Shown here: positions 1-64,000 of the stretch, in pieces
How positions within the stretch are numbered: position 1 is the first letter of the stretch
How the letters are laid out: each line of letters begins with the position of its first letter
NCBI GenBank assembly: GCA_965242675.1
Contig: CBDESW010000039.1
Span: 20,122-84,121, forward strand
DNA: 64,000 nt
Origin: Dehalococcoidia bacterium
Lineage (GTDB): Bacteria; Chloroflexota; Dehalococcoidia; Lucifugimonadales; UBA1123
Reading direction: 5' to 3'
Position numbers and translations under genes: made by a program
The notes under the pieces: model-generated
Told to the model about the DNA's origin: nothing
Seen by the model: only the letters and a program-made list of their open reading frames with translations
The model's database searches: none

Positions 1-646
1 CGCGGGCGCCCTTCGGGTGCCAGATTATCAGGCCGGGGCCGGTCTCTTCGTGGGTGGAGAAGAGGTCGAGCTCGCGCCCCAGCGTTCGGTGGTCGCGGCG
101 GCGGGCTTCTTCGATGCGCGCCAGATGCTCGTCAAGCGCCTCTTGGGACTCGAACGCCGTTCCGTAGATGCGCTGGAGCATGGGGCGGCGCTCGTCCCCG
201 CGCCAGTAGGCGCCGGCGACGTTGAGCAGCTTGAACGCCGGTATCGCGCCGGTGGATTCGACGTGGGGGCCCGCGCACAAGTCCTCGAACTCGCCGTGCG
301 TGTAGGTGGAAATCGGCTCATCGTCCGGTATCTCGGCGATGACTTCCAACTTGAGCGGCTCCGCGGCGTTCATTTCGTTCATCGTCTCGCGGGGATATTC
401 GGCGTACACGAAGGCGCAGTCGCGCGCGACGGTCGCCCTCATGCGCTTTTCGATGCGCTCCAGGTCTTCGGGCGTGAAGGGGCTTTCGACTAGGAAGTCG
501 TAGTAGAAGCCGTCGTCGGTGGGGGGGCCTATGCCGAGCTTGGCGTCCGGGAACAGAGACGTCACCGCGTCCGCCATGACGTGGGCGGCGGAGTGTCTGA
601 TGCGCGTTCGCAGCTCGGCGAGTTCGGAGTCCGGCTTGAGGTTCAT
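1..646 (-). CDS. thrS: Threonine--tRNA ligase, N-terminal part (gene runs off the left edge of the window)
   Basis: Manual minus-strand translation from ATG 646-644: MNLKPDSELAELRTRIRHSAAHVMADAV..GPPTDDGFYYDF..CAGPHVEST..AYWRGDERRPMLQRIYGTAF..RRDHRTLGRELDLF, i.e. ThrRS editing-domain and core-entry motifs. Not in the ORF track because it has no stop in the window. The + ORF 17..493 is its antisense shadow. Confidence 0.85.
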   Translation of the reverse strand, partial: MNLKPDSELAELRTRIRHSAAHVMADAVTSLFPDAKLGIGPPTDDGFYYDFLVESPFTPEDLERIEKRMRATVARDCAFVYAEYPRETMNEMNAAEPLKLEVIAEIPDDEPISTYTHGEFEDLCAGPHVESTGAIPAFKLLNVAGAYWRGDERRPMLQRIYGTAFESQEALDEHLARIEEARRRDHRTLGRELDLFSTHEETGPGLIIWHPKGAR

Positions 647-829
647 TTTCGGCGTTCTCTCTCTTGTGTCGGCGGCGGCGGCGCGGCGGGGAGGTTCGGA
701 CGCCGTCCTTAGTTGGGGGCGTCGCGGCTATTTTATGAAAGGGCGGCGCGGTCGGTCAAGGCGCGGGGGCGGGCGGCTAGACAACGCCGCGCGCCGCGTG
801 TACACTGCAATGGCGAGAAAGGCGGGGAT

Positions 830-1723
830 ATGACCACAGTCAACACAGTCGAAGACATCATAGAGGCGCTGGACTCCGACCCGTTTCTGCTGGAGTCCCT
901 GCGCGCGCGCCTGCTGACGCGCGACCTGATCGAGTTGCCGCAGGTCGCGGCGGAGATCGCCGCGTCCCAACTCCGCACGGAGGCTACGCTCCGTCAGTTC
1001 ATGGAGACCACCAACGCGCGGTTCGACTCGGTGGAAGAAAACCAGAAAATCGCCGATGCGCGGTTCGACTCGGTGGAAGAAAACCAGAAGGCCGCCAACG
1101 CGCGGTTTGACTCGGTGGAAGAAAACCAGAAGGCCGCCAACGCGCGGTTCGACTCGGTGGAGGAAAACCAGAAAATCGCCAACGCGCGGTTTGACTCGGT
1201 GGAAGAAAACCAGAAAATCACCAATGCGCGGTTCGACTCGCTGGAAACGATAGTCGTCGCCATGAAGATTGACCTGGACATCATCAAAGGCGACCACATG
1301 GAGTTGCGACTTCAGGGCAAAGTCGAAAGCCTGCTCGCCGAGCGGATGAATCTGCGGCGCGTCCAGATAGTCAGGGCGCTGTTCCCGGCGGGGAACGACC
1401 CTAAATTCCTGGACGCCGTTTACGACGCCGAAGACGGAGGCGTCATCACGGAGCGGCTCTACATGCGAGTCATAAACACCGACTTGATAGTCAGCGCGCG
1501 ACCGCGCGGGGGCGGCGAGACGGTTTACGTTGCCCTGGAAGTGTCGAACAAACTCGACCGGGAGGACGTCGACCGGGTTGCGCTGTCCGGCGAAGCGCTG
1601 GCGCTCATCTTCCCCGAAGCGGAGGTTCTAACCGCCGTGTACGGGTGGGAGATTTCCGACGGGGATAGGGCATACGCCGAAAGCAAGGGCGTGGCGACGC
1701 TTTTGGACGCGTCGCGCCGCTAA
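830..1723 (+). CDS. Hypothetical protein with six in-frame 13-aa tandem repeats (ARFDSVEENQK-x-A-x) and a C-terminal globular domain
   Basis: ORF 713..1723. The internal ATG at 830 is preceded by GAAAGGCGGGG. The coiled-coil-like repeat block is followed by TDLIV..YVALEVSNK, which only loosely resembles a D..E.K nuclease motif. Confidence 0.6.
   Translation: MTTVNTVEDIIEALDSDPFLLESLRARLLTRDLIELPQVAAEIAASQLRTEATLRQFMETTNARFDSVEENQKIADARFDSVEENQKAANARFDSVEENQKAANARFDSVEENQKIANARFDSVEENQKITNARFDSLETIVVAMKIDLDIIKGDHMELRLQGKVESLLAERMNLRRVQIVRALFPAGNDPKFLDAVYDAEDGGVITERLYMRVINTDLIVSARPRGGGETVYVALEVSNKLDREDVDRVALSGEALALIFPEAEVLTAVYGWEISDGDRAYAESKGVATLLDASRR
1012..1245 (+). repeat. 39-bp in-frame tandem repeat x6 inside CDS 830..1723
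   Basis: Direct reading: gcgcggttcgactcggtggaagaaaaccagaa(a/g)(a/g)(t/c)cgcc(a/g)a(c/t) is repeated six times with a few substitutions. Confidence 0.85.
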
Positions 1724-1745
1724 TCCGCCGGGGCGTCAACGCGCC

Positions 1746-2378
1746 CTACCCGCCCGGCTCTTCTTCCGGGCTGTACAGGGGCCTGACCAGCTCGTAAACC
1801 TCGTCCGTTCGGCAGTACATGTTGCCGGCGAGGCGTCCGACGGGCTTCAGGCGGTCGTGGTTTACGCGATGTCCGTCGATGACGTCGTCGCGGACGCGCA
1901 TCAGGGCTATCTCGCCGATTACCAGGGCGTTGCCCGTCCGCGGGTCGCCGAGCGAAATCACTTGGTTCAGACGACATTCCATGTTGACCGGCGATTCGGC
2001 GACGGCGGGAGCGCGGACGATGTCGGAGGGCGTCGGCGTCAGTCCGCTCACTTCGAACTCGTCCACGTCGGCGGGATACTCGGCGGCGGTGGCGTTCATC
2101 GCGGCGGCGATTCCGTCCGATACGACGTTGACGACGAACTCCCCCGTCGCCTCGATGTTCGCCAGCGTGTCCTTTTCCTTCCATCCCGCCTGGCGCGAGA
2201 TGCCGAGAACGACCGTGGGCGGCGAGTAGGCGACGGCGTTGAAGAACGAAAACGGCGCGAGGTTCACGACGCCGCCCCGCGAGACGGTGGACACCAGCGC
2301 TATGGGGCGCGGAACGACCACGCCGGTGAGAACGCGGTTGAAGTTGGGGAATTCGGCGGGGATTATTTTCAATTCCAT
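1746..2378 (-). CDS. Flavin reductase-like (FMN-binding split-barrel) protein
   Basis: ORF 1746..2405. PRPIALVST..NLAPFSFFN is typical of the flavin reductase-like domain. Start placed at the second ATG (MELKII) behind GGAGAG; 2405 is also possible. Confidence 0.7.
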   Translation of the reverse strand: MELKIIPAEFPNFNRVLTGVVVPRPIALVSTVSRGGVVNLAPFSFFNAVAYSPPTVVLGISRQAGWKEKDTLANIEATGEFVVNVVSDGIAAAMNATAAEYPADVDEFEVSGLTPTPSDIVRAPAVAESPVNMECRLNQVISLGDPRTGNALVIGEIALMRVRDDVIDGHRVNHDRLKPVGRLAGNMYCRTDEVYELVRPLYSPEEEPGG

Positions 2379-2534
2379 TCTCTCCGGATTGGGGTTTAGA
2401 CGCAAGGCGGCGGACAGGGCGGCAATCCGAAACGGAAGCGTCCGGGGATTGCGCCGCGCGGCTGCGTATGTTAATCTGATTTCAGCGAGAGCCGGAAGTG
2501 ACTCCCAGCGGGGGTTGCAGCCGGCTCTTTTCCG

Positions 2535-3282
2535 TCATGCGCCGCCGTCAACGCGCGCGGGCATGCGGTAGATGCCATATCTGTCAAACCCTTCCGGGGA
2601 AGCCAGGTTGACTGTCTTGCGCTCTATGATTCTATAGTAGCGCCGGATTGCCAGAAGGAAAAGGTCGCCCGCGGGGGGCTGACGATGATTCAACTCCGCT
2701 TCGTGGTAGTGGCGCGCGACGGACGCCGCCATATCCGCTATCTGTATTCCGACGGATGTCTTGGAATCCACGAAAAACGGGGCGTCGGTTATGCGGTTCC
2801 AGGACTGGCCCAAATTGCGACCTGTATAGGAACGAGTTGAATTTTTCGGAGAGGCCTCCGAACAGCCCGCCGTCTCCGTCGAACAGGATTGTCGCCATTT
2901 GGTCGCGTTCGTCCGCCAGCAGTTGAATTCGCTCCACCAAGAATTGGAACTGCCTGGGCAGAAACTCGCTCTCCGCCTCTTGGTCCGAATTCGGGCGCTC
3001 CATCACAATCGCGAAGATTGCTATGGGCATACCCAGCATCGCGCTGAAGAATTCCTCTACGAACAGCGCGTAATCGGGTTTCTTTCGGAACGTTCTGCGA
3101 TTGAGCAGGCTTCTACCCTTCAATTCCATTCGCTCCCGTTGCAGAATGTCCCGCTTCAGAGCGTGGACCGCGCCGGCGATTTTGCGAGCGTCCGATTCCT
3201 CTATGCAGGTCGCGACGATGACCGACCTCTCGTTGGGGTCGTTTGGATGCGGATGGCCGCTTTCGTCGATGAACGCCAACAT
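2535..3282 (-). pseudogene. DUF3800-family protein with one reading-frame break (~2813-2830)
   Basis: ORF 2632..3282 starts MLAFIDESGHP, the DUF3800 hallmark. Overlapping ORF 2535..2813 carries the family's C-terminal SVGIQIADMAA motif in another frame. Confidence 0.6.
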
Positions 3283-3359
3283 GCGATGACAACCTCGCTT
3301 CGCAATTTGTTCGCCGGATGCTCGGATGGGCTTCCTTACAACCCATTATACGCCAAAAA

Positions 3360-4409
3360 TCACGTCTCGAAAAACCGCGCCAGCTCGTCCCGCTCGAATT
3401 TCGGAAAATCCGAATCCGGCGCGTCTCGGCGGCGCAGGATTACGCGGGAATGACGGTCTGTGGCGAACCCTATGGCGCGGGCGGCGATTCCGGCGTCGGC
3501 GAGCGCGGACACCGCCTTCGGCGCGTCGCCGGGCGCGACCGCCGCCAGCAGCGCGCCGGACGCTATCAAGCCCAGCGCGTCCAAGCCCAGCGCGGCGCAT
3601 ATCGCGCGGCACTCCGGCGCGACTGGGACGGATTCGGCGTCTATCTCCAAACCGGCGCCGGACGCCGCCGACAGCTCGTAGAGCGCGCCGGACAAGCCGC
3701 CTTCGGTCGGGTCGGTCATCGCGTGGACTTCGGCGGCGCGGACTAGGGCGCGGGCGTCCGGGACGACGCTGATTCCCGGATCGAACAGAAAGCCCGCCGC
3801 GCGCCGAATGTCCGCGCCGCCGACGCCCGCCGCCGACAGGCGCTCCGACGCCTCGCGCGCCAGTATGGACGCGCCTTCGAGCGCGATTCCCTTCGTGAGA
3901 ATCAGCGCGTCGCCGGGGCGGACGCCGGCGCTTAGGACGGCGTCCGCCTTGCCGACTTCCCCCAGCATCGCGCCCGCCGCGATGGGCCTGTCCAAGCCGA
4001 CGGTGATTTCGGTGTGGCCTCCGATGAGCGAGACGCCCAACTCGGCGCAGGCGGCGCGAATCTGCGCGAAGATGTCCGAAACCAGAGTTTCGTCCGCGCC
4101 CGGCGGCAGAAGCAACGTCGCCATCAGCCACTTGGGAACGCCGCCCATCGCGGCGATGTCGTTGGCGTTGACGTTGACCATGTACCATCCGATGAGGTCG
4201 GTGGCGAAGGTAATCGGGTCGGCTTTGGCGACTAGGTAGCGGTCGCCGAAGTCTATCAGCGCGGCGTCCTCGCCGACGGCGGGTCCGAGCGCCACGCGCG
4301 GGTCGGACGCGGGGGCGGCGGACAGCAGGCTTGCGAGCGCGTCCATCGGCAGCTTGCCGGGGCGGAACCCCGCTTGATTGCGAATCTTGTCCGTTTCCAT
4401 AGCGTTCAT
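3360..4409 (-). CDS. AIR synthase-related protein (PurM/HypE/ThiL superfamily)
   Basis: 349-aa ORF with GEDAALIDF..VAKADPITF..NDIAAMGG..IGGHTE motifs characteristic of the PurM-like fold. Confidence 0.7.
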   Translation of the reverse strand: MNAMETDKIRNQAGFRPGKLPMDALASLLSAAPASDPRVALGPAVGEDAALIDFGDRYLVAKADPITFATDLIGWYMVNVNANDIAAMGGVPKWLMATLLLPPGADETLVSDIFAQIRAACAELGVSLIGGHTEITVGLDRPIAAGAMLGEVGKADAVLSAGVRPGDALILTKGIALEGASILAREASERLSAAGVGGADIRRAAGFLFDPGISVVPDARALVRAAEVHAMTDPTEGGLSGALYELSAASGAGLEIDAESVPVAPECRAICAALGLDALGLIASGALLAAVAPGDAPKAVSALADAGIAARAIGFATDRHSRVILRRRDAPDSDFPKFERDELARFFET

Positions 4410-4430
4410 TTCCGAATTAGGCGGATGGGG

Positions 4431-4549
4431 CGAAGGGGATGCGTTGGCTTCAATTCAGGTTTGATTTCGGTCGGCTATCATGTCCCCGCTTTCGCGAGGA
4501 TGACGTTGTTGGGCGACTCTGGATTCCCGCTTTCGCGGGAATGACGGGG
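4431..4549. repeat. Modular intergenic palindromic repeat (modules B-C-D)
   Basis: gcgttggcttca..tgatttcgg / tgtccccgctttcgcgaggatgacgttgttgg / tctggattcccgctttcgcgggaatgacgggg. The same modules recur at >=12 other loci. Confidence 0.85.
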
Positions 4550-4685
4550 AGACAAACAAGGGAGAATGGGACGCGCCCTTCGCGCCTCTGCGCCTTTGCG
4601 TTTTGGATTTCTTGACCATTCGCGGATTTCCCGCCCGGACAATCCGCTGGCGGCCCGCGCCGTTTCATGCTATCATATCCGAGCC

Positions 4686-5396
4686 ATGATTGAAGCGGTT
4701 TTCTTCGATTTGTACGGGACGCTCGCCGGGTTCAGCCCCGGTCGTTTCGAGGTGCAGTCCCAAGCCTGCGCCGAGTTCGGCATCGAGCTGACTCCGGAGG
4801 GGGTGTTGCGCGGCTACGCGCTGGCGGACGCCTTCATGTCCGCCCAGAACGCCGCGCGCCCGCTGCGCCTGCTGGGCGCGGACGAGCGCGACGGCTTCTT
4901 CGCGGAGTACGAGCGGCGCGTTCTGAGAGGTTGCGGCGTGGAAGTTTCGCCGGAAGAGGCGGCGCGGATCTGGGCGGCGGTGCGAAGAATCCCCTACCGC
5001 ATGGAGCGTTTCGACGACGTCCTGCCGGCGATGGACATTCTCAAGCAACAAGGCTTCACGCTGGGGCTTGTGTCCAACATGAATACCCCGGCGGACGAGC
5101 TCGCGGACAGCATGGGCTTGACGCCCTATCTCGATTTGGCGGTGACTTCCGGCGAAGTGGGCGCGGAGAAGCCGCATCCGCCCATCTTCCGCGAGGCGCT
5201 GCGGCGGGCGGGCGTGGGCGCGGAAGCCGCCGTCCACGTGGGCGACCAGATTATGTCGGACGTGCGGGGCGCGGAGGGCGCCGGCGTGTCGCCCATTCTA
5301 ATCGACCGGGACGGGATGCACCCGGACTTCGCCGACTGCCCGCGCATCGAGACGCTGATGGAGCTGCCCGCCCTGCTGTCGGCGGCGGCGGTCTAG
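4686..5396 (+). CDS. HAD-superfamily hydrolase (subfamily IA-like)
   Basis: ATG at 4686 within ORF 4566..5396. N-terminal FFDLYGTL (motif I) and C-terminal VGDQIMSDV (motif IV-like). Confidence 0.75.
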   Translation: MIEAVFFDLYGTLAGFSPGRFEVQSQACAEFGIELTPEGVLRGYALADAFMSAQNAARPLRLLGADERDGFFAEYERRVLRGCGVEVSPEEAARIWAAVRRIPYRMERFDDVLPAMDILKQQGFTLGLVSNMNTPADELADSMGLTPYLDLAVTSGEVGAEKPHPPIFREALRRAGVGAEAAVHVGDQIMSDVRGAEGAGVSPILIDRDGMHPDFADCPRIETLMELPALLSAAAV

Positions 5397-5405
5397 GGCG
5401 GGCGC

Positions 5406-5660
5406 TTAGGCTTCCGCTTCCGCGCCGGCTTCGACCATCTCCGCCAGCATCATCTGGAGCGCCATTATGTGGGCGCAGGTGTCGCGCCCTATCAGGTAGT
5501 CGCAGTCGCAGTTCCACTTCCCCGCGTCGTAAGAAATGGCGTGGTCTCCGTTGTCGCCCCGAAAGAGCGCGGCGCAACTGACGAAGCTCACGCGCTCCCT
5601 CTGCAGGGCGTAGTCTTTGGCTTTCTCGACCTTTCGCTTTCTTATGAAGCTGGAGTCCAT
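5406..5660 (-). CDS. SWIM zinc-finger domain protein
   Basis: CDCDYLIGRDTCAHIMAL matches the CxC..CxH SWIM signature. Confidence 0.6.
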   Translation of the reverse strand: MDSSFIRKRKVEKAKDYALQRERVSFVSCAALFRGDNGDHAISYDAGKWNCDCDYLIGRDTCAHIMALQMMLAEMVEAGAEAEA

Positions 5661-5832
5661 GTGCGGGAGCGCCTCTCTTTCGGGAATCTTCGGCTGAAAT
5701 CCGCGGCTAAGGCGGTTGGGATGTTCGGGCGTCCGCGCCGACGCCCGAACGCGGCGAATTGTAGCGAGATTGGCGGTCGGCGGTCAACGATGGAATCGCC
5801 GCCGTCCGACCGCCGCCGCGCTCGCGCCGCCC

Positions 5833-6972
5833 TTATCCGCCCAGCGACATGAGCCGCGCCATGCGCGCCTTGTGGTAGACGTGGTCGCCCAGATAGTGCT
5901 GCAGCGTTCGGGCGCGCTTGGTGTACTGCGTCAAGCCGTATTCCAAATCCGCGCCGATGCCGGCGTGGACGTGGTGGGCGGCGTCGCATGCGCGGGGGAA
6001 GCCGAGGCTGGCGACCCGCCTTGGCGGTGGAGACGCCCACTTGCGCGTCCGACATGCCTTCGTCCAGTTGCCAGAGCGCCTCGAAGGCGGTCCACTTGGC
6101 GGAATCGGCGTCCGTGAGCGCGTCTATGACGTGGTTCTTGGACGCGCTGGAAGGTGCCGATGGGGACTCCGAAGGCGATGCGCGACTGGCTGTATTCGCG
6201 GGTCATGTCATAGACGCGCTGGGTGCCGCCCGCCATGAAGGCGCAGAGGACGGCGGTCGCCCTGTCCATGGCGGACTCGACCGCGCTCCACGCGCCCGCC
6301 GGGTCGCCGATGACGTCGGCGGCGCCCACGGAGACGTTGTTGAAGTTCACTTCGCAAGCCTTGGGCCCTATCCAGCCGTCCATGACGCGGACGGAGACGC
6401 CGGGGGCGACGCGGTCGACCGCGAACAGCCCAAGCCCGCCTTCCGCGCCCGCCGCCGTCCGCGCCACGACCAGGATGCGGTCGGCGATGTTGGCGTCCGG
6501 GATGAACAGCTTGGTGCCGTTCAGCGTGTAGCCGCCGTTTGTTCGCGGTCGCCCGGAGTTTCACCGCGCTAGGCGACCATGAGTAATCCGGCTCGGTGTA
6601 GGCGAGGGTGTAGATCTGCTGTCCGGCGGCGATGCCGGGGAGCATCGCCTGCTTCTGCTCTTCGGAGCCGGCGGCGAGAATCGCCTGCGCCGCCAGGACG
6701 GCGGACGACAGCAGCGGGCTGGGGCAGGCGTAGTTGCCCATCACTTCGGACACCACGCCCAAGTCCACCCATCCCTGCCCCAGTCCGCCGTACTCTTCCG
6801 GCACGGCGAGCGAGGGCCAGCCGAGGTCTGCCATCTGCCCCCACAGGTCGGGGTCGAAGCCGGATTCGCTGTCGTCTATCTCCAAGACGCGGGTCTTCGG
6901 CAGCTGGTCTTCCATGAACTCCCGCGCCGAAGTCTGGAGCATGGTCTGAATTTCGTTGAGGGTAAGGTCCAT
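5833..6972 (-). pseudogene. Acyl-CoA dehydrogenase-like gene with three frame breaks
   Basis: ORF pieces 6208..6972, 5931..6467 and 5642..6055, plus a tail to TAA (5835-5833), join into one ACAD-like protein (..NGGYTLNGTKLFIPDANIADRILVVART.., ..GTFQRVQ/NHVIDALTDADSAKW.., ..VASLGFPRACDAAHHVHAGIGADLEYGLTQYTKRARTLQHYLGD..). Joining requires removing 1 nt near 6538-6540, ~6138 and ~6015. Confidence 0.75.
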
Positions 6973-7128
6973 CGCGTATCAACCTCTGACAAATGAATTT
7001 CGCGCGGCGAACGCGGGAAGGCGCGCCGCTCGGATAAGATTATACTTTGCGCGGGCGATTCAGGGCAATTTTCCCGCGGCGCCGGAGAAATTCGCGGAAG
7101 TCCCCCTCGTCAATACCCCCGCCCGCCG

Positions 7129-7667
7129 GCGCGCGGGGTTCGGCGGGAATCAGCCGCCGTTGCGGTCGATGTGGTTGCGGAAGGTCAGGAGCGTGTGGAG
7201 CTGCTCCGCGGTGATTTCGCCCCTCTCGTAGCGGGCGAGGATGCCGTCGACCAGCTCGCGCTCTTGGGCGCGACCTTTCTCGACGCCCTCTTGGACGCCC
7301 TCGGCATATCCCTCGTCCTTGAGTTTTTTGATTCTTCTCGGTATTAGCAGAACCACGCATCCCACCCCCTCGGCGATGATTGCGGACAGCGGCGCGCGGG
7401 GTTCGGGGGGAATCAGCCGCCGTTGCGGTCGATGTGGTTGCGGAAGGTCAGGAGCATGTGGAGCTGCTCCGCGGTGATTTCGCCCCTTTCGTAGCGGGCG
7501 AGGATGCCGTTGACCAGTTCGCGCTCTTGGGCGCGGCCCTCGGCGCGTCCTTTCTCGACGCCCTCTTGGACGCCTTCGGCGCGCCCCTCGTCCTTGAGTT
7601 TTTTGATTCTTCTCGGTATTAGCAGAACCATGTATCCCACCCCCTCGGCGATGATTGCGGACAGCAA
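7129..7667. repeat. Direct tandem duplication (~263-bp period) of the 3' third of CDS 7413..7838
   Basis: 7129-7390 and 7392-7667 are near-identical apart from a 12-nt indel. The left copy encodes only ..LSAIIAEGVG..RRIKKLKDEG..ARYERGEITAEQLHTLLTFRNHIDRNGG. Confidence 0.85.
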
Positions 7668-7838
7668 CGCCATGCCCGCCGACACCGCGAATATGGCGGC
7701 GGCGACGAACAGGCTTTCGGTTTCGGGCCAAGTCCTGAGCGGGGCGCGGAAGACCGCCGTGAGCAACGCGGTCATCAGCACGTACACGGCGTAGTATCCC
7801 GCCCAGTAGTTCGGAGCCAGCCTTTTCAGCATTTCCAT
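7413..7838 (-). CDS. Small membrane protein (about 3 TM helices plus a charged C-terminal helix)
   Basis: Internal ATG at 7838 (MEMLKRLAPNYWAGYYAVYVLM..) within the 351-aa composite ORF 7413..8468. The upstream part of that ORF is IS1 transposase read-through. Confidence 0.55.
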   Translation of the reverse strand: MEMLKRLAPNYWAGYYAVYVLMTALLTAVFRAPLRTWPETESLFVAAAIFAVSAGMALLSAIIAEGVGYMVLLIPRRIKKLKDEGRAEGVQEGVEKGRAEGRAQERELVNGILARYERGEITAEQLHMLLTFRNHIDRNGG

Positions 7839-7869
7839 TATAGCGCTTCCTTTCCGCGACGGCGTAAAT

Positions 7870-7928
7870 GGGGAATCAAACCCGTTTTTCAGCCTATTAT
7901 GCAATTTCCGGCGGGCGTTATGAAGGCC
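7870..7928. mobile_element. Relic of a related IS end (degenerate IR plus 5'-UTR-like segment)
   Basis: ggggaatcaaacccgtttttcagcctattatgcaatttccggcgggcgttatgaaggcc aligns in direct orientation with 8768-8825 of the intact IS (ggggattcaagcctgttttcagactattatacgatttccagcgagtgctatgaatacc). Confidence 0.45.
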
Positions 7929-7936
7929 GCCGCGCA

Positions 7937-8468
7937 GGTATTCATAGCACTCGCTGGTATTCATATCAGACCCTCCCTGAGCCACACCAAAGCCAGCGAA
8001 TTTGCGAGCATCTCCAGCTTTTTTGCTGTACCCGCTCGTCGCCCGACCCAGACGATTCAGCCGAGTCCGCAACTTCGTGTGAAGCCCCTCGTTCCGGTTC
8101 ACCTCGCTCCCCTTCCCCCGCTTATGGCGGTCATCGGGAAGATGCCCATACACCTCGTACCCGTCGCTCCTGTACTTCTCCGCCGCCGGCAGACGGCTCA
8201 GAAGCCGGTGGAACGTAAGCAAGTCCCGGTCCCCAACCTCGAAGTCGAACCACACGCTGCCGTCCGCCTCCTCGACCATCGCCGTCCACACCCACACCGA
8301 ACGGCGCTTCTTCCCCTTCCGAACCCTGACGTACGACCACATCTCATCGAATGAGATCACTTTCGCCTTCGGCCTTTCGGCGTCCATGCCCCGAATCGCT
8401 CTCACCGAGTGGGGAACGTCCGCCGCGGACGGGTTGCGCCGCTCGCGCTCCATGTCCATTATCGCCAT
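7937..8468 (-). CDS. insB: IS1 InsB-like DDE transposase frame (no stop codon before the IS end)
   Basis: ..KVISFDEMWSYVRVRKGKKRRSVWVWTAMVEE..DFEVGDRD..YRSDGYEVYG..NEGLHTKLRTRLNRL.. are IS1 transposase motifs. The ORF reads through the IR into flanking DNA. Confidence 0.75.
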
Positions 8469-8748
8469 CGCCTCGCGGGCTTTTTTTGACCCAGCCGTAC
8501 ACGGTGACGTAGCTCACGCCCATGGCGCGGGCGATTGCGGACACGCTCATGCCCTCCTTGTAGCAGTCGAGAGCGCGGCTGACGGTTTTCTCCGGGTGGA
8601 AATGGCGGTTGCCGTCCGGGGTGTATCGGTATTTGCACTCCCCGCAACGGTAGGTCTGCTTGCCGTAGGAATGTCCGTCCTTGGGCATCCAGTTGGAGCC
8701 GCAGTGCGGGCACCGGATGTCGTGTCGGTATGAGCGAGGGCGAGGCAT
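8344..8748 (-). CDS. insA: IS1 InsA-like protein (zinc finger + HTH); frame changes at an A7 run
   Basis: MPRPRSYRHDIRCPHCGS..YRCGECKYRY..MSVSAIARAMGVSYVTVYGWVKK. The A7 run (7 T on the + strand, ~8482-8488) sits where the InsB frame takes over. Confidence 0.75.
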   Translation of the reverse strand: MPRPRSYRHDIRCPHCGSNWMPKDGHSYGKQTYRCGECKYRYTPDGNRHFHPEKTVSRALDCYKEGMSVSAIARAMGVSYVTVYGWVKKSPRGDGDNGHGARAAQPVRGGRSPLGESDSGHGRRKAEGESDLIR

Positions 8749-8907
8749 GTTCGGAGCTCCTAAAAACGGGGATTCAAGCCTGTTTTCAGACTATTATACG
8801 ATTTCCAGCGAGTGCTATGAATACCGCCGCGCAAGCGCCTTGACCATAATCCAATCCCATATCTATAATTTCGGTTAACGCTAGACGGAAGGAACGGCAT
8901 ATCCAAG

Positions 8908-9960
8908 ATGAGCGAAACGGCGGGCGCCTCGCGGGTCGATGAGTTGGCGGCGCGGGCGCTTTCGGAGTTGGATTCGGCGGCGGATTCGCGGGCGCTGGAT
9001 GAGTGGCGCGCGGCGTTTCTCGGACGGCGCGGCGAGCTGACCGCCCTTCTGCGCGGGCTCGGCTCCCTGCCGCCGGCGGAGCGCCCCCAAGCCGGCGCCG
9101 CCGCCAACGCCGCCCGACGCGCCCTCGAGCGCGCGCTGGCGGAGCGCGAAGACGCCGTCCGCCGCGCCGAAGCGGACGCCGAGTCGGACGCGCTGGACGT
9201 CACCCTGCCCGGCTGGCCCGCCCCGCGCGGCGGACTGCACCCGACGACCCGCATCGTGCGCGAAATCTGCGCCGCCTTCGCGTCGATGGGCTTCGGCGTG
9301 GTGGAAGGGCCGGAAATCGAGCTCGACCGCTACAACTTCGAGATGCTGAACATCCCCAAAGACCACCCCGCGCGCGACATGTGGGATACGCTTTGGATAG
9401 ACCAAGAAGGCGCGGACGGCGAGCGCTCGATGCTTCTGCGGACGCACACCTCGCCGATGCAGGCGCGGATTATGGAAAGTACGCGCCCGCCGGTGCGCGT
9501 GGTCGTCCCCGGCAAGTGCTACCGCTACGAAGCCACCGACCCGCGCCACGAATGGCACTTCTACCAGATAGAGGGCTTGGCGGTGGACCGCGGAATCACC
9601 ATGGCGGACTTGAAAGGGACGCTCTACGAATTCGCGCGCCGAGTGTTCGGCGAAGACCGCCAAGTGCGATTCCGATGCGACTACTTCCCGTTCGTCGAGC
9701 CGGGGGTGGACATGTCCATAGACTGCTTCCTATGCGACGGCGGCGGCTGCCGCGTGTGCAGCCGGACGGGGTGGATAGAGATAATGGGCGCGGGCATGGT
9801 TCATCCCAAAGTGCTGTCGGGCGTGGGCTACGACCCGAACATCTACACCGGCTTCGCCTTCGGCATGGGGCCGGAGCGCATATCGATGCTCAAGCACGGC
9901 ATAGACGACATCCGCCTGTTCTACGCCAACGACCTGCGCTTTTTGAGACAGTTCGGCTAA
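8908..9960 (+). CDS. pheS: Phenylalanine--tRNA ligase alpha subunit
   Basis: 350-aa ORF with ..HPARDMWDT..LLRTHTSPMQ..GKCYRYE..FYQIEGL..FPFVEPG..GFAFGMGPERI.. class II motifs. Confidence 0.95.
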   Translation: MSETAGASRVDELAARALSELDSAADSRALDEWRAAFLGRRGELTALLRGLGSLPPAERPQAGAAANAARRALERALAEREDAVRRAEADAESDALDVTLPGWPAPRGGLHPTTRIVREICAAFASMGFGVVEGPEIELDRYNFEMLNIPKDHPARDMWDTLWIDQEGADGERSMLLRTHTSPMQARIMESTRPPVRVVVPGKCYRYEATDPRHEWHFYQIEGLAVDRGITMADLKGTLYEFARRVFGEDRQVRFRCDYFPFVEPGVDMSIDCFLCDGGGCRVCSRTGWIEIMGAGMVHPKVLSGVGYDPNIYTGFAFGMGPERISMLKHGIDDIRLFYANDLRFLRQFG

Positions 9961-9998
9961 ACGGCGGCGAATCGGCGAATCATCTAGGGAGCGAGAAA

Positions 9999-10790
9999 AT
10001 GACCGACAGCGGAATCAAGTACGTGGGCGTGGACGGTTGCACAGGCGGCTGGGTCGCTGTGGGGTTGGGCGACGGCGATGAGTCTTGCGTCAAAGTGTTT
10101 GGGCGCGGGGAGTTCCCCGTGTTGCTCGACCACTTCAGCGGCGCTAGCGTCGTTCTCGTGGACATGCCGATTGGGTTGCGAGAGGACGGGCCTATGTGCT
10201 ACCGCGCCTGCGACAACGAAGCGCGGTGTCTGTTGCGGGAGCGCAAAGGGTCGGTCTTCCAAGTCCCATCCAGACAATATCTGGATGAGGCGGAGCGCAA
10301 CGGATGGTGGAGTCATAACGACTATGGCGACGCCAACAAATGGTCAAAGCGCGTGTTGGGGGGCGGGATTAGCAAACAATCGTTTGGCATAATTCCGAAA
10401 ATAGACGAAGTGGACAAGGCGTTGTCGTCCGACGAAAATGCCTCTCCAAAAGTTCGGGAAGTCCATCCCGAAGTTTGCTTCTGGGCGTTGAATGGCAAAA
10501 CGCCTATGCAACACGGAAAGCGCGATGCCCTAGGTTTCGATGAACGCATCGAGACTCTGCGCCGTTGCGCTCACGATGTCAACGGAATAGACGTCGATGC
10601 AATACACACAAAAGCGCGCCGCGAAGAGCCTAGGAAAACCAAATTGGCGGACGACGACATTCTCGACGCCCTAGCCCTCGCAATCACCGCCAAAATCGGC
10701 TGTCAGCGGGGCGGATTCAAGACGCTGCCCGAAAGCCCGCCGACCGATTCCAAAGGCTTGCCGATGGAAATGGTTTACGCAATCCCATAG
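9999..10790 (+). CDS. DUF429-family protein (predicted RNase H-like fold), copy 1
   Basis: ATG 9999 behind GGGAGCGAG, inside the spurious 595-aa ORF 9003..10790. VGVDGCTGGWV..VLVDMPIGL..RACD..EVHPEVCFWAL..DDILDALALAITA match my memory of DUF429. Confidence 0.65.
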   Translation: MTDSGIKYVGVDGCTGGWVAVGLGDGDESCVKVFGRGEFPVLLDHFSGASVVLVDMPIGLREDGPMCYRACDNEARCLLRERKGSVFQVPSRQYLDEAERNGWWSHNDYGDANKWSKRVLGGGISKQSFGIIPKIDEVDKALSSDENASPKVREVHPEVCFWALNGKTPMQHGKRDALGFDERIETLRRCAHDVNGIDVDAIHTKARREEPRKTKLADDDILDALALAITAKIGCQRGGFKTLPESPPTDSKGLPMEMVYAIP

Positions 10791-10799
10791 GAGCGGAAA

Positions 10800-11591
10800 A
10801 TGACCGACAGCGAAATCAAGTACGTGGGCGTGGACGGTTGCAAAGCCGGGTGGATTGGCGTGGGGCTTAGCGATAGCGGTTGCTGGGATGTCAAGGTCTG
10901 CGTGGACTTCCCCGACTTGCTGACGCATTTCGGGGACGCTTGCGTCGTCCTCGTGGACATGCCAATCGGGTTGCCCGAAGACGGAGCGCCGATACTTCGG
11001 GCTTGCGACAAGCAAGCTCAAGCCCTGCTTGGTGACCGCAAGCAGTCGGTGTTCCATGTGCCGTCCAGACCATTCGTGGACGAGGTGATAAACAACCCAT
11101 GCTGGGAACATCACAAGGCTAACAAATGGTCAAAAGCCCGATACGACTGCGCCGGCATTAGCGTTCAGGCGTTTTCCATAACTAGGAAGATAGGCGAAGT
11201 GGGTAGGGCGCTGGCGTCCGAAAAAGGCGATTCTTCCAAAGTCAGGGAAGCCCATCCCGAAGTTTGCTTCTGGGCGCTGAATGGGAAGCAGTCCATGTCC
11301 AAAAACAAGGGTGGACATGCGGGTTACGATGAACGCCTTACAGTCTTGCGCGGTTGCGCTCACGCCGTTGCCGACATTGACGTCGACTCCATAGCCGGCG
11401 AAATACGTTGCAACTATACAAAAGGGCAAGTGGCGAACGACGACATCCTAGACGCCCTAGCCCTCGCAATCACCGCCAAACTCGGTTCGCAGGAAGGAAA
11501 CGAACTTAAAACGCTCCCCAAAAACCCGCAACCCGGTAGCGTCGGAGAAATGGTTTACGCCCTCCATAAGGACAAAACAACCCAATGCTAA
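10800..11591 (+). CDS. DUF429-family protein, copy 2 (paralog of 9999..10790)
   Basis: 263-aa ORF collinear with copy 1: MTDSEIKYVGVDGCKAGWI..VLVDMPIGLPEDG..EAHPEVCFWAL..DDILDALALAITA. Its stop overlaps the pheT start. Confidence 0.65.
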   Translation: MTDSEIKYVGVDGCKAGWIGVGLSDSGCWDVKVCVDFPDLLTHFGDACVVLVDMPIGLPEDGAPILRACDKQAQALLGDRKQSVFHVPSRPFVDEVINNPCWEHHKANKWSKARYDCAGISVQAFSITRKIGEVGRALASEKGDSSKVREAHPEVCFWALNGKQSMSKNKGGHAGYDERLTVLRGCAHAVADIDVDSIAGEIRCNYTKGQVANDDILDALALAITAKLGSQEGNELKTLPKNPQPGSVGEMVYALHKDKTTQC

Positions 11592-14068
11592 TACCCCTCT
11601 CCTGGCTCAAAAAATACGTCCCCCTATCCGATTCCCCCGCCGCGCTTGCTCACAAGCTCACTATGGCGGGGACCGAAATCGGCGGCGTCCGCGTCATCGG
11701 CGCGGATTGGGACGCGGATAAGGTCGTCGTGGGCGAGGTTTTGCGCGTTGAGCCGCATCCGAACGCCGACCGCCTGCGGTTGCCGACGGTGGATTTCGGC
11801 GGCGGACGGACGGCGACCGTCGTCTGCGGCGCGCCGAATGTGGCGGCGGGGCAGAAAATCGCCTTCGCCCAAGAGGGCGCGGCGCTCTTCAGCCCGCGCT
11901 CCGGCAAGACCGAGACGCTCAAGCGCGCCCGGATTCGCGGCGTGGAATCGCGCGGGATGGTCTGCTCGTCGCTCGAATTGGGGCTTGGCGAAGACCACGA
12001 CGGCATCCTCGTTCTCGACGCCGGCGCCCCCGTCGGCGCGCCGCTGGCGGACTATCTCGGCGACGCCGTTCTGGACGCCGAAGTGACGCCCAACCGCCCC
12101 GATTGCCTTTCCATCTTGGGAATCGCCCATGAAGCGGCGGCGATTGGCGGCGCGAGCGTCTCGGAGCCGGACATTTCCTACCCCGAAGAGGGCGAGCCGA
12201 TAGAGAATCTGGCGACGGTCGAGATAGCCGACCCCGATCTCTGCTACCGCTACACCGCCAGCCTAATCGCGGGCGTCAAGATGGGCGATTCCCCCAAGTG
12301 GATGCAGGACGCGCTCATCAAGGCGGGCCAGCGCCCCATCAACAACGTGGTGGACATCACCAACTACGTGATGCTGGAGTACGGGCAGCCGCTGCACGCC
12401 TTCGACTTCGACAAGTGCCGCGACCGGACGATTATCGTCCGCCAGGCGCGCGCGGGCGAGACGCTGGTCACGCTCGACGGCGAACGGCGCGAGCTGCGCC
12501 CGCCGATGCTGGCGATAGCCGATTCGCAAGACGCCATCGGGCTGGCGGGAATCATGGGCGGCGCGAACTCGGAGATGGACGAAAACACGCGGACAGTGTT
12601 GCTGGAATCCGCCAGTTTCGCCCCGGTGAACACGCGCTTGACGCGGACGGCGCTCGAGTTGCGAACGGAGGCGTCCGACAGATTCGAGCGCGGCATACGC
12701 TCGGTGCTCGCCCCAATCGCGCTGCGGCGGGCGACCAAACTCATCGTGGAGCTGTGCGGCGGAGTGGCGGCGAAGGGCGTCATAGACCTCTACCCGACCA
12801 AGCGCGAGCCGCCCGCGCTGAGCCTGAGCCGCGCGCGAATCCGTCAGGTGCTTGGCGTGGATTACCCCATGCCGCAAGTGCGGCGCGTGCTGGAATCGCT
12901 CGGATTCGAGGAGACGGACGCGCCCGGCGGACTGATAGACCTGATAGAAGCGGTCGAAGCCGCGCCCGCGCCGGAGCGCGCCGATGCGCTGTGGGTGAAA
13001 GTCCCCTACTGGCGCTCGGACATCTCGATGGAAGACGACCTGGTGGAAGAAGTGGCGCGAATCATCGGCTACGACTCGTTGCCGGCGACGATGCTTTCGA
13101 CGCCGATTCCGAACCGCCCGCCGCAGCCCGTCGCCGAGATTAAAGACGCATTGCGCGACATGCTCGCCGCCGCCGGGATGCAGGAAACCATATCGTACTC
13201 GCCGACCACGCTTGAAGATTTGCGGAAGATAGGCGCGCTGGACGAATCCAACCCGCCGCTCCGCATCGCCAACCCGCTCAGCAGCCGCTGGGAGTACATG
13301 CGGACGAGCCTGCGCTCCAGCGTCCTGAACACGCTCGCCTACAACCGCCGCCTCGCGCAGGGCGAGGGCATACGCATCTTCGAGGTCGGGCGCGTCTATA
13401 TCCCCAAGCCGGATGCGGAAGGGGACGGTCTGCCGGACGAGCTGGAAATGGCGGTCGGCGCCTTCTCAGGGCCTCGCTTCCCCGCCTCATGGCTAGCGGA
13501 CGAGGACGACATGGGCTTCTACGACGCCAAAGGCGCGCTGGAGTCGGTATTCGCCGCTCTGAATCTGGACGCGGCGTTCGAGCCGGCGGATGGCGACCCG
13601 GTTCTGCGCCCAGGACGGGCGGCGAGCGTAACCGCCGGCGGCGTCCATCTGGGCGTCGTGGGCGAAGTGCGGCGCGAAGTCCTGGCGGGCTTCGGCTTGG
13701 AATCGCGCCCGGTCGCATTGTTCGAGCTGAGCGCGGCGTCGCTGCTGGCGGCGCTCGGCGGCGCGGGCGTCTCATACGAAAGCGCCAGCCGCTACCCGGA
13801 GTCTTACCGCGACCTCGCCATCGTGGTGGACGCGGACGTGTCCGCCGCCCGCATGCGGCGGATAATCGAGCGCCACGCGCTGGCGGTCCGCAGCGCCCCG
13901 TTCGACATCTACGCCGGCGAGGGCGTGCCGGCGGGGAAGAAATCGGTCGCCTTCCGAGTGGCGTTCCAATCCGACAGGGGGACGCTCACATCCGAGCAGG
14001 TCGACCGCTTCCAGAACGACATACTGCGCCAACTGCGCCGAGAGCTGGGCGCGGAACTGCGGGGCTAA
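11585..14068 (+). CDS. pheT: Phenylalanine--tRNA ligase beta subunit
   Basis: 827-aa ORF starting MLIPLSWLKKYV, with tRNA-binding, B3/4, B5 and FDX-ACB-like segments in canonical order. Confidence 0.95.
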   Translation: MLIPLSWLKKYVPLSDSPAALAHKLTMAGTEIGGVRVIGADWDADKVVVGEVLRVEPHPNADRLRLPTVDFGGGRTATVVCGAPNVAAGQKIAFAQEGAALFSPRSGKTETLKRARIRGVESRGMVCSSLELGLGEDHDGILVLDAGAPVGAPLADYLGDAVLDAEVTPNRPDCLSILGIAHEAAAIGGASVSEPDISYPEEGEPIENLATVEIADPDLCYRYTASLIAGVKMGDSPKWMQDALIKAGQRPINNVVDITNYVMLEYGQPLHAFDFDKCRDRTIIVRQARAGETLVTLDGERRELRPPMLAIADSQDAIGLAGIMGGANSEMDENTRTVLLESASFAPVNTRLTRTALELRTEASDRFERGIRSVLAPIALRRATKLIVELCGGVAAKGVIDLYPTKREPPALSLSRARIRQVLGVDYPMPQVRRVLESLGFEETDAPGGLIDLIEAVEAAPAPERADALWVKVPYWRSDISMEDDLVEEVARIIGYDSLPATMLSTPIPNRPPQPVAEIKDALRDMLAAAGMQETISYSPTTLEDLRKIGALDESNPPLRIANPLSSRWEYMRTSLRSSVLNTLAYNRRLAQGEGIRIFEVGRVYIPKPDAEGDGLPDELEMAVGAFSGPRFPASWLADEDDMGFYDAKGALESVFAALNLDAAFEPADGDPVLRPGRAASVTAGGVHLGVVGEVRREVLAGFGLESRPVALFELSAASLLAALGGAGVSYESASRYPESYRDLAIVVDADVSAARMRRIIERHALAVRSAPFDIYAGEGVPAGKKSVAFRVAFQSDRGTLTSEQVDRFQNDILRQLRRELGAELRG

Positions 14069-14125
14069 CGGCGGCGCGCGTTCGCGTTCAGCGCCCGTCC
14101 GTCAAGGCTGGGCGGCGCTCGGCGC

Positions 14126-15328
14126 TTACCCGTCCGCCGCCTTTTCGCCCGCCAGCCCTTCGCGCTCCATCACTCGCGCGGCGCGCTCGTGGCTGTTTAT
14201 CGCGCTTGTCCGCGCGTCGGCGGCGCGCTTCCAGGTCTCGCGGTTTTCGTTGACGAACTTGTACGACTCCAGATAGCCGTCCAGCATCCCGTTGACTTGC
14301 GGGACGACGTACCGCGCCGCCAAGTCCCAGCTTCTCAGGGTGTCTTCGCGGTTCGCCCAGTCGTGGACGAATCCGACCACGCAGCCGAAGCCGCCGGTCA
14401 GCTCCATCATCTCGCGGATGCGCGCCGTCAGGTCGTCCGGCGTGCCTATCACCGCCGTGCTTTCGTCCGAGAACGCCACGTCGTCCACCGCTTCATCCGG
14501 CGTCTTGTAGATAGGCCCTTCGCCCGCCGCCAGCGTGCCGACGGTGTATTCGTTGTTGTGGCGCATCAGTCCATCCCGCGCCTGCTTTCGCGCTTCCTCG
14601 CGGCTTTCGGCTATGTGCCAATTCATCACGATGCGCCAATTCCTGCGGTCAACAGTCTTGCCGTGTTTGGCGGCGGATTCTTCCGCGAAGCTCCACTGGA
14701 GCGGCAGCGAGCGCATCCCCGCCCGCGTCATCGAGCCGATGGACAGAACGCCCGCCTCGTGCTTGCCGGCGAGCGTCATGCCGGAGGGCGTCACGATGGA
14801 CGCGACGGCGAATTCCATGCGCTCCTGAAGCGGCTTGAGCTGCAGGCGGGCGTCGCGCAGACGGAACCAGTCCGATTCGTAGCTGAAGCGCTCGTCCGAC
14901 TCGAACAGTCGGCGGATTACCCCCATCGCCTCATCCTGCCGGTCGCGCAGGAGCATCGGATCCATGCCCAGCATGTGGGCGTCGGACGGCAGGGCGCCGG
15001 GGCCGGAGCCGAAAATGGCGCGCCCGCGCGACTGGTGGTCGAGTTGCGCCATGCGCTGGGCGACCATGAACGGGTGGTGATAGGGCAGCGAAACGACGCC
15101 CGTGCCGAGCATGATTCGCTGCGTCCGCTCGGCGGCGGCGGCGAGGAATACCTCCGGCGAGGCTATCACCTCCCAGCCGGTGGAGTGATGCTCGCCGCAC
15201 CAGAACTCGTCGTAGCCGAGATAGTCCAGCCGGCGGACGAACTCCAGGTCGTTCTGGAGCTGCAGCGTCGGGTTTTCGCCAATCGGGTGATGCGGCGCGA
15301 GAAAAGCGCCGAAACGCAGTTTTGCCAT
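14126..15328 (-). CDS. LLM-class flavin-dependent oxidoreductase (luciferase-like monooxygenase)
   Basis: 400-aa ORF. MAKLRFGAFLAPHH..GYDEFWCGEHHS..LGTGVVSLPYHHP are typical of the bacterial luciferase-like family. Confidence 0.8.
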   Translation of the reverse strand: MAKLRFGAFLAPHHPIGENPTLQLQNDLEFVRRLDYLGYDEFWCGEHHSTGWEVIASPEVFLAAAAERTQRIMLGTGVVSLPYHHPFMVAQRMAQLDHQSRGRAIFGSGPGALPSDAHMLGMDPMLLRDRQDEAMGVIRRLFESDERFSYESDWFRLRDARLQLKPLQERMEFAVASIVTPSGMTLAGKHEAGVLSIGSMTRAGMRSLPLQWSFAEESAAKHGKTVDRRNWRIVMNWHIAESREEARKQARDGLMRHNNEYTVGTLAAGEGPIYKTPDEAVDDVAFSDESTAVIGTPDDLTARIREMMELTGGFGCVVGFVHDWANREDTLRSWDLAARYVVPQVNGMLDGYLESYKFVNENRETWKRAADARTSAINSHERAARVMEREGLAGEKAADG

Positions 15329-15418
15329 TTTGGGGATACGCCTTTCGTCGGGTTGGTTGAAAATCGGTCAAGGCTATTCTAGGGGATTCGGGCGGTCGGG
15401 GGTTAGCCCCCCTTTCCA

Positions 15419-15660
15419 TTCCGTCATTCCCGCGAAAGCGGGAATCCAGAAAGCGGCTGGATCCGCGAATCCGGAACGCCCCGCGCGCAAAGCCGCGCTT
15501 GCGCGCGGCTCACCCTCACCCTAGCCCTCTCCCATCAAGGGAGAGGGGATGCGTTGGCTTCAGTTCAAGCCTGATTTCAAGCGGCGGTCTTGTCCCCGCT
15601 TTCGCGAGGATGACGTTGTTGGTCGACTCTGGATTCCCGCCTTCGCGGGAATGACGGGGG
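15419..15660. repeat. Cluster of modular intergenic repeats (D inverted, then A-B-C-D)
   Basis: ccgtcattcccgcgaaagcgggaatccaga, then caccctcaccctagccctctcccatcaagggagaggggat + gcgttggcttcagttcaagc.. + ttgtccccgctttcgcgaggatgacgttgttgg + tctggattcccgccttcgcgggaatgacgggg. Confidence 0.9.
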
Positions 15661-15775
15661 GATGGAGAAGGAATTTGTCTCCCCATCCCCGCCTAAAACG
15701 CGCGCTTTCGCAACCGCCAATGTTGTGGTATATTGAAACCGCATCCCCAAACGAACAGGCGCGGAGGGCAGACCG

Positions 15776-17233
15776 ATGGCGAACGACGCGATGACGACCG
15801 ACAAGACCGATCTGAAGCTGATAGCCCACTTGACGCGGCGCGCCGGCTTCGGCGCGGACAGAGCGCGGCTGGAGCGATACGCCGAGAACGGCTACGAGGC
15901 GGCGGTGGACGAACTGCTGAACGCCCCCGACCGCTCCGAAATGCCCGACGACCTCATCCGCCGCTACCACCACGAGCAGTCGGGGATGATGGGGCAGATA
16001 GCCCCCGGCTCGAACTGGCTCTACAAGCTGTCGACCTCCGCCGACCCGCTGCGCGAGAAGATGGCGCTGTTCTGGCACGGCATCTTCGCCACGGGCTACC
16101 CGAAAATCACGCAGGGGAAGGTGCTGAGCGACCAGATCCGCATGTTCCGCCGCTACGGGATGGGGAACTTCCGCGATCTGCTCCTGCAGCTCGCCAAAGA
16201 CCCGGCGATGATTGTCTGGCTGGACAACCACGACAACCGCAAGGGCGCCATCAACGAGAACTTCGGGCGGGAGCTGCTGGAGCTCTTCTCGATGGGCGTG
16301 GGCAACTACGATGAGGACGACATCAAAGAGGCGTCCCGCGCCTTCACCGGGTGGACGATTGACAACACCGAGTACATGGCGCTGCGGGCGATGCGCGATT
16401 CCATTTGGCCCTACGGCAGACTCGCCTGGCGATTCCGCTTCGACGAGGGCGACCACGACGGCGGCGAGAAGGAATTTCTGGGCGAGCGCGGCGATTTCGA
16501 CGGCGATGCCATCGTGGACATCATCTGCCGCCAAGAGGCGACGGCGCGGTTCATCGCGCGGCACATGTACCACTTCTTCGTCGCGGACGAGCCGCCCGTG
16601 CCGCAGTGGCCCTACGCGGAGCCGCGCGACCCGGACGCCATCGAGACGCTCGCCGCCGCCTACTTCGAGAGCGAAGGCGACATATCCCAGATGCTCCGCG
16701 TTCTGTTCACTTCGGACTTCTTCAAGTCCGAAGACTGCCGCTACGCCCGCGTCAAAAGCCCGGCGGAGTTGGTCGCCGGCGTCCTGCGCCTCACCGGCGA
16801 ATTCGACCGCCCCAGGCGGCAGATAATCGACCGCCAGCAGCAGATGACTTGGATGGGGCAGTTCCTCATCAACCCGCCGTCGGTGGAGGGTTGGACGGAA
16901 GGGCTGAATTGGATAGACACCGGCGCGCTGGTGGAGCGCGTCAACTTCGCGTCCGAGCAGATGGGCAACGCCGAGCGCCCCGGAATCCGCGCCATCATCG
17001 AGCGCGTGGCGACCGACGGCGGAGCCGCCATCGCCCCCGACAGCCTAGTCGACCGCTGCCTGGACGAGATGGGCATGATGGAGGTGTCCGCCGAGACGCG
17101 CGACCGCCTAATCGCCTTCGCCGCCCAAGAGGGCGACCTGACGGCGGGCGCGGAAGTGACGCCGGAATCGGAGCGCCGCGTGTCGGGCTTGCTCCGCATA
17201 ATAGCCGCGACGCACGAATTCCAGCGGGCTTAG
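15776..17233 (+). CDS. DUF1800 domain-containing protein
   Basis: 485-aa ORF. LTRRAGFGA..MALFWHGIFAT..ENFGRELLELFSMGVGNY..FTGW are DUF1800 hallmarks. Confidence 0.8.
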   Translation: MANDAMTTDKTDLKLIAHLTRRAGFGADRARLERYAENGYEAAVDELLNAPDRSEMPDDLIRRYHHEQSGMMGQIAPGSNWLYKLSTSADPLREKMALFWHGIFATGYPKITQGKVLSDQIRMFRRYGMGNFRDLLLQLAKDPAMIVWLDNHDNRKGAINENFGRELLELFSMGVGNYDEDDIKEASRAFTGWTIDNTEYMALRAMRDSIWPYGRLAWRFRFDEGDHDGGEKEFLGERGDFDGDAIVDIICRQEATARFIARHMYHFFVADEPPVPQWPYAEPRDPDAIETLAAAYFESEGDISQMLRVLFTSDFFKSEDCRYARVKSPAELVAGVLRLTGEFDRPRRQIIDRQQQMTWMGQFLINPPSVEGWTEGLNWIDTGALVERVNFASEQMGNAERPGIRAIIERVATDGGAAIAPDSLVDRCLDEMGMMEVSAETRDRLIAFAAQEGDLTAGAEVTPESERRVSGLLRIIAATHEFQRA

Positions 17234-17338
17234 CGCGAACGCCGCCGGACGCCAAGCGAGACGGGGCGCGGGCTTTCGTAGTAGAATGTCCGCGCCGCCG
17301 CCGCGCCGTCGAGCGAAAGACATGAGAGGCGAAACCGA

Positions 17339-17791
17339 ATGACGGAAGAGACCACTGAAGAGCGAACCGAGCGAACCGAGCGCCCCGCCGCGCCGAGATT
17401 CTCGGAATCCGAATCGCCCCCCGCCTGGCTAATCGCCACGCGCGGGGACTTGCGCGAGCTGGAATTCCGCGTCAACACGCGCATTGACGACGCGAAAGCG
17501 GATGTCATCGCGCGCATAGACGACGCAAAGGCGAATACGCGGTCGCGCGCAGACGTCTCGAAGCCGGACGTCATCGCTGGGCTAGACGACATTATCGCTG
17601 GGCTAGACGAACTGAAAGAGCAAGGCAGGGCGGAGGACGCCAAGTTGGCCGTCATTTCGGAAGCGCTCGCCCGCATAGAGGCGCGACAGAAATACCGAGA
17701 TCCCCGCGAATACGTCCCGATATGGATTGGAATCGCGGTCGCGGCGGCGGCGATAATCGCCGGAATCATCCTGAGAATCGCGGCGGGCTAG
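17339..17791 (+). CDS. Hypothetical coiled-coil protein with a C-terminal TM anchor
   Basis: 150-aa ORF behind GAGAGG. Internal RIDDAKADVIARIDDAKAN repeats and a hydrophobic tail IWIGIAVAAAAIIAGIILRIAAG. Confidence 0.45.
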   Translation: MTEETTEERTERTERPAAPRFSESESPPAWLIATRGDLRELEFRVNTRIDDAKADVIARIDDAKANTRSRADVSKPDVIAGLDDIIAGLDELKEQGRAEDAKLAVISEALARIEARQKYRDPREYVPIWIGIAVAAAAIIAGIILRIAAG

Positions 17792-17813
17792 GAAGCGCTG
17801 GCGTCCGCGACAT

Positions 17814-17845
17814 TCTGGATTCCCGCTTTCGCGGGAATGACGGGG
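17814..17845. repeat. Solo D module of the interspersed repeat family
   Basis: tctggattcccgctttcgcgggaatgacgggg. Confidence 0.85.
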
Positions 17846-17975
17846 CGGGAATCAGGCGGCGTCCGCAGACCGCGAAACCATCGACCTAAGCGCCTTCCCG
17901 CCCTAGCCGCGCCCCAACCCCATACCACCGCGACTACCCGAACCCAGCGACACCCGAACGGAGGCGAGCGAAAAC

Positions 17976-19016
17976 ATGACCACCCAAACCATCGAAAAGA
18001 CCGCGACCGGCAGGCTGGTTTACAGCCACTCCATCGGCTTGTCCACCATGGAGGGGCGCGGATTCTACTACCCCTCCGACACGCTCTGCGGCGCGGACGG
18101 CAGGCTTTACACCGTCAGCCGCTCGCTGGAGGGCGATACGCGCGGCGTCCGCGTCACCGTTTACGACATAGACAGCGAATACTACGGCGCGTTCGCCTCG
18201 TTCGGCGAAGCCGCCGGGCAGTTCATCTGGCCCGTCGCCATCGCCCAAAGCCGCGCGGGGCTGATCTACGTCAGCGACGAGGACAAAAACGACGTCACGG
18301 CGCTCGACTCGGACGGAAACGTCGTCCACCATTGGGGCGAGACGGGGAGCGCGCCGGGCGAGCTTGACGGGCCAGCCGGTCTCGCCTTCGACTCCGACGA
18401 CCGCCTCTACGTCGCCGACCAGCGCAACCACCGCGTGCAGATTTTCAGCGCGGCGGGCGACTATCTCGGCGGATTCGGATCGCGCGGAGACGGCGACGGC
18501 GAGTTCGCGCTCCCCTGGGGCGCGACGATAGCGCCGGACAGCGACCTCTACGTCGCCGACTGGGGCAACGACCGCGTCCAGCGGCTCACGGCGGACGGCG
18601 AGTTCGTCGCGCAATACGGCGCGTCTGGGCGTGGCGAGGGGCAGTTGCGCCGACCGTCCGCCGTCGCGGTGGACGAAGACGGCTTCGTGTACGCATCCGA
18701 CTGGGGCAACGAGCGCGTCGTGGTGTTCGACGCGGACGGCGGCCACGTCCAAACCCTGCGCGGCGAGGCGACCGATTCCAAGTGGGCGGAGGCGTTCCTG
18801 TCGATCAACCTAGAGGAAGCCGCCGCCAGAAGCCGCGCGGACATGGAGCCGAAACTGGACGGCTTCTTCGCGGACGACCCGCACGAAGAATCGTCCCACA
18901 TAGAAAAATACTTCTGGGCGCCCACGTCGGTGAAGCTGGACGCCGAAGGCAGGCTGTACGTCACCGAAAGCAACCGCCACCGGGTGCAGATATACCGGCG
19001 GAACGGCGGGGCGTAG
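17976..19016 (+). CDS. NHL repeat-containing protein (beta-propeller)
   Basis: 346-aa ORF with repeated ..G.G.GQF..P.G.A.D..G.iYV.D..N.RVQ.F motifs, about 6 blades. Confidence 0.8.
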   Translation: MTTQTIEKTATGRLVYSHSIGLSTMEGRGFYYPSDTLCGADGRLYTVSRSLEGDTRGVRVTVYDIDSEYYGAFASFGEAAGQFIWPVAIAQSRAGLIYVSDEDKNDVTALDSDGNVVHHWGETGSAPGELDGPAGLAFDSDDRLYVADQRNHRVQIFSAAGDYLGGFGSRGDGDGEFALPWGATIAPDSDLYVADWGNDRVQRLTADGEFVAQYGASGRGEGQLRRPSAVAVDEDGFVYASDWGNERVVVFDADGGHVQTLRGEATDSKWAEAFLSINLEEAAARSRADMEPKLDGFFADDPHEESSHIEKYFWAPTSVKLDAEGRLYVTESNRHRVQIYRRNGGA

Positions 19017-19145
19017 GGGGGGCGGCGAATTCTTGCGGACTCCGCGTTTCCCCGTTCATTCGCCCTGTTGCAACTTTCCGCTCAGGCGCTACAATACTCT
19101 TGAACGACCCAAAGCCCGCGACACACGCCGCTCGGACGCATCGCC

Positions 19146-19811
19146 ATGCCGACTCTGGACGCTCCCAGCATATCCACGCTCATCATCTCCGCCGCGCTCG
19201 CCTATCTCATCGGGGCGTTGCCGGTCGCCGACCGCGTCAGCCGGCGGCGGGGGGTCAACATTTTCGAGTCCGGCACCGGGCTCGCCGGGGCGACCAACGT
19301 CCTCAAAAGCGTCGGCAAGCTGCCCGCCATCGTCGTGTTCATCTGCGACATGGCGAAGGGCGTCATCGTGGTGTTCGCCGCCCAGCGTTTGTTCGGCATG
19401 GACGGCGCCTGGATAGTCGTCCCCGTCGCCGCCGCCGTCGTGGGGCAGTGGAACTCGGTGTTCAACCGATTCAAGGGCGGGGACGGGCTGGTCGTTCTCG
19501 GCGGCGCGACCATCATCGCCTTCCCCGAATACGCCATCGGCTTCATCGGCGTGGCTTGCGCCGCCGCCATCGCCCTCGTCGCCCAGCGGATGCCATTCAG
19601 CTCGCTGTTCAACGTTCCCATAGGCTACGGCGTCATCATCGCCCTGTCCAACGCCGTGGGGAATGACATCAACGCGCCGATTGCGATGGGCTGCCTAGGG
19701 GTAGCCGTGTTCGGACACGCCCTGCTGGGACACGCCCGCCGGCGGCGGTCGTCCGAAGACGAGGAAGAGGATTCAGACGACGTCTTCGAGAGCGAAGTCG
19801 AACGGCGGTGA
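19146..19811 (+). CDS. plsY: PlsY-family membrane protein (glycerol-3-phosphate acyltransferase-like)
   Basis: AYLIGALPVAD..GTGLAGATNVLKSVGK..VFICDMAKG..FKGGDGL parallels the PlsY motifs GSGNPGATNV / D.LKG / FKGGKG. It has an acidic C-terminal tail and some motif residues diverge. Confidence 0.6.
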   Translation: MPTLDAPSISTLIISAALAYLIGALPVADRVSRRRGVNIFESGTGLAGATNVLKSVGKLPAIVVFICDMAKGVIVVFAAQRLFGMDGAWIVVPVAAAVVGQWNSVFNRFKGGDGLVVLGGATIIAFPEYAIGFIGVACAAAIALVAQRMPFSSLFNVPIGYGVIIALSNAVGNDINAPIAMGCLGVAVFGHALLGHARRRRSSEDEEEDSDDVFESEVERR

Positions 19812-19870
19812 GCGGGGGCGCCGGGATTCGGCGCTTTGGGGCATGTTTGGATTGGCGGGCAATCCGCGCG

Positions 19871-20070
19871 GGACTGCGCCTGGCGGCGCAGGCGCCCTCA
19901 CCCTAGCCCTCTCCCATCAAGGGAGAGGGGATTCGTTGGCTTCTTCATTTCAAGACTGGTTGTCAGCGGCTGTCTTGTCCCCGCTTTCGCGAGAATGACG
20001 TTGTTGGGCGACTCTGGATTCCCGCCCCCGCTTCCGCGAGGGTGACGTTCCTTCGCGGGAATGGCGGGGG
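19871..20070. repeat. Modular intergenic repeat cluster (A0-A-B-C-D variant)
   Basis: gactgcgcctggcggcgcag + ccctcaccctagccctctcccatcaagggagaggggat + .. + ttgtccccgctttcgcgagaatgacgttgttgg + tctggattcccgccccc..cgcgggaatggcgggg. Confidence 0.85.
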
Positions 20071-20096
20071 AATGGAAATCAGGGCGCGAAACCGCT

Positions 20097-21056
20097 CTAT
20101 CCCCCGCCCGCCGGCGGCTCCTCCGCCACTTCCGCGAGCCTTAGCAGCAAGCCCGCCGCCGCTCGGTTGTCCACTATGTAAACCGTCTGCGTGGACGGAA
20201 TCGAGAGATACATGCTTTGGGCGTCCCGCCGCAGGAAGCGCAGGCGGGTTCCGGGGGTTTGGGAGTCTTCGCGCGTCCGGACGCGGACCATGGCGTCCGG
20301 GACGGCGAAATTCAGCGCGTCCGCCTCTTCTTCGTCGGCGAAGCCGGACGCCACCACCAGTTGAATCGCCGAGAATACGCTCCCCAGCGCGAACTGGTTG
20401 ACCGCCAGATCGCCGCCGTCCGGCGTCAGGGCGCGCCATTCGCCGTCCTCGTTCTGGCGCAGGGCGAACTGCTCGTCCAGATACGCGAACTGAATCTCGC
20501 TTATCTCATTCGGCGGGATGGACGCGGCGACAGGGTTCTTCCAAGTGTCCGGGTCCGGGTCGAATATGTTGCCGGCGGGGCAGGGGATGCCGTAAGTTTC
20601 GTCCTGCCCGGAGCGGCGGAAGTAGCACAGGCGGACATTCTGCTTCCAAGTCCCCACTATGAACTTTTCCTGAAGCGAGCGCCCGCCCTGGAAGTAGGAA
20701 ACCTCTATCGCGTCGCCGTCGACCACGCCCATGCGGGGGTGGTTGTTCGGGTTTATCGAGACCAGCTGGGCGTCGTAGAGGTCGGAAGTCGCCTGCCAGA
20801 ACTGCGCCATGCGCGGCTCGAACACCGGCTGATTGTCCACGAACCAGGTGAACTCTTCCGCCGAGCCGAGACGCCTTATCTCCGTGCTGAACTCGCCGCC
20901 TTCCACTAGGATGCGGTCGCTCGCCTGCGGGCCCACTTGCACAAGCCCCTCAAGCACGACTTCATCGCCGCCGGAGGCGATTACGCGGAAGGCGATTCCC
21001 GCCAAGCCGACGGCGATTAGGGCTATGAGGACGTATCCGAGTTGTCTGCTTTTCAT
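20097..21056 (-). CDS. DUF4340-like protein (third gene of the GldG-type ABC cluster)
   Basis: 319-aa ORF with an N-terminal TM anchor, 4-nt overlap with the upstream GldG-like gene, and the usual DUF4340 position. Confidence 0.55.
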   Translation of the reverse strand: MKSRQLGYVLIALIAVGLAGIAFRVIASGGDEVVLEGLVQVGPQASDRILVEGGEFSTEIRRLGSAEEFTWFVDNQPVFEPRMAQFWQATSDLYDAQLVSINPNNHPRMGVVDGDAIEVSYFQGGRSLQEKFIVGTWKQNVRLCYFRRSGQDETYGIPCPAGNIFDPDPDTWKNPVAASIPPNEISEIQFAYLDEQFALRQNEDGEWRALTPDGGDLAVNQFALGSVFSAIQLVVASGFADEEEADALNFAVPDAMVRVRTREDSQTPGTRLRFLRRDAQSMYLSIPSTQTVYIVDNRAAAGLLLRLAEVAEEPPAGGG

Positions 21057-23392
21057 TCGGAGTCATTCTCCTCGCCGCGTTCGCGCCGTTCGCGCCGCCG
21101 CCGTCCGCGCAAGCCGCTGATTCCCGACGACCGAACCGATTGCCCGTAGCGGAAGAATCCGAACCGCCGCCGCCGCAGGGCGCGCGCCAAGCCAATCGCA
21201 ATCAGCAACGCGGGGACGCCCGCGACGTTCGCCCAGCGCGCGACGTTCTCATGCGTCGGCGACGTGAACAGCAGCGCGCGGGACGTCACGACCTTCTTGC
21301 GGACGTCCGCCAGAATATCCTCTTGCGCCAGCCAATCGACCATGTTCAAGCCGAGAAATATGTTCCCCTGCGCGCGCGCGACTATGGAATCCGAAAGCCA
21401 CTCGGCGTCGCCGGCGACGAACAGGCGGTATCCGCGCTCCCCCTCGCCGCGCTCGCTTTCGGAAATGGCGACTCCCATGAGGCTCTGAACCATGTTGCCG
21501 GGTTGGATTTCGTTGAAAATCGGCGCGTTGGGGCTGACGTCTCCGTACTGGAAATCAATGGCGGCGAACTCGGTGCTTTCGATGATGGGCAGGACTTCCA
21601 CGCGCCCGCGCGCCGATTCCGCCACGCCGATGGAGCTCGCCCACGGCATGAGCGCCGACTGTATGCCGCCGGCGACAGTGGCGTCCACAACCCGCGCGCG
21701 CGCCCAGAAGGGGTAGGGGATGAACACGCTTCCCTGCTGGCTGTTGAAGGACAGCGTTTCGTTGGACTGCAGGTCGAAAATCAGGTCGTCCTCCACAATC
21801 ACGCCGAACTCGGCGGGCAGGCGCGCGAAGCTGTTTCTGTTCGGAACCGCCACAAGCCGCGACTGGTCAATGACGACCGATTCAATGAGAATCATCGCCT
21901 TGCCGCCCGCCAGAATGTACTCGCGGACGGCGTCCGCCGTCTCGTCCGGAATCGCCGCGTTGGGGCCCGCGATTACCAGAACGTCCACCCCGCCCAAGTC
22001 AATGGCGGCGGTTTCGGATGCGTCTATTTCCGTCACGTCGTAAGTGTCCGAAAGCAGTCCGGCGAAGGCGGCGTAGCCGGCGGACGGTCCCAACTCGCCG
22101 TGTCCGGTGAGGAACGCCACGGTCTTCTTCTCGCTCTCGAGCATCCGATACGCCAGCGACGCCAGGCGATACTCGAAGCCGTCGAATCCGGCGATGAACG
22201 GCAATGTCAGGCGCTGGTCGACGTAAGTCATCGCCATGCCGGAGTAGCCGCTGGTGATTTCCAAGCGCCCCTGGCTTTGGACATTGAACTGCCTGGGCGC
22301 GACGCCGGCGTTTTGCGCCTTGCGGGTTTCGTCCGGGTCGTCTTCGGGGTAGCGGCGAACTAGGTTCACTCTGCCGTCGGACGCGGCTTCGAAATCCGCC
22401 AGAAAGTCCCCGACGTCGCGCGCCGTCGCCGCTATCTGCACCGGCGGCTCGCGCGATTCGAAGAATTCGACCGTGAGGACGTCGTCCAGGCGCTCCAGTA
22501 TGCTAGCCGTCGCCGGGCTTAGGGTGAAGAGCCGGTCTTCGGTCAAATCGAGCCGCCCCGCGATGGAGCTGCCCGACCATCCGATGAGCAGGCTGAAGAC
22601 GATTAGCCCGACCGTCCCCAGTTGCAGGTTGCGGTACTGCGCCGATTTGCGGCTGAGCGTGCGCCCGCGAATTATCAGGAATGTGGCGCTCAGGAAGGTC
22701 GAAACCAGCGCCGCGAAGTACAGCACGTCGCGCAGATGAACCACGCCGCGCGCGATGCTGGAGAAGTGCGTCACCGGGCTTAGCGCCTGCAACAATGCCG
22801 CCACATTCTGCGGCAATGTCACCGCCACAATGTCGAGACCCATCACCATCAGCAGCATCGTCGTGAGCAGCCCCAGAATGAACGCCACTATCTGGTTGCG
22901 CGTGAGGCTTGAGGTGAACAGTCCGATGGAGACGAACGCCGCCGCCAGCAGCAGGGCGCTCAGATACTGCCCGACCGCCGCGCCGACGTCCAAATCGCCC
23001 GCCGTCATGACCGCTATGGGCAGCCCCAGCGTGGCGATGATGGCGAACGCCACGAAGGCGAACCCGGACAGGAACTTGGAGAACAGCACCGTCCAGCCGC
23101 GTATCGGATGCGTGAGGAGCAGCTCCAGCGTTCCGTCGCGGTTCTCTTCCGCCAGCAGGCGCATGGTCGCCGCCGGGACGAAAATCGCCAGCAACCAGGG
23201 GAGGGACGGGTTCTGGATTTGGAACTCGACCGTGAACAGCGGGCGGAGCGAGGCTTCGCCGGCGAGTATCGCCTGCCCGAAGAACACCAGCGACAGCGCC
23301 GCCACGAACGGCACGATGAGAATGTACGCCGCCGGCTGGTCGAAGTAGCCCTTGAGGTCTTTTTTGATGAGCGCGAAAAGGGGCGAGCGCAT
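21053..23392 (-). CDS. Fused ABC-2 type permease / GldG-like auxiliary protein
   Basis: 779-aa ORF. The N-terminal ~250 aa form a multi-TM ABC-2 permease. A large extracytoplasmic GldG-like domain follows, then a C-terminal TM. Confidence 0.75.
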   Translation of the reverse strand: MRSPLFALIKKDLKGYFDQPAAYILIVPFVAALSLVFFGQAILAGEASLRPLFTVEFQIQNPSLPWLLAIFVPAATMRLLAEENRDGTLELLLTHPIRGWTVLFSKFLSGFAFVAFAIIATLGLPIAVMTAGDLDVGAAVGQYLSALLLAAAFVSIGLFTSSLTRNQIVAFILGLLTTMLLMVMGLDIVAVTLPQNVAALLQALSPVTHFSSIARGVVHLRDVLYFAALVSTFLSATFLIIRGRTLSRKSAQYRNLQLGTVGLIVFSLLIGWSGSSIAGRLDLTEDRLFTLSPATASILERLDDVLTVEFFESREPPVQIAATARDVGDFLADFEAASDGRVNLVRRYPEDDPDETRKAQNAGVAPRQFNVQSQGRLEITSGYSGMAMTYVDQRLTLPFIAGFDGFEYRLASLAYRMLESEKKTVAFLTGHGELGPSAGYAAFAGLLSDTYDVTEIDASETAAIDLGGVDVLVIAGPNAAIPDETADAVREYILAGGKAMILIESVVIDQSRLVAVPNRNSFARLPAEFGVIVEDDLIFDLQSNETLSFNSQQGSVFIPYPFWARARVVDATVAGGIQSALMPWASSIGVAESARGRVEVLPIIESTEFAAIDFQYGDVSPNAPIFNEIQPGNMVQSLMGVAISESERGEGERGYRLFVAGDAEWLSDSIVARAQGNIFLGLNMVDWLAQEDILADVRKKVVTSRALLFTSPTHENVARWANVAGVPALLIAIGLARALRRRRFGFFRYGQSVRSSGISGLRGRRRRERRERGEENDSE

Positions 23393-23395
23393 CGT

Positions 23396-24313
23396 TTAGG
23401 AATCGCCTCCGTCGTCTTCGGACGCCGCCGACGCGTCGGCGGTGAGATTGTGGAACACGTCTTCAAGGCGCGGACGCTCCTCGCGCAGCTCCCACAGCGT
23501 CCAACCGCGCGCCTTCGCCAGTCGGAAGATGTCGGCGCGCGGGTCGTCGTCGCCGGCGACCTTGAGGCGGTAGCGCTTGCGACCGCCGTCAACGCCCTCG
23601 CTGACCGCCTCCGCGACGGAGTCCAAAGTGGCGAGCGCCGCTTCCACGCCGTCGCCTTCCACTTCGATGTGGACGCTCCGCGACGCCAGCGCCTGCTTGA
23701 GCAAATCCTGAACCGGGCTGTTGGCGACCAGCTTGCCGCGGCTTATCACAAGAACGCGCTCGCAAGTGTTTTCCACTTCCTGCATGACGTGGGTGCTGAG
23801 AAGCACAGTCCGATTGCCGCCGAGCCGCCGTATCAAGTCGCGTATCGTGATGCGCTGGTTGGGGTCTAGCCCTTCGGTGGGCTCGTCCAAAACCAAGACG
23901 GAAGGGCGATGCAGAATCGCCTGCGCCAGCCCGACGCGCTGATGGTAGCCTTTGGACAGCTCGTGAATCGGGCGGTAGTAGTATTCCTGAAGCCCGGTTT
24001 CCTCGACTGTCAGATCGAGATTGCGCTTGCGCTCCGCGCCCGCAAGCCCGCGCAACTCGGCGACGAACGCCAGATACTCCGAGACAAGCATATCCTCATA
24101 CAGCGGGTTGTTCTCCGGCAGATAGCCGATGGAGGCGCGGGTCTCGATGTCGTCCTCCTGCGTGTCGCGCCCGTTGATGGCGATGGCGCCGATGTCGGGG
24201 GTGTAGTAGGACGTGAGCATCCGCATGGTGGTGGTTTTGCCGGAGCCGTTGGGCCCCAGAAACCCCACAATCTCGCCGCGCAGGACGTCGAACGACAAGT
24301 TGTCGACCGCCAC
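23396..24313 (-). CDS. ABC transporter ATP-binding protein (N-terminal ~30 codons lie in another frame up to 24410)
   Basis: GPNGSGKTTT (Walker A), LSKGYHQRVGLA (signature) and VLVLDEPT (Walker B). ORF 24096..24410 supplies MADDITKE..VKGVTKRFG. Removing one C from the CCCC run at 24320-24323 joins them as ..KRFGPRVAVDNLSF.. Confidence 0.85.
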   Translation of the reverse strand: MAVDNLSFDVLRGEIVGFLGPNGSGKTTTMRMLTSYYTPDIGAIAINGRDTQEDDIETRASIGYLPENNPLYEDMLVSEYLAFVAELRGLAGAERKRNLDLTVEETGLQEYYYRPIHELSKGYHQRVGLAQAILHRPSVLVLDEPTEGLDPNQRITIRDLIRRLGGNRTVLLSTHVMQEVENTCERVLVISRGKLVANSPVQDLLKQALASRSVHIEVEGDGVEAALATLDSVAEAVSEGVDGGRKRYRLKVAGDDDPRADIFRLAKARGWTLWELREERPRLEDVFHNLTADASAASEDDGGDS

Positions 24314-24576
24314 CCGCGGCCCCGAACCGCTTGGTGACGCCCTTGACGCTGATAGTGGCGGCGGCGGATTCCGCGCCGTTTGATTTTTCTTTGGTTATGT
24401 CGTCTGCCATGAAACGCCTTTCTTCGTCAAGAAGATATACGCAGGGGGCGGGGTTAGCGGATTTATGGGGTTGTTGATTTGCTAAATCGGCTCACTTGTC
24501 AGAGTGAACCTTCCATCGCCGTGTCTATTCCCAAACCGGAAGTCCACGGCGTTACATGTCCGACAATGGAACGGCA

Positions 24577-24984
24577 TTACCAGCGACCTATAATCCTTTT
24601 TATCTCGTCCATGATGTTCGTTATCCACATTTCCATAGGCGTGAGGAGACGAGACCGAACGACATACAGGTAGTATGGCGGCTTTGCCAACTGACCGCCG
24701 CCTCCGCCCTGCTTGTTGTCGGAATCTTGATGCTTGCTGACCAAGATGGCTTCTAGTTTCCGAATCGGATTAGACGTCTCCGTCTGACAGAGAACCACCA
24801 TCTCCTGATACCTGTCCCCAGTATCATAGCAATACTCGTCAGCTCTTCTTCTGGGGTCGGAGGTGATGCCAATCTTGAATTTTCTGTTGCTCGTGAGTCG
24901 GGTTATCCTCCTGCTCGCGTTAGCGACTATTTTGTCGCTAAGCGGTCCTGATTTCACTTTCTTTACTTTCCAAGTAACAATCAT
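24577..24984 (-). CDS. Hypothetical small protein, cassette family A copy 1 (possible GIY-YIG-like core)
   Basis: 135-aa ORF. FKIGITSDPRRRADEY .. LEAILV .. N..GGGGG .. YYLYVV follows the order of YIG / R / E / N motifs of GIY-YIG nucleases. Paralog at 26087..26479. Confidence 0.45.
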   Translation of the reverse strand: MIVTWKVKKVKSGPLSDKIVANASRRITRLTSNRKFKIGITSDPRRRADEYCYDTGDRYQEMVVLCQTETSNPIRKLEAILVSKHQDSDNKQGGGGGQLAKPPYYLYVVRSRLLTPMEMWITNIMDEIKRIIGRW

Positions 24985-25056
24985 CGCATCCCTCCCAGCG
25001 AAGCGAATTTTGCGTCTTGACGCCGAACTCGGATTTTACCCCCAACTCGAGCCTCA

Positions 25057-25284
25057 TCACAACCTATCGAACTCATCCCGCGTCAAGCCGGCTTGTCGGA
25101 TTATCGTTCTCAGCGTCCCCACAGCCACCTCTCTGTGACGCGGCACGATTGTGACGAAGGGGCGACTTCCATCGCTCCGTTTCACGAACTTCACGTGGCT
25201 GCCGTTTTGACTTTCTTCAACGAACCCCGCCGCCCGAAGTTTGCGGACGACGCGGCGATACGGCATGGGTCTAAGTGGCGGCAA
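25057..25284 (-). CDS. hicA: HicA-family toxin (mRNA interferase)
   Basis: 75 aa. ..LRAAGFVEESQNGSHVKFVK..VTIVPRH.EVAVGTLRTIIRQAGL.. is a typical HicA/YcfA signature. Confidence 0.8.
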   Translation of the reverse strand: MPPLRPMPYRRVVRKLRAAGFVEESQNGSHVKFVKRSDGSRPFVTIVPRHREVAVGTLRTIIRQAGLTRDEFDRL

Positions 25285-25477
25285 TCTCCACCTCGACCCG
25301 CCTGATTTTCGGCAACGCTTTCGCGACCGGCGGCTGAAAGTACAACTCCAGCGCCTCGCGCAGGTTGTCGAGCGCCTCGTCTTCCGAAAGCCCCTGACTC
25401 GCCACGTCCACCTCTAGCGCTTGCGCCACGTACCAATCGCCCTCTCGCGTGACGCTTGCGTTGAAAGACCGTTTCAT
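25271..25477 (-). CDS. hicB: HicB-family antitoxin (short form)
   Basis: 68 aa. ..EGDWYVAQALEVDVASQGLSEDEALDNLREALELYF.. Overlaps hicA by 14 nt. Confidence 0.75.
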   Translation of the reverse strand: MKRSFNASVTREGDWYVAQALEVDVASQGLSEDEALDNLREALELYFQPPVAKALPKIRRVEVEIAAT

Positions 25478-25501
25478 TTTTTGCCGCCTCTCTGAATTCC
25501 G

Positions 25502-25855
25502 CTAAGCCAGCCCTTCCACCGGGACGAGCAACTTGTTCACCAGGTCTATTCCCAGACCGAAGTTTTCGAGCGTCACCGCCCCCAGCAACGGAGTGGCGCT
25601 GTCGTCGCTGAAAATCACCGGGGTGGTGCCGTTCATGCCATTCAACTTCGCCCAGGTGTATCCGATGTGGCGGACAATCCGGGAACCGTCCGCCAACCTG
25701 AAAGCCATTGTCCGGTCCGGCTTCACTCCCAACCCGTACAGCAACGTGGACGGGAGGAAAGTGTAAGTCGACCCCGAATCCACAAGCGCATTGACCGGTT
25801 CGAACCGCTTGCCGTCCGGGTCGCCTATTCCCAAATCGACTCTGAACGTTCCCAT
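25502..25855 (-). CDS. Retropepsin-like (clan AA) aspartyl protease, intact D-S-G copy (P1)
   Basis: MGTFRVDLGIGDPDGKRFEPVNALVDSGSTYTFLP.. with the catalytic DSG. Start at the second ATG of ORF 25502..25891. Confidence 0.7.
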   Translation of the reverse strand: MGTFRVDLGIGDPDGKRFEPVNALVDSGSTYTFLPSTLLYGLGVKPDRTMAFRLADGSRIVRHIGYTWAKLNGMNGTTPVIFSDDSATPLLGAVTLENFGLGIDLVNKLLVPVEGLA

Positions 25856-25865
25856 ATTGCCCTCC

Positions 25866-26099
25866 TTACAACCGCGCTCTGATTGGAACAATCCTGCCGT
25901 TCGCTTCGTCTATCTCCCGGAAGACCGACGCCAGCGTCACATGCCCCAGCGTGGGAACGGCGCCGTCATCGCCGAAAACCACGGGGGCGATGCCCTCCGC
26001 GCCGTTCACCCTAACCCAAGTCTGGGCGAATCTGCGCTCGATGCGCGAGCCGTCCGGCAACTCGAAAGCGGCCATCCGATGGGATTTCATCCCCACCAC
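25866..26099 (-). pseudogene. C-terminal fragment of a retropepsin-like paralog (P2)
   Basis: ..HRMAAFELPDGSRIERRFAQTWVRVNGAEGIAPVVFGDDGAVPTLGHVTL..ANGRIVPIRARL is collinear with the C-terminal two-thirds of 27610..27963. The N-terminal active-site half is missing. Confidence 0.6.
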
Positions 26100-26479
26100 C
26101 GGAATCGTCTTATGAGGCGAGAGCGAACGATGTACAGGTAGTATGGTCCACGCCTTCCTATGAGGCCGCCGCCGCCGCCCTGTTCGTTATCGGAGCCTTG
26201 CATGTGCTTTCTGACCAACATGGCTTCCATGTCCCGAACTCTCTGGCGGCCCCCCGTCTGATAGAGAACCACCATTTGGTGATACCTACCAGAGTCACGA
26301 GAGTCATACTCGCTGGCTCTTCTTTCGGGGTCGTTGGTGATGCCTATCTTGAAGTTTCTCCTGAAGTTTCTCTTGCCCCTCTTGTATTGAGCTATCCTCC
26401 TGTGCAAGGTCAAGAACTCGTCCGAGTTTTCGGTGAGCGGCCCAGACTTCCCTTTTTCTACCCTCCAAGTGACAATCAT
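26087..26479 (-). CDS. Hypothetical small protein, cassette family A copy 2
   Basis: Starts at MIVTWRVEKGK within ORF 26087..26560. It has the same motif order as 24577..24984. About 60 nt upstream of both ATGs is conserved (gggtaaaatccgagttc.gc.tcaagacgcaaa.tt.gc..ggaggga). Confidence 0.45.
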   Translation of the reverse strand: MIVTWRVEKGKSGPLTENSDEFLTLHRRIAQYKRGKRNFRRNFKIGITNDPERRASEYDSRDSGRYHQMVVLYQTGGRQRVRDMEAMLVRKHMQGSDNEQGGGGGLIGRRGPYYLYIVRSRLIRRFRWWG

Positions 26480-26574
26480 TGCATCCCTCCTTCGCCATGC
26501 AAACTTTGCGTCTTGATGCTGAACTCGGATTTTACCCTCGTCGCAGATAAAGCCGTCCATTCCGCTAAGGTTTA

Positions 26575-26740
26575 CCCAAGTCTGGGCGAACCCTCACTTG
26601 ATGCGTGAACCGTCCACCAACTTGAAAGTCACCGTCCGATGCGGTTTGACGCACAAATCGGCGAGTAGGGCGGACGGCAGGACAGCGTAAGGCGTCCAAG
26701 AACCCGCGAGCGCATCAACCCGCTTGCAGTCCGGTCGACT
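26575..26740 (-). pseudogene. Degenerate N-terminal fragment of a retropepsin-like paralog (P3)
   Basis: The nucleotide string acccaagtctgggcgaa..ccgatgcggtttgacgc..agggcggacggcagga..gcgtaaggcgtcc aligns with 27760-27880 of P4. It contains an in-frame stop. Confidence 0.4.
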
Positions 26741-27314
26741 ATCTCGATTTTGGCAACGGGACGCCTCTCAGCCAGTCGTTCACCCCTTTGATTCCGATTT
26801 TCTTAGCGGCTAGCAGGACGAGTTCAGCCGCCGCTCTAGCGTCTTCGCCAGCGTCGTGGGAGTCGTAGCGGATTCCCAATCTCGGCGCTATTTTCGGCAA
26901 ACTATGGCTTGACCTGCGGGGCCAGACCTTCTTCGCTAGCGCCCAGCAACTGTCCCGCCACTCATTTCTGAGCATCGGCAATCTGTGACGCCTACAGGCT
27001 CGGCGAATGACGTCTTCGTCAGACAGCGTATGGCTCACTATTCTCCCGCCCGCGACGCTTCCCTTGATTTCGGGGTATACGTCCCTAAAGGACGGCTCGC
27101 CGCGCACATCAGCGGGGTGGATGCCATGTGTCTCGCTATTTTTCCACCACCACTCACTGGCGTCGATTTGCGGGTCTATCAACTGAGACCAGTTGTCCAC
27201 AATTTCCCCTGATTTTACGACGGCGACTCCGACCTGACAGATGCTCCACTTCAGATCTCTAGTGGGGTTCGCAGTTTCAACATCTATCACCGCGAAGTTC
27301 AAGATTCTCGCCAT
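26739..27314 (-). CDS. DEDDh-type 3'-5' exonuclease (DnaQ/epsilon-like)
   Basis: Starts at MARILNFAVIDVETAN (Exo I DxE). SHDAGEDARAAAEL gives Exo III H-x4-D. ORF 26739..27401. Confidence 0.7.
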   Translation of the reverse strand: MARILNFAVIDVETANPTRDLKWSICQVGVAVVKSGEIVDNWSQLIDPQIDASEWWWKNSETHGIHPADVRGEPSFRDVYPEIKGSVAGGRIVSHTLSDEDVIRRACRRHRLPMLRNEWRDSCWALAKKVWPRRSSHSLPKIAPRLGIRYDSHDAGEDARAAAELVLLAAKKIGIKGVNDWLRGVPLPKSR

Positions 27315-27454
27315 TCCAGTCTCCGTTCGTTTAGTTAATCTAAAAGAGGCTTGTCGCCCAACGTACTTTATAGGATACCCCACTTCCTTTATCGTCCGCA
27401 AACAATTTAGGAAGGTTGGGAAATTCGCAATAGGTCAACCCGTCCGCGCGCAAA

Positions 27455-27513
27455 CCTGCGCATAGCGGCGCAGTCACCCTCACCCTAGCCCTCTCCCATC
27501 AAGGGAGAGGTGA
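27455..27513. repeat. A0-A modules of the interspersed repeat family
   Basis: cctgcgcatagcggcgcag + tcaccctcaccctagccctctcccatcaagggagaggtgat. Confidence 0.8.
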
Positions 27514-27609
27514 TTTGTCGACCGATATTCGCGCTTGTTTTCGGTTTGACATCGCTGGAGGGAGACTTTGGCAAATTTTTCTCGTCGTAAATTCACCAAC
27601 CGCCCAACC

Positions 27610-27963
27610 TTACAACCTCGCCTTGATTGGAACAATCCTGCCGTTCGCTTCGTCTATCTCCAGTCTGATCGCCGCCAGCGTCACATGCCCCAGCGCAGGA
27701 ACGGCGTCATCATCGCCGAAAACCACGGGGGCGATGCCTTCCGCGCCGTTCACCCTGACCCAAGTCTGGGCGAATCCGAGTTCGATGCGCGAGCCGTCCG
27801 CCGTCTCGAAAGCCGCCATCCGATGCGGTTTGACGCCTAGACTTTCGAGCAGGGCGGACGGCAGGACGGCGTAAGGCGTCCGCGAATTGGCGAGCGCGTT
27901 GATTCGTATGAACTGTCTGCCGTCCGGGTCGCCTATTTGGATTTCGACGTTGAACGTTCCCAT
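27610..27963 (-). CDS. Retropepsin-like paralog with a degenerate active site (P4)
   Basis: MGTFNVEIQIGDPDGRQFIRINALANSRTPYAVLP.. has N-S-R where P1 has D-S-G. Flanked on both sides by A-module repeats. Confidence 0.6.
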   Translation of the reverse strand: MGTFNVEIQIGDPDGRQFIRINALANSRTPYAVLPSALLESLGVKPHRMAAFETADGSRIELGFAQTWVRVNGAEGIAPVVFGDDDAVPALGHVTLAAIRLEIDEANGRIVPIKARL

Positions 27964-27996
27964 GTCGTCCGCGCTTAATTGGACTTGCGGGGGCAA

Positions 27997-28055
27997 CTGC
28001 GCCTAGCGGCGCAGGCACCCTCACCCTAACCCTCTCCCATCAAGGGAGAGGGGAT
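27997..28055. repeat. A0-A modules of the interspersed repeat family
   Basis: actgcgcctagcggcgcag + gcaccctcaccctaaccctctcccatcaagggagaggggat. Confidence 0.8.
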
Positions 28056-28102
28056 TTGTTGGTTGAGATTCGCGCCTGTTTTCGGCGGACACGCCTCCCG
28101 CA

Positions 28103-28175
28103 AGCCACTGACCACTAGCCACTAATCACTGACCACTAGCCACTGGCAACTAGCCACTGCCAACTGGCCGCTACC
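28103..28175. repeat. Short-period (6-7 nt) low-complexity repeat CCACT(R)(R) directly 3' of the groEL stop
   Basis: agccactgaccactagccactaatcactgaccactagccactggcaactagccactgccaactggccgct. Confidence 0.8.
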
Positions 28176-28177
28176 CC

Positions 28178-29779
28178 CTAATCGTCATACGGCGCGGGCA
28201 GTTTCATCGGGTTCAGCTCGGTGATTAGCGATTCGGTGGTCAGCACCATGCCGGCGACGCTGGCGGCGTTTTCCAGCGCCGCGCGCGTCACTTTCGCCGG
28301 GTCGACTATGCCCAGGTCGAACATGTCGCCGTAGCTTTCCGTCTCGGCGTCGAAGCCGAACTCGCCGCCGCCCGCTCGGACTCGGTGCAGGACGACCTCG
28401 CCCGACAAGCCCGCGTTGGAGGATATGACTTTCACCGGCTCTTCCGCCGCTCGGAGCGCCAGGTTGACGCCGGCGGCTTCGTCGCCTTGCGATTCTATCT
28501 TGGACACCGCCCGCTGCGCCGCGCGGAGCATCGCCGTGCCGCCGCCGGGGACTATGCCCTCTTCCATCGCCGCGCGGGACGCCGAGAGCGCGTCCTCGAG
28601 GCGCTGCTTCTTCTCGCGCAGCTCGATTTCGGTCGCCGCGCCCACGCGCAGAACCGAGACGCCGCCCGACAGCTTCGCCGCGCGCTCCTGCAACTTCTCG
28701 CGGTCGTAGTCCGACGTGGTGTCCTCCGCCTGCGCGAGTATCTGCGACACGCGGGACTGGATGGCGTCTTCCGCGCCGCCGCCGTCCACGAAGGTGGTGT
28801 TGTCCTTGTCGGCGATGACCCGCCGGCAGCGCCCCAGGTCGGCTACCGTGACGGACTGCAGGTCGCGCCCCGTTTCCTCGCTGATGACCTGGCAGCCGAA
28901 CAGGATGGACATGTCCTCCAGAATCGCCTTGCGGCGGTCGCCGAACGCGGGCGCTTTCATGGCGACGCAGTTCAGAACCCCGCGCAACTTGTTCACCACC
29001 AGCGTGGCGAGCGCCTCGCCGTCCACATCCTCCGCTATCAGCACGAAGTCTTTGGACACCTGCGAAACCTGCTCCAAGACGGGCAGAAGGTCGCCCACCG
29101 CCGACACTTTGGCGGACGTCACCAGAATGTAGGGGTTCTCCACTTCCGCTATCATCCTGTCCTGATTCGTGGCGAAATAGGGCGACAGGTAGCCTCTGTC
29201 GACCTGCATCCCCTCGACGTAGTCCACTTCGTAGTCGAGCCCCTTGGACTCTTCCACCGTCACGACGCCGTTCGCCCCGACCTTGTCGAGGACGTCGGCG
29301 ATGAGCTCGCCCATCTCCGGGTCGTGCGCCGAGAGGACGGCGACTTGGCGGATGCGGTCTTTGTCGCCGACGGGCTGGGACATGCCGCGGATTTCTTCGC
29401 GCATCCCCGAAACCGCCTTCTCGATGCCGCGCTTGACGGACATCGGATTGGCGCCCGCCGCGAGTATCCTGAAGCCGTCCCGAATCATCGCCTGCGCGAC
29501 GACGGTGGACGTGGTGGTTCCGTCGCCCACGTCGTCGTTGGTCTTGCTGGACGCCTCTTTGAGCAGCTGCGCGCCCATGTTGGGGAAGGGCTCTTTGAGC
29601 TCGACCTCTTTGGCGATGGTCACGCCGTCGCTGCACACGTGGGGGGGTCCGAACTCTTTGTCCAGCACCACGTTTCTGCCGCCGGGGCCGAGCGTGACCC
29701 CGACCGCCGCCGCCAGCGTGTCTATGCCCGACATAAGTTGCTGCCGGGCGTCCGCGTCGAATTGAAACTGCTTAGCCAT
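28178..29779 (-). CDS. groEL: Chaperonin GroEL (60 kDa), no adjacent groES
   Basis: ATG at 29779 within ORF 28178..30034. MAKQFQFDADARQQLMSGIDTLAAAVGVTLGPGGRNVVLDK..DGVTIAKEVEL..VGDGTTTSTVVAQ.. The C-terminus ends ..PAPYDD, with no GGM repeats. Confidence 0.95.
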   Translation of the reverse strand: MAKQFQFDADARQQLMSGIDTLAAAVGVTLGPGGRNVVLDKEFGPPHVCSDGVTIAKEVELKEPFPNMGAQLLKEASSKTNDDVGDGTTTSTVVAQAMIRDGFRILAAGANPMSVKRGIEKAVSGMREEIRGMSQPVGDKDRIRQVAVLSAHDPEMGELIADVLDKVGANGVVTVEESKGLDYEVDYVEGMQVDRGYLSPYFATNQDRMIAEVENPYILVTSAKVSAVGDLLPVLEQVSQVSKDFVLIAEDVDGEALATLVVNKLRGVLNCVAMKAPAFGDRRKAILEDMSILFGCQVISEETGRDLQSVTVADLGRCRRVIADKDNTTFVDGGGAEDAIQSRVSQILAQAEDTTSDYDREKLQERAAKLSGGVSVLRVGAATEIELREKKQRLEDALSASRAAMEEGIVPGGGTAMLRAAQRAVSKIESQGDEAAGVNLALRAAEEPVKVISSNAGLSGEVVLHRVRAGGGEFGFDAETESYGDMFDLGIVDPAKVTRAALENAASVAGMVLTTESLITELNPMKLPAPYDD

Positions 29780-29912
29780 TTTTGCGCTCGCTCCGCTTTG
29801 ATTTGCGCGTCCGAATGAACCGAACAATGCGTTTGGCTTTATTTTAGCGCATCGGGGCGGCGCTGTTACAGTGGGGGCGGGAAAGGCAATCGTGCGGGCG
29901 CGTCCGGGCGCG

Positions 29913-29950
29913 AAAAGACCGCCCTTCCGCATGTCGCGGGAAGGGCGGTC
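29913..29950 (-). terminator. Putative rho-independent terminator after small-peptide gene 1
   Basis: On the minus strand, gaccgcccttcc-cgcgacatgc-ggaagggcggtc is followed by TTTT. Confidence 0.5.
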
Positions 29951-29985
29951 TGGGTTTGATTGGGGCGGGTTCGCTCGCCGCTCGG

Positions 29986-30345
29986 CTAATGGCCGCAGAC
30001 GCGCTGGAACAGCCAAGGGTCCTGCCAGGGCCAAACGCCGTAGATGAGGGGGAAGGACTGGCGGCAGTCGTCGTCGAGGAAGTCCTCGCTCGCCTGCGCC
30101 TGCCCCGCGTCCATCGAATCCAACGCCATGAATGCCCAGCCGAGGGGTCCGAAGATTATGGGGTCCCTGATGTCGCCGTACCAGGGGCGATGCGGTCGCG
30201 GCTCCGACAGCCAGCCCTGCGCGGGCTCCGCCGCCTCAGTGACGGCGGGGACGGCAAAGGCGGCGATTCCGATGACTAGGGCGGCGGCTACGACGGCGAG
30301 TTTCGCGGCGCGGGCGCGGGCGGCTAGATTGAGCAGAGCGGTCAC
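29986..30345 (-). CDS. Small secreted/membrane peptide, leader-conserved family, member 1 (119 aa)
   Basis: GTG 30345 behind AAGGAGA. The VTALLNLAARARAAKLAVVAAALVIGIAAFAVPAVTEA leader is followed by a Trp-rich, 2-Cys C-terminal region. Confidence 0.55.
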   Translation of the reverse strand: MTALLNLAARARAAKLAVVAAALVIGIAAFAVPAVTEAAEPAQGWLSEPRPHRPWYGDIRDPIIFGPLGWAFMALDSMDAGQAQASEDFLDDDCRQSFPLIYGVWPWQDPWLFQRVCGH

Positions 30346-30604
30346 TGGTTTCGTCTCCTTGCGGCGGTTTCGCCGTTTGATATTTTGATTTGCATATAGA
30401 ATATCATATATCAACGGACAAGCGCAACCCCTGTTTCAGGGAGATTCGGGGGGATTCTCAAATTCGCCGAAAATCGGCAGGGGCTTTGCCGGAATCAGGA
30501 TTTTCTTTCCCCAGCGCGCGTTTTCGAGGGGAAGCCGTCGCCGCGCGAAACGAAATCCTGAAAATCCCGCCAATCCTATAAATCCTGATTCCGGCGAAGA
30601 CGCG

Positions 30605-30639
30605 AAAAGACCGCCCGCCGCATGTCGCGGGGGGCGGTC
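30605..30639 (-). terminator. Putative rho-independent terminator after small-peptide gene 2
   Basis: On the minus strand, gaccgcccc..cgacatgcggcgggcggtc is followed by TTTT. Paralogous to 29913-29950. Confidence 0.45.
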
Positions 30640-30673
30640 TCGATTCGGTTGGGCGGGTTCATTCGCCGCGCGG

Positions 30674-30916
30674 CTAGCAGAGCGTCCTCTCAAGGGCGCC
30701 TCCGGTCATCAGGTCTATCAGCCAGCCGAAGAACCCCATGAAGATGATGGAGCAGACGGGGGTGTTTTCGGACGCTCCGGCGGCTGCCTGCCCCGCGCCC
30801 GCCGCCTCCGTTACGGCGGGGACGCCGAAGGCGACGATTCCGATTACGAGCGCGGCGGCTATGACGGCGAGCCTTCCAACGCGGACGCATGCGGCTAGAT
30901 TGAGTAGAGCGGTCAT
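30674..30916 (-). CDS. Small secreted/membrane peptide, leader-conserved family, member 2 (80 aa)
   Basis: The MTALLNLAACVRVGRLAVIAAALVIGIVAFGVPAVTEA leader is followed by AGAGQAAAGASEN and a hydrophobic 2-Cys tail. RBS is GGGAGA. Confidence 0.55.
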   Translation of the reverse strand: MTALLNLAACVRVGRLAVIAAALVIGIVAFGVPAVTEAAGAGQAAAGASENTPVCSIIFMGFFGWLIDLMTGGALERTLC

Positions 30917-31004
30917 TGTTTCATCTCCCTTTCCGGCGGTTTCGCGCCGTTTGATGTTTTGATTTCGGGTTTTCGAGCGTTTGGCTGTCGGTTCGGCGTT
31001 CGGC

Positions 31005-31247
31005 TTACATGACCGCGCCGGCGACTGCGCCGGCGGCGGCGGACGCCGCGAATATGATGCCGAACAGCAGGAGCAGGAAGGTGAAGAGTTCGTTTTCGGA
31101 CGCTCCGGCGGTCTGCGCTCCGCTTCCGGCGGCTTCGGCGGCGGCGGGCGCGCCGAGGGCGATTATGCCGATGACGATGGCGGCGGCTATGACGGCGAGC
31201 CTTCCAACGCGGGGATCGGCGGCGGCTAGATTGAACATCGTGGTCAT
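31005..31247 (-). CDS. Small secreted/membrane peptide, leader-conserved family, member 3 (80 aa)
   Basis: ATG 31247 behind GAGGAGA. The MTTMFNLAAADPRVGRLAVIAAAIVIGIIALGAPAAAEA leader is followed by AGSGAQTAGASEN and a hydrophobic tail. Confidence 0.5.
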   Translation of the reverse strand: MTTMFNLAAADPRVGRLAVIAAAIVIGIIALGAPAAAEAAGSGAQTAGASENELFTFLLLLFGIIFAASAAAGAVAGAVM

Positions 31248-31580
31248 TGGTTTCGTCTCCTCGCGGCGGTTTCGCCGGTTGATATTTGTAACTTGGATAT
31301 ACAATATCATGCGCGAAGTATCGAGCGCAAGCCCTAAATCAGGGAATTCGGGGCGAATTTGGGACTGATTTGGGCGAATTCGCCGAATTCGGGGGCGATT
31401 TTCGGTTTCGGGGCTGTTTCCGCCCCGCGAGGGATGCGGGAAAGCCCACCCCCAACCGAGACCGAGCGCGAAAGCGGGAATCCGCGGGGGACGCCGCCGC
31501 CGGCTCTCATCGCTCGCTACTATCCGGCTTCGCGCCCCCTAGCCCCAACCCGCCGCGCCCACTATAATAAAAGACACGGC

Positions 31581-31665
31581 GGGGAAGTGTCGGAATTGGC
31601 AGACGAGCATGACTTAGGATCATGTGCCTTAGGGCGTCCGGGTTCGAATCCCGGCTTCCCCACCA
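31581..31665 (+). tRNA. tRNA-Leu (anticodon TAG), class II with a long variable arm, CCA encoded
   Basis: Manual fold: acceptor ggggaag/cttcccc, D stem tcg/cga, anticodon stem catga/tcatg with loop cTTAGga, variable arm tgccttagggcgt, T arm ccggg-ttcgaat-cccgg, then A-CCA. Confidence 0.9.
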
Positions 31666-31725
31666 CCGCGCCTAGCCCGCCGCGCGCGGCATGATCGCGG
31701 CACGATATAGAGAGAGGATTCCGCC

Positions 31726-32424
31726 ATGGCGACCGACCGAGCGCCCGCGCCCGCCGACCTGGACGAGCTGTATTCGCCGCCGGAGTACGTCGCCGCCGCG
31801 CGCGCCGCGATGGGCGGCATCGAGCTGGATCCGGCGTCCTGCGCCGCCGCCAACCGAGTGGTCCGCGCCGAGCGCTACTACGCCAAAGCGGACGCCGGCG
31901 AAACGCGCGACTGGCGCGCCGAAACCGTCTGGCTAAGCCCGCCGCGCAGGGAGGGGGTTATCGACAAATTCGTCTGGCGCATGGCGGCGGACTACGAAGC
32001 GGGCGTCTTCGGGCAGGGGATAGCGCTGGTGGACGCCTCCACAGGATCCGACTGGTTCCAAACGCTCGGCGCGAGCGCGGACGCCATCATCTTCCCGCCC
32101 AACCGCGCCCATTTCTGGCGCGCGGACGCCAACGGCGAAAAGACGCAATCCGAGACGCTCGGCGGACACGCCCTCATCTACTTCGGCGACGCCCCAGAGC
32201 GCTTTCTAGCCGTGATGCGAAATAACGTAGGCGGCTTCGGCTATCAAGGGAACCCGGCGACGTTGGGCGCGCCCGGACGCCTGCCCGCCGCGAATCGCGC
32301 CCCCAAAACCGCGCTGAAAGAGGGCGAGCAAACATTCGTCGAGTGCTGGCGCGGCAAGTTCAGCCCCGCCGAGCGCGACGACGACTCCAGATACCTCGCC
32401 CTAGCCCGAAAGTATCTGACATGA
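31726..32424 (+). CDS. Phage-type Dam-like (N6-adenine methyltransferase fold) protein with SPPR in place of (D/N)PPY and a C-terminal extension
   Basis: ..LYSPPEYV..IELDPASC..DW..VWLSPPR..STGSDWF..NRAHFW.. is collinear with the PF05869-type Dam motifs as I remember them. The stop overlaps the vapC start (ATGA). Confidence 0.5.
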   Translation: MATDRAPAPADLDELYSPPEYVAAARAAMGGIELDPASCAAANRVVRAERYYAKADAGETRDWRAETVWLSPPRREGVIDKFVWRMAADYEAGVFGQGIALVDASTGSDWFQTLGASADAIIFPPNRAHFWRADANGEKTQSETLGGHALIYFGDAPERFLAVMRNNVGGFGYQGNPATLGAPGRLPAANRAPKTALKEGEQTFVECWRGKFSPAERDDDSRYLALARKYLT

Positions 32425-32831
32425 TGCTTCTGGATACGGACGTCCTGATAGACGTCGCCCTAGACAGGCGCCCCCATTCCGACGCCTCGTCGGATATTCT
32501 TGAATGGGTTGAGAGCGGCGGCGAGAGCGCCTGCGTCGCGTGGCATACGGTTTCCAACTTCCACTACATGGTCAATCGAGAGCTCGGCGGAGATTCCGCG
32601 CTCGGATTCATACTTGACCTGACGCGCTTCGTGTCAGTGTCGGCGACTGATACCGAATCCGTCCGCTACGCCGCGCGGCTTCCCATGCCGGATTTCGAGG
32701 ACGCCATGCAAGTCGCCGCCGCCCGCGCCTGCGGCGCTCGGCTTATAATCACGCGGAACATCGCCGACTACCGCCAATCGCCGATACCCGCCATCACGCC
32801 CGCCCAAGCGCTTGACGGAATCGCGGGATGA
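32421..32831 (+). CDS. vapC: PIN-domain toxin (VapC family)
   Basis: MMLLDTDVLIDVAL..(D)..FEDAMQVAAA..LIITRNIADY has the PIN acidic residues in canonical positions. Confidence 0.8.
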   Translation: MMLLDTDVLIDVALDRRPHSDASSDILEWVESGGESACVAWHTVSNFHYMVNRELGGDSALGFILDLTRFVSVSATDTESVRYAARLPMPDFEDAMQVAAARACGARLIITRNIADYRQSPIPAITPAQALDGIAG

Positions 32832-32835
32832 ATCT

Positions 32836-33633
32836 ATGAACGGAGAACAACCCAACCCCATGACCAAAAACCGCTTCCTCCCCGGCGTTCCCGCCCGTTT
32901 GGTTGAAGAGATGCTGAACGCGGGCGCCGGAAACGAAATAGCCAGCGGCAAGTTCGACAGCGCCGAATCGTCCGCCGCGCTGTCCGCCAACGCTTTCGGA
33001 TTCTTCATGGAGCGCCCCGCCGACATGCCGCCGATTCCCGGACGCGCCGCGGAGACGGCTTCGCCCGCCGTCTCCGTCGCGCTCGAAAAGCAGGTCAACT
33101 TCCCGTGGCGCGGCGGACGGCATCCCGTCTTGGACGTCCTCATAACCGCGCCTTCCGCGCTCGTCGGCGTCGAATCCAAGCGTTTCGAGCCGTTCCGAGA
33201 TACGCCCAAAGCCAAGTTCTCCGACGCCTTTTGGCGTCCCAAGTGGGGCGAGAGCATGGACGGTTTCCAATCCGTCCGCGACGCGCTGGCCGCCGACCCG
33301 GACATGTACGCCCATCTGAAAGCCGACCAGCTCGTGAAACACGCGCTCGCCCTGCGCGCGCAGGTCAACCGCCCAAGCCACTTGGGGCTGACGCCGGTTC
33401 TCGCGTATCTATACGCGGAGCCGGACATTCTGCCCAACTCCGGCAAGCCGGCGCTCGAAAGCGCCCGCGCCGCGCATCGGAGCGAAATCGCCGACTTCGC
33501 CAGCCGAACGGCGGACGACGAAGTTCGCTTCGTCCCATGCCCGTACCGCGCCCTGCTCGCCGCGTGGGGCGGACGCCGAGCGCCCGGCGTCCGCGACCAC
33601 GCCGCCGCCGTCGCCCGGCGATTCAACCCGTAA
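32836..33633 (+). CDS. Hypothetical protein with a PD-(D/E)XK-like motif (possible restriction-endonuclease fold)
   Basis: ORF 32812..33633, ATG at 32836. SSAALSANAFGFF..HPVLDVLITAPSALVGVESKRFEP gives a D-x13-E-x-K pattern. Confidence 0.4.
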   Translation: MNGEQPNPMTKNRFLPGVPARLVEEMLNAGAGNEIASGKFDSAESSAALSANAFGFFMERPADMPPIPGRAAETASPAVSVALEKQVNFPWRGGRHPVLDVLITAPSALVGVESKRFEPFRDTPKAKFSDAFWRPKWGESMDGFQSVRDALAADPDMYAHLKADQLVKHALALRAQVNRPSHLGLTPVLAYLYAEPDILPNSGKPALESARAAHRSEIADFASRTADDEVRFVPCPYRALLAAWGGRRAPGVRDHAAAVARRFNP

Positions 33634-33687
33634 ACCCGCCGCCGGCAAACCGACCGCAACCCTTTATATAAGGAAGGAAAACCCTCC

Positions 33688-34827
33688 ATGAAAATCACCG
33701 GCATCAAGACCAACATTTTCTCGTCCCAGCACCGCAACGCCAAGCGCAACTGGCTCATCCTGCGGTTGCAGACCGATGAGGGATTGGAGGGCATCGGCGA
33801 GGCGTCCATGCTCTCTTACGACCCGCTCGTGGCGCGGCTGCTGGAGGAGTGGACGGAGCGCTACCTAGTCGGCAAAGACCCGATGGCGCGCGAGCTGCAT
33901 TGGATGCGGATGCACCAGGACAACCTCGGACGCGGCGGGCGGCTGTTCTCGACCGCCCTTTCGGGGGTGGACATCGCGCTGTGGGACCTCGCGGGGAAGG
34001 CGCTCGGCGTCCCCGTTCACGCGCTCTTGGGCGGGCCCATCCGCGACAAAATCCGCGTGTACGCCAACGGCTGGTACACGAATCCGGGAACGCCCGCCCA
34101 GAACGCGGAGGAAGCCCTGCGCGTGGTCGAGATGGGCTACGACGCCATGAAGTTCGACCCGTTCGGGCAGCATAACTACTACACGATTTCGCCGTCGGAG
34201 GCGCGGCTCGCCGAAGAGCGCGTCGCCGCCGTGCGCGAAGCGGTGGGGCCCGACGTCGAGATTCTGGTGGAAGTCCACGCCAAATTCAGCGTCGCCGCCG
34301 CCGTCCACTTGGGCAGGCGTCTCGAACAGTACCGCCCGTTCTGGTTCGAGGAGCCGACTTCGCAGGAAAACGTCTCCGAAATGGCGCAGGTTCGCCAGAA
34401 GGTGAACATACCCATCGCCACCGGCGAGCGCCTGTATCTCAAGTTCCCCTTCTACGAGCTGGTGGCGGCGGACGCGGTGGACATACTCCAGCCGGACATG
34501 TGCAACGCGGGCGGCATCACCGAGTTGCGGAAAATCGCCGCCATAGCGGAGCCGAGGCATGTCCTCATGGCGCCGCACAACACCAACTCCGCCGTCGGCA
34601 CGGTCGCCAGCATGCATCTGGACGCCGCCACGCCCAACTTCCTAATCCAGGAATACCACGCCGAGTTTTACGAGCCGCACTACTTCGACATATTCCCCGG
34701 CTTCCCCCGCCAGCGGAACGGATACGTCGACCTGCCGCAAGGGCCGGGGCTGGGCGTGGAGTTCGACGAAGTCCTGGCGAACAAGCATCCCTACCTGCCG
34801 CTGGGACATTCGGAGCGGGGGATTTAG
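33688..34827 (+). CDS. Enolase-superfamily enzyme (mandelate racemase / D-galactonate dehydratase-like)
   Basis: 379-aa ORF. MKITGIKT..GLEGIGEAS..ALSGVDIALWDLAGKALGVPV..LLGG..FEEP..IATGE..QPD.. are MR/MLE family motifs. Confidence 0.8.
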   Translation: MKITGIKTNIFSSQHRNAKRNWLILRLQTDEGLEGIGEASMLSYDPLVARLLEEWTERYLVGKDPMARELHWMRMHQDNLGRGGRLFSTALSGVDIALWDLAGKALGVPVHALLGGPIRDKIRVYANGWYTNPGTPAQNAEEALRVVEMGYDAMKFDPFGQHNYYTISPSEARLAEERVAAVREAVGPDVEILVEVHAKFSVAAAVHLGRRLEQYRPFWFEEPTSQENVSEMAQVRQKVNIPIATGERLYLKFPFYELVAADAVDILQPDMCNAGGITELRKIAAIAEPRHVLMAPHNTNSAVGTVASMHLDAATPNFLIQEYHAEFYEPHYFDIFPGFPRQRNGYVDLPQGPGLGVEFDEVLANKHPYLPLGHSERGI

Positions 34828-34952
34828 CGGGCGTTCGGCGGCGCCCCGCCTTGAATTTCGTCCGCGCCTATCCCTTAGAATAAGCGCGGACATTTTCAGA
34901 CAATCGTCCGCGCTAACCCAACCGCCTTCCGACGCCTAGGAGACTCCATATC

Positions 34953-35609
34953 TTGAACAGCCAAACCGCCGCGCGCGGGTCCGGGATACTGACCGTCATA
35001 ACCGCCGCGGCGATCATCGTCGGCTTGTTCGCCCGCGTCGCGGCGGGCGCGGACGGCCACGAAACCATGCGCGAAACCATGCAAGCCATCGCCGACAACC
35101 GCGCGCCCTACGCCATCTACGGCGCGCTCACCCTGCTGTCGGGAATCGCCATGATGGGCGCGGCTTGGCTCATCGCCTCCGCCGCCGCCTTCCGAGCGCT
35201 GACCGCGCTCCCCATAGTCCCGCTCATCTTCGGAGTCGCGGGCGCGATATACATTCTGTCCGGCGCGTCCGCCGTATTCTTGGCGTCCATCGCCCCGGAC
35301 ATGGCTCAAGGCGGCATGGCGTCCCAAATCAGGGAAATATCCGCCACGCTCGCCTTCATCGTCTCCGGCTGGGGGCTGATGGCGTCCGGGTTCCACCAGT
35401 GGAAAGCGGGGCGGCCCCTGCGGTTCATAGCCCCCGCCTCGGTCGCAATCGGCGCGCTGATGCAGATAATGTTCATCCGCCTGCTGACCGGCGACGGGAT
35501 AGCCTTCTACGACCAGATAGTCGGGTTGCTGTTCGTGATATGGCTGTTCATCGCGGGCTTCACGCTGGCGTTCGTTTCGACCGACCGGCTGAGCGGCGGG
35601 GATAGGTAG
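34953..35609 (+). CDS. Hypothetical multi-pass membrane protein
   Basis: 218-aa ORF (TTG start as listed) with 6-7 hydrophobic segments. No recognisable family. Confidence 0.45.
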   Translation: MNSQTAARGSGILTVITAAAIIVGLFARVAAGADGHETMRETMQAIADNRAPYAIYGALTLLSGIAMMGAAWLIASAAAFRALTALPIVPLIFGVAGAIYILSGASAVFLASIAPDMAQGGMASQIREISATLAFIVSGWGLMASGFHQWKAGRPLRFIAPASVAIGALMQIMFIRLLTGDGIAFYDQIVGLLFVIWLFIAGFTLAFVSTDRLSGGDR

Positions 35610-35661
35610 AGACTGCGCCTAGCGTCCTTGCCGTTTCCGCGCCGCCATTCCCCTGTTTCTA

Positions 35662-35693
35662 CCCCGTCATTCCCGCGAAGGCGGGAATCCAGA
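35662..35693. repeat. Solo D module (inverted orientation)
   Basis: ccccgtcattcccgcgaaggcgggaatccaga. Confidence 0.85.
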
Positions 35694-35769
35694 AGGGCGC
35701 GACGACCACTCGCCGACATCTGATAAAATTGATACAGGTAGCTGGCGCGGGGCCGTCCGCGCGCGGAAA

Positions 35770-36255
35770 ATGGGAGTTGATGAAATGGCAAACCGCTCAT
35801 TCGATGAAGTGGTATGCAAGATGCCTGAATACTTGCAAACCTTGAAAAGCCGAGAGTTCTCGCCCGACATCAGTGGGAACCTCCCTTTAGGGTTGCGCAA
35901 CGCGCCGGGCATCTACTGTTTCTACGAAAACGGCAAGCCGCTCTACGTGGGCAGGTCGCAGACCGTTAGGAGCAGAGTCCTAGAGCATCGCAGACTAAGC
36001 GGCGACCACTACACGTCGTCTTTCGCCTTCAACATCGCCAAGAAAGAGTTTGGCTTGGACAGGGCGCGCGGCATGATGAGGCGCGAGTTGGAAAAGGACC
36101 CTGAATTCGCCGCGCTCTTTGACGCCGCCAAAGCGCGCGTCCGAAGAATGTCCGTCCGATTCGTAGAGATTCACGACCCCATTGAGCAGACCATCTTTGA
36201 GGTGTGCGCCCATGTGGAGTTGGGGACGGAGTTCAACGACTTCGACACTCACTAG
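35770..36255 (+). CDS. GIY-YIG nuclease domain protein
   Basis: PGIYCFYENGKPLYVGRSQTVRSRVLEHRR (GIY..YVG..R..H), then a later ..EQTIFEV.. Glu and ..FND.. Flanked on both sides by interspersed repeats. Confidence 0.7.
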   Translation: MGVDEMANRSFDEVVCKMPEYLQTLKSREFSPDISGNLPLGLRNAPGIYCFYENGKPLYVGRSQTVRSRVLEHRRLSGDHYTSSFAFNIAKKEFGLDRARGMMRRELEKDPEFAALFDAAKARVRRMSVRFVEIHDPIEQTIFEVCAHVELGTEFNDFDTH

Positions 36256-36285
36256 GGCGCGCCGGCATGTCGAGGTCTGGCGAAA

Positions 36286-36816
36286 CTGCGCCTAGCGGCG
36301 CAGACACCCTCAACCCAGCCTTCTCCCATCAAGGGAGAAGGGACACGTTGGCTGGGATTTGGGATTGGTTGCTAGTGGCTATCTTGTCCCCGCTTTCGCG
36401 AGGATGACGTTGTTGGTCGACTCTGGATTCCCGCCTTCGCGGGAATGACGGGGGCGGGGCACGTAAGCGGCGAAAAGCGTCCAATCCGCGCCTAAATCCG
36501 CCGAACATGCCCCTGTTGTTAGACCATCAATGGAGACGGGACACGTTGGCTGGGATTGGTTGCTAATGGCTATCTCGGTTGTCAAACTCTGGATTCCCGC
36601 CTTCGCGGGAATGACGGGGCGGGACGACGGGGAAGTGGCGGAAATAGTCCAATCCGCGCCTAAATCCGCCGAACATATCCCTGCAAGCCCATCAAGAGAG
36701 AAGGGATTTATCGTTCGCGATTCGGGCTTGGTTCCGAGCGGCTGGCTTGTCCCCGCTTTCGCGAGGATGACGTTGTTGGTCGACTCTGGATTCCCGCCTT
36801 CGCGGGAATGACGGGG
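36286..36816. repeat. Three consecutive composite copies of the modular repeat family
   Basis: D modules lie at ~36421-36452, ~36587-36618 and ~36785-36816, each preceded by A/E/B/C-type modules. Confidence 0.9.
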
Positions 36817-36850
36817 CGAACGCCCCATCGCGGATAAGCGCGTTCGCCCC

Positions 36851-39067
36851 CTAAACCCCCGCCGCCGCTTGCGGCAAGCCTTCGCGGTACGCCGTTTCCA
36901 AATCCGACACCGGGACGCTCAGCATGTCGCCGATTGCCAGGGCGTCCCCGCCGACGGTTCCGATTCGGGCGATTGGGACGCTTTCGCGCTCGCAGGCGGC
37001 GATGGCTTTGGGCAGGTCGTCCGGCGCGATTGTTGCGATTATGCGCGATTGCCCCTCTCCGAACAGCATGGCGTCCCATCTGGCGGCGTTCGGCGCGTTC
37101 ACGTCCGCGCCGATTCCGCCGGATAGGCAACTCTCGGCGAGCGCGACGGCGATTCCGCCTTCCGCGCAGTCGTGGGCGCTTTTGGCGATTCCGCCGGCTA
37201 TCAGCGCGCGGCAGACGCGCTGGACGGCGATTTCCAGGCCGATGTCTATGCGCGGCGCGCCGGCTACCGTTCCGTGAACGCGCTCTAGATACTCGGACGC
37301 CGCCAGGTCGGCGGGGTCGGCGTCCAGCGCCTCGCGCCCCAGCAGGATTATCAGGTCGCCGGCGTCGCGGAAGGCGGGCGTCGCGCGGATTCGGACGTCG
37401 TCCGACAAGCCCAGCGCGCCCACTATGGGCGTGGGATGGATGCTCTCGCCGCGTGTCTCGTTGTACAGGCTGGCGTTGCCGCTTATCACGGGGGCGGCGA
37501 AACGGCGCGCGGCTTCCGCCATCCCCGCCACGGCGCGCTCCAGTTGCCAGTAAACTTCCGGTCGCTCCGGGTTGCCGAAGTTCAGGCAGTCTGTGAGCGC
37601 TATCGGAAGCGCGCCTACGCAGGAGACGTTTCGGCAGGCTTCCGCAACGGCTATCATCCCGCCCGCGTAGGGGTCGAGAAAGCATATCCGCCCGTTGCCG
37701 TCCGTCGACAGCGCGATTCCCTTCTCCGCGCCGCGAATCCGCAACAGGGCGGCGTCCCCGCCGGGGGGGATTACCGTGTTGGTCTGAACCTGATGGTCGT
37801 ACTGGCGATAGACCCATTCGCGGCTGGCGATGTTGGGCGACGCGAGCAAGTCCAAAAGAACGTCCGCCGGGGACGCCTGCGGAAGCGGAATCGCGGACAA
37901 GTCCGCATCGCGCAGGGCGGCGATTTCGGGGGATTCGGCGGACGGCGGGCGGTACAGCGGCGGGTCCGTGAGCAAGCCGACGGGGGCTTCGCCCACAATC
38001 TCGCCGTCTTGCAGAATCCGCGCCACGCTGTCCGACGTGGATTTCCCGATGACGTCCGCGCGCAGATCCCAGCGCTCGAACGCGGCGCGGACTTCGGCTT
38101 CCCGCCCCGCCTTGACGATTATCAGCATCCGCTCCTGCGACTCGCTCAGCATGACTTCGTAGGGCTGCATGCCGGATTCGCGGCGGGGGACTAGGGCGAC
38201 GTCTATCTCGACTCCGGCGCCGGCGGCGCGGGCGGCTTCCACGGCGGCGCTGGTCAAGCCCGCCGCGCCCAAGTCTTGGATTCCGACCACGGCGTCGCTC
38301 TGGGCGGCTTCGAGACAGGCTTCGATGAGCGTCTTTTCCATGAAGGGGTTGCCCACTTGGACGGTGGGGCGCAGCTCGCGCTCGTCCTCGAAAGAGCGCG
38401 ACGCCAAGCCGGACGCGCCGTGTATGCCGTCGCGCCCGGTGTCCGCGCCGACGAGCATCAGCAGGTTGCCCGGCTCCCCGACTGTGGCGCGGCGCAAATC
38501 GCCATGTCGCAGAATCCCCACGCACATGGCGTTGACCAGCGGGTTGCCGGCGTAGGACGGCGAGAATTGGATTTCGCCGCCCACGTTCGGCACGCCGATG
38601 CAATTTCCGTAGCCGGAGATGCCGGCGACCACGCCCCGAAACAGGCGGCGGTTGGCGGGGTCGTCCGGCGGCCCGAAGCGGAGCGAGTTCAGCAACGCCA
38701 CCGGGCGCGCGCCCATAGCGAAAATGTCGCGGACGATTCCCCCGACGCCCGTCGCCGCGCCTTCGTAAGGCTCCACGGCGGACGGGTGGTTGTGCGACTC
38801 TATCTTCATCACCGCCGCCCAGCCGCCGCCGATGTCCACCGCGCCGGCGTTCTCGCTGCCCGGCTCCACCAGCAGGCGGTCGGATGAGGCGGCGAACATG
38901 GACAGCAGCGGCTTGGTGTGCTGGTAGCCGCAATGCTCGCTCCAGAGCGAGCCGAACAAGCCCAGCTCCAGCGCGTTCGGCTCGCGCCCCAGCCTTTCCA
39001 CTATGGCTTCGTACTCGCCCTCCGTCAGGGCGAGGTCGTCCAGCGCTTGGCGCGTGTCGGCGTTCAA
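36851..39067 (-). CDS. purL: Phosphoribosylformylglycinamidine synthase subunit PurL (FGAM synthase II)
   Basis: Part of the 1003-aa ORF 36851..39862. A likely TTG start at 39067 overlaps the purQ stop. ..LTEGEYEAIVERLGREPNALELGLFGSLWSEHCGYQHTK.. and downstream PurM-like repeats. Confidence 0.9.
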   Translation of the reverse strand: MNADTRQALDDLALTEGEYEAIVERLGREPNALELGLFGSLWSEHCGYQHTKPLLSMFAASSDRLLVEPGSENAGAVDIGGGWAAVMKIESHNHPSAVEPYEGAATGVGGIVRDIFAMGARPVALLNSLRFGPPDDPANRRLFRGVVAGISGYGNCIGVPNVGGEIQFSPSYAGNPLVNAMCVGILRHGDLRRATVGEPGNLLMLVGADTGRDGIHGASGLASRSFEDERELRPTVQVGNPFMEKTLIEACLEAAQSDAVVGIQDLGAAGLTSAAVEAARAAGAGVEIDVALVPRRESGMQPYEVMLSESQERMLIIVKAGREAEVRAAFERWDLRADVIGKSTSDSVARILQDGEIVGEAPVGLLTDPPLYRPPSAESPEIAALRDADLSAIPLPQASPADVLLDLLASPNIASREWVYRQYDHQVQTNTVIPPGGDAALLRIRGAEKGIALSTDGNGRICFLDPYAGGMIAVAEACRNVSCVGALPIALTDCLNFGNPERPEVYWQLERAVAGMAEAARRFAAPVISGNASLYNETRGESIHPTPIVGALGLSDDVRIRATPAFRDAGDLIILLGREALDADPADLAASEYLERVHGTVAGAPRIDIGLEIAVQRVCRALIAGGIAKSAHDCAEGGIAVALAESCLSGGIGADVNAPNAARWDAMLFGEGQSRIIATIAPDDLPKAIAACERESVPIARIGTVGGDALAIGDMLSVPVSDLETAYREGLPQAAAGV

Positions 39068-39786
39068 TTCTCGCTCATCCTTCCCGAAACCGGCGCTTGC
39101 GTCAGGGATTGGACTATGGATTGGAATATCGCCAAGCCGTCCGTCCCGCCCAGCAGGGCGTCGCAGCATCGCTCCGGATGCGGCATCATGCCCAGCACGT
39201 TGCCGGCGCGGTTGGTCACGCCGGCGATGTTGCGTCGGGAGCCGTTGGGGTTGGATTCGGCGGTCGCCTCGCCGTCCGCGCCGCAGTAGCGGAATACGAC
39301 CTGCCCGTTGGCGTCGAGGGCGTCCAGGGTGGCGTCGTCCGCGTAGTAGCAGCCTTCGCCGTGCGAGATGGGGACGGAGAGGACGTCGCCGCGCTCGCAT
39401 CGGTTGGTGAAGGCGGTTCGGGCGTTCTCGACTCTCAGGTTCGTCCACTGGCAACGGAACTGCAGATGGGCGTTCCGCGTGAGCGCGCCGGGGAGCAGGC
39501 CGGCTTCGCAGAGTATCTGGAATCCGTTGCAGATGCCGATGACCGCGCCGCCGTCTTGGGCGAACTTCTCCACCGAGCGCATGATGGGCGAAAACCGCGC
39601 CAGCGCGCCCGCCCGCAGATAGTCCCCGTATGAGAAGCCCCCCGGCAGGATTACGCAGTCCACGCCGGACAAGTCCGCGTCCTTGTGCCAAAGGTATCGG
39701 GCGGACGCGCCCAGATTGTCGGTGACGGCGTGGAAGCAGTCCGCGTCGCTCCAAGTGCCGGGGAAGACTATGATTCCGAATCGCAT
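39064..39786 (-). CDS. purQ: Phosphoribosylformylglycinamidine synthase subunit PurQ (glutaminase)
   Basis: MRFGIIVFPGT..ILPGGFSYGDYLR..GICNGFQIL..MMPHPER has the class I amidotransferase triad. Confidence 0.9.
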   Translation of the reverse strand: MRFGIIVFPGTWSDADCFHAVTDNLGASARYLWHKDADLSGVDCVILPGGFSYGDYLRAGALARFSPIMRSVEKFAQDGGAVIGICNGFQILCEAGLLPGALTRNAHLQFRCQWTNLRVENARTAFTNRCERGDVLSVPISHGEGCYYADDATLDALDANGQVVFRYCGADGEATAESNPNGSRRNIAGVTNRAGNVLGMMPHPERCCDALLGGTDGLAIFQSIVQSLTQAPVSGRMSEN

Positions 39787-39803
39787 GAGCGCTTTTCCCC
39801 TTT

Positions 39804-40193
39804 CTACCGCCCGTTCGCGCCGTTTTCGGACGCCAGCGCGGTGACGCGGCGGACGAACTCATGCACCAGAGGGCGGTCTATCTCTATCTGGTAGTCCTCC
39901 TTGTTGTTGTAGTAGAAGTTTATGTGGAACCCCTCGGCGAGGCCGAACCGCGCTTCGATGAGCGGGTCGTTCAGCTCCGTTGCGAGTCGGAGCGCCGCGT
40001 TCTTCAGCGCGCGGTGGCTGCCGTGGTTCCAGCCCCTGCTTTCGGCGACGGCTATCACGGCGTGGGACGCCGCCCACCACAGTTTTTCGGACGCCTGCAA
40101 GACGTCGCCGGCGGCGAATTCGCGGTCGGAGTCCTCTAGGAAGCAGAACGCGGTTCGGATGTGGTCTTGGATTGTCATCGGCTCCGTGGTCAT
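39804..40193 (-). CDS. PaREP1-like (HEPN-clan-like helical) protein, tandem copy 1
   Basis: 129 aa. ..DREFAAGDVLQASEKLWWAASHAVIAVAESRGWNHGSHRAL..AEGFHINFYYN.. matches my memory of the PaREP1 signature (AEKLWGA..H..L..LH.NFY). Confidence 0.55.
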   Translation of the reverse strand: MTTEPMTIQDHIRTAFCFLEDSDREFAAGDVLQASEKLWWAASHAVIAVAESRGWNHGSHRALKNAALRLATELNDPLIEARFGLAEGFHINFYYNNKEDYQIEIDRPLVHEFVRRVTALASENGANGR

Positions 40194-40211
40194 GCGCTTT
40201 TCCCCCTTTCT

Positions 40212-40601
40212 TTACCGCCCGTTCGCGCCGTTCCCGGACGCCAGCGCGGTGACCTGGCGGACGAATTCGTGTACGTGAGGGCGGTCTAGCTCTATCTGGT
40301 AGTCCTCCATTGTGTTGTAGTAGAAGTTTATGTGAAACTTCTCGGCGGCGAGGAATCGCGTTTCGATGAGCGGGTCGTTCCGCTCGATGGCGAGACGTCT
40401 CACCGCGTTCTTCAGCGCGCGGTGGCTGCCGTGGTTCCAGCCCCTGCTTTCGGCGACGGCTATCACGGCGTGGGACGCCGCGCCCCACAGTTTTTCGGAC
40501 GCCTGCAAGACGTCGCCGGCGGCGAATTCGCGGTCGGAGTCCTCTAGGAAGCCGAACGCGGTTCGGATGTGGTCTTGGATTGTCATCGGCTCCGTGGTCA
40601 T
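40212..40601 (-). CDS. PaREP1-like protein, tandem copy 2
   Basis: 129 aa, near-identical to copies 1 and 3; 408-bp period. Confidence 0.55.
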   Translation of the reverse strand: MTTEPMTIQDHIRTAFGFLEDSDREFAAGDVLQASEKLWGAASHAVIAVAESRGWNHGSHRALKNAVRRLAIERNDPLIETRFLAAEKFHINFYYNTMEDYQIELDRPHVHEFVRQVTALASGNGANGR

Positions 40602-40618
40602 GCGCTTTTCCCCTTTCT

Positions 40619-41008
40619 TTACCGCCCGTTCGCGCCGTTTTCGGACGCCAGGGCGGCGACTTGGCGGACGAATTCGTGTACGTGAGGGCGGTCTAGCTCT
40701 ATCTGGTAGTCCTCCATCGTGTTGTAGTAGAAGTTTATGTGAAACTTCTCGGCGGCGAGGAACCGCGTTTCGATGAGCGGGTCGTTCCGCTCAATGGCGA
40801 GACGTCTCACCGCGTTCTTCAGCGCTCGGTGGCTGCCGTGATTCCAGCCCCTGCTTTCAGCGACGGCTATCACGGCGTGGGACGCCGCGCCCCAGAGCTT
40901 TTCGGACGCCTGCAGGACGTCGCCGGCGGCGAATTCGCGGTCGGAGTCCTCTAGGAAATCGAACGCGGTTCGGATGTGGTCTTGGATTGTCATCGGCTCC
41001 GTGGTCAT
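40619..41008 (-). CDS. PaREP1-like protein, tandem copy 3
   Basis: 129 aa, differs from copy 2 at only a few residues. Confidence 0.55.
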   Translation of the reverse strand: MTTEPMTIQDHIRTAFDFLEDSDREFAAGDVLQASEKLWGAASHAVIAVAESRGWNHGSHRALKNAVRRLAIERNDPLIETRFLAAEKFHINFYYNTMEDYQIELDRPHVHEFVRQVAALASENGANGR

Positions 41009-41025
41009 GCGATTTCCCCTTTTCT

Positions 41026-41424
41026 TTACCGCCCGTTCGCGCCGTTTTCGGACGCCAGGGCGGTGACCTGGCGGACGAATTCGTGGATTTCGGGGCGGTC
41101 TTGCTCTATCTCGAAGTCCTCCATCGTGTTGTAGTAGAAGTTTATGTGAAACTTCTCGGCGAGGCCGAACCGCGTCTTGATGAGCGGGTCGTCCAGCTCG
41201 GTGGCGAGCCGGAACACGGCGTTTTTCAGCGCGCGGTGGCTGCCGTGATTCCAGCCTCTGCTTTCGGCGACCGCTATGACGGCGTGGGACGCCGCGCCCC
41301 AGAGCTTTTCGGACGCCTGCAGGACGTCGCCGGCGGCGAATTCGCGGTCGGAGTCCGCCAGGAAATCGAACGCGGTTCGGATGTGGTCTTGGATTGTCAT
41401 CGGCGTTGGCGGCATGGCGCTCAC
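41026..41424 (-). CDS. PaREP1-like protein, tandem copy 4
   Basis: 132 aa, the most diverged copy. Its start overlaps the stop of the GatB/YqeY gene. Confidence 0.55.
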   Translation of the reverse strand: MSAMPPTPMTIQDHIRTAFDFLADSDREFAAGDVLQASEKLWGAASHAVIAVAESRGWNHGSHRALKNAVFRLATELDDPLIKTRFGLAEKFHINFYYNTMEDFEIEQDRPEIHEFVRQVTALASENGANGR

Positions 41425-41882
41425 AGGCTCCTGAGTTTTTCGGACACTAGGGCGCTGACGAGCTTGCCTTCGGCGCGCCCGCGCGCTTGGGGCATTATGG
41501 CGCTCATCACCTTGCCCATGTCGCGGGGGCCGGACGGCTGGACTTCCGCCACGGTTCGCTCGACCAGCTCGCGGAGCTCGTCCTCGCTCATCTGGCGCGG
41601 CAGGTACTCCGTTATCAGTTCCAGCTCCGCGCGCTCCTTCCGCGCCAGGTCTTCGCGCCCGGCGCCTTCGAACGCCTCGATGCTGTCGCGGCGCTGCTGG
41701 GCTTGGCGCGACAGCACCTGAACGGCGTCCGCGTCTTCGAGGTCGCGCTGGAGGCGAATCTCTTGGTTGCGGATTTCCGAGCGGATGTAGCGGATGACGT
41801 CGCGCCGCAGGGCGTCGCGCTCGCGCATCGCTTGCTTCAGGTCGTCTTCGAGTTTGGCTTTGATTTCAGACATTGTCCTCAC
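41421..41882 (-). CDS. yqeY: GatB/YqeY domain-containing protein
   Basis: ..IKAKLEDDLKQAMRERDALRRDVIRYIRSEI..ELELITEYLPRQMSEDEL..MGKVMSAIMPQARGRAEGKLVSALV.. is the YqeY family pattern. Confidence 0.8.
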   Translation of the reverse strand: MRTMSEIKAKLEDDLKQAMRERDALRRDVIRYIRSEIRNQEIRLQRDLEDADAVQVLSRQAQQRRDSIEAFEGAGREDLARKERAELELITEYLPRQMSEDELRELVERTVAEVQPSGPRDMGKVMSAIMPQARGRAEGKLVSALVSEKLRSL

Positions 41883-41940
41883 TTCCTTATATCTATTGCG
41901 AAAGAACGAATCGCCCGCGCGAACCCGCCCTTGCGGGCGG

Positions 41941-42340
41941 GCGCCCTCACCCCAGCTCTATCCCATAAAGGGCTTGCAGGGGTATGTTCGTGGCTGGCGA
42001 GACTGCGCCTAGCGGCGCAGACACCCTCACCCTAGCCCTCTCCCATCAAGGGAGAGGGGATTCATAGCTCGCGATTCAGGCTTGGTTTCCGTGAACATAC
42101 CCCTGTAAGCCCATCAGGGGAAAGGGGATACGCTGGCTTCAGTTCAGGTTTTGATTTCGGGTAGCTATCTTGTCCCCGCCTTCGCGAGGATGACGTTGTT
42201 GGTCGACTCTGGATTCCCGCCCCCGCTTCCGCGAGGGCGACGTTCTTGCGAGGGAATGACGGGGGCGGCGCGCGGAACGGGCAATCCGCGCCTAAATCCG
42301 TCAAATACACCTCTGAAAGCCCATCAAGGGAGAGGGGACG
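41941..42340. repeat. Modular intergenic repeat cluster (A-type hairpins x3, B, C, D variant, E)
   Basis: Contains ctgcgcctagcggcgcag, caccctcaccctagccctctcccatcaagggagaggggat, ttgtccccgccttcgcgaggatgacgttgttgg and tctggattcccgccccc..gagggaatgacgggg. It overlaps the 3' end of gltX. Confidence 0.85.
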
Positions 42341-43818
42341 CCGTTCGCGCCCTCTAGGGCGGATATGGCGGCGCGGATGGATTTCAGCGCGCGGTCGCGC
42401 CCGACCGCTTCTATGGATTCGAATATCGGCGGCGAAACCTTTTGGGCGGTCACGGCGGCGCGCAATGTTCCGAGCAGCTGGCCGACTTTGATTTCCAACT
42501 CCGCCGCCAGCGCCCTGAGCAGCGTTTCGATGGTCGGGGCGTCGAACGGCGCGGCGTCCGCCAGGCAATCGCGGGCGGCGCGCAGGGCGCGGACGGTTTT
42601 CGGGGCGTCCATCCCGCGCTGAATCAGGCTGTCGGCGTCCGGCGGCGCGCCGCCTTCGGCGAACATGAAGCGGACCAGCGGCGCGGCGTCCCGGAGCGTC
42701 TTCAGGCGGTTTCGGACGAGCGGGACGACTTTGGGCATGTCGTTGGCGCGCGGCTCGGCGTCGAACTCCGGCGGCGGGTCGTCGCGCCAGGCGCGCGCGA
42801 GGGCGGCGGCTAGGCGGTCGTCCGAGGCGCGCCGGATGTGCTGGCCGTTCAGCCACATGAGCTTGTCGGAGTCGAAAACGGCGTCCGAGCGGCTCACGCG
42901 CGCCAGGTCGAAGGCGGCGATCAGCTCTTCCGGCGAGAAAATCTCCGTTTCGCCGTCCAGCGACCAGCCCAGCAGGGCGAGATAGTTCATAAGCGCCTCC
43001 GGCAGAATCCCCATGCGGCGGTAGTCCATGGCGGACGCCGCGCCGTGCCGTTTGCTCAGTTTGGAGCGGTCGGGCGCGAGTATCACGGGCAGATGCGCGA
43101 AGGCGGGCGGCTGCCAGCCGAAGGCGGCGTACAGGCTCAGGTGGCGCGGAAGGCTGGGCATCCATTCCTTGCCGCGCGCCACGTGGGTGACGCCCATGCG
43201 ATGGTCGTCTATCACCGACGCCAGATGATATGTCGGGAAGCCGTCCGATTTCAGCGCGATGAAGTCGTCGTAGAGGCGGTTTTCGAACTCCAGCCTGCCG
43301 AAAACGACGTCGTCCACGACGGACGCGCCGCCGTCGGGCATGCGGAAGCGGACGGCGGGGCGCGCGCCGCGGGCGTCCAGGGCGGCGCGGCGGGACGGCG
43401 GCAAGTCGCGGCAACGCCCGTCGTAGCCGATGATTTCGTCCCCGCGCGCCTGCTGTTCGCGGCGGAGCGTCTCTAGGCGGTCGGGCGGGCAGTAGCAGGG
43501 ATACGCCAAGCCCGCGTCCGCCAGCCGCTCGGTTTCGGCGCGGTAGAGCTCAAGGCGCTCGGACTGGACGTATGGCGCGCGGGGGCCGCCGATGTCGGGG
43601 CCTTCGTCCCAGTCGAGTCCGATCCATCGCAGGGATTCGAGCATCGTCTCGACCGCGCCTTCGGTCTTGCGCCGCTGGTCGGTGTCCTCCACGCGGATGA
43701 TGAACGACCCGCCGCGCCGCCGCGCGTAGAGCCAGGCGAAAATGGCGGTCCTCACGTTGCCGACATGAGGGTCGCCGGTGGGGCTTGGGGCGAATCGGAG
43801 CGCGGTATGCGGTTTCAT
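42301..43818 (-). CDS. gltX: Glutamate--tRNA ligase
   Basis: ATG 43818 within ORF 42301..43935. RFAPSPTGDPHVGNVRTA (HIGH) and KLSKRHGA (KMSKS). Confidence 0.9.
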   Translation of the reverse strand: MKPHTALRFAPSPTGDPHVGNVRTAIFAWLYARRRGGSFIIRVEDTDQRRKTEGAVETMLESLRWIGLDWDEGPDIGGPRAPYVQSERLELYRAETERLADAGLAYPCYCPPDRLETLRREQQARGDEIIGYDGRCRDLPPSRRAALDARGARPAVRFRMPDGGASVVDDVVFGRLEFENRLYDDFIALKSDGFPTYHLASVIDDHRMGVTHVARGKEWMPSLPRHLSLYAAFGWQPPAFAHLPVILAPDRSKLSKRHGAASAMDYRRMGILPEALMNYLALLGWSLDGETEIFSPEELIAAFDLARVSRSDAVFDSDKLMWLNGQHIRRASDDRLAAALARAWRDDPPPEFDAEPRANDMPKVVPLVRNRLKTLRDAAPLVRFMFAEGGAPPDADSLIQRGMDAPKTVRALRAARDCLADAAPFDAPTIETLLRALAAELEIKVGQLLGTLRAAVTAQKVSPPIFESIEAVGRDRALKSIRAAISALEGANGVPSPLMGFQRCI

Positions 43819-43921
43819 GCTGTTGATTCTAGCGCAATTCGGTCGTCTGGGGTTAGGGCGCGCTTTCGCAGCCGCGCCGCTTTGCCCCTTCGCCGACTTT
43901 CCCCCTATACTCAAGCCTGGA

Positions 43922-46244
43922 ATGTCCCCAGCCATGAAAGCCGTTCTAAAACCGCCCGCGCCGGCAATCGCCGCCTTCTTCGCGCGCCATGCCCATCTCG
44001 TCGCGCTGGCGCTGTTCGCCGTTGTCGGAATCGCCGTCCTCGACGATTACGGAATCACGCTGGACGAGGACAATTTTCGAAAAATCGGCTACGCCGCTTT
44101 CAACTATGTTTTCGGCGACGCGGACAGTCTGACGGGCTACCAGCAGGGACATGAGATTTACTACGGCGTCGCCTTCGAGCTTCCCCTAGTCGCCGCCGAG
44201 CGCCTTTTGGGGCTGGAAGACCCGCGCGGCGCATTTCTGCTCCGCCGCCTGCTCACGCATCTCTTCTTCCTCGTCGGCGGATTCTTCGCGTGGCTGCTGA
44301 CTTATCGGCTGTTCGGGAATCGGCTCGTCGCCCTGTTCGCCATGCTGGTTTTCCTGCTGCATCCGCGCGTTTACGGACATTCCTTCTTCAACTCGCGCGA
44401 CGTGCCGTTCCTCAGCATGTTCATGGTTTCGCTGTATCTGATTCACCGCGCGTTTCGGCGGGATTCGCTCTGGGCGTTCGCCCTTTGCGGCGCGGGCGCC
44501 GCGATTCTGGCGAACATTCGGATTATGGGCGTCATGATTCCCCCCATCGTGTTGGGGACGCTGGCGCTTGACGCCTTTCACAGCATGAGACGCGGGGGGG
44601 GGGGGGGTAAAACACGCTCTCGCCAGCATGGGCGCGTTTTCAGCCGCGTTCGGCGCGATTTTCTACGCCGCCTGGCCGTTGCTGTGGAGCGAGCCGCTCG
44701 CGTGGATGGACGCGCTTCGGGTCTTGTCCGTTCACCCTACGCATGCAACCTCGATCTTTCGGGGCGGGATTGTTCAGTGGCCCCATATCCCCTGGGATTT
44801 CGTCCCGACGTGGATTCTGATAACCACTCCGCCGGTCTTTCTCGCGCTCGCCGCGATTGGGGCGGCTTGCGTCGCCGGTCTTTGCGCCGCCGACTGGCGC
44901 GGCGTGTTCGACAACTCGACCGCGCGGTTCGGACTGCTCGCCGCCGCCTGCCTGGTTCCGCCGGTCGCCGCCGCAATCGCGCTGAACTCCAACCTGTACG
45001 GCGACTGGCGGCACATGTTTTTTCTCTGGGCGCCGCTTTGCGTCTTGGCGGCTTTCGGATTGCGGGCGCTGGCGGATATTCCCAAGCCGCGCCTTCGCGC
45101 CGGGGCGTTCGCCATCGCCGCGCTCGGAATCGCCGCCGTCGTATTGCAAATGGCGGCTTTGCACCCATATCAAAGCGAATACTTCAGCCCGGCGCTCGAC
45201 AAGACCGGCCTCGCCGAGCGCTGGGAGATGAACTATCACATGGCGTCTTACAAAGAGGCGCTCGGCGAACTGCTGAAAATCCAGCCCGCCGGACTCATCG
45301 CCGTATTCGACGACAGCAACTACCGGACGCGCCGCCACATCAGGAGACTTTTCCGGCGGGAGGACAGAGCGCGATTCGCCTTCGCCGAGGAATATCCGTC
45401 CTACCGCGCCGCCGTTCTCATCGGAGGCGTCGTCTGGGACGGCGTCCGAGACGGCGTCCCCGTCTGGCGGCGCGAGGTTTACGGGGTTCCGCTCGCCGAG
45501 ATTTTCGACGTCCGCGCCGAATCGGAAGCCGCCTTCGATGTCGCCTACGCGGACGCGCGGGCGGCGAATATCGTGGCGTCCGCCGGCGGGTTCGACATCC
45601 GCGCGGACGGCGGTTCGCTCATCTATATAAAGGAAAACTGCGATGAATCCGATACGCGCGGACGGTTCCGCGCCCGCGTATTCCCGTCGCATCCCGCTCT
45701 TCTGCCCGCCGCCGCGCGGGATGCGGGGCGCGGCTATAAAGAGCTTGATTTCAACTTCTGGCGGAACGGGGGAATGTTCGGCGGCAGGTGCATGACGTCT
45801 GTGGCGCTTCCCGAATACCCCATCCGCGCCGTGGAGACTTATCAGACGGATGGCGGCTCCGAAGGCGATTCCGAGAGCGCCGTCTGGCGGGCATTCTGGA
45901 CGCTGGCGGACGCGCCCGCCGCTTCCGCCGGCGGATTCGACATATACGTCAACGGCGGAACGCTCACATACATCAAGCGCGGATGCGGCGAAGGGGATAG
46001 GCGGGGGCGCTTCTTCCTATCCATATTCCCAGCCGACGCCGCCGACTTGCCGCAATCCGCGCGCGACGCCGGCAGGGGGCATGAGGCGCTGAATTTCAAC
46101 TTCGAGGCATACGGCGAGACATCCGGCGGGGACTGCGTGATAAGCCGCGGGTTGCCGGATTACGCCATGGACCGCATCGAAACGGGGCAGTGGATCCCCG
46201 GCGAGGGGCATTTGTGGAGCGCGCGGATAGGGGTTGGGGAGTAG
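43922..46244 (+). CDS. Membrane glycosyltransferase (GT39/GT83-like, PMT_2-type) split by a frameshift in a G14 tract
   Basis: The N-terminal part is in the frame of ORF 43778..45646 (MSPAMKAV..DDYGITLDEDNF..FFNSRDVPF..). After 44594-44607 the sensible sequence continues in ORF 44628..46244 (multi-TM, then two ~90-aa repeats). Deleting one G joins the frames. Confidence 0.65.
44594..44607 (+). repeat. Homopolymeric G14 tract
   Basis: Direct reading: cgc gggggggggggggg taa. Confidence 0.95.
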
Positions 46245-46311
46245 GGGGTTGGCGGACGGATCCGCGGATTCCCCGCGCATGCGCTTATGGGGCATGTTTG
46301 GGGCTGGCGGA

Positions 46312-47104
46312 CCTGCGCCTAGCGGCGCGGACGCGCTTATACTAGCCTTCTCCCATCAAGGAAGAAGGGATTTGTCGCTCGCGGTTCGGGCTTGGTTTCC
46401 GGTTGCCAAGTTGGTCGCTCGAATCTGGATTCCCGCCTTCGCGGGAATGACGGCGGCGGGGGGCGCGAAAATGGATTTGTCGCTCGCGGTTCGGGCTTGC
46501 TTTCTAGGTTGCCAAGTTGGTCGCTCGAATCTGGATTCCCGCCTTCGCGGGAATGACAGCGGCGGGGGGCGCGAAAATGGATTTGTCGCTCGCGATTCGG
46601 GCTTGGTTTCTAGGTTGCCAAGTTGGTCGCTCGAATCTGGATTCCCGCCTTCGCGGGAATGACGGCGGCAGGGGGCGCGAAAATGGATTTGTCGCTCGCG
46701 GTTCGGGCTTGGTTTCCGGTTGCCAAGTTGGTCGCTCGAATCTGGATTCCCGCCTTCGCGGGAATGACGGCGGCGGGGGGCGCGAAAATGGATTTGTCGC
46801 TCGCGGTTCGGGCTTGGTTTCCGGTTGCCAAGTTGGTCGCTCGAATCTGGATTCCCGCCTTCGCGGGAATGACGGCGGCGGGGGGACGCGAAAATGGATT
46901 TGTCGCTCGCGGTTCGGGCTTGGTTTCTAAGTTGCCAAGTTGGTCGCTCGAATCTGGATTCCCGCCTTCGCGGGAATGACGGGGGCGGCGGGCGCGAAAA
47001 TGGATTTGTCGCTCGCGGTTCAGGCTTGGTTTCCGGTTGCCAAGTTGGTCGCTCGAATCTGGATTCCCGCCTTCGCGGGAATGACGGGGGCGGCGGGCGC
47101 GAAA
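46312..47104. repeat. Tandem array: 7 copies of a 105-107-bp composite (B'-D) unit of the interspersed repeat family
   Basis: tctggattcccgccttcgcgggaatgac starts at 46424, 46530, 46636, 46741, 46846, 46953 and 47058. The intervening gatttgtcgctcgcggttcgggcttggtttc..gttgccaagttggtcgctcgaa is conserved. Confidence 0.9.
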
Positions 47105-47226
47105 GCGGCGAAAAGCGTCCAAGCCGCGCATGGGGGAATACGCGGGGGCGAGAAGGGGAAAAGCCGCCAGCGCCCGCCGTCCGCGCCCAAAACTTGATTC
47201 GCGCCTATGCGCCGCTTTATTCTCTA

Positions 47227-48615
47227 ATGGCGGCTTTCATCGTCGCCAAACATTCACTTCCGCGAGGGGTTACGGTGGAGCATACAGCGTCAGAAGTAGA
47301 GTTGGAGAGCGTCGTGTCGCTTTGCAAGCGGCGCGGGTTCATCTTTCAGAGCAGCGAGATTTACGGCGGCTTGGCTAGCACGTGGGATTACGGGCCGCTG
47401 GGCGTCGAGATGAAGAAGAACGTCAAGGATTCGTGGTGGCGGACGTTCGTCTGGCGGCGGGATGACATCGTGGGGCTGGACGCGGCTATCATCATGCGCC
47501 CGGAGGTCTGGCGCGCGAGCGGGCATGTCGCGGGGTTCCACGACCCGCTGGTGCAGTGCGCCGCGTGCCGGCGGCGCTTCCGGGAAGACCACGTCGAGGG
47601 CGAGGGCTGCCCGGATTGCGGCGGCGCGCTGGGGGAGCCGCGGCAGTTCAACCTCATGTTCAAGACGTCCATCGGGCCCGCGGAGGACAGCTCGTCCGAA
47701 GCCTATCTGCGCCCGGAGACCGCGCAGGGGATATTCGTCAACTTCCCCAACGTCCTCACGGCGTCCCGCAAGCGCCCGCCGTTCGGAATCGCCCAAATCG
47801 GCAAGGCGTTCAGAAACGAAATCACCACCGGCAACTTCATCTTCCGAACGCGCGAGTTCGAGATGATGGAGATAGAGTACTTCGTCATGCCCGGCGAGGA
47901 TGAGGAAGCGCATGAGAAGTGGATAGAGGACTGCCTGGCGTGGTACGCCGGTCTGGGGGTGGATCCGTCCCGCCTGCGCGTCCGCCAGCACGGGGCGGAA
48001 GAGCTTTCGCACTACGCCAAAGCCACTTACGACATTGAGTACCGCTACCCCTGGGGCTGGGGCGAGATACAGGGGATAGCCAATCGGACGGATTACGACC
48101 TGAAGGCGCACGCGGAGGCGAGCGGGCAGAATCTGAGTTACTACGACCAGCAGACCGATCGGCACATCGTCCCCTATGTCATAGAGCCGTCCGCCGGCGT
48201 GGATAGGGCGGTGATGACTTTTCTGGTGGACGCCTATACCCAAGAAGAGGTCGTCTCGGCGTCCGGCAAAGCGGAGAAGCGCGTTGTGCTGAAGTTGCAT
48301 CCGGAGATAGCGCCGGTGAAGGTGGCGATTCTGCCGCTTTCGCGCAATGAGCGTCTGGCGCCGACGGCGCGGGAGGTGTTTCGCCGCGTCCAAAGCTCCG
48401 GGCTGATTCCGGGCTTCGTGCAGTACGACGACACGCAAAGCATCGGCAGGCGCTACCGGCGGCAGGACGAAGTGGGGACGCCGCTTTGCGTGACGGTGGA
48501 TTTCGATACGCTGGACGACCAAGCGGCGACCATCCGCGACCGCGACACGATGCGGCAGACGCGGGTTCCGATAGAGCGCCTGCCGGCTGAGCTGGCGGGG
48601 ATGCTGTCGGGCTGA
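47227..48615 (+). CDS. glyQS: Glycine--tRNA ligase (homodimeric GlyQS type)
   Basis: Within ORF 46894..48615. ..CKRRGFIFQSSEIYGGLASTWDYGPLGVE..RPETAQGIF..FRNEI..FRTREFEMMEIEYF.. The start is ATG 47227 or GTG 47275. Confidence 0.9.
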   Translation: MAAFIVAKHSLPRGVTVEHTASEVELESVVSLCKRRGFIFQSSEIYGGLASTWDYGPLGVEMKKNVKDSWWRTFVWRRDDIVGLDAAIIMRPEVWRASGHVAGFHDPLVQCAACRRRFREDHVEGEGCPDCGGALGEPRQFNLMFKTSIGPAEDSSSEAYLRPETAQGIFVNFPNVLTASRKRPPFGIAQIGKAFRNEITTGNFIFRTREFEMMEIEYFVMPGEDEEAHEKWIEDCLAWYAGLGVDPSRLRVRQHGAEELSHYAKATYDIEYRYPWGWGEIQGIANRTDYDLKAHAEASGQNLSYYDQQTDRHIVPYVIEPSAGVDRAVMTFLVDAYTQEEVVSASGKAEKRVVLKLHPEIAPVKVAILPLSRNERLAPTAREVFRRVQSSGLIPGFVQYDDTQSIGRRYRRQDEVGTPLCVTVDFDTLDDQAATIRDRDTMRQTRVPIERLPAELAGMLSG

Positions 48616-48623
48616 GCGGCGGC

Positions 48624-49211
48624 GTGGCGCCCAAGACCAAGACGGCGGCGCTTTCGTCCGCGCCCAAGACGGCGTTGGCGGCGGCGCTCGCCGTTCTGAT
48701 TGCCGTCTTGTTCGCCATGCTCGCCGCAGCCTGCGGGGTCGTCGACGTCGTCGGGGGCGGCGAAGGGGGCGAGTCCGCGCCGGATTTCGAGCTGGCGCTG
48801 TTCGGGAACGACGATTACCAAGCCGGCGAAACCCTGCGGCTGTCGGATTTGGAAGGGCGCCCCGTCGTGCTGAACTTCTGGTTTCCGTCCTGCCCGCCCT
48901 GCGTGGCGGAGATGCCGCATTTCGAGGAAGCCTATCAGCGTTTCAAGCCGGAAGGCGTGGCGTTCGTGGGCGTTCAGCTGCTGGGATTGGATTCGGCGGA
49001 AGACGGGCAGCGCTTCGTGGAGCGCCTCATGGTAAACTACGCGGTGGGCGCGGACGAGCGCGACGGCGTCTTCGGCGAAATCGTGAAGGATTACGGCGTG
49101 GCGGGCTTCCCGACGACGGTGTTCATAGACCGCGACCATCGCATCCGCCGAACGTGGACGGGCTCGCTGGACGCGGATACGCTGGACGCGCTGATTCGCG
49201 AGACGCTCTAG
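48624..49211 (+). CDS. TlpA/ResA-like thiol:disulfide oxidoreductase lipoprotein
   Basis: Lipobox-like ..MLAAAC, then the thioredoxin motif FWFPSCPPCVAEMP. Confidence 0.8.
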   Translation: MAPKTKTAALSSAPKTALAAALAVLIAVLFAMLAAACGVVDVVGGGEGGESAPDFELALFGNDDYQAGETLRLSDLEGRPVVLNFWFPSCPPCVAEMPHFEEAYQRFKPEGVAFVGVQLLGLDSAEDGQRFVERLMVNYAVGADERDGVFGEIVKDYGVAGFPTTVFIDRDHRIRRTWTGSLDADTLDALIRETL

Positions 49212-49344
49212 GGAAGGGGCGAAAGAATGGGAAACGCAAGGGCGCGACGGGAAGGGATTGGCGGGTTGCGAGTCGCGCTTGGTTTCGATTGGACGCCGCT
49301 AGAGACGGGGCTTCGGCGAATTTCCGCTAGGGAGAGGCTTTCGC

Positions 49345-49857
49345 TTGATTCTGTTCGGGCTTACTGAAAACGATCTGTTTCTGGCGGCGGTCAGATGGGT
49401 TCACGCGGCGGCGTCTGCCGTTTGGGTGGGCGGCGGGTTGTTCTATCTGATAGTTCTGCGCCCGGCGCTTCGCAAATCCGGCGAATCGGGGGGGCGGGTG
49501 AACGCGCTCGCCGCCGCCGAGTTCAGAACGCTGGTGGACGTGTGCTTCTTCCTGCTGGTAATCACCGGGATAAGCCTGACGCTCGACCGGCTGACTTCGG
49601 GCGCGGCGGGGGTGGCTTACGCGGCGGTTTTGGGAATCAAAGTCGCCCTGAGCTTGTGGATGTTTGTCCTAGCCCGCCGCCGCCGCGCGCGAACCGCCCT
49701 GTTGGAACGATACCGAGACCAACCCCAACCGCCCGGCGGAAGGCTGGCGAAAACGCTCCGCGCCATATCCGGCTACAATCTGGTGATGATGCTGGGGCTT
49801 GTCATAATCCTGCTGGCGGAGCTGCTCAACGCGCTGTACGAATCGGCGCTGAGATGA
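49345..49857 (+). CDS. CopD-like integral membrane protein (putative)
   Basis: 170-aa ORF (TTG start) with 4 TM segments. ..VRWVHAAASAVWVGGGLFYLIVLRPAL.. resembles the CopD family. Confidence 0.45.
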   Translation: MILFGLTENDLFLAAVRWVHAAASAVWVGGGLFYLIVLRPALRKSGESGGRVNALAAAEFRTLVDVCFFLLVITGISLTLDRLTSGAAGVAYAAVLGIKVALSLWMFVLARRRRARTALLERYRDQPQPPGGRLAKTLRAISGYNLVMMLGLVIILLAELLNALYESALR

Positions 49858-49878
49858 TGACTGCGAGGCGAAACGCGC

Positions 49879-50070
49879 ATGAGAATGGAATTGTTGGAAA
49901 TCCTAGTCTGCCCGCTGTGCAGGGGCGAGCTGGAGCTTGCCGCGACCAAGCGGGACGGCGATGAGATAGTGGAAGGCAGCCTGACTTGCCAAGCGCAAGA
50001 TTGCGGGGAGCGCTATCCGATAGAGGATACGATTCCCAACATGCTGCCGCCGGGTCTTCGGGGGGACTAG
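49879..50070 (+). CDS. Trm112-family small zinc-ribbon protein
   Basis: LLEILVCPLCRGEL..LTC....CGERYPIEDTIPNMLP. Confidence 0.8.
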   Translation: MRMELLEILVCPLCRGELELAATKRDGDEIVEGSLTCQAQDCGERYPIEDTIPNMLPPGLRGD

Positions 50071-50104
50071 GGGGCGCGGTCAGCGGATTGCCGCCCGCGC
50101 CGAC

Positions 50105-50310
50105 AAATCCCCTCTGCCTTGATGGGCTTACAGGGGTATGTTTGGAGTTGGCGGGCAATCCGCGCGGGACTGCCCTTGCGGGCAGACACCCTCACCCTAG
50201 CCCTCTCCCATCAAGGGAGAGGGGATTCGTTGGCTTCAGTTCAAGCATGATTTCGGGTGGCGGGCTTGGTCGGTCTTTCTGGATTCCCGCCTTCGCGGGA
50301 ATGACGGGGG
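50105..50310. repeat. Modular intergenic repeat cluster (inverted A-like, A0-A-B-D)
   Basis: cccctctgccttgatgggc.., ggactgcccttgcgggcag, caccctcaccctagccctctcccatcaagggagaggggat, ..tctggattcccgccttcgcgggaatgacgggg. Confidence 0.85.
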
Positions 50311-50342
50311 CGGGGGCGTGAAAGCACTTACTGCCGACCGCC

Positions 50343-52631
50343 CTATCCCCCGTTCGCCGCCCCCGGCGTCGGCGCGCTCACCGTTCGGAATTCCCCCGTT
50401 GCGTCGGGGACGCGGGCGTATGATGTCCCCCCGTCCGAGTCGCCGTCTTCCCAGTCCACCGAATCCACCGGCGCGCCGTCCGCCGTCCATACGCCCAGCT
50501 CTTCGTCGGAGCCTAGGGCGAAGCCGGGCCAGGCGTCTTTGTCCAGCTCGATTCGCAGATATTCCCCCGGCGCGATAGCCATGTCGGGCGGGAAGGGGAC
50601 GCGCTTGGACGCGTCGGCGAGGTCGTCCGCGAATACGAAATCGGCTAGGGCGATATGCGAATCCGTGTAGTTATGCAGCTCGAACCAGTCCAGCGGGTCG
50701 CCTTTGGCGGCGATTTCGTTGATTGCCAAGCCGATGGCGGGCGCGTCGGCGTCGCCAGTCGTCGCGGACGGCGGCGGCGATGATGACGACGTCTGAGCGG
50801 GCGGCGGCGCGACGTAGCCCACGGCGCCGATGAATTGGGCGGAAATCGGCGCGCCCGGTTCGGCGGACGCTTCCGAGAGGGTGAGCGCGCCCGTCGATAC
50901 TGGCAGGAACTCGCTCGGCTCCGCCGCGCCGGGGGGGATGCGCCAGACGCCGCCGCCGATTTCGTCCGCGCCGAAGGCGAGCGTCTCGCCGTCCGCCAGG
51001 CGCGGCGCGGGGAATGTGAGCGTCAAGCCCTGAATCGCGCCGTCCGCCGCGTATCCCAAAACGGTGAGCGAGACGGCGTTGTCGATTCTGAACGCCTCGC
51101 GCTCATCCTCGCCCGCCTCGCCGGCGATTGCGCCGATGCCGTCCGCGGGCAGCTCCGCGCCGTTGAAGGCGAAGCGGGTTATTTCGCCTTCCGCGAACGG
51201 GTTGGGGCTGTCGCTCGTCCCCCAGACGGCGCTGAAGCTCAGCTCCATCTCGCCGGGCGCCAGCTCGCCCCAGGCGGCGACCGCCTGCCCGCCGCCGTCG
51301 GGCCACTCCGGCGGCTGGGGGCGCAAGTCGGCTAGAATCGCCGCGCGCCGTCCGCGTATGAACTCGCGGACGCGCTCCGCGCCCTTCTCGGCGGCGGCGC
51401 GGTTTTTCGGCAGGGCGCGGCTTTGGACAATCGCCGCCATTTCGTCCGCCAGCGCGATGAGCGCGTCTTCGTCCCAGACCGCATCGAGAAGCGCGTTCAG
51501 GCGCGCGACGTAGGCGGCGCGCGATTGCGGGTCGTTGTACAGCCGGTTGGCGAGCGCCCCGTTGGCGAGAACGGACAGCGGCGGCTCCGTCACGTCGTCA
51601 AATGGGTTGGGGTCTTTCTCGTCGTCCGAAAACACTTGGTCGACGCCCCAGGGGATGAAAATGAACGCGCCATCCGGCTCGCGATAAAACCAGTAGTTGT
51701 TGCGGTTGCCGGCGTATCCGTCCCAGTGGGCGATGATTACTTCCAGCGCCCAGAAAGTGAGGAAGCGGTCTAGGTCGACGGCGTCTTTCACGGCGTCCAA
51801 GCCGGCGGCGGACGGGTCGGCGAGAGCGGCGGCCAGGGCGTCTATGTCCGACCAGTCGTCCGCGCCCGAATTGGTTTTCTTCTCGAAAGTGCCGCGATAA
51901 GTCGGGTTGAAATCGCTCACCGTGCCTTCGTAGAGATTGCCGTCCGGGTCTGCGAATACGCGCGCCAGCATGGAGTGTTCGATGTCCTCGACATTGGCGT
52001 ACACGCCCAGATTTTCGCCGTTGACGGATACTGTGGCGAAGTTGCATCGCGGCGCGGGATAGTCGGCGGCGGCGAAGGCGGCGAACGACATGCAAGTCGC
52101 GATGAGCGAATCGTCCTGAACGCCGTTGTTGAGCGTCATGCGCTCCAAAACGCCGCCGAGCGCCTTGCCGTCCGCGTACTTGTCGAAGCGTATCTTGAGC
52201 GACGGCTTGACGTCGCTCTGCGAGCCGACGAACCCTTTTTTGCGGACGCCGACGCCGGAATGGGTTTCGCCGTCGACGGTCACGTCGGCTTGGAACCAGG
52301 TGTAGATGTCCGCGAACGGCTGCGAGAGGCGGTTCTCGGCAATCTCGGCGAAGACGTCCTCCAGAGTGCGGCTTTGGCTGCGGAGCGCGTCCCAATCCTC
52401 CGGCGCGATTCTTATGGATATGTCCAGAACCCGGTCTAGGGCGTAGTAGTCGCCGGCGGGGGCGGTTGAAGCCGGCGGCGGCGGCGTATTCGGCGCGGCG
52501 GCGTCGGGGCGTCCGCAGGCGGCGGACATGGCGGCGAGCGCGAGGGCGGCGAGCGCCGTCCAAAAAATCGGGCGCGCGTTTAGGGGACGGGCGATGATGA
52601 TGGGCTCCTTATTCGGCGTCGGGGGCGTCAA
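50343..52631 (-). CDS. CotH kinase-family protein with a C-terminal lamin-tail-like domain, probable lipoprotein
   Basis: ..KPSLKIRFDKY..LNNG.QDDS..FWALEVIIAHWDGYAGNRNNYWFY.. (CotH). C-terminal INEIAAKGDPLDWFELHN..GEYL..LG..DE..SY (LTD-like). LAAMSAAC lipobox. TTG start as listed. Confidence 0.75.
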   Translation of the reverse strand: MTPPTPNKEPIIIARPLNARPIFWTALAALALAAMSAACGRPDAAAPNTPPPPASTAPAGDYYALDRVLDISIRIAPEDWDALRSQSRTLEDVFAEIAENRLSQPFADIYTWFQADVTVDGETHSGVGVRKKGFVGSQSDVKPSLKIRFDKYADGKALGGVLERMTLNNGVQDDSLIATCMSFAAFAAADYPAPRCNFATVSVNGENLGVYANVEDIEHSMLARVFADPDGNLYEGTVSDFNPTYRGTFEKKTNSGADDWSDIDALAAALADPSAAGLDAVKDAVDLDRFLTFWALEVIIAHWDGYAGNRNNYWFYREPDGAFIFIPWGVDQVFSDDEKDPNPFDDVTEPPLSVLANGALANRLYNDPQSRAAYVARLNALLDAVWDEDALIALADEMAAIVQSRALPKNRAAAEKGAERVREFIRGRRAAILADLRPQPPEWPDGGGQAVAAWGELAPGEMELSFSAVWGTSDSPNPFAEGEITRFAFNGAELPADGIGAIAGEAGEDEREAFRIDNAVSLTVLGYAADGAIQGLTLTFPAPRLADGETLAFGADEIGGGVWRIPPGAAEPSEFLPVSTGALTLSEASAEPGAPISAQFIGAVGYVAPPPAQTSSSSPPPSATTGDADAPAIGLAINEIAAKGDPLDWFELHNYTDSHIALADFVFADDLADASKRVPFPPDMAIAPGEYLRIELDKDAWPGFALGSDEELGVWTADGAPVDSVDWEDGDSDGGTSYARVPDATGEFRTVSAPTPGAANGG

Positions 52632-52766
52632 CCCGCCTATTTTGCCAAAGGGGGCATGGCGAAAACCAGCGGCGAAAAGCGCGCGTCCAAGCTGGCGGCG
52701 GACGGGGCCGCGTCCTCAAGATTCCCACGCAAGCCGCCGTCGGGGGGTTATGCGGGGAACTTTCAA

Positions 52767-54060
52767 GTTGCAATGGGGCCAACACCTTTCAGCGTTGAAT
52801 ACAGATTACGCCGCTACCATCAAAGGCGCGATGCTCCAACTGCAATGGGGCCAACGCCTTTCAGCGTTGGATACTCATCTTGGCGGGGGTAATCGGGTCG
52901 CAGATAACGACGCTTCAATGGGGCCAACGCCTTTCAGCGTTGGATTCAATTTCATGGAACAAGAGGTGTACCAGATTCGCTACGGACTGCAATGGGGCCA
53001 ACGCCTTTCAGCGTTGGATACTTCCAGTGCACTCAGTGCGACCTGCCGATGGGCGACGGGTGGTTGCAATGGGGCCAACGCTTTTCAGCGTTGGATACCC
53101 TGGGGCTGGCGACGGTCGGGACGGTCATGGAAGGGCTGCAATGGGGCCAACGCCTTTCAGCGTTGGATACACATTCGCAAGAGAGTCGACCGCGCTGTCT
53201 CCTCGGGTCTGCAATGGGGCCAACTCCTTTCAGCGTTGGATACTCAGCATGTACAAAATCCGACAGGTCCGCGGATTCACGCTGCAATGGGGCCAACGCC
53301 TTTCAGCGTTGGATACGTGGAGGGCGAGCTGGAATTCTGGCGCACGAACAGCGAGCTGCAATGGGGCCAACGCCTTTCAGCGTTGGATACGCCCTGGACT
53401 TGGACGGCGAAGCGCATAGCATCGTCCGCCATTCAGGTGCTGCAATGGGGCCAACGCCTTTCAGCGTTGGATACGAGAGCGCAGCTGCACATCGCGGGGA
53501 TAACCGAAAAGCTGCAATGGGGCCAACGCCTTTCAGCGTTGGATACGCCACTACGAGGCGCAATTCCGCGTCGGGTCGACTGCCGCTGCAATGGGGCCAA
53601 CGCCTTTCAGCGTTGGATACTCCTCGGGGATGGACAGGGCCCAAGCCGAATCCGCCGTGCTGCAATGGGGCCAACGCCTTTCAGCGTTGGATACTTTCAG
53701 CGTCAATCTCGAAGGCGGGCGGTGGGCGACGCTGCAATGGGGCCAACGCCTTTCAGCGTTGGATACGCATCGAGCGGGTGTGGAGCCGATTCGCCCGCCG
53801 ATACATGCTGCAATGGGGCCAACGCCTTTCAGCGTTGGATACTCCACTTCGTCCGCGAACCCCACCGCGGCGGTGGTCGCTGCAATGGGGCCAACGCCTT
53901 TCAGCGTTGGATACTTATGGAAGGCGACGCGCGGCAGCTGGCAGGGGCGGTGCTGCAATGGGGCCAACGCCTTTCAGCGTTGGATACGGGACGCGATCAG
54001 ACCCATCATTGGCGCGGTCGCGGCGCTGCAATGGGGCCAACGCCTTTCAGCGTTGGATAC
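52767..54060 (-). CRISPR. CRISPR array: 18 x 36-nt repeats, 17 spacers (36-48 nt)
   Basis: + strand consensus: GCTGCAATGGGGCCAACGCCTTTCAGCGTTGGATAC. Transcribed sense: GTATCCAACGCTGAAAGGCGTTGGCCCCATTGCAGC, with a 7-bp stem CCAACGC/GCGTTGG and 3' ATTGCAGC. Repeats 8-18 are identical. Repeats 1, 3, 5 and 7 at the left end carry internal substitutions, and repeats 1-5 and 7 vary at their first 1-3 bases. Confidence 0.97.
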
Positions 54061-54329
54061 AGTGTTTTCGCCGCGCTTTTCGCTCATTATAGCGCTTTGG
54101 GGCGGACGAATTTCGCCATTTGACGCTCGGCGGCTGGTTTTCGGACCGAATCAAGGCATTTTTTCGCCGCCCGGAGACCGTTTTCGCCCTCTTTTTTGCG
54201 AACGCGAACGCTTGGGATGTTCACCGCCGGAGCGTTCGCATCGCTGTTTTGGCGATTGCGTGGGTTTCCCGCGCGCTTGGCGCGGCGGGGGATATTCGGC
54301 TGTGAAATCTGCGTCCGGCGGCTGTCGCA
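54061..54329 (-). promoter_or_regulatory. Putative CRISPR leader, with a TATAAT box at 54091-54086 about 25 nt upstream of the first repeat
   Basis: Lies between the last cas gene and the non-degenerate end of the array. The minus strand reads ..aaagcgcTATAATgagcgaaaagcgcggcgaaaacact|GTATCC.. Several A/T runs. No convincing -35. Confidence 0.45.
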
Positions 54330-55607
54330 TCACAGGGTTAGCGTCATCGGGGGCCAGCGGGGGATTTCGGATTCCTCGACGTCCAGAACCTCCAGCGCGG
54401 CTTGCCGGAAATTTTCGAACGTTCTTTGGGACACCGGTATCAAGCCGTGCGCCAGCAACGATTCGTTTCGCGCGGTCAGATGCTTCTTGAGCAGGTCGTA
54501 TTTCGCGCCCTGTTCGCGCAGGCTTTCGTATTCGCTGAACTGCAGGGCGGCGTAGAGGTTTTGGACGCCGAGCAGGAAGATTCCGTTTTCGTCCGGGTCG
54601 CCGAACATGGCTTTGGCGTCCGCGCGGCGGTTGGCGGGGAAGTCGTCCGGGCTTATCTTGCCCAGCTCCGCGCCGAAGGCGGCGCGCGCCAGTTGCTGGC
54701 CTCTCAGCTCCACCGCTCGGTACAGCCTGCCGGTGGCGTCGTCGTAGCGCGACTGCGCGGCGCGGCGCTCGGCGTTCGCCAGCAACTCCAGCAACGTCTC
54801 GCGCCCCGGCGTCTTGGGCGTCTTGACGTTCGCGTTTATTTGGTCGGCGGCTTTGAGCCATCCGCCGGACAACTCCGCCAGGCTTTCGAACGCGGCGCGG
54901 TCGAGCGTGTACTCCAGCACGGTGCGGGCGCGACCGAATGTGTTGACCGCGTCCCGAAAACTGAACGAGTCCGCTTTGCCGAGCGCTTCGGCTAGGCGCG
55001 CGAATCCCCTTATCTTGTTCTTATGCTCCGGGTCGCACTTGTTCGCCGCTTCGTCCAGAATGTCGGCGGCGGCGTCCGCGTGATAGCCGGACAGCAGGTC
55101 GTTGGCGCGCTCCAAGTCGCGGGCGGCGTACTGGTTCCACGGGTTTTGAGACGGTATCACCGCTTCCGTTCCGTCCAAGACGACCCCAAGCCCGCCCTTG
55201 TCTCGCCGCTCGCCGCCCACGTAGGTGAACGCGCTGAACCGCTCCACGCCCGCCAAGACGAGCGCCGCCGACATGGTTTTCGTGCCGCCGGTGTAGTCGA
55301 CATAGACCGATTCCGCCGCCATCCCGACGCTGCCGAGCCACTCGCGCATCGCGTCCCGCATCTCGCGGTAGCAGTCGCCGATGCTCTCGTAGTCGGTCAA
55401 CGTCAGCGTCTGGCACTGCGGGATGTAGTCCAGGGCGGGCAGAATCTCGTTCTCGATCAGCGGTTTCGTGCCTTCCGACGCCGCGAACAGGATGAAGTCC
55501 GGCTTCCGCCGCGCTATGGCTTTGATGACGGGCGCGGGCGTTCCCCCGACGCTAATCACCAGCCCTCTTTTCAGTCCGTCGGTCATGAGTATTTTTCCTT
55601 TTCCCAA
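54330..55607 (-). CDS. CARF-HEPN ancillary effector (Cas02710/Csm6-Csx1-like)
   Basis: N-terminal ..LVISVGGTPAPV..YVDYTGGTKTMSAAL.. (CARF). C-terminal ..LTARNESLLAHG.. (R-x6-H HEPN motif). The alternative start ATG 55586 overlaps the csm4 stop (ATGA). Confidence 0.75.
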   Translation of the reverse strand: MGKGKILMTDGLKRGLVISVGGTPAPVIKAIARRKPDFILFAASEGTKPLIENEILPALDYIPQCQTLTLTDYESIGDCYREMRDAMREWLGSVGMAAESVYVDYTGGTKTMSAALVLAGVERFSAFTYVGGERRDKGGLGVVLDGTEAVIPSQNPWNQYAARDLERANDLLSGYHADAAADILDEAANKCDPEHKNKIRGFARLAEALGKADSFSFRDAVNTFGRARTVLEYTLDRAAFESLAELSGGWLKAADQINANVKTPKTPGRETLLELLANAERRAAQSRYDDATGRLYRAVELRGQQLARAAFGAELGKISPDDFPANRRADAKAMFGDPDENGIFLLGVQNLYAALQFSEYESLREQGAKYDLLKKHLTARNESLLAHGLIPVSQRTFENFRQAALEVLDVEESEIPRWPPMTLTL

Positions 55608-56542
55608 ATCATCGGCAGGGCGAGCGCGAAGGCGGGTTGGAGCGGGCGGACGTCCATTTCGGCGAGGCGGCGGCGGTCGCCCTCGCTCAGCAACCGTTCG
55701 GGTTCGATGGCGGTTCCGTAGAACGGTCGCGGAGCGCCGCCGACGTGGAAGCAGGCGCCGGGTTCGAGCATCGCCTGCGGACGCTTGAAAATCGCAGCCG
55801 ATTGGAACTCCGGCGCCATCTTGCCGTACTTGACGAACGTGCGCCAGCAGCCTTCGGTGGGGTCGGAAGGCGCGGGCTGGTAGGTCGAGAGCGAAACGAA
55901 GGCGTCCGCGCCGGGGACGTCGTCCAAATCCGGGCGCGGCTTCGGGTCGCCGTCCAAATCGAACGCGCCGTATCCGCTGGTCGCCCGCGCGCCGTATCCG
56001 GTTCGCCCCAGCGTCTCGAGCGCCTCAAGCAAGACCGCCAAGCCGTCGGAGGCGGCGCGGGCGTAAACCGTCAGCCGCCCGTCCGCGTCGTCCAGCTCCG
56101 AGTAGCGGACTTCGAACAAGCCGTCCGATTCGGCGGCGGAGTCGGTGAGGCGCGAGATCGAGTTTCGCATCCGAACGCCGTCGCGCGTGGACGCTATCGG
56201 CGCGTCGCCGTTCTTGGGCAACGGCGGCTTGCGTCCGCTCTGCGTCTCGCGGAAGGCGCCGGCGGAGAGCAGGCGCGTCTTCTTCACCGCCTTGCGCGCG
56301 CTCGGCTGCCAGTCCATGAGCGGCAGAATGGCGGGCGCGGGCAGGGCGTCGCCGGGGAAGGCGTCCGAGAGGACGAACGGCGGCTCGCCGGCGCGCCACG
56401 GGTCGAGGAAGTCGCGCCGCAGGGCGTCCGCGCCGCGCGAGCGCGCCCAAGTCGCCGCCAGCGCGCCGAGCAGCGAATCCGCCCGCCACGCCGTGACCCA
56501 CGCCCCGACCGGCTTCAGCGCTATTGCGACCAGATTGTCCAC
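55583..56542 (-). CDS. csm4: Type III RAMP, Csm4 (Cas5-group) like
   Basis: ..RADSLLGALAATW..PPFVLSDAFP..LGRTGYGARATSGYGAF.. (G-rich loop). GTG start. Confidence 0.7.
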   Translation of the reverse strand: MDNLVAIALKPVGAWVTAWRADSLLGALAATWARSRGADALRRDFLDPWRAGEPPFVLSDAFPGDALPAPAILPLMDWQPSARKAVKKTRLLSAGAFRETQSGRKPPLPKNGDAPIASTRDGVRMRNSISRLTDSAAESDGLFEVRYSELDDADGRLTVYARAASDGLAVLLEALETLGRTGYGARATSGYGAFDLDGDPKPRPDLDDVPGADAFVSLSTYQPAPSDPTEGCWRTFVKYGKMAPEFQSAAIFKRPQAMLEPGACFHVGGAPRPFYGTAIEPERLLSEGDRRRLAEMDVRPLQPAFALALPMIWEKEKYS

Positions 56543-57199
56543 GTTTCGCCATCCATCTTGAAGTCATGGAAGCTGATTTCGCCCGACCCGCGGCTGATTC
56601 CACCGCCGAGTCCGGTGCTTTGGACGAGCAGCAACCCGTCCGCGACGACCGCCTGCAGCGCCTCGCCGCCCTCGCGGGACGCGCCGCTCATGTCGTCGTA
56701 CTTGAACTTGGCGTCGTATTCGAACACCTGGAGCGCGATTTTCATGCGGAACTCCGCGCCCGCCGCCACGCGCTCATTCGAGCGCGGATGCTGTGCGGAG
56801 CCTGCGCCGGTCGATGACGTTCTCCGTCTTGTTTTCTATGCGGAAACCGCCCGCCATGCTGCCGTCGCGGACGATTATGCGGGACGGGCCGAGCTCGCTC
56901 CGCGTATTCATGTGAGCGCCGAACACGCGGCATATGGGGCAGTCCGCGCCGGCGCATCCGCACGGTCTGTCGCCCTCGCTTTCCCCATTGCGCCCGAACT
57001 TTCCTAGCTTCTTTTCGAGCTCGCCGCGCATCTTGCCCTTCAGCGAGGAGCCGGGGATGTACGGTTCGCCGTTCGCGGGGTTTTTGATTACGGGGTTGTC
57101 CGCGCCGCCGATGGCGAGCTCGTCTTGGGAGCCGCCGATGTGCAAGCCGCTCTCGCAGCGCGCGGTGAAGGTTATGTCGTGGATGCCCGTTCTTATCAT
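56521..57199 (-). CDS. csm3: Type III Cas7 RAMP Csm3, reading frame broken once (~56800-56806)
   Basis: ORF 56774..57199: ..GLHIGGSQDELAIGGADNPVIKNPANGEPYIPGSSLKGKMRGELE..CPICRVFG..ENVIDRR. It continues in ORF 56521..56769 as GSAQHPRSNERVAAGAEF..GLGGGISRGSGEISF after a 1-nt shift. Confidence 0.75.
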
Positions 57200-57217
57200 C
57201 GTTCGCGGACCTCCTTT

Positions 57218-57811
57218 CTATCCTCTGTCTCTCATGTAAGCCGCGCCGAAGCCGATGAGCGCCTCGAAGTGCGGCAGGAAGCCGCGCAGGAAGGCGTCGC
57301 CGGGGTCGTCCGACGACGCGACTCGCCGGACGTTGTCATCGATGAAGGTTTGGAACTCCGCCGGTATCTTGCCGCCGCTTTCGGCGTATTGGGCGTGATA
57401 CCGAAGGCCGTCGAACTCCGCCGCCACGCTCTGCCAGCTTTCGCCCTCCACTTGCATCCGCCGCTCGATTTCGCGGCAGTGGTTGAAGAACCGCCGCGCC
57501 TGCCCGGTGGTGAGGTTGGGATAGGCGTCCCTAGCCAGCGCCCGCGCCAAGCCGTCCATGTTCTCTTTGGACACGAAATCGGTTCGCAGGCAGAGTTTGC
57601 CGCCGTCGTCCGGCGCGAAATAGGCGTCCGGGAGTTTCGGCATGTTCACGGGTCGGCGCTCCCGCCCGCCGCCGCGATTGCCGCCGCCGCGATTGCCGCC
57701 GCGATTGCCCCGATTGGGCGGTCTAGCCATGTCGTCTCTCCTTTCCGGTTCTTCCGACTCTTCCGGCGGCACGTCGATCCCCGCCCTGCGAAAGGCGTCT
57801 CTCATCGCCAT
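57218..57811 (-). CDS. csm2: Type III small subunit Csm2 (Cas11) with an N-terminal RGG-rich extension
   Basis: ..NLTTGQARRFFNHCREIE..LRYHAQYAE..FLPHFEALIGF.. (Csm2-like), preceded by PPNRGNRGGNRGGGNRGGGRERR. Strong RBS GGAGAGGG. Confidence 0.65.
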   Translation of the reverse strand: MAMRDAFRRAGIDVPPEESEEPERRDDMARPPNRGNRGGNRGGGNRGGGRERRPVNMPKLPDAYFAPDDGGKLCLRTDFVSKENMDGLARALARDAYPNLTTGQARRFFNHCREIERRMQVEGESWQSVAAEFDGLRYHAQYAESGGKIPAEFQTFIDDNVRRVASSDDPGDAFLRGFLPHFEALIGFGAAYMRDRG

Positions 57812-57853
57812 TGTTCTACCCTCTCCAGTGTATCATCTTGTCCGATTGTCCGC

Positions 57854-59383
57854 TTATCCGCGCGTCGCCAGAAGCGCGTATCGGAGGCTTGCGGATATTT
57901 CGTTCGCGCGAATCGCGTCGCGCTCCAAAGCGAGCGCCGCTTCGGTTGACCAGCCGCGGAACTCGGCGGTTCGGCGGTTTCGGGGGACATTGCGATTCGT
58001 CTGATACGTCCATCGCGCCGCCCGCGTCGGCTCGTCGCTTTCGGCGAGGCGCAGAAGGCGGTGCAGCAGCGAGCGCGACATTCCGTCCAGTTCGCGCGTC
58101 CACCGCGCCAGTTTCTTGCCCTCGCCAATCACCAAGCCGTGATACTCCCAACTCCAGATGGATTCCAGCGCCGCGCAGCCGTTCTTGCCATCCCGCGCCT
58201 TCGCCTTCGTCTCCAGCGCGTCCGCCCGCTCCGCGGCGTGGCGAACGGGCAGGCGGTACGGGAACAGCGCGATTCCGGCGCTCAGGGTCAGCGGGGCGCT
58301 GATGGTCGGGGGCGCGTATTTGCGCGCCGGACCGTCCTCGAACGCGCTCGCCAGTTCCCCCGCGAAATCAAGCGTCTTGTCCCAGGGACCTATCAGAAGC
58401 AGGTCGTCGCCGCCCGCGTAGATGGTGTAGATGGAGCGCCAAGATTCGGCGAGCATGTCCTGAACCGTCTCGGCGAAGAACGCATGCAGGTCGCGGCTGA
58501 ACGCCTTGAGCGTCGCGAGGGACGGGTCGGCGGCGGCGATTTCGCCGACTCGGACGCCCATGTCGTCCACATCCGCCTTGAGGGCGGCTAGGCGCTTGTC
58601 GCCGGCGGCTTGCTGGGCGATTTCCTCGAAAGTCAGCGGTTCGCGTCCATTGTCGGAGCGCGGTATCCATCGCCCGGCGCGGAAGGCGTCGGGCGTCCCC
58701 GCGTCCGCCGCGCCGAAAGTCGCGCCCAGCGCCTCGATGCGGAATCCGCCGCCGCGCGCGCCGCCGCCGGATGGTTCGCCGCCGGGTTCCAGGACGCGCA
58801 TCCACTCCAAGCCCGTCAGCCGCTCGCCCAGGTCGCGCGCCTTTAGGCAGGCGGCGCAGTGCAACTCGCCGCTATCCGCGTCGCCGTCCGCGTCTTGGAC
58901 GCGCCGCTGACCGGGGGCTTGTCCGCAGACTTCGCATGGGTCTCCGAGCGGGGGCAGGCTCATGCGCTCGGCGCTCCACGCGCCGCCGTTTTGGAGCGAG
59001 GAGAGCGCGGGGCGCCGCTTGCGCCTCTCCAGCCGCGCGCGGGCGTCTTCCGGCGTCTCGCCCCAGACCAGCGACGCCTGAACGCCGCCGCCCGTCTCGT
59101 CCCAGACCATGCGCTGCAGGTCGGCGTTCAGCTCATCGACGGCGCGCCTGTCCGCGTCGCCGTCCGCCCGCGCCAGAAAGCCGCCGCCGCCTCGGATGAG
59201 AACGTCGTCCTCCGAAATCGCCAGCCGCTCTTTCGCTTTGGCGAGCGCGGCGCACTCGAACAGTTCAAGCAGAAAAGACCTCGCGCGCAACCGCTTCGCC
59301 TGCGCGCCGCCGGCGCTTTTGACGCCCAGCACATAATCCTGTATGCCCGAAAAGTCGCCCGCGAGATAGATGGGTTCGCTCAT
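57854..59383 (-). CDS. cas10: Cas10 (Csm1-like) lacking the N-terminal HD domain; cyclase GGDD intact
   Basis: Starts MSEPIYLAGDFSGIQDYVLGVKSAGGAQAKRLRARSFLLE (start of Palm1 in other Cas10s). CEVCG..CAAC zinc finger and IYAGGDDLLLIG. Only 509 aa. The start overlaps the upstream stop (ATGA). Confidence 0.8.
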   Translation of the reverse strand: MSEPIYLAGDFSGIQDYVLGVKSAGGAQAKRLRARSFLLELFECAALAKAKERLAISEDDVLIRGGGGFLARADGDADRRAVDELNADLQRMVWDETGGGVQASLVWGETPEDARARLERRKRRPALSSLQNGGAWSAERMSLPPLGDPCEVCGQAPGQRRVQDADGDADSGELHCAACLKARDLGERLTGLEWMRVLEPGGEPSGGGARGGGFRIEALGATFGAADAGTPDAFRAGRWIPRSDNGREPLTFEEIAQQAAGDKRLAALKADVDDMGVRVGEIAAADPSLATLKAFSRDLHAFFAETVQDMLAESWRSIYTIYAGGDDLLLIGPWDKTLDFAGELASAFEDGPARKYAPPTISAPLTLSAGIALFPYRLPVRHAAERADALETKAKARDGKNGCAALESIWSWEYHGLVIGEGKKLARWTRELDGMSRSLLHRLLRLAESDEPTRAARWTYQTNRNVPRNRRTAEFRGWSTEAALALERDAIRANEISASLRYALLATRG

Positions 59384-60243
59384 GCTTCTTCCTTTTCCCG
59401 GATTCCGCAGGCTGACTGCGGCGAAACTTCTTTTTGCCGGTCGTCGTCCGTCTGAGGCGTGAACAAGCCAAGCCCGTAGTGGCAGGCGAAGCCGAGCGCG
59501 ACGGGTCCGGCGACGGGTTTATCGAATTCCACGCTGAAATTGAACGCGCCGCCGCCGTTGGAGCCTTTGCGCCGGTATCGGAAGAAGTCGAACGGTCGGA
59601 ATCCCGCGAAATCGCCCGCCGGCGCGATGGGGGCGATGGGCTTGCGGACGTCGGCGAACTCGGCGCTTATCAGCCGCGCGTCGGGGAATCGGCGGTTGGC
59701 TTCGCGCGTTATCTGCTCTTTCGCGCCGTCCACCAATTGGCGGCGTCCGTCGGCGTCTTTCGGACCGCGCAACTTGGCGTGGCGCGGGGGGACGTAAGGG
59801 GACGCCGACCGCCAGCGCGCGGCGCGTCCGAACGGCGGGGATTCCGCCGCGAAATCCTCCGCCCGCCCGCTCGCCAGATGCGTCAGCCGCGCCGGTTCGC
59901 GCCCGCGTCCGGGGTTCAGCTCGCGCAGGGATTCCACCGCCGCCAGATCGTCCGCCTCGAAGCCGAACGGCGTCCAGACGGTCAGACGGTCAATATCGCC
60001 GTCGCCGTCCTCGTCGGTGGGCAGATAGAAGGCGTGTCTGTGTCCGGTCAACGGCTTGCCGTCGGCGTCTTTGCCGGAGAGGGTCGGGGAAGGCGCGCCG
60101 CCGTTCATGCGTCCGAAGCGCGCCATCGCCGCCGTCCGCGCCAGGTCGCCCCACCGCGCCGCGTCCGCCAACGCGGGCGGGACGCCGCTCCGCAAAGCGA
60201 ACCGAACCGCCGTCGGCTTGGCGCGGTCGTTGGGAACGTCCAT
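59380..60243 (-). CDS. RAMP-like protein resembling the C-terminal (Cas6-like) portion of type I-G/I-U Csb2 (GSU0054 family)
   Basis: ..LSGKDADGKPLTGHRHAFYLPTDEDGDGDIDRLTVWTP..S.SPYVPPRH..FFRYRRK..FSVEF..GPVALGFACHYGLGLF.. From memory this is the Csb2 pattern. The N-terminal GRYHA..EWPPSP half of full-length Csb2 is absent. Confidence 0.5.
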   Translation of the reverse strand: MDVPNDRAKPTAVRFALRSGVPPALADAARWGDLARTAAMARFGRMNGGAPSPTLSGKDADGKPLTGHRHAFYLPTDEDGDGDIDRLTVWTPFGFEADDLAAVESLRELNPGRGREPARLTHLASGRAEDFAAESPPFGRAARWRSASPYVPPRHAKLRGPKDADGRRQLVDGAKEQITREANRRFPDARLISAEFADVRKPIAPIAPAGDFAGFRPFDFFRYRRKGSNGGGAFNFSVEFDKPVAGPVALGFACHYGLGLFTPQTDDDRQKEVSPQSACGIREKEEA

Positions 60244-60420
60244 CGCGGAACCTCTCTTTATATATATGCGGCGCTTCGCGGAATTAGCCTATCAAGGGCA
60301 TTGTATGATGGATTGGCGGAAGGCGCAAGTTTTGGAGCAAATCAAGCGCGGCTTGTCGCATAACGCCGCCCCAATCCGCTATCATTCACGGCGAACGCAT
60401 ATCACAGGAAAGACACTCAC

Positions 60421-61623
60421 ATGACCACTGCGACAACCCTGCCGGACGCGCGGGGCAGATTCGGCGAGTTCGGCGGGATGTTCGTCCCCGAGACGCTCAT
60501 GGGGGCGATTGGCGAGCTGGAATCCGAGTACCGCGCGGCAAGGGCGGACGGCGGGTTCCGAGACGCGCTCGAATCGCTGGCGCGGGACTACGTCGGGCGT
60601 CCGACGGCGCTCTACTACGCCGAGAACCTGACGCGCGAGCTGGGCGGGGCGCGCATCTTCATCAAGCGCGAAGACTTGGCGCACACGGGGGCGCATAAAA
60701 TCAACAACGCGCTGGGGCAGGGGCTGCTCGCCCAGCGCATGGGCAAGCGCCGCGTCATCGCCGAAACCGGCGCGGGGCAGCACGGCGTCGCAACCGCCAC
60801 CGTCTGCTCCACGCTGGGGCAGGATTGCGTGGTTTACATGGGCGAAGAGGATATAAAGCGCCAGTCGCTCAATGTGTTCAGGATGCGGTTGCTGGGCGCG
60901 GAAGTGCGCTCGGTGACCAGCGGCAGCCGAACGCTCAAAGACGCCATCAACGAAGCGATACGCGACTGGGTGACGAACGTCGAGACCACGCATTACCTCA
61001 TCGGCAGCGTCGTGGGCCCCCATCCGTATCCGATGATTGTGCGCGATTTCCAGGCGGTGATAGGGCGCGAGGCGCGGGCGCAGATTCTGGCGGCGACGGG
61101 GCGGCTTCCCGATTACGCCGTCGCCTGCGTGGGCGGCGGGTCTAACGCCATGGGGCTGTTCTACGAATTCATCGGCGACCCGGATGTGAAGCTGGTCGGC
61201 GTGGAAGCCGGCGGGCGCGGCATCGAAAGCGGCGAACATTCCTCCACCCTGACCGCCGGCGACGTCGGCGTCCTTCACGGTAGCATGTCGTATCTTCTGC
61301 AGGATGAAGACGGGCAAATCCGCGAGGCGCACAGCATATCAGCCGGTTTGGACTACCCCGGCGTAGGCCCTGAACACAGCTGGCTCAAGGACACCGAGCG
61401 CGCCGAGTACGCCAGCGTGACGGACGAGCAGGCGCTGGCGGGCTTCGAGCTGCTCTGCCGGACGGAGGGCATCATCCCCGCGCTGGAGCCCGCCCACGCC
61501 GTCCACTACATATCGCAGCTCGCGCCGCGATTGGGCGGCGACAAGACGATTCTGCTGTGCCTGAGCGGGCGCGGGGACAAGGATATAGACACTGTGGCGC
61601 AGGCGCTGGGGGTGGGGACATGA
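60421..61623 (+). CDS. trpB: Tryptophan synthase beta chain
   Basis: ..[48 protein letters not shown].. are canonical TrpB motifs. Confidence 0.95.
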
Positions 61624-62225
61624 CGCGCCTGCCGCCGCTGCCGCCGCTCGACCCCGACGGCGAGCGCGTCTTGTACCTTCCGATGCAGCCGAGCATGGAA
61701 ATCAGCGCGGAGCGGGCGCGCCGCATGCCCGCCGCGCCCGTCCGCGACGGCTTCGACCTGCGCGGGTGCCGCCCCGGCGACGAGGAATCCTGGATAGAGC
61801 TGATAAACACCGGCGGCTTCGGCATCCCCTGGGACAGGGCGAAGTTGGACGAATATCTGGAAGGCGCGGAGCGTCGCGAGGGCTCCCGCCTAGCCGTCTC
61901 GCGCGCGGACGGACGCATCCTAGCCGCCACATTCGCGTCGCGGGAAGAGCCGGACGGCGGCGGGGACGCCGTCGGGCGGCTGGATTTCGTCGTGGCGCAT
62001 CCGGAAGTTCGCGGAACGGGTCTGGGACGCGCCGTCTGCTCGGCGGTCGTCCGCTGGCTCATCGACGAGCGCGGCTACGAAAGCGTGATCTTGTACACGG
62101 ACGACTGGCGTCTGCCGGCGATAGGGCTGTATCTATCGATGGGATTCGAGCCGCGCCTGAACCGCCCGGACATGGTTGGGCGATGGGCGGCGGCGCGGGC
62201 GAAGTTGGCGGAGGGCGGTCGGTAA
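61620..62225 (+). CDS. GNAT-family N-acetyltransferase
   Basis: ATG 61620 overlaps the trpB stop (ATGA). ..[16 protein letters not shown].. is the acetyl-CoA motif A (R/Q-x-x-G-x-G/A). Confidence 0.7.
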
Positions 62226-62247
62226 ATCGCCGCCCGCTAAGCGCAGT

Positions 62248-62579
62248 CCCCGTCATTCCCGCGAAGGAACGTCACCCTCGCGGAATCGGGGGCGGGAATC
62301 CAGAGTCGCCCAACGAATATAGCCGCCCGAAACCAAGCCCGAATCGCAAACCCCTCTCCCTTGATGGGCTAACAGGGGTATGTTTGCGGTTGGCGGGCAA
62401 TCCGCGCGGAACTGCGCCTGGGGGCGCAGGCACCCTCACCCTAGCCCTCTCCCATAAAGGGAGAGGGGATGCGTTGGTTGGGATTCAAGGTTGATTTCGG
62501 GTGGCTATCTTGTCCCCGCTTTCGCGAGGATGACGTTGTTGGGCGACTCTGGATTCCCGCTTTCGCGGGAATGACGGGG
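62248..62579. repeat. Modular intergenic repeat cluster (inverted D variant, inverted A, A0-A-B-C-D)
   Basis: ccccgtcattcccgcgaagg..gggaatccaga, cccctctcccttgatgggc, actgcgcctgggggcgcag, caccctcaccctagccctctcccataaagggagaggggat, ttgtccccgctttcgcgaggatgacgttgttgg, tctggattcccgctttcgcgggaatgacgggg. Confidence 0.9.
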
Positions 62580-62590
62580 TGAAATGCGCC

Positions 62591-63397
62591 CTAAGCCCCC
62601 ACAGTCAGCGCAGCTTCTCCCAATCCTTCTATATATACTGAAGCGGAGTCCCCCGCGTTCAGCGTGAACGGCGGGGCGAAACTTCCGGTCAAGACAATCA
62701 TCCCCGCCCTCAGCGACTCGCCGCGCTTGGCGAGATTGTTCGCCAGCCACGCCAGCGGCTCCAGCGGATGCCCCATGACGTCCGCGCCGACGCCTTCGCC
62801 GACCGTCTCGCCGTTGACGCGCATCGCGCCGCGCGACGCCGCCAAATCCGCGTTGCGCCAGTCCGCCGCGCGCTCGCCCAAGACGGCGCCGGCGTTGCTG
62901 ATGTTGGTCGCAATCGCGCGGAGGGCGGGGTTTGGCGCGCCGCCGTCCGCCGCGGGGCGTCCGTCCACCAGCTCGAAAGACGCCGCCAGCCAGGCGACGG
63001 CGTCCGACGCCGATTCCCGCGTATAGGGCGCGCCGTCCGCCGGCAGATCCGCCCCCAATCCGACGGCGACTTCGCACTCGATGCCCAGCCGGACGTAATC
63101 CGCCGCCGACAGCGCCGCCGGGGATTCGCGGACATTCGCCGCCAGCATCAGCCCGGAGCAGGGCGCGGATATGCCGGAGCGCTCGCGCATCACGGCGTTG
63201 GTGTAGGCGATTTTATAGCCGGCGAATCCGCCGCCCGCGTCGTCCGCGAGCCGACTGATGAAGACGCGCTGAACGGCGTAAGCCTCCGCCTCGTCCACCG
63301 GCGCGAAGGGTTGCGCCATGACGTCCAGCGGCAGGCGCGCGGCGTGTCGCCCCGCCAGAAACTCGCCGGCGGCTTGGATGCGCGGTTTGGTTGGCAT
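62591..63397 (-). CDS. 2-keto-4-pentenoate hydratase-like enzyme (MhpD/HpcG, FAH superfamily)
   Basis: 268-aa ORF. ..AYAVQ..GYKIAYTN....ECEVAV..LELVD.R..N.SNAG.VLG..GHPL..LAWLAN.L...G..L.AG..VLTGS.. is the hydratase/decarboxylase family pattern. Confidence 0.7.
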   Translation of the reverse strand: MPTKPRIQAAGEFLAGRHAARLPLDVMAQPFAPVDEAEAYAVQRVFISRLADDAGGGFAGYKIAYTNAVMRERSGISAPCSGLMLAANVRESPAALSAADYVRLGIECEVAVGLGADLPADGAPYTRESASDAVAWLAASFELVDGRPAADGGAPNPALRAIATNISNAGAVLGERAADWRNADLAASRGAMRVNGETVGEGVGADVMGHPLEPLAWLANNLAKRGESLRAGMIVLTGSFAPPFTLNAGDSASVYIEGLGEAALTVGA

Positions 63398-63474
63398 GGT
63401 TTTAGTCCTCTCTATATAGCGTTGACACAGCGATTTCGCCGCGTTTTTCGGTTCGCCATTGGCGTTCGCAACCC

Positions 63475-63507
63475 TCTGGATTCCCGCCTTCGCGGGAATG
63501 ACGGGGG
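63475..63507. repeat. Solo D module
   Basis: tctggattcccgccttcgcgggaatgacggggg. Confidence 0.85.
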
Positions 63508-63535
63508 CGAGATTCGGGGTATAACGCCGCCTATT

Positions 63536-64000
63536 CTAAAACTCATTCCGCACGACCGCCGGCTTGCCCGTCCGCAGGGAATCCCAGCAGGATAGGCAGG
63601 TTGACACGACCTTCGCGCCTTCCCGCGCGCCCACCCACGGCGACGCGCCGTTCAGAACGCAGTCCGCCATGTGCCGAAGCATCACCATCATCTCGCCGCT
63701 ATGTCCGCGCTGGGATGGGAATTCGGCGGAGTAAGTCCGCTGGGGAAGCCAGTCATCCGCGTCCAGGCGAACGGCGCCGTCGCGGATTGTCCCCTTCGTT
63801 CCGTACACCGTGAGCGAATTCATCGGGACGCCCGGCGGATGGACTACGCCGAGAAAGTTGGCGACGCGCCCAATCGCGCCGCTGGCGAACTTGACGTTGA
63901 TTACGAAGGTGTCCTCTCGCGGATAGTCCGGCGAGACGCCGCTTTTCAGCCCGTAGCAGTGGACTTCGGCGATGTCGCCCATGAACCAGCGCAGAAGGTC
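63536..64000 (-). CDS. Gfo/Idh/MocA-family oxidoreductase, C-terminal part (N-terminus beyond the right window edge)
   Basis: ORF 63536..63982 continues in frame to 64000 (..DLLRWFMGDIAEVHCYG..). This is the typical C-terminal alpha/beta domain of the family. Confidence 0.6.
   Translation of the reverse strand, partial: DLLRWFMGDIAEVHCYGLKSGVSPDYPREDTFVINVKFASGAIGRVANFLGVVHPPGVPMNSLTVYGTKGTIRDGAVRLDADDWLPQRTYSAEFPSQRGHSGEMMVMLRHMADCVLNGASPWVGAREGAKVVSTCLSCWDSLRTGKPAVVRNEF

Follow-up and report, generated by a model that had tools for sequence, protein, structure and literature searches.

What occupies the space between groEL and an ABC-transporter gene in this Dehalococcoidia genome: a single system, or separate modules brought together at one site? 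In the window (the whole 64,000-nucleotide stretch of DNA analyzed here), the two genes are separated by an islet of ~3.7 kb (24411–28177), a low-GC patchwork of small genes that belong to known families and do not yet demonstrably form a new system.

Anatomy and composition of the islet

Every islet gene is encoded on the minus strand. The transcriptional order is P4, Exo, P3, A2, P2, P1, hicB, hicA, and A1, as described in the initial annotation, followed by P0. From left to right, the features are:

23396–24410, minus strand: ABC-transporter ATPase gene (left flank), kept in all congeners
24487–24567, minus strand: P0, a remnant with the final ~27 codons of a retropepsin-like gene (ending in VGHVTPWTSGLGIDTAMEGSL and a stop codon), directly after the A1 stop codon
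24577–24984, minus strand: A1, 135-aa small GIY-YIG-superfamily (T5orf172/MUG113-like) protein
24985–25062, minus strand: A1 leader, a conserved 5′ stretch of ~65 nt containing a −10-like TAAAAT and a GGAGG ahead of the ATG
25057–25284, minus strand: hicA, full-length 75-aa HicA toxin with a GSH motif
25271–25477, minus strand: hicB, 68-aa single-domain HicB-family antitoxin, overlapping hicA by 14 nt
25502–25855, minus strand: P1, retropepsin-like aspartic protease of 117 aa, D-S-G-S-T motif intact
25866–26087, minus strand: P2, 3′ fragment (codons ~41–117) missing the catalytic region, 89% nt identity to P4
26087–26537, minus strand: A2 with its leader (coding 26087–26479, 130 aa from MIVTWR; leader 26480–26537), between P3 and P2
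~26565–26746, minus strand: P3, internal fragment (codons ~9–76) interrupted by an in-frame stop codon, its motif degraded to AGSWTP
26739–27317, minus strand: Exo, 192-aa stand-alone DnaQ-like DEDDh 3′–5′ exonuclease with ExoI (DVE), ExoII (D), and ExoIII (H…D) motifs
27456–27544, unstranded: REP-like hairpin repeat, copy 1, 89 nt, core CCCTCTCCCATCAAGGGAGAGG
27610–27963, minus strand: P4, full-length 117-aa paralogue in which A-N-S-R-T-P replaces D-S/T-G
27997–28085, unstranded: REP-like hairpin repeat, copy 2, 89 nt, 89% identical to copy 1
28178–29779, minus strand: groEL (right flank), 533 aa from MAKQFQF, kept in all congeners

The GC content of the islet is 0.562 (the same for 24420–28100), compared to 0.642 and 0.647 in the flanks, in agreement with the drop originally reported. 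This value lies 3.6 sd under the genome mean (0.644, sd 0.023 for segments of equal size), and 0.36% of 7750 such segments across the whole genome have a GC content as low. The deviation is strongest in A1, A2, and Exo (GC 0.485–0.56, GC3 0.60–0.66). GC3 values of 0.73–0.78 in HicB, P1, P2, and P4 are closer to native composition, as represented by the ABC ATPase, GldG-type permease, and groEL genes (0.83–0.88). In this assembly, the ABC ATPase gene is frameshifted (+1) within a G-run near 24320, with the N-terminal 30 aa in a different frame from the remainder; contigs L008 and L009 contain one continuous 336-aa ORF.

These data support the assignment of the islet as an accessory stretch of foreign composition. 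The earlier proposal of an acquired defense or addiction island is thus borne out for its accessory nature, composition, and toxin–antitoxin (TA) and nuclease families, although a search of the islet for an integrase, a tRNA, or an att site found none. The two 89-nt "A-module" repeats said to decorate its right end do bracket P4. With both copies as queries, however, blastn-short returned 1031 matches in this genome, a pattern search for the hairpin core found 178–302 copies, and the repeat is found in congeners too; it is therefore a dispersed genome-wide REP-like element and not a mark of the island.

Gene families in the islet

HicA matches Pfam HicA_toxin over profile positions 1–58 of 58 (60.2 bits, E 2e-16) as well as phrog_353 "toxin". 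HicB scores 27.2 bits against DUF7387, slightly under the 27.9 cutoff, and has >1000 homologues, which at 67–73% identity carry the NCBI name "type II toxin-antitoxin system HicB family antitoxin". HicAB is a type II toxin–antitoxin system, reportedly described by Makarova, Grishin, and Koonin in 2006. The islet pair resembles HicAB in its full-length HicA match and small, overlapping HicB-family partner. It differs in that hicB precedes hicA, that HicB is a minimal single-domain form without a DNA-binding domain, and that in most sister islets hicB persists while hicA is truncated.

Judged by its sequence, cassette A encodes a small and rare protein, GIY-YIG/T5orf172-like and with predicted nuclease activity. 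A1 scores 22.0 bits against Pfam T5orf172 (cutoff 20); 13 of 17 family members match this profile and 12 of 17 match MUG113, and A2 matches phrog_681 "endonuclease" (E 7e-4). The AF2 model of A1 (pLDDT 85.5) has a Foldseek BFVD match to a giant-virus GIY-YIG domain protein (E 5.8e-7), with zero matches to solved GIY-YIG structures. T5orf172 genes in phages have been described as free-standing homing-endonuclease genes at recombination boundaries (PMC10448857). Cassette A shares with them an HMM match over the KIGxT…R…E core, with R47, E78, and N90 invariant in the family, the predicted viral-type fold, and a patchy, cassette-like occurrence at recombination boundaries. In contrast, it is much shorter, lacks a DNA-binding domain, leaves the first (GIY) strand of the profile unmatched, adds an N-terminal strand-helix and a conserved GGGGG loop, and is chromosomal in an uncultured bacterium.

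The A1 leader is common to A2 and the L008 allele, and its TTGTGA-18-TAAAAT resembles a promoter solely by consensus, at a level no higher than chance predicts for the region. Between A1 and A2, identity is 53% at the protein level and 71% at the DNA level. In tblastn searches or codon alignments, A2 is closest to the A alleles of L009 and L101 (62–64% aa identity, compared to only 53% for A1), and each copy falls in a different allele group with a closer relative in another genome. A recent internal duplication of A1 and A2 was rejected on the basis of this low identity and these closer relatives. The "internal duplication" of the initial annotation instead corresponds, for both A1/A2 and the P pieces, to diverged alleles joined by recombination or allele replacement.

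Exo matches Pfam RNase_T (57.4 bits), NCBIfam DnaQ/DEDDh models, and, in the PDB, 2p1j and the DinG exonuclease domain. Like the stand-alone DEDDh exonucleases of defense loci (CRISPR-associated DEDDh; PDC-S48), it is a single ~190-aa domain with DEDDh motifs; it matches the PADLOC models for PDC-S48 (E 1e-22) and Cas-associated DEDDh (E 2e-21), and its distant homologues adjoin an N6/N4 DNA methyltransferase (MTase) or Cas3, in neighborhoods that lack P and HicB. Unlike in those loci, no cas1/cas2 or MTase gene is adjacent here, and sister islets often hold two diverged tandem copies. Homologues with 64–71% identity occupy the same locus in L099–L101.

P1, whose stop codon lies 24 nt ahead of hicB, matches Pfam Asp_protease_2 (28.4 bits, cutoff 24.3). 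The best Foldseek PDB matches of its AF2 model (pLDDT 92.4) are the XMRV, SFV, HIV-1, FIV, and EIAV proteases, Rickettsia APRc, and Ddi1 RVP. The ~117-aa retropepsin fold and the D-S/T-G motif of P1 are shared with prokaryotic single-domain clan AA peptidases (Asp_protease_2, TIGR03698-type, APRc) and Ddi1 RVP, and by analogy the enzyme would be homodimeric. P proteins differ from these comparators in being cytosolic, without membrane or ubiquitin-like domains, and in scoring under the TIGR03698 cutoff. Further differences are the copy number of the family (21 loci in this genome) and its recurrent full-length members without the catalytic Asp or Gly, which are nonetheless maintained by purifying selection. 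Across the order, 91 of 151 genomes contain the family, mainly solitary or in tandem. The four retropepsin-like copies first described (P1–P4) were confirmed, but the count is five with P0, whose local score of 45 against P codons 89–116 was reached by 2 of 300 shuffles. At the P0 position, L009 and G017 have a whole P next to the ABC gene, and G040 has a Uma2-like gene between the two. P3, by its sequence features, is a pseudogene, so the decay noted initially is evident.

Variation at the same site in relatives

Of the 18 congeners searched first, 17 have an empty site with only 167–359 nt separating groEL from the ABC gene, which marks the islet as accessory. Seven metagenome contigs (flanks 92–98% identical) and three other congeners carry other mixes, drawn from P, HicB, whole or truncated HicA (HicA′), cassette A, one or two DEDDh exonucleases, and Uma2. 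From groEL to the ABC gene, they include:

L007: P-HicB-HicA′-A
L008: HicB-HicA-A
L009: HicB-A-P, with HicB directly adjacent to A
L099: P-P-HicB-Exo-Exo-HicB′-HicA′-A
L100 and L101: Exo-Exo-P-HicB-HicA′-A
G017: A-P-Uma2-P
G040: P-Uma2
G094: single P

These variants all come from one genus and are therefore not independent cases. The conserved gene association sought in homolog neighborhoods holds at this locus, where A, Exo, P, and HicB co-occur in at least seven other contigs, but it is confined to one site in one genus. Distant A homologues neighbor GmrSD_N, HATPase_c_3/sigma-like pairs, T4SS/transposase/HicB-like genes, or an MNT-like gene, with no P found within 4 kb. Given this confinement, a single novel stress or defense module is at most a possibility. 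PADLOC called no known system.

With moderate confidence, we read the islet as a strain- and species-variable accessory locus in one intergenic region, between groEL and an ABC-transporter operon, of a sponge-type SAR202-like Dehalococcoidia genus, a recombination-shuffled hotspot of independent TA and nuclease modules, probably with a defense-type role judging from its gene families. Chromosomal defense/TA hotspots, variable islets between conserved core genes, are known in E. coli, Pseudomonas, and Vibrio. Like them, the islet is fixed between two core genes, varies in content among close relatives, is empty in most species, has a GC content under that of the genome, carries TA and nuclease genes, and undergoes allele replacement in near-identical backgrounds. 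It differs in its very small size (3.7 kb), in having no integrase, tRNA, or phage/satellite backbone, and in its retropepsin-like genes, a family that is not known to populate hotspots of this kind. Sponge symbionts including SAR202 are reportedly enriched in defense and TA genes (Slaby et al. 2017, PMC5649159). PADLOC's failure to call a recognized defense system in the islet is a further difference and counts against a hotspot.

Four separately exchangeable modules would make up such a hotspot: an intact hicB-hicA type II TA pair; two diverged alleles of a rare ~130-aa GIY-YIG/T5orf172-like gene with the same short promoter-like leader; a stand-alone DnaQ-like DEDDh exonuclease whose clade elsewhere lies beside a DNA methyltransferase or Cas3; and a retropepsin-like family, multi-copy throughout the order, with one catalytic copy, one non-catalytic copy, and three scars. 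The present arrangement may have arisen by repeated recombination rather than recent in-place duplication. An ancestral groEL-P-ABC state would have gained hicBA plus A, a second A allele and Exo would then have entered between or inside P copies, and P3, P2, and P0 would remain as breakpoint scars. The products would act as a set of addiction- or defense-type nucleases with conflict-like allele turnover, not as one machine.

Gene order, allele turnover, and selection

Every variant with the relevant part on its contig keeps the order P-HicB-(HicA/HicA′)-A, with a P–hicB gap of 15–39 nt. This order and tight spacing count against a hotspot of independent modules, as they could mean functional coupling rather than shared ancestry; an intact HicB where HicA is cut to ~35–39 codons (L007, L099, L100, L101, and P0009) is likewise unexpected for an independent hicBA pair. 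A plausible but unlikely alternative is one integrated system, in which HicB would be the antitoxin or regulator of nuclease A, which displaced HicA as effector, with upstream P as a third component and Exo as an optional accessory. An active protease would remove HicB on a trigger, and the dead paralogue would be a sensor or inhibitory heterodimer partner. The recurring order in the window, L007, L099, L100, and L101 and the adjacency of HicB and A in L009 are consistent with this, but within one locus of one genus the order may be inheritance only. HicB is under strong purifying selection (dN/dS 0.04–0.24, with dS similar to the flanks and flank-level conservation) even in the five variants with truncated HicA. 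However, the family is highly conserved everywhere (67–79% identity among the more distant matches listed, some named from other phyla), and the low dN/dS thus needs no special partner. In-frame HicA(N)-A fusions in P0009 and L100 also fit, but HicA′ is frameshifted relative to A in L007, L099, and L101, as expected for decay. Similarly, one distant A homologue adjoins a HicB_lk_antitox gene and dead-motif P is under purifying selection, but A1, A2, and the L008 allele have their own promoter-like leader, other distant A homologues have other partners without P, and HicB and A are missing from almost every other P locus, both in this genome and across the order.

Returning to the hotspot, L100 and L101 are 94–100% identical at the nucleotide level in flanks, P, and Exo-A, and only 33–73% in A and 66–91% in Exo-B; A and Exo alleles have been replaced between near-identical backgrounds. 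A sharp identity drop confined to A could also point to a selfish free-standing homing-endonuclease-like gene that cuts at or near the locus and is copied into the break, driving insertions into P and hicA, allele turnover, and fragments, with the other genes as bystanders. We consider this distinctly unlikely. Cassette A does belong to the branch with phage homing members, is self-contained with its own leader, has a sparse, scattered distribution (16 clusters in a set of 5.8 billion proteins; 4 genomes out of 201 in the order), and replaces the 3′ half of hicA in five variants. Yet at ~105–135 aa without a recognizable DNA-binding domain, it is unlike characterized GIY-YIG homing enzymes, and its only two copies in this genome both lie inside the islet. 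A2 sits between two P pieces and A1 abuts a P remnant, but P3 and P2 overlap by ~74–96 nt at 78% identity, which fits recombination between two P alleles better than clean insertion. The junctions, at least four different upstream and at least four different downstream, vary from case to case, such that a single target site is not evident.

Selection also bears on whether the islet is non-functional debris, the decaying remnant of a past insertion. The P0, P2, and P3 fragments, the stop in P3, the lost catalytic motif of P4, and the truncated HicA of relatives would suit such a remnant, which we nevertheless regard as highly improbable. Full-length open frames are complete in A1, A2, Exo, HicA, HicB, P1, and P4. 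Nearly all pairwise dN/dS values are clearly below 1: 0.02–0.11 in the flanks, 0.23–0.75 in cassette A (dN up to 0.5), 0.24–0.58 in P including dead-motif copies (~0.3; 0.29–0.31 for P4 compared with the P of L100 and L101, which is just as degenerate), and 0.42–1.1 in Exo, where the sole value above 1 (Exo-A of L100 vs L101, 1.12) reflects very few substitutions. Finally, members of the HicB, P, A, and Exo families have been kept at the site across lineages with flank dS of 0.1–0.6.

Composition and Borders of the groEL–ABC Islet

We compared the islet, the stretch between the ABC-transporter ATPase gene and groEL, with its flanks and with the rest of its genome. Its GC content is 0.562, compared with 0.642 and 0.647 in the two flanks and 0.644 in the genome (sd 0.023, windows of equal length), and GC content this low is found in 0.36% of 7750 genome windows; the reduced GC content noticed in the initial annotation is thus borne out. 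The strongest deviation is found in A1 and A2, the two copies of cassette A, and in the exonuclease gene Exo (GC 0.485–0.56, GC3 0.60–0.66). Codon usage is nearer to native in HicB and the retropepsin-like (P) genes, with GC3 of 0.73–0.78 versus 0.83–0.88 in the flanks.

All genes lie on the minus strand, and the order originally read from the sequence (P4, Exo, P3, A2, P2, P1, hicB, hicA, A1) was confirmed exactly. The four retropepsin-like copies in that inventory are present, but a fifth piece, P0, was missing from it; its local score of 45 was equalled in 2 of 300 shuffles. P0, P2, and P3 are scars, and P3 contains an in-frame stop.

Features of the islet and its borders
23396-24410, minus strand: ABC-transporter ATPase gene, left flank
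~24487-24567: P0, a ~27-codon C-terminal retropepsin remnant directly past the A1 stop codon
25057-25284, minus strand: hicA, full-length match to PF07927
25271-25477, minus strand: hicB, encoding 68 aa, with a 14-nt overlap with hicA
27456-27544 and 27997-28085: the two 89-nt repeats around P4 (A-module)
28178-29779: groEL, right flank

The two repeats around P4, which had been taken to mark the right end of the island, are real and 89% identical, but they belong to a dispersed REP-like hairpin with 1031 blastn-short matches in this genome (two query copies combined) and 178–302 copies of its core by pattern count. The element is found in congeners too. The repeats are therefore uninformative on the island borders, and we ruled them out as island ends or as a mobilizing unit; retropepsin loci elsewhere in the genome lack a flanking REP-like element. 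A classical integrative island or prophage remnant was likewise ruled out, since the islet contains no integrase or recombinase, tRNA, or att site. The nearest tRNA lies at window position 31581, and no element-specific flanking direct repeats were found, the flanking repeats being genome-wide REPs. An Rfam search of the island found no RNA family, and promoter and terminator scans of it gave results at chance level.

Two smaller features were seen at the borders. The spacer from the groEL stop codon to the REP copy (28098-28181) is filled by 7-nt tandem repeats of the CCACT(N)2 type. The ABC ATPase gene contains a +1 frameshift in a G-run at 24314-24330, just past codon ~30 (after …VKGVTKRFG); in metagenome contigs L007, L008, and L009 the gene is a single continuous ORF of 335–337 aa. 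The frameshift is either a real disruption or an assembly homopolymer error, and it suggests that the assembly may contain errors of the latter kind.

Proteins Encoded in the Islet

HicA, a predicted toxin, matches PF07927 with 60.2 bits (cut-off 27), covering profile positions 1–58 of 58, and is paired with a putative HicB antitoxin gene on the same strand and in one operon. HicB is a minimal single-domain form, unlike the canonical two-domain HicB, which has a C-terminal RHH/HTH DNA-binding domain. Its score against Pfam DUF7387 is 27.2 bits, slightly below the 27.9 cut-off, and the sole match in a PDB sequence search is weak (TTHA1756, E 0.8). Homologues of HicB number more than 1000. Among those listed, the more distant ones are 67–79% identical, and NCBI and JGI give several of those at 67–73% the name HicB family antitoxin. 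Such minimal forms of HicB have been described, the N-domain being enough to inhibit HicA according to work cited in PMC13621843.

Exo is a predicted stand-alone DnaQ-like DEDDh 3'-5' exonuclease. It matches PF00929 (57.4 bits, cut-off 24) and PDB entry 2p1j (E 4e-9), and its DEDDh motifs read IDVETAN, SHTLSDED, and HDAGEDA. PADLOC-DB v2 gave no complete defense system in the islet; Exo was the sole match, to the models PDC-S48 and "Cas-associated DEDDh", with nothing significant for A, P, HicA, or HicB. In sister islets (metagenome contigs L099–L101 and further contig pairs), Exo usually occurs as two diverged tandem copies (74–79% aa identity), and the Exo-B copy is mosaic between near-identical genomes.

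Cassette A is rare, with 16 clusters among 5.8 billion proteins and occurrence in 4 of 201 genomes of the order. We assign it to the GIY-YIG superfamily as a minimal T5orf172/MUG113-like protein and putative nuclease, with presumed activity, on the basis of profile matches, one structural match, and invariant residues. Among its members, 13 of 17 match T5orf172 and 12 of 17 match MUG113 (best E 1.9e-6), and A2 matches the phage family phrog_681 ("endonuclease") in PHROG. The A1 match to T5orf172 is marginally above the cut-off (22.0 bits versus 20), its aligned part spanning profile positions 12–69 of 101 with the first strand unmatched. The AF2 model (pLDDT 85.5) has one significant match in BFVD (E 5.8e-7, TMq 0.64), to a GIY-YIG domain protein of a giant virus; a Foldseek search against the PDB returned no solved structure below E 0.3. 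R47, E78, and N90 are invariant across 17 cassette A sequences and, by analogy only, would be the catalytic Arg, Glu, and Asn. A1, A2, and the L008 allele have a common ~65-nt leader with a TAAAAT box at its start and GGAGG-ATG at its end, and cassette A appears to carry its own putative expression signals. In the homologue P0009 and in L100 (7208-7714), A continues in frame from the first ~35–39 hicA codons, potentially forming a HicA(N)–GIY-YIG chimera of ~162–168 aa.

P1 exceeds the PF13650 (Asp_protease_2) cut-off (28.4 bits versus 24.3). P4 falls below every Pfam aspartic-protease model, with a match to TIGR03698 at E 1e-6. The cut-off of this NCBIfam model (clan AA, AF_0612-type subfamily; 57.35) is reached by neither P1 (36.9 bits) nor P4 (28.9 bits). 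PDB sequence searches with P1 and A1 gave noise or nothing. As modeled by AF2 (pLDDT 92.4), P1 has a retropepsin fold: Foldseek matches include the XMRV, SFV (foamy virus), HIV-1, FIV, and EIAV proteases, APRc from Rickettsia, and the RVP domain of Ddi1, and these matches have a probability of 1.00 and TM of 0.55–0.72. The catalytic D-T/S-G motif is present in P1 (DSGST). The corresponding position in full-length P4 reads A-N-S-R-T-P (NSRTP) and in P3 GSWTP, and the catalytic region is absent from P2 and P0.

Variants and Allele Exchange at the groEL–ABC Position

Of the 18 congeners searched first, 17 have a groEL–ABC gap of 167–359 nt, and the site is therefore empty there. Occupied versions were found in congener genomes (G entries) and on metagenome contigs (L entries).

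Gene content from groEL to the ABC gene in same-site variants (primes mark truncated genes)
G017: A-P-Uma2-like-P-ABC
G040: P-Uma2-like (Uma2 named by sequence only)
G094: single P
L007: P(DSR)-HicB-HicA'(N-terminal 35 codons)-A
L008: HicB-HicA-A
L009: HicB-A-P
L099: P-P-HicB-Exo-Exo-HicB'-HicA'-A
L100 and L101: Exo-Exo-P-HicB-HicA'-A

The flanks of seven such contigs (L007 to L101) are 92–98% identical to the window at the protein level, and L101 sits on a 4.58-Mb contig with a circular tag in its name. The lack of conserved association that would have refuted the initial annotation is thus not observed: A, Exo, P, and HicB homologues are found together, but solely at a single position of the chromosome and in a single genus. 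Because these same-site variants are close relatives, they are not independent.

A1 and A2 share 53% protein and 71% DNA identity. A1 groups with the L008 allele (63–65%) and A2 with the L009 and L101 alleles (62–64%). With each copy nearer to an allele elsewhere, a recent internal duplication of cassette A, as first proposed, is ruled out; A1 and A2 represent two old alleles that have come together. Modular exchange is most evident when L100 is compared with L101: the flanks, Exo-A, and P are 94–100% identical in nucleotide sequence, A is 33–73% identical, and Exo-B 66–91%. Upstream of A lies a whole hicA, hicA up to codon ~35–39, hicB, or a P gene up to codon ~76, and downstream a whole P, P codons 41–117, P codons ~89–117, or plain spacer. 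P3 and P2 overlap by 74–96 nt at 78% identity, which fits better with recombination between different P alleles than with a clean insertion with target duplication.

With moderate confidence, we read the islet as a recombination-shuffled hotspot of independent small modules. By sequence, hicBA would be an addiction pair, A a putative GIY-YIG-like nuclease cassette, and Exo a candidate defense-clade DEDDh exonuclease; the P copies, members of a multi-copy "passenger" family, probably supply the homology for exchange. The ancestral state was likely groEL-P-ABC, as in G094 (in G040, P plus the Uma2-like gene), followed by a likely gain of hicBA plus A; in this lineage, Exo and another A allele probably then entered between P copies or within them.

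The same junctions bear on whether A itself drives the rearrangements as a homing-endonuclease-like selfish cassette, a reading we consider improbable. T5orf172 genes behave as selfish homing-type cassettes in ICP1-type phages (PMC10448857), A lies within or beside broken P and hicA genes, and its alleles are replaced between L100 and L101. However, A lacks a DNA-binding domain, and its junctions are heterogeneous, with no single target. Strict site-specific homing of A is unsupported, there being at least four different junctions per side.

Pairwise dN/dS values (NG86) were calculated for the genes at the site.

Pairwise dN/dS (NG86) at the groEL–ABC position
ABC and groEL flanks: dN/dS 0.02–0.11; dS 0.1–0.6
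HicB: dN/dS 0.04–0.24; dS within the flank range
P: dN/dS 0.24–0.58
A: dN/dS 0.23–0.75; dN up to 0.5
Exo: dN/dS 0.42–1.1

The dS of HicB is in the range of the flanks, so that HicB is long resident and constrained. P4 and the equally degenerate P of L100/L101 give a dN/dS of ~0.3, so the "dead" P copies are maintained proteins and not pseudogenes. The values for A and Exo thus show the rapid evolution by allele replacement that is typical of conflict genes. That the islet is pure debris is very unlikely, its intact frames and dN/dS below 1 speaking against it.

Under a different account, P, HicB, and A would form a single system, with A having taken over from HicA as the partner of HicB. The order of these genes is constant and their spacing tight (15–39 nt from P to hicB), and HicB survives where HicA is truncated. 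Every case, however, comes from one shared locus, the HicA remnants are out of frame relative to A in L007, L099, and L101, a separate leader precedes some of the A alleles, and strong conservation is general in the HicB family. We regard such a system as unlikely. Unlikely, too, is its elaboration into a hitherto undescribed three-part TA/defense module, with a minimal GIY-YIG-like nuclease in the place of HicA as the effector held by HicB, a retropepsin-like third part, and the hypervariable Exo as an add-on; here an active P may release the effector by removing HicB, and a dead paralogue may poison the protease dimer.

Occurrence Beyond the Site and Implications

We detected the P family in 91 of the order's 151 genomes searched; a single genome gave as many as 24 matches, and most copies are solitary or in tandem. 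The genome studied here has 21 P loci. A search for related loci with P1 as the sole query gave no match. Among 28 P loci that belong to the same order but to other genomes, hicBA lies near P in 1–2 and A or Exo in 0, and we found no general P–HicB or P–A linkage beyond the genus in this set. Active and dead retropepsin genes paired across the order may form a couple of protease and pseudo-protease inhibitor. What the P family does in the cell appears not to have been studied.

Several arrangements occur among the P loci of the same genome. A tandem array of four P genes, two of them degenerate, lies between a Pol X-family gene and secA (G000:C6:106587-108170); the outer two read DTGAT and the inner two DARST and DTRST, and the catalytic Gly-to-Arg change of the inner copies recurs in the P of L007 (DSRAT). 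A 584-aa DNA methyltransferase gene lies between two direct P copies (G000:C44:13514-16211) of 117 aa each with few differing positions. This repeats the P-cargo-P pattern of the groEL site, where P copies enclose Exo, A2, and the Uma2-like gene. Another P adjoins a Uma2-like gene.

Each islet component belongs to a known superfamily, and a variable TA/defense islet at a fixed core-genome position is a known phenomenon. Within the literature searched, three elements are apparently undescribed: the particular A subfamily (as far as our searches reach), the recurrence of active and dead retropepsin-like genes beside HicA, A, Exo, Uma2, and MTase genes, and the retention of HicB beside A where HicA has been lost. 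No publication joining the terms retropepsin-like, bacterial, and toxin-antitoxin was found in that search, and PADLOC holds no such system. Our analysis defines a rare family of minimal GIY-YIG/T5orf172-like proteins of ~105–135 aa, a defense-linked clade of stand-alone DEDDh exonucleases, and a multi-copy family of retropepsin-like proteins in which catalytically dead members are conserved.

If the hotspot reading is true, the site would be a clean, small chromosomal hotspot in an uncultured sponge-type Chloroflexota lineage, at which nuclease and TA genes are swapped allele by allele between near-identical genomes, and would help to explain conflict-gene turnover in symbionts with few mobile elements. 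An integrated system, if true, would represent a new toxin class for HicB-type antitoxins and the first function in toxin control for bacterial retropepsin-like proteins. Outside the genus, the named sequences closest to the ABC ATPase come from Dehalococcoidia MAGs and from "SAR202 cluster bacterium bin90" (65–68% aa identity), and the bin90 and bin94 MAGs presumably correspond, by name only, to bins of the Aplysina aerophoba sponge metagenome study. Defense and TA genes are reported to be enriched in sponge symbionts in the A. aerophoba metagenome study (PMC5649159).

Distant Exo homologues adjoin an N6/N4 DNA methyltransferase or Cas3. Distant A homologues neighbor a GmrSD_N protein, HATPase_c_3/sigma-like pairs, T4SS, transposase, and HicB-like genes, and an MNT-like gene (named by sequence only), and no P was found within ~4 kb of them where the contig extends that far. 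On contig L011, a distant A homologue lies between two tandem pairs of sigma70_r2-like (~190–200 aa) and HATPase_c_3 (~610 aa) genes, which make up a repeated unit of two genes. On L013 (GCA_002581705.1), an A homologue and the 3' end of a GmrSD_N (DUF262) gene encoding 667 aa overlap; here the GIY-YIG-like protein may take the place of the nuclease half, usually DUF1524/HNH, found in GmrSD-type enzymes.

Follow-up and report, generated by a model that had tools for sequence, protein, structure and literature searches.

What kind of CRISPR-Cas system lies between positions 52767 and 60243 of the window (the whole 64,000-nt stretch of Dehalococcoidia DNA analysed here), and how did it come by its unusual set of genes? 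The first-pass annotation had described a reduced type III effector module without csm5, cas6 or cas1/cas2, headed by a gene resembling half of a type I-G protein, and had placed it in no named subtype. Our analysis supports a reduced type III effector module, and profile searches now type its genes as III-A, without Csm5. The locus is probably a type III-A-like (Csm) compact module, a recurrent variant that lacks Csm5 and the HD domain of Cas10 and whose Cas6 derives from the C-terminal half of Csb2.

Results

Reading of the open reading frames (ORFs) recovered the locus at the coordinates first given, and the ORF coordinates and the sequence likewise agree with the junctions, the 269-nt leader and the 18-repeat array reported earlier. 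Counted from the head gene, the genes are joined by a 4-nt overlap (cas6 onto the start of cas10), gaps of 42 and 18 nt, and overlaps of 22 and 25 nt; the last of these, between csm4 and the CARF-HEPN gene, is 4 nt if the latter starts at the ATG at 55586. All gene families scored above curated cut-offs in profile searches. The six co-directional genes of the first-pass annotation keep their strand and order, but csm3 is not the single intact gene it was taken for; similarly, all of the quoted motifs are found in the translations, but the Csm3 motif IDRR.GSA..PR..ERV had been read across a frameshift without remark.

Table 1. Features of the locus, in their order along the minus strand.
Feature	Size	Coordinates	Strand	Evidence
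cas6 (Csb2 C-terminal-domain lineage)	287 aa	59380..60243	-	PADLOC, TIGR02165, AlphaFold2/Foldseek
cas10/csm1 without HD	509 aa	57854..59383	-	TIGR02578, Pfam, PDB alignment
csm2/cas11, Arg/Gly-rich N-terminal extension	197 aa	57218..57811	-	TIGR01870, PF03750
csm3/cas7, disrupted		56521..57199	-	TIGR02582 halves; alignment with L036
csm4/cas5	319 aa	55583..56542	-	TIGR01903, PADLOC Csm4
CARF-HEPN effector (Csm6/Csx1-like)	425 aa	54330..55607	-	TIGR02710, Pfam, PADLOC
leader	269 nt	54061..54329	-	CARF-HEPN stop codon to first repeat, read directly
CRISPR array	18 repeats x 36 nt (GTATCCAACGCTGAAAGGCGTTGGCCCCATTGCAGC), 17 spacers	52767..54060	-	sequence

Csm2 is recognised over residues 85-192 by TIGR01870 (38.3 bits, cut-off 30.6) and PF03750 (34.9 bits, cut-off 24.8), and its RGG stretch is encoded by tandem 12/15-nt repeats at 57666-57709. 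Csm4 matches TIGR01903 (73.3 bits, cut-off 55) and the PADLOC Csm4 profile (E 7.7e-49). The CARF-HEPN effector proposed earlier is supported by TIGR02710 (199 bits), by the PADLOC profile CARF1--CARF_HEPN (E 2.7e-70), by a Pfam Csm6 HEPN domain at residues 265-408 and by the R-x4-H motif RNESLLAHG, and with these features it corresponds to the predicted cOA-responsive effector (Csm6) of type III-A. Type III-D, for which we looked for a Csx10-type Cas5, several distinct Cas7 genes and Csx19, was rejected: TIGR01903 identifies the Cas5 as Csm4, Cas7 is represented by one gene only, and the profiles for the III-D forms of Cas7 and for Cas10d match weakly.

Cas10 reaches 241 bits against the TIGR02578 equivalog (cut-off 170) over profile positions 232-753 only, and its residue 6 aligns with residue 235 of T. 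onnurineus Csm1 (PDB 6kc0). The HD nuclease domain is absent and the protein opens at Palm1, directly after the stop codon of the upstream gene, while Palm1, the Zn-finger cysteines and the GGDD motif (about residues 324-327) are present; Pfam detects Cas10-Cmr2_palm2 and Csm1_B, and the closest PDB relatives are all Csm1. The first-pass annotation was thus right about an HD-less Cas10 that keeps its cyclase motif, but not in calling it unusual, since the HD domain is missing from about 35 % of loci of type III-A and, over type III as a whole, from 61 % (PMC11229360). Among the 120 homologues listed of 227, nearly all are about 470-540 aa long and hence HD-less; one is a 307-aa fragment.

The csm3 gene is broken into an ORF of 141 aa (56774-57199) and another, in a different frame, of 82 aa (56521-56769); they match the N-terminal and C-terminal halves of TIGR02582, the N-terminal ORF scoring 105 bits (cut-off 90). 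DNA alignment with the intact csm3 of L036, the syntenic relative (222 aa, 93 % identical), places a 2-bp deletion between 56803 and 56802, with a premature stop at 56774-56776. Either the window copy has only just been inactivated, or the assembly is wrong at this point. As sequenced, the backbone subunit would be truncated and the system would not work. The catalytic-Asp context is retained (Asp34 in GGAD34NPV), so cleavage of target RNA would also be expected; the earlier description of the system as signalling-only was overstated. Of the nuclease activities only the DNase is missing, no DNase gene being encoded at the locus.

As had been claimed, there is no csm5 or second Cas7, the single Cas7 being Csm3. 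The stretch 54330-60243 is fully coding with gaps of at most 42 nt, which leaves space for neither csm5 nor an HD domain; no unassigned ORF remains in it, and the only matches of Csm5 profiles at the locus are weak, sub-threshold ones to the N-terminus of Csm3. In S. epidermidis both crRNA maturation and immunity need Csm5.

The product of the head gene matches positions 223-448 of 449 of the PADLOC Cas56g profile (E 2.6e-54) and, above cut-off, positions 249-491 of 492 only of the Csb2 profile TIGR02165; it lacks the full length of a type I-G Csb2 and represents the C-terminal half alone, in line with the earlier view of it as half of a type I-G protein. It starts at the boundary where the second domain begins in full-length homologues, and is 52-61 % identical to the aligned full-length Csb2 proteins. 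An AlphaFold2 model (pLDDT 84, pTM 0.82) displays the double-RRM Cas6 fold, and the top six Foldseek hits in the PDB are all Cas6 (including 5yi6, 3pkm, 4z7k and 4c9d; probability 0.82-1.0, target-normalised TM-score 0.39-0.49). Near the C-terminus, His255 in LGFACHYGLG is invariant across 33 sequences. The C-terminal domain of T. sulfidiphilus Csb2, a Cas5-Cas6 fusion of type I-G whose Cas6 domain is homologous to the window protein, is an active hairpin-binding endonuclease in vitro: on its own it cleaves repeat RNA by way of a C-terminal histidine, H503, cutting 4 nt 3' of a 7-bp stem to leave an 8-nt handle (PMC9638904). By position only, His255 would be the counterpart of H503.

The repeat has a closely similar layout, with an 8-bp stem followed by CCCC and then ATTGCAGC, the hairpin folding at -12.2 kcal/mol; like the T. 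sulfidiphilus repeat it is 36 nt long, the stems of the two measuring 7-8 bp, the spacer 4 nt and the handle, predicted here, 8 nt. Across 10 loci 98.8 % of stem cells are paired and 6/8 pairs show compensatory changes, a covariation score reached by 0/500 shuffles, and the repeat tail CC(C/T)CATTGAAGC is conserved across loci. The repeat fits a Csb2-type Cas6 substrate, with the cut predicted 4 nt 3' of the stem and an 8-nt handle. Fold, conserved histidine, repeat geometry and the published biochemistry of the Csb2 C-terminal domain strongly support the first suggestion of a borrowed Cas6-like RAMP; what they argue for is the locus's own Cas6, an autonomous C-terminal domain of type I-G Csb2. 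The statement that the locus had no cas6 did not hold up, and the possibility raised with it, that the head gene might be an ordinary Cas6, was half right: it is a Cas6, though one from the unusual Csb2 lineage.

In the array the spacers are 36-48 nt long (n=17), and no target was found for them. Repeats 1-11, on the leader side, are identical and repeats 12-18 carry 1-3 substitutions each, a pattern that indicates fairly recent spacer addition. A TATAAT is present about 35 nt ahead of repeat 1; a strict sigma-70 consensus scan found no full promoter in the leader, of which the first ~60 nt only are conserved with L036. A check of the 64 other ORFs of the window found no cas1, cas2, cas3, cas4, cas6 or cas7, in agreement with the reported absence of cas1/cas2, and the type I-G partners Cas3, Cas7g and Cas8g were likewise not found in the window; nor were adaptation genes found within 10 kb of L036.

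Searches for relatives brought up another 29 complete modules, spread over many phyla (33 when four partial or degraded copies are included), in which cas10 (about 490-510 aa), csm2, csm3, csm4 and a CARF effector are contiguous; the module recurs in many uncultured bacteria. The 29 complete modules have neither a csm5 match nor space for csm5, and Csm5 is absent from the partial ones too. This Csm5-less, HD-less module usually sits within a type I-G locus, flanked by csb2 on one side and by cas4/cas1-cas2 on the other. Nine loci (L002-L004, L007, L010, L018, L022, L025 and L026) read cas3g-cas8g-cas7g-csb2-[III module]-cas4/cas1-cas2-array, each with a single cas4/cas1-cas2 set and a single repeat type. 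The reduced form with a stand-alone Cas6 is found on six other contigs (L036, L037, L038, L039, L041 and L009), the last of which also carries cas4/cas1 and cas2, along with an array in which at least 58 repeats were counted.

Discussion

Could the locus be merely what is left of a composite type I-G and III locus that is decaying and no longer functional? Under this reading a deletion truncated csb2, both cas3/cas8g/cas7g and cas4/cas1-cas2 disappeared, csm3 has become a pseudogene and the array is a fossil. The 2-bp frameshift in csm3 and the absence of adaptation and type I genes from the window would be explained, and there is decay among the relatives: L020 and L027 are clearly degraded (cas10 is interrupted, csm3 broken or missing), the csm3 of L038 is frameshifted too, and the array of the close relative L036 is degenerate, with many mutated repeats even on the leader-proximal side, which suggests decay in the lineage of the window and L036. 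We nevertheless regard this explanation as unlikely. The reduced architecture recurs with intact genes in L036, L037, L039, L041 and L009, and the reduced loci carry their Cas6 gene at three different places, an argument for its retention by selection; the protein is truncated precisely where the two domains of Csb2 meet, and the eleven identical leader-proximal repeats speak for fairly recent growth of the array. The cas genes match host genes in GC3 (0.81-0.88). Comparison of the window with L036 gives a dN/dS of 0.25-0.45 for every cas gene, cas6 and the repaired csm3 included, so that any inactivation would be very recent.

A second explanation grants the protein a further role, as a stable effector subunit that stays on the untrimmed 3' hairpin of the crRNA and caps the Csm3 filament in place of Csm5; the result would be a Cascade-like type III complex. 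It would account for the consistent absence of Csm5, and in type I-G Cascade Csb2 does stay on the 3' hairpin, its C-terminal domain holding the cleaved hairpin tightly (PMC9638904). In addition to the overlap with cas10 seen here, the csb2/Cas6 gene directly adjoins cas10 in seven relatives (L001, L009, L022, L036, L037, L038 and L041). Such a role is doubtful all the same: five Csm5-less modules (L011, L014, L016, L017 and L019) have no csb2/Cas6 gene within 10 kb, and in L040 the same stand-alone Cas6 neighbours a type III-B module that owns Cmr1/Cmr6 caps. That this is an ordinary type III-A locus, its csm5, HD domain and cas6 lost to assembly or annotation errors, is highly improbable and effectively refuted by the architecture conserved in relatives, for while the one frameshift could be such an error, csm5 and HD cannot fit into the coding stretch, Cas10 opens at Palm1 right behind a stop codon, and the 29 further complete modules, assembled independently, show the same gene set and gene sizes.

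On the preferred reading, a Csm5-less III-A-like module with its own Csb2-derived Cas6, the array would be transcribed from the leader in the direction of the cas genes. Going by repeat geometry and Csb2 biochemistry, the stand-alone Cas6 would bind the 8-bp repeat hairpin and cut 4 nt downstream, giving crRNAs with the 8-nt 5' tag ATTGCAGC, on which, by homology, Cas10-Csm4, the Csm3 filament and Csm2 would assemble. The conserved motifs suggest that upon binding of a complementary transcript Asp34 of Csm3 would cleave the RNA and the GGDD palm of Cas10 would make cyclic oligoadenylate, which may in turn activate the CARF-HEPN RNase. The locus encodes no adaptation genes; its spacers must either date from a time when cas4/cas1-cas2 were still present or have been supplied by a type I-G-type adaptation module at another site in the genome.

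With type III-A systems (S. epidermidis, S. thermophilus, T. thermophilus and M. tuberculosis) the locus shares the Cas10/Csm1 palm-cyclase with GGDD, the signature Csm2, the catalytic-Asp context of Csm3 (here in a gene split by the frameshift), Csm4 and a Csm6-like CARF-HEPN effector. The M. tuberculosis-type operon, cas6-cas10-csm2-csm3-csm4-(csm5)-csm6, has the same order. Unlike type III-A, the locus has no Csm5 or second Cas7, no HD domain and no cas1/cas2, its Cas6 belongs to the Csb2 C-terminal-domain lineage instead of the canonical one, and its repeat follows the type I-G style, cleavage being expected 4 nt past the stem. In contrast to type I-G, the neighbours of its cas6 are type III genes, not Cas7g, Cas8g or Cas3g. 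III-A2 (Makarova et al. 2025, PMC12669027) is likewise a reduced III-A-like form, whose Cas10 is cyclase-active and whose Cas7 is catalytic. It lacks Cas11 and often uses NucC, whereas in the present locus Cas11/Csm2 is present and Csm5 is missing. A type III effector relying on a Csb2-family protein for pre-crRNA processing has a precedent in the type III-B system of Haliangium ochraceum, reconstituted with csb2 as Cas6 (bioRxiv 10.1101/2023.06.23.546230), to which the stand-alone Cas6 beside the Cmr module of L040 may be compared; that system differs in its Cmr (III-B) complex, its SAVED-CHAT/PCaspase effectors and its own cap subunits.

From an evolutionary point of view the architecture is accounted for by the relatives that carry the same module inside type I-G loci. 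Composite type I and type III loci that share an adaptation module have been described (Bernheim et al., PMC7145637), the text of that paper describing neither the type I-G/III-A pairing nor a Csm5-less module. The nine relatives with the cas3g-to-array order are merged loci of this kind; the window differs in that a single domain is all it keeps of the type I part. Far from being an isolated oddity, the locus is one form of a widespread module that normally resides inside type I-G loci: probably a type-III-only derivative of composite type I-G and III loci, in which only the Cas6 half of csb2 has been retained.

Results

A Csm gene cluster without csm5

The module forms a small chromosomal island, flanked on one side by a gene for a CotH/LTD protein and on the other by one for a TrpB-like PALP protein; GNAT and FAA-hydrolase genes lie further out. 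Its ORFs are tightly spaced, with overlaps of 4-25 nt and gaps of at most 42 nt, and the cas genes have the same GC3 as their neighbours. The same synteny is found in L036, the closest related metagenome contig.

Coordinates of the module in the window
Feature	Position	Strand	Description
Head gene	59380-60243	minus	ORF, 287 aa
cas10	57854-59383	minus	ORF, 509 aa
csm2	57218-57811	minus	ORF, 197 aa
csm3, two ORFs	56774-57199 + 56521-56769	minus	141 + 82 aa
csm4	55583-56542	minus	ORF, 319 aa
CARF-HEPN gene	54330-55607	minus	ORF, 425 aa
Spacer region (leader)	between CARF-HEPN gene and array	minus	269 nt
CRISPR array	54060 down to 52767	minus	18 repeats of 36 nt with 17 intervening spacers (36-48 nt)

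Gene identities were assigned from profile matches above curated cut-offs. Cas10/Csm1 was matched by TIGR02578 (241 bits) over profile positions 232-753 only, Csm2 by TIGR01870 and PF03750, Csm3 by TIGR02582, Csm4 by TIGR01903 and the CARF-HEPN protein by TIGR02710 (199 bits) together with the Pfam Csm6 HEPN domain; for this last protein the PDB held no relative at E ≤ 0.001. Every motif cited in the first-pass annotation was found in the translations. PADLOC detected none of Cas1, Cas2, Cas3, Cas4, Cas6, Cas7 or Cas8 in the 64 other ORFs of the window, and L036 has no such cas genes within 10 kb. The single PADLOC matches among these 64 ORFs, putatively in 1-50000, were to mad3, mad8, PDC-S48 (two models), AriA (two models), HEC-01A, a DEDDh exonuclease and an oxidoreductase model.

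In an alignment residue 6 of Cas10 corresponds to residue 235 of T. onnurineus Csm1, and the cas10 start sits 4 nt within the stop codon of the upstream gene, which indicates that the HD domain is genuinely missing. The protein retains the Palm1 SGIQDYV motif, two CxxC pairs and GGDD. An HD-less Cas10 had been thought unusual; it is in fact ordinary, since the domain is present in just 39 % of loci across type III and in 65 % of those of subtype III-A (PMC11229360).

Residues 1-80 of Csm2 (window 57570-57811) form an Arg/Gly-rich N-terminal extension, RGNRGGNRGGGNRGGGRERR, encoded by 12/15-nt tandem repeats at 57666-57709. In several relatives the tblastn match to Csm2 begins only at about residue 56, so the tail is variable; it may serve as an RNA-binding tail.

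The head gene encodes a Cas6

Profile searches matched the head gene to the C-terminal half of the type I-G Cas5-Cas6 fusion Csb2 only (TIGR02165 positions 249-491; PADLOC Cas56g positions 223-448 of 449, E 2.6e-54). Aligned with 32 homologues, the protein starts where the second domain of the ~490-aa Csb2 proteins starts, and a histidine near its C-terminus, His255 in LGFACHYGLG, is invariant. Its AlphaFold2 model (pLDDT 84, pTM 0.82) found Cas6 structures as its best matches throughout (5yi6, 3pkm, 4z7k (Cas6b), 4c9d, 3ufc and 3i4h; probability 0.82-1.0), and the structure search gave no match to Csm5. In T. sulfidiphilus the C-terminal domain of Csb2, which is similar to Cas6b, is alone able to bind and cleave repeat RNA, using the C-terminal histidine H503 and cutting 4 nt 3' of a 7-bp stem to leave an 8-nt handle (Shangguan et al., PMC9638904). 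Since neither a sequence nor a profile search with the head protein matched any PDB chain, the equivalence of His255 and H503 is positional only. The alignment, the model and the geometry of the repeat overturn the earlier statement that the module has no cas6, and together with the Csb2 precedent they strongly support the accompanying guess that it uses a borrowed Cas6-like RAMP.

The array repeat has a type I-G design

The array repeat, GTATCCAACGCTGAAAGGCGTTGGCCCCATTGCAGC, reads GTAT-CCAACGCT-GAAA-GGCGTTGG-CCCC-ATTGCAGC in the direction of the cas genes and folds into an 8-bp hairpin (-12.2 kcal/mol) followed by 4 nt and then 8 nt. Over ten loci the pairing of the stem is kept while its sequence varies, with 98.8 % of cells paired and compensatory changes in six of the eight pairs; the covariation score was reached by 0 of 500 shuffles, and slid controls were 27-48 % paired. 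The repeat tail CC(C/T)CATTGAAGC is also conserved across loci. Repeats 1-11 share one sequence and mutations are confined to repeats 12-18, a pattern that points to past addition at the leader end and to an adaptation module that was recently available, and which has either since been lost or acts in trans. The L036 array (15946-16863) begins only 58 nt past the CARF-HEPN stop codon and has many mutated repeats, the leader-proximal ones included, some with compensatory stem changes.

The leader contains a TATAAT ~35 nt upstream of repeat 1, and a strict sigma-70 scan of 52500-60500 returned no promoter. An exact scan of three spacers against viral contigs gave zero matches, as did a scan of the repeat against metagenome contigs. 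When all spacers of the window and of L036 were compared by BLAST with the window and every locus, no spacer was shared and none was self-targeting. Long plus-strand ORFs of up to 531 aa at 52528-54490 were rejected as genes; they are artefacts of translating the repeats, with recurring MGPTPFSVGY / LQWGQRLSALDT peptides.

csm3 of the window is frameshifted

The first-pass annotation read the Csm3 motif IDRR.GSA..PR..ERV as belonging to one gene, which does not hold because the motif crosses a frameshift: csm3 is broken in the window and its halves lie in different frames. DNA alignment with the intact L036 gene (222 aa, 93 % identical, on the syntenic contig) placed a 2-bp deletion, CGGCGCA--GGCTCC, between 56803 and 56802; an intact csm3 would read CGGCGCAGCGGCTCC within 56780-56830. 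Among the 25 genome relatives with both halves of the gene, 22 have it in frame, as do the metagenome contigs L036, L037 and L039; the other three, L020, L023 and L027, are themselves broken or differently arranged at other points. The metagenome contig L038, a 10x long-read contig, has a csm3 frameshifted at ~12330-12367, homologous to window 56802/56803, in a GC-rich AGCGGC stretch, and the shared shift suggests a systematic assembly or other local error or a mutational hotspot. L038 also raised the idea of a programmed or phase-variable frameshift, which was rejected because csm3 is mostly in frame among the relatives; moreover, the site is no simple repeat. Between the window and L036 the dN/dS of the repaired csm3 is 0.28, like that of the other cas genes (0.25-0.45) and higher than for trpB (0.10), so that the deletion is either a very recent inactivation or an assembly artefact.

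Relatives fall into four architectures

A genome scan with Cas10 gave 27 close loci (39-60 % identity) in Dehalococcoidia, Latescibacterota, Opitutales, Rhodothermales, Bryobacterales, Binatia, Vicinamibacterales, Spirochaetia, Longimicrobiales and Terriglobia. Two of them, L012 and L015, end inside csm3. All 25 loci not clipped by a contig end have contiguous cas10 (~490-510 aa), csm2, csm3 and csm4, usually with a CARF effector, and csm5 is absent from these 25; the module genes of L020 and L027 are degraded. With the five metagenome contigs L036-L039 and L041 included, 29 modules besides that of the window are complete and four more are partial or degraded. A protein search gave 227 Cas10 clusters, and among the 120 listed nearly all are of 470-540 aa, with one fragment of 307 aa.

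In architecture A (nine loci) the type III module sits within a full type I-G operon, between csb2 and the adaptation genes, in the order cas3g-cas8g-cas7g-csb2-[III]-cas4/cas1-cas2-array. Architecture B (six loci in four phyla: L001, L005, L006, L008, L013 and L021; for example L001 4512-17095 and L005 5842-16804) has a long Cas3g and an NF049934 protein, the type III module and cas4/cas1-cas2, with csb2 only in L001 and L013 and neither Cas7g nor the large Cas8g detectable. Here Cas3g is ~930-1017 aa and the NF049934 product is a 310-319-aa "type I-G Cas3-extension" protein that PADLOC labels Cas8g. Architecture C (seven loci: the window module, L036, L037, L038, L039, L041 and L009) is type III only, with a stand-alone Cas6 of 266-297 aa of the Csb2 lineage whose gene may be first, internal or last; L009 also carries cas4/cas1, cas2 and at least 58 repeats. 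Architecture D comprises orphan modules that have no csb2 and no array in the surrounding 10 kb.

The arrays adjoining the modules are all of type I-G repeat design except that of L023, which has a different, 28-nt repeat. The L023 locus (11204-14260) has three tandem csm2 copies, apparently fused as a 527-aa ORF, and two csm3 paralogues, and is the only module seen with a second Cas7. In the Latescibacterota loci L004 (13628-14698), L005 (13623-14696), L008 and L021 a CARF-RelE/DUF2103 (CARF7) protein takes the position of CARF-HEPN, indicating that the ancillary effector slot is exchangeable. In a further contig, L040 (9001-17546), the first gene of a type III-B operon encodes a stand-alone Cas6 of 272 aa from the Csb2 lineage, and CARF-HEPN, cmr1, cas10/cmr2, cmr3, cmr4, cmr5 and cmr6 follow; the split Cas6 is thus not confined to the Csm variant.

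Discussion

Judged by its signature genes the subtype is III-A, from which the module differs in having no Csm5 and a non-canonical Cas6. Assignment to III-D, III-F or III-A2 was ruled out by gene content, from profile searches and the 2025 classification; III-A2, which is without Cas11, is the sole III-A variant named in the main text of that classification (Makarova et al., PMC12669027). Merged type I and III loci are already known (PMC7145637), and csb2 has been used as the Cas6 of a reconstituted type III-B system (bioRxiv 10.1101/2023.06.23.546230). The open-access papers searched described no natural Csm5-less III-A system or clade, no specific type I-G/III-A composite and no split Csb2.

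In the light of these relatives, the window module is most likely a type-III-only descendant of a locus that combined type I-G and III, having retained only the Cas6 domain of csb2. Provided that the variant works as proposed, the loci form a graded series from the full type I-G and III locus through Cas3-only and III to III-only. The repeated occurrence of architecture C with its genes intact speaks for an arrangement under selection and in working order, and against random debris.

In such a system transcription would begin at the leader and Cas6 would cut the repeats to give crRNAs with an 8-nt tag, on which Cas10-Csm4-(Csm3)n-(Csm2)n would assemble. Csm3 Asp34 would cleave target RNA and the GGDD palm would synthesise cOA, which would activate the CARF-HEPN RNase; no DNase is encoded at the locus. 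Csm5 is thought to cap the Csm complex and to direct crRNA 3' maturation. In its place Csm3 may simply end the filament, or Cas6 may stay on the 3' hairpin by analogy with type I-G Cascade.

The most interesting lead lies beyond the window, in the architecture-B loci, where Cas3g stands next to a Csm module without type I backbone genes and which may be a Cas3-using type I/III hybrid. A bolder and, we think, improbable reading is that the Csm5-less, HD-less module is a dedicated type I-G partner and more than a III-A system that shares a locus, with Csb2/Cas6 staying on the crRNA 3' hairpin as a tail cap in place of Csm5 and, in the six architecture-B loci, Cas3 as a DNase recruited by Csm. 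If it were true, the architecture-B effector would be a true type I/III hybrid and the window module a Cas3-free, RNA-and-signalling-only offshoot.

To return to the type-III-only derivative, its five genes for the effector complex and processing and its one ancillary nuclease make it a small type III system that might suit reconstitution. If the variant works as proposed, Csm5 is dispensable both for the assembly of a Csm effector and for its signalling, and the fused type I subunit Csb2 can be divided, leaving its Cas6 domain to serve type III systems alone, a clean natural case of domain fission driven by module sharing.

Follow-up and report, generated by a model that had tools for sequence, protein, structure and literature searches.

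Can a Cas10 protein of 509 aa that begins at its first Palm domain be complete, and if it is, how would it contribute to immunity without an HD nuclease domain? The gene that raises this question lies on the minus strand of the window, the 64-kb stretch of DNA that we analyzed, in an operon with the order Csb2-like Cas6, Cas10, Csm2, Csm3, Csm4 and a TtCsm6-like CARF-HEPN protein, followed by a CRISPR array of type I-G style. The features of the locus, in window coordinates, are:

59380..60243, minus strand: homologue of the C-terminal (Cas6) half of Csb2, 287 aa; TIGR02165
57854..59383, minus strand: cas10 (Csm1-type, without HD), 509 aa; profile, alignment and model
57218..57811, minus strand: csm2 (Cas11 small subunit), 197 aa; PF03750 E 2.8e-08, TIGR01870 E 1.9e-09
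56521..57199, minus strand: csm3 (Cas7 backbone/RNase), split into ORFs of 141 aa and 82 aa; TIGR02582 on both
55583..56542, minus strand: csm4 (Cas5-family partner of Cas10), 319 aa; NCBIfam TIGR01903 E 2e-20
54330..55607, minus strand: CARF-HEPN ancillary effector, TtCsm6-like, 425 aa; TIGR02710 E 1.1e-58
54061..54329, minus strand: presumed leader, from the effector gene to the first repeat; by position only
52767..54060, minus strand: CRISPR array, 18 repeats of 36 nt and 17 spacers of 36-48 nt

Start and domain composition of Cas10

The first-pass annotation described a 509-aa Cas10 that begins at Palm1 and has no HD domain, lies behind a good ribosome binding site with an ATGA overlap that leaves no room for a missed N-terminus, and retains an intact GGDD palm and four-Cys cluster. 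These sequence-level statements were borne out, with the correction that the gene is on the minus strand. The protein begins MSEPIYLAGDFSGIQDYV, and the ribosome binding site AAAGGAAG is found 4 nt 5' of the ATG (the minus-strand context being GGGAAAAGGAAGAAGC directly followed by ATG). Minus-strand bases 59383-59380 are ATGA, in which the cas10 ATG overlaps the stop of the 287-aa gene. Upstream of the ATG the frame runs for 46 codons, with no ATG, GTG or TTG among them, until a stop.

Residues 7-508 align with positions 232-753 of the 753 in the NCBIfam profile TIGR02578 (Cas10/Csm1; E 2.9e-71), and the score of 241.2 bits against a cut-off of 170 places the protein above the family threshold. 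Pfam matches are PF22335 (Palm2, E 3.6e-29) and PF18211 (Csm1_B, E 1.5e-06), and in phmmer residue 235 of the Csm1 chain of T. onnurineus aligns with query residue 6. The AF2 model has a pLDDT of 89.4 and a pTM of 0.89, and every one of the 50 listed Foldseek matches in the PDB is a Csm1 chain (TMq ~0.7, TMt ~0.5). Comparison with Cas10 structures and the model, which the first-pass annotation had recommended, gave four domains and no HD:

59383-59018, minus strand: Palm1, Cas10 aa 1-122 (approximate; model and alignments)
59017-58634, minus strand: Zn-finger/D2, Cas10 aa 123-250 (approximate; Cys cluster inside)
58633-58151, minus strand: Palm2, Cas10 aa 251-411 (approximate; GGDD inside)
58150-57857, minus strand: helical D4, Cas10 aa 412-509 (approximate; model and alignments)

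The C-terminal helical (Cas11-like) D4 is present: the profile match reaches position 753/753, and aa 412-506 form a helical bundle with pLDDT >95. Between the Palm domains is the four-Cys cluster, C150/C153/C176/C179 (window 58847-58936), a putative Zn site, and the cyclase motif is contained in IYAGGDDLLLIG, with GGDD at aa 324-327 (window 58403-58414). In a family alignment of 50 sequences, no substitution occurs at G324, D326, D327 or any of the four Cys; the Palm1 motif DxSGIQ (D10, S12, G13, I14, Q15), GGG-F, D271 and D273 are likewise invariant, and G325 is at least 90% conserved. The Palm residues, which had been flagged for checking, are canonical in this alignment and invariant apart from G325.

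It had also been asked whether an HD domain might be hidden within the 509 aa or in a neighboring ORF fused to it; searches of the ORF, the upstream gene and the whole 64-kb window revealed none. No HD family in Pfam or NCBIfam matches the ORF, TIGR02578 positions 1-231 are unmatched, the gene upstream of cas10 has no HD domain, and the HD N-termini of HD-bearing relatives found nothing in the whole window (tblastn best E 0.067; hmmsearch best E 0.15). Given these profile, upstream-frame and whole-window searches, we rejected a fused or split HD gene. The single stand-alone Palm of mCpol (PF18182) was also rejected, as it scores 15.3 bits against a cut-off of 26.4 and the ORF encodes a complete Cas10 body of four domains. 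The ORF is a genuine type III Cas10 of the Csm1 lineage that is naturally without HD and has kept its cyclase.

A large clade of compact Cas10 proteins

The HD domain is typical of Csm1, yet it is not required for Cas10 membership (PMC11229360). Among 1113 surveyed loci, 39% of Cas10s have HD (it is absent from 61%), and in type III-A 65% have it (PMC11229360). Relatives of the window Cas10 are present in 199 species-level genomes; the relatives come from MAGs of Dehalococcoidia, Latescibacterota, Binatia, Acidobacteriota and other groups. Full-length 90% clusters with the same Palm1 start number at least 119, with a median of 495 aa. Among the 150 best 50%-identity representatives, 66 are 470-600 aa long, and in these the alignment starts at the very first residues when they are full-length. 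The same Palm1 motif is preceded by just 4-6 residues in more than 100 independent homologues, and relatives down to ~27-29% identity all start at it. Relatives at 25-29% identity have N-terminal extensions of 243-321 aa, in almost all of which an LLHDIGKF HD motif can be seen. The N-terminal extensions of some GC-rich relatives (e.g. 233 aa in L050 and L069, 158 aa in L032) were rejected as HD domains; these ORFs are over-extended and rich in Arg, no HD motif can be seen in them, and we did not count these loci as HD-bearing.

Judged from these alignments, the absence of HD is a stable, inherited trait of a large clade and neither an artefact nor a truncation. The suggestion that the protein would be among the smallest Cas10s overstates its rarity, given the clade median and the HD-less majority in the survey (PMC11229360). 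About 500 aa is ordinary for this populous clade, roughly the length of a canonical ~800-aa Csm1 less its ~250-aa HD domain. HD-less, cyclase-active Cas10s are the majority and signalling-only immunity is established, so the case by itself matters little. The clade does show that a fully conserved, apparently active Cas10 can have as few as ~475-510 aa, and that the 500-aa 'functional' filter of a major type III survey discards real systems. Most clade members are <500 aa, and such a length filter would have dropped them.

Operon partners and CRISPR array

The first-pass annotation missed the half-Csb2 upstream and the tie of this lineage to type I-G, as well as the absence of csm5 and the frameshift in csm3. 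The cas10-csm2-csm3-csm4 core is in III-A order (NCBIfam), though csm3 is frameshifted, and the order Csb2'-Cas10-Csm2-Csm3-Csm4-CARF is kept in about 70 loci. Csm2 has an RGG-rich N-terminal extension that varies among relatives. No Csm5 was matched by Pfam or NCBIfam among the operon ORFs, although the genome beyond the window could encode one; within the operon there is no room for csm5 because csm4 overlaps the CARF-HEPN gene. It is likewise absent from the relatives L001, L005 and L031 and from the HD-bearing L065 and L067. Of these, L001 is a Dehalococcoidia locus and the nearest complete one, and L031 belongs to the cultured Pyrinomonas methylaliphatogenes K22. The absence of Csm5 is unusual for III-A, and a capless assembly is predicted. 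We rejected type III-A2, whose hallmark is the lack of an identifiable Cas11, often with NucC (Makarova et al. 2025, PMC12669027); the window operon has both Csm2/Cas11 and a CARF-HEPN effector. Nothing further on the locus came from Rfam or promoter/terminator scans.

The upstream 287-aa protein matches positions 249-491 of 492 in the NCBIfam Csb2 profile TIGR02165 (E 2.4e-17) and aligns with the C-terminal halves of the relatives' full-length Csb2, with which it has GHRHAFYLPTDEDGDG and GFACHYGLGLF in common. The C-terminal domain of Csb2 is a Cas6 nuclease (Shangguan et al. 2022, bioRxiv 10.1101/2022.08.08.503147 / PMC9638904). No canonical Cas6 family was matched among the operon ORFs, and the half-Csb2, in which alignment suggests a catalytic His, would fill that role as the presumed pre-crRNA endonuclease of the module. 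The minus-strand repeat, GTATCCAACGCTGAAAGGCGTTGGCCCCATTGCAGC, has a 7-bp stem, a 4-nt linker and the 8-nt handle ATTGCAGC, a geometry that fits published Csb2 processing (Shangguan et al. 2022, PMC9638904). The 11 cas-proximal repeats at the leader end of the array are perfect and those at the far end are degenerate, and the same repeat architecture is found 3' of cas10 in relatives. The 28-nt cores of two leader-proximal spacers had no exact match in viral contigs.

The effector matches PF09670 ('Csm6 HEPN domain', E 2.4e-24), and its HEPN motif RNxxxxAHG (R380, N381, H387) is invariant in 13 homologues. A profile of these homologues matched T. thermophilus Csm6 (5fsh) with E 6.8e-12, while single-sequence phmmer with the effector found nothing in the PDB. 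That protein (TTHB152, PDB 5fsh) is the closest solved relative, with CARF and HEPN in common and a likeness detectable by profile only. The signal is most likely cA4, the ring size being taken from this distant TtCsm6 similarity. A TtCsm6-like CARF-HEPN protein in the same operon agrees with the general proposal that immunity would come from nucleotide signalling and not from a Cas10 DNase.

Frameshift in csm3

In five relatives csm3 is a single uninterrupted ORF of ~215-225 aa, and its halves are in one frame in the relatives with checked match coordinates. Nucleotide alignment with L078, a syntenic relative of 92.6% identity with an uninterrupted csm3, revealed a 2-nt deletion between window 56804 and 56803 (AGAG to AG), within the conserved IDRxxGxA..PRSNERV segment. 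The more specific proposal of the first-pass annotation, that immunity would rest entirely on cOA signalling and Csm3 RNA cleavage, depends for the cleavage on this frameshifted csm3. Because csm3 is frameshifted as assembled, the window copy may be inactive; without the Csm3 backbone no complex can form.

Association with type I-G loci

About half of the relatives carry the module inside a type I-G locus (Cas3g, Csb1, Csb2, Cas4g/Cas1g). The order in L001 and L005 is Csb1-Csb2-Cas3g-Cas3ext-[Csb2']-Cas10-Csm2-4-CARF-Cas4g/Cas1g, and in L031 the I-G genes are directly upstream of the module. The I-G genes Cas3g, Cas8g, Csb1, Csb2 and Cas4g/Cas1g all adjoin the module in relatives. A Cas3g-like gene adjoins 33/67 of the HD-less loci and 0/10 of the HD-bearing loci (Fisher p = 0.004), an I-G association count that is a lower bound, being based on tblastn matches in loci with uneven flanks. 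In the window there is no tblastn match at E <= 1e-5 for Cas3g, Cas8g, Csb1 (Cas7g), full-length Csb2 or Cas4g/Cas1g; its sole Csb2 is the half-Csb2, and the module is solo, without adaptation genes in the 64 kb. The clade is widespread yet unstudied and is usually nested in type I-G CRISPR loci.

A limited literature search turned up no paper that expressly describes HD-less Csm modules lacking Csm5 or embedded in I-G loci, which is not proof of novelty. We tentatively suggest that these loci represent an undescribed, phylogenetically coherent III-A-like variant with a four-subunit effector, no Csm5 and a captured Csb2 paralogue, typically inside I-G loci with which it would share arrays and adaptation, the HD loss resulting from the partnership. 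If this is true, a type I system that cuts DNA would gain from the variant a cA4 alarm that senses RNA. The linkage (a Csb2 paralogue, I-G repeats, and nesting between interference and adaptation genes) would offer a system for crRNA sharing and division of labor between type I and type III.

Proposed mechanism and comparison with known systems

We are fairly confident that the ORF is the large subunit of a compact type III-A-like effector, for which homology suggests a working cycle. The Csb2-derived Cas6-like protein would cut the I-G-style repeats to leave an 8-nt 5' handle, and the crRNA would be held by Csm4-Cas10 at the handle, by the Csm3 backbone and by the Csm2 minor filament, with no Csm5 cap encoded. 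Binding of a complementary transcript would activate the Cas10 Palm pocket to make cyclic oligoadenylate, most likely cA4, which would turn on the co-encoded TtCsm6-like CARF-HEPN RNase, and target RNA cleavage by Csm3 would time the signal. A Cas10 ssDNase step would be absent from this cycle. The complex would thus most likely act through cA4 signalling, guided by RNA and directed at a HEPN RNase, with no DNase activity of Cas10 itself. In the I-G-embedded relatives, the type I system would supply DNA destruction (Cas3g) and spacer acquisition (Cas4g/Cas1g), and arrays are probably shared.

Canonical III-A Csm1 proteins (T. onnurineus, S. thermophilus, L. lactis, E. italicus, S. epidermidis; PDB 6kc0, 6ifn, 9ash, 9g9e) have the same Palm1, Zn-finger D2, Palm2 (GGDD) and D4, with a best sequence E of 3e-26 and a fold match of E 6e-24 and TMq 0.71, although the identity of solved Csm1 structures to the window Cas10 is only ~20%. 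The operon partners Csm2, Csm3 and Csm4 are also those of canonical III-A. In contrast, the N-terminal HD ssDNase of ~230-270 aa is absent here, there is no csm5 in the operon, and Cas6 is replaced by a Csb2-derived protein. The characterized HD-less complexes, Vibrio metoecus Cmr (PMC8682760) and Thermus thermophilus Cmr (PMC8376896), likewise keep the cyclase, and their readout or immunity runs via cOA and an ancillary nuclease, as the genes suggest here. However, they are III-B complexes of the Cmr2 lineage with six Cmr subunits, whereas the window has a Csm1 and a four-subunit core, and VmeCmr signals to NucC whereas the window effector is CARF-HEPN. With type I-G (formerly I-U; PMC9638904) the window module has in common the Cas6 half of Csb2 and the 36-nt repeat with 7-bp stem, 4-nt linker and 8-nt handle, and its relatives sit inside complete I-G loci, but the window lacks Cas3g, Csb1, Cas8g and Cas4g/Cas1g and its effector is type III, not Cascade. 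A precedent for csb2 as the Cas6 of a type III effector is the Haliangium ochraceum III-B system (bioRxiv 10.1101/2023.06.23.546230), which unlike this compact Csm-like module has a Cmr1-6 complex signalling to SAVED-CHAT.

Alternative explanations

Only because canonical Csm1 is ~800 aa did we consider that the true Cas10 is longer and that its HD went missing because of a misplaced start, a frameshift or a break in the contig, and we found nothing in favor of this. The start-less 46 codons that end in a stop, the upstream Csb2 half, which is in a different frame and overlaps cas10 by the same 4 nt in L078 and L031 too, the many independent homologues with the same start, and the lack of HD-like sequence in any frame of the window leave such an artefact with practically no likelihood. 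We also think it quite improbable that the protein makes a non-cOA signal (e.g. SAM-AMP) or is purely structural, as in some HD-less/cyclase-dead type III systems: the co-encoded sensors are CARF proteins (TIGR02710 CARF-HEPN here, TIGR02619 CARF in others) rather than CorA paired with SAM-AMP lyases, the Palm domains carry canonical, invariant motifs, and the best structure and sequence matches are cOA-making Csm1 proteins.

A decaying remnant, in which the locus is an inactivated orphan type III module that gives no immunity and Cas10 is intact through recency, would fit the csm3 deletion relative to L078, the absence of cas1/cas2/cas4 and I-G genes from the 64 kb, the degenerate distal repeats and the lack of a match for the two spacers searched. 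We find this rather doubtful, since the other operon genes are all full-length with family-invariant residues, the 11 cas-proximal repeats are perfect, and the 2-nt indel could be an assembly/consensus error or a minority variant; moreover, it is common for orphan type III modules to rely on adaptation genes in trans. It is a reasonable possibility, short of even, that HD is provided in trans, with the module as an add-on to type I-G, whose Cas3g HD nuclease and shared crRNAs compensate for the HD loss, so that DNA cleavage is kept at the level of the whole system and there is no change to RNA-only or signalling-only immunity. The embedding in L001 and L005, the I-G genes upstream in L031, the Cas3g-like gene adjoining HD-less but not HD-bearing loci and the I-G-type repeats point this way, but co-location does not show crRNA sharing and the idea is inapplicable to the window, whose 64 kb contain no I-G genes. 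For the clade it complements the best explanation, a naturally HD-less signalling Cas10, rather than competing with it.

The four-gene core amounts to ~1,270 aa of effector protein (with csm3 at its repaired length of ~224 aa), to which a small Cas6 and a cA4-type RNase are added, and if active it would be an attractive minimal chassis of type III on which to build tools for RNA detection.

An HD-less Cas10

The cas10 gene is a 509-aa ORF at the coordinates given by the first-pass annotation (window 57854..59383) but lies on the minus strand, and its product begins MSEPIYLAGDFSGIQDYV. The bases 5' of the ATG read GGGAAAAGGAAGAAGC, with the Shine-Dalgarno-like AAAGGAAG of the first-pass annotation 4 nt ahead of the start. 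Minus-strand positions 59383-59380 read ATGA, the ATG thus sharing bases with the stop codon of the 287-aa gene upstream. An in-frame stop lies 46 codons 5' of the ATG, and there is no ATG, GTG or TTG in those 46 codons, which agrees with the earlier view that there is no room for a missed N-terminus. The cyclase motif (IYAGGDDLLLIG; GGDD at window 58403-58414) and the four-Cys cluster (C150/C153/C176/C179), both reported as intact, were found and are family-conserved in an alignment of 50 sequences.

The protein begins at Palm1. The NCBIfam Cas10/Csm1 profile TIGR02578 (E 2.9e-71, 241 bits against a cut-off of 170) aligns query 7-508 with profile 232-753 of 753, which leaves unmatched precisely the first ~230 positions, where the HD domain lies. 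Pfam searches of Cas10 detected Palm2 (PF22335, E 3.6e-29) and Csm1 domain B (PF18211) and no HD family. In the best solved-structure match, Thermococcus onnurineus Csm1, query residue 6 aligns with chain residue 235, and a second segment pairs query 242-480 with chain 493-744. The AlphaFold2 model, built on the 50-sequence alignment, is confident (pLDDT 89.4, pTM 0.89) and comprises Palm1 (aa 1-122, beta-alpha-beta-beta-alpha-beta), a Zn region with less order (aa 123-250), Palm2 (aa 251-411) and, at the C-terminus, a helical bundle (aa 412-506). All 50 matches listed by Foldseek against the PDB are Csm1 chains (best 9ash_A, E 6.3e-24), with TM-scores of ~0.7 query-normalised and ~0.5 normalised to the ~750-aa targets, the pattern expected if the HD domain alone is missing. 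We also observed a Gly-rich insertion (EPGGEPSGGGARGGGF) in the D2 region (aa ~200-215) that is not present in the other family members shown and over which the confidence of the model drops (pLDDT ~63).

As a negative control, the N-terminal HD domains of nine HD-bearing relatives were searched against the whole window, one sequence at a time with tblastn and, combined into a profile, against every stop-to-stop segment; no HD-like sequence was found anywhere in the 64 kb (best E 0.067 and 0.15, respectively). The upstream gene was rejected as a possible HD protein, its match being to Csb2 of type I-G systems, in the C-terminal half (TIGR02165). With neither the ORF nor a neighbouring gene yielding an HD domain, the HD-less claim stands, and the Palm residues are canonical when aligned, the GGDD and DxSGIQ-type residues being conserved across the family.

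Breadth and boundary of the HD-less clade

The absence of the HD domain is a trait of a clade and not an artefact. In a search of 5.8 billion proteins, at least 120 clusters matched Cas10; among the matches listed, 119 are full-length (median 495 aa, range 473-541 aa), nearly all with ~100% query coverage. As 89 of these 119 are shorter than 500 aa, the 500-aa filter used by the main type III survey to define functional Cas10 would drop about three quarters of the clade. In almost all of the 50 aligned members the protein starts 4-6 residues ahead of YLAGDFSGIQ, and D10, S12, G13, I14, Q15, the GGG-F loop, the four Cys, K269-A-D271-x-D273 and G324/D326/D327 are invariant, with G325 conserved in at least 90%. 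Scanning one genome per species, we found relatives encoded in 199 genomes, spanning Dehalococcoidia, Latescibacterota, Binatia, Acidobacteriota, Gemmatimonadota, Planctomycetota, Spirochaetia, Opitutales and Rhodothermales, and including the cultured Pyrinomonas methylaliphatogenes K22.

To map the HD boundary, each relative's match was extended to its maximal ORF. The Palm1-motif start persists in relatives down to ~27-29% identity, and ten loci at 25-29% identity have N-terminal extensions of 243-321 aa. In nine of the ten, a canonical LLHD(I/V/A)GK motif lies within the printed N-terminus, and these proteins total about 780-825 aa; for the tenth (L077), the printed 70 aa stop short of the motif position. 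One HD-bearing Cas10 (L065, 825 aa) spans Csm1 profile positions 2-753. N-terminal extensions in some GC-rich loci were rejected as HD domains, being Arg-rich over-extended ORFs with no visible HD motif. The family profile gave 2140 matches at E <= 1e-30 among 50%-identity representatives. Among the best 150 of these, 66 are 470-600 aa, the full-length ones aligning from their first residues, and 58 are at least 700 aa, most of which appear in the ranking from E ~1e-71 on, their residue ~250 aligning with profile position ~6. This length distribution, together with the HD boundary, places the HD-less proteins in a populous clade immediately adjacent to canonical Csm1.

HD-less Cas10 is a common state, and the first-pass annotation overstated its rarity: among 1113 loci from complete genomes, a recognisable HD occurs in 39% of Cas10s (65% in III-A, 3% in III-D) and the cyclase in 92% (PMC11229360), and HD-less Cmr complexes of V. 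metoecus (PMC8682760) and T. thermophilus (PMC8376896) have already been studied. Taking the ~250-aa HD domain away from a canonical Csm1 of ~800 aa would leave a protein of about the size seen here. Given that the Cas10 derivatives of III-H and III-I, in which other domains have been lost, are cyclase-dead (PMC12669027), the clade may come close to the smallest size at which a Cas10 can be active, a comparison made by reading rather than by a length census.

Operon, array and effector

The genes of the module are as follows.

Features of the module in the window
60243-59380 (-), Csb2-half, TIGR02165 E 2.4e-17, profile 249-491/492
59383-57854 (-), Cas10
57811-57218 (-), Csm2
57199-56521 (-), Csm3
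56542-55583 (-), Csm4
55607-54330 (-), CARF-HEPN protein, TIGR02710 E 1.1e-58
54060-52767 (-), CRISPR array, 18 repeats

The operon is flanked by trpB on the opposite strand. No Csm5 was detectable in it, and a 25-nt overlap between csm4 and the effector gene leaves no room for csm5. The order [Csb2-like]-Cas10-Csm2-Csm3-Csm4-[CARF protein] is repeated in about 70 loci. In two HD-bearing sister loci (L065, L067), csm4 is followed directly by cas1 or a CARF gene, again with no csm5, so the four-gene core marks a lineage wider than the HD-less clade, and a Csm core of four subunits seems to belong to the lineage as a whole. The N-terminal ~55 aa of Csm2/Cas11 (57218-57811 (-)) form an RGG-rich low-complexity extension (NRGNRGGNRGGGNRGGGRERR), which is longer in L078, the syntenic relative; the region is Gln/Ser/His-rich in L031 (Pyrinomonas) and replaced in L001 (Dehalococcoidia) by a CxxC...CxxC motif, possibly a zinc ribbon.

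The 425-aa effector has an invariant HEPN motif (R380-N381...H387), and its profile (13 homologues) matches T. thermophilus Csm6 (5fsh), a cA4-activated RNase, over most of the protein (E 6.8e-12). This likeness, and the fact that cA4 activates 84% of known type III effectors (Hoikkala et al. 2024), favour cA4 as the most likely signal. The 11 array repeats nearest the cas genes are perfect, and 1-3 mismatches occur in most of the 7 distal repeats; one spacer is 48 nt and the others 36-41 nt, and two of the newest had no exact match in viral contigs. A 762-aa ORF (window 50343-52631 (-)) adjoins the array trailer. The sole match above Rfam gathering thresholds in the 64 kb is a tRNA gene (31581-31662 (+)).

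Association with type I-G systems

In L001 and L005 (Latescibacterota), I-G interference genes (Csb1, Csb2, Cas3g, Cas3-extension) stand on one side of the module and a Cas4g/Cas1g adaptation fusion on the other, and in L031 Cas3g, Cas8g2, Csb1 and a full-length Csb2 are directly upstream. With about 30 further loci showing the association, nesting within an I-G locus is typical of the HD-less module. Of the 67 HD-less loci, 33 have a neighbouring Cas3g-like gene, against 0 of the 10 HD-bearing loci (Fisher p = 0.004); the count is a minimum, since many contigs are short. No I-G genes occur within the 64 kb of the window, where the module is solo.

The Csb2 next to cas10 is a second paralogue: L001 and L031 have one Csb2 gene in the I-G operon and another beside cas10 (L001:6489-7952; L031:7132-7998). 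The cas10-adjacent copy is full-length in about 15 loci, whereas only its Cas6 half remains in the window, L078, L009, L031 and others. On the minus strand the window repeat reads GTATCC-AACGC-TGAAAG-GCGTT-GG-CCCC-ATTGCAGC and is built from a 7-bp stem, a 4-nt linker and an 8-nt handle, and the relatives' arrays, downstream of cas10 and co-directional, share this design and end ATTGAAGC. The geometry is that published for Csb2 processing, in which a 36-nt repeat is cut 4 nt 3' of a 7-bp stem to leave an 8-nt handle, the activity residing in the C-terminal Cas6 domain (bioRxiv 10.1101/2022.08.08.503147); csb2 has also served as the Cas6 of a type III-B system (bioRxiv 10.1101/2023.06.23.546230). 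We found no description in the literature searched of a Csm5-less, Csb2-associated, I-G-nested module, and classification data files may list it. It is possible, if somewhat short of probable, that the module represents a minimal Csm variant, coupled to I-G and so far undescribed.

Proposed mechanism and the csm3 frameshift

Sequence and structure prediction show a Cas10 body that is complete and has the canonical cyclase residues but lacks an HD domain, together with its partners Csm2, Csm3 and Csm4, a Cas6-like Csb2 half, a CARF-HEPN effector and an array of I-G type. By homology, the Csb2-half would process pre-crRNA, and the crRNA would be assembled with Cas10-Csm4, a Csm3 backbone and a Csm2 filament. 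A complementary transcript would then trigger synthesis of cOA, probably cA4, switching on the HEPN RNase until Csm3 cut the target and ended the signal. Cas10 would contribute no DNase activity, and across the clade a co-resident I-G system plausibly takes over DNA-level interference and adaptation.

The first-pass annotation had immunity resting on cOA signalling and Csm3 RNA cleavage. This is partly supported: the HD-less architecture is right, but the Csm3 premise is compromised for the window copy, in which csm3 (56521-57199 (-)) is broken into a 141-aa ORF closed by a stop codon and, in the +1 frame, an 82-aa ORF. The closest relative, L078, is 92.6% identical at the nucleotide level over 5.7 kb and has the same gene order, trpB and an acetyltransferase included. 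Compared with L078, the window has a 2-nt deletion (AGAG to AG) between 56804 and 56803, within the conserved IDRxxGxA..PRSNERV segment. At this site L078 reads cgg cgc AGA GGC tcc (DRRRGSAQHPRSNERV) in a single frame. In five relatives examined directly, csm3 is a single uninterrupted ORF of ~215-225 aa, and both match segments share a frame in the relatives checked. Either csm3 is a true pseudogene here or the assembly is wrong at this point. Because Csm3 serves as the crRNA-binding backbone as well as the target RNase, a real deletion would leave the window copy unable to assemble any effector; with an assembly error, by contrast, nothing in the locus looks damaged.
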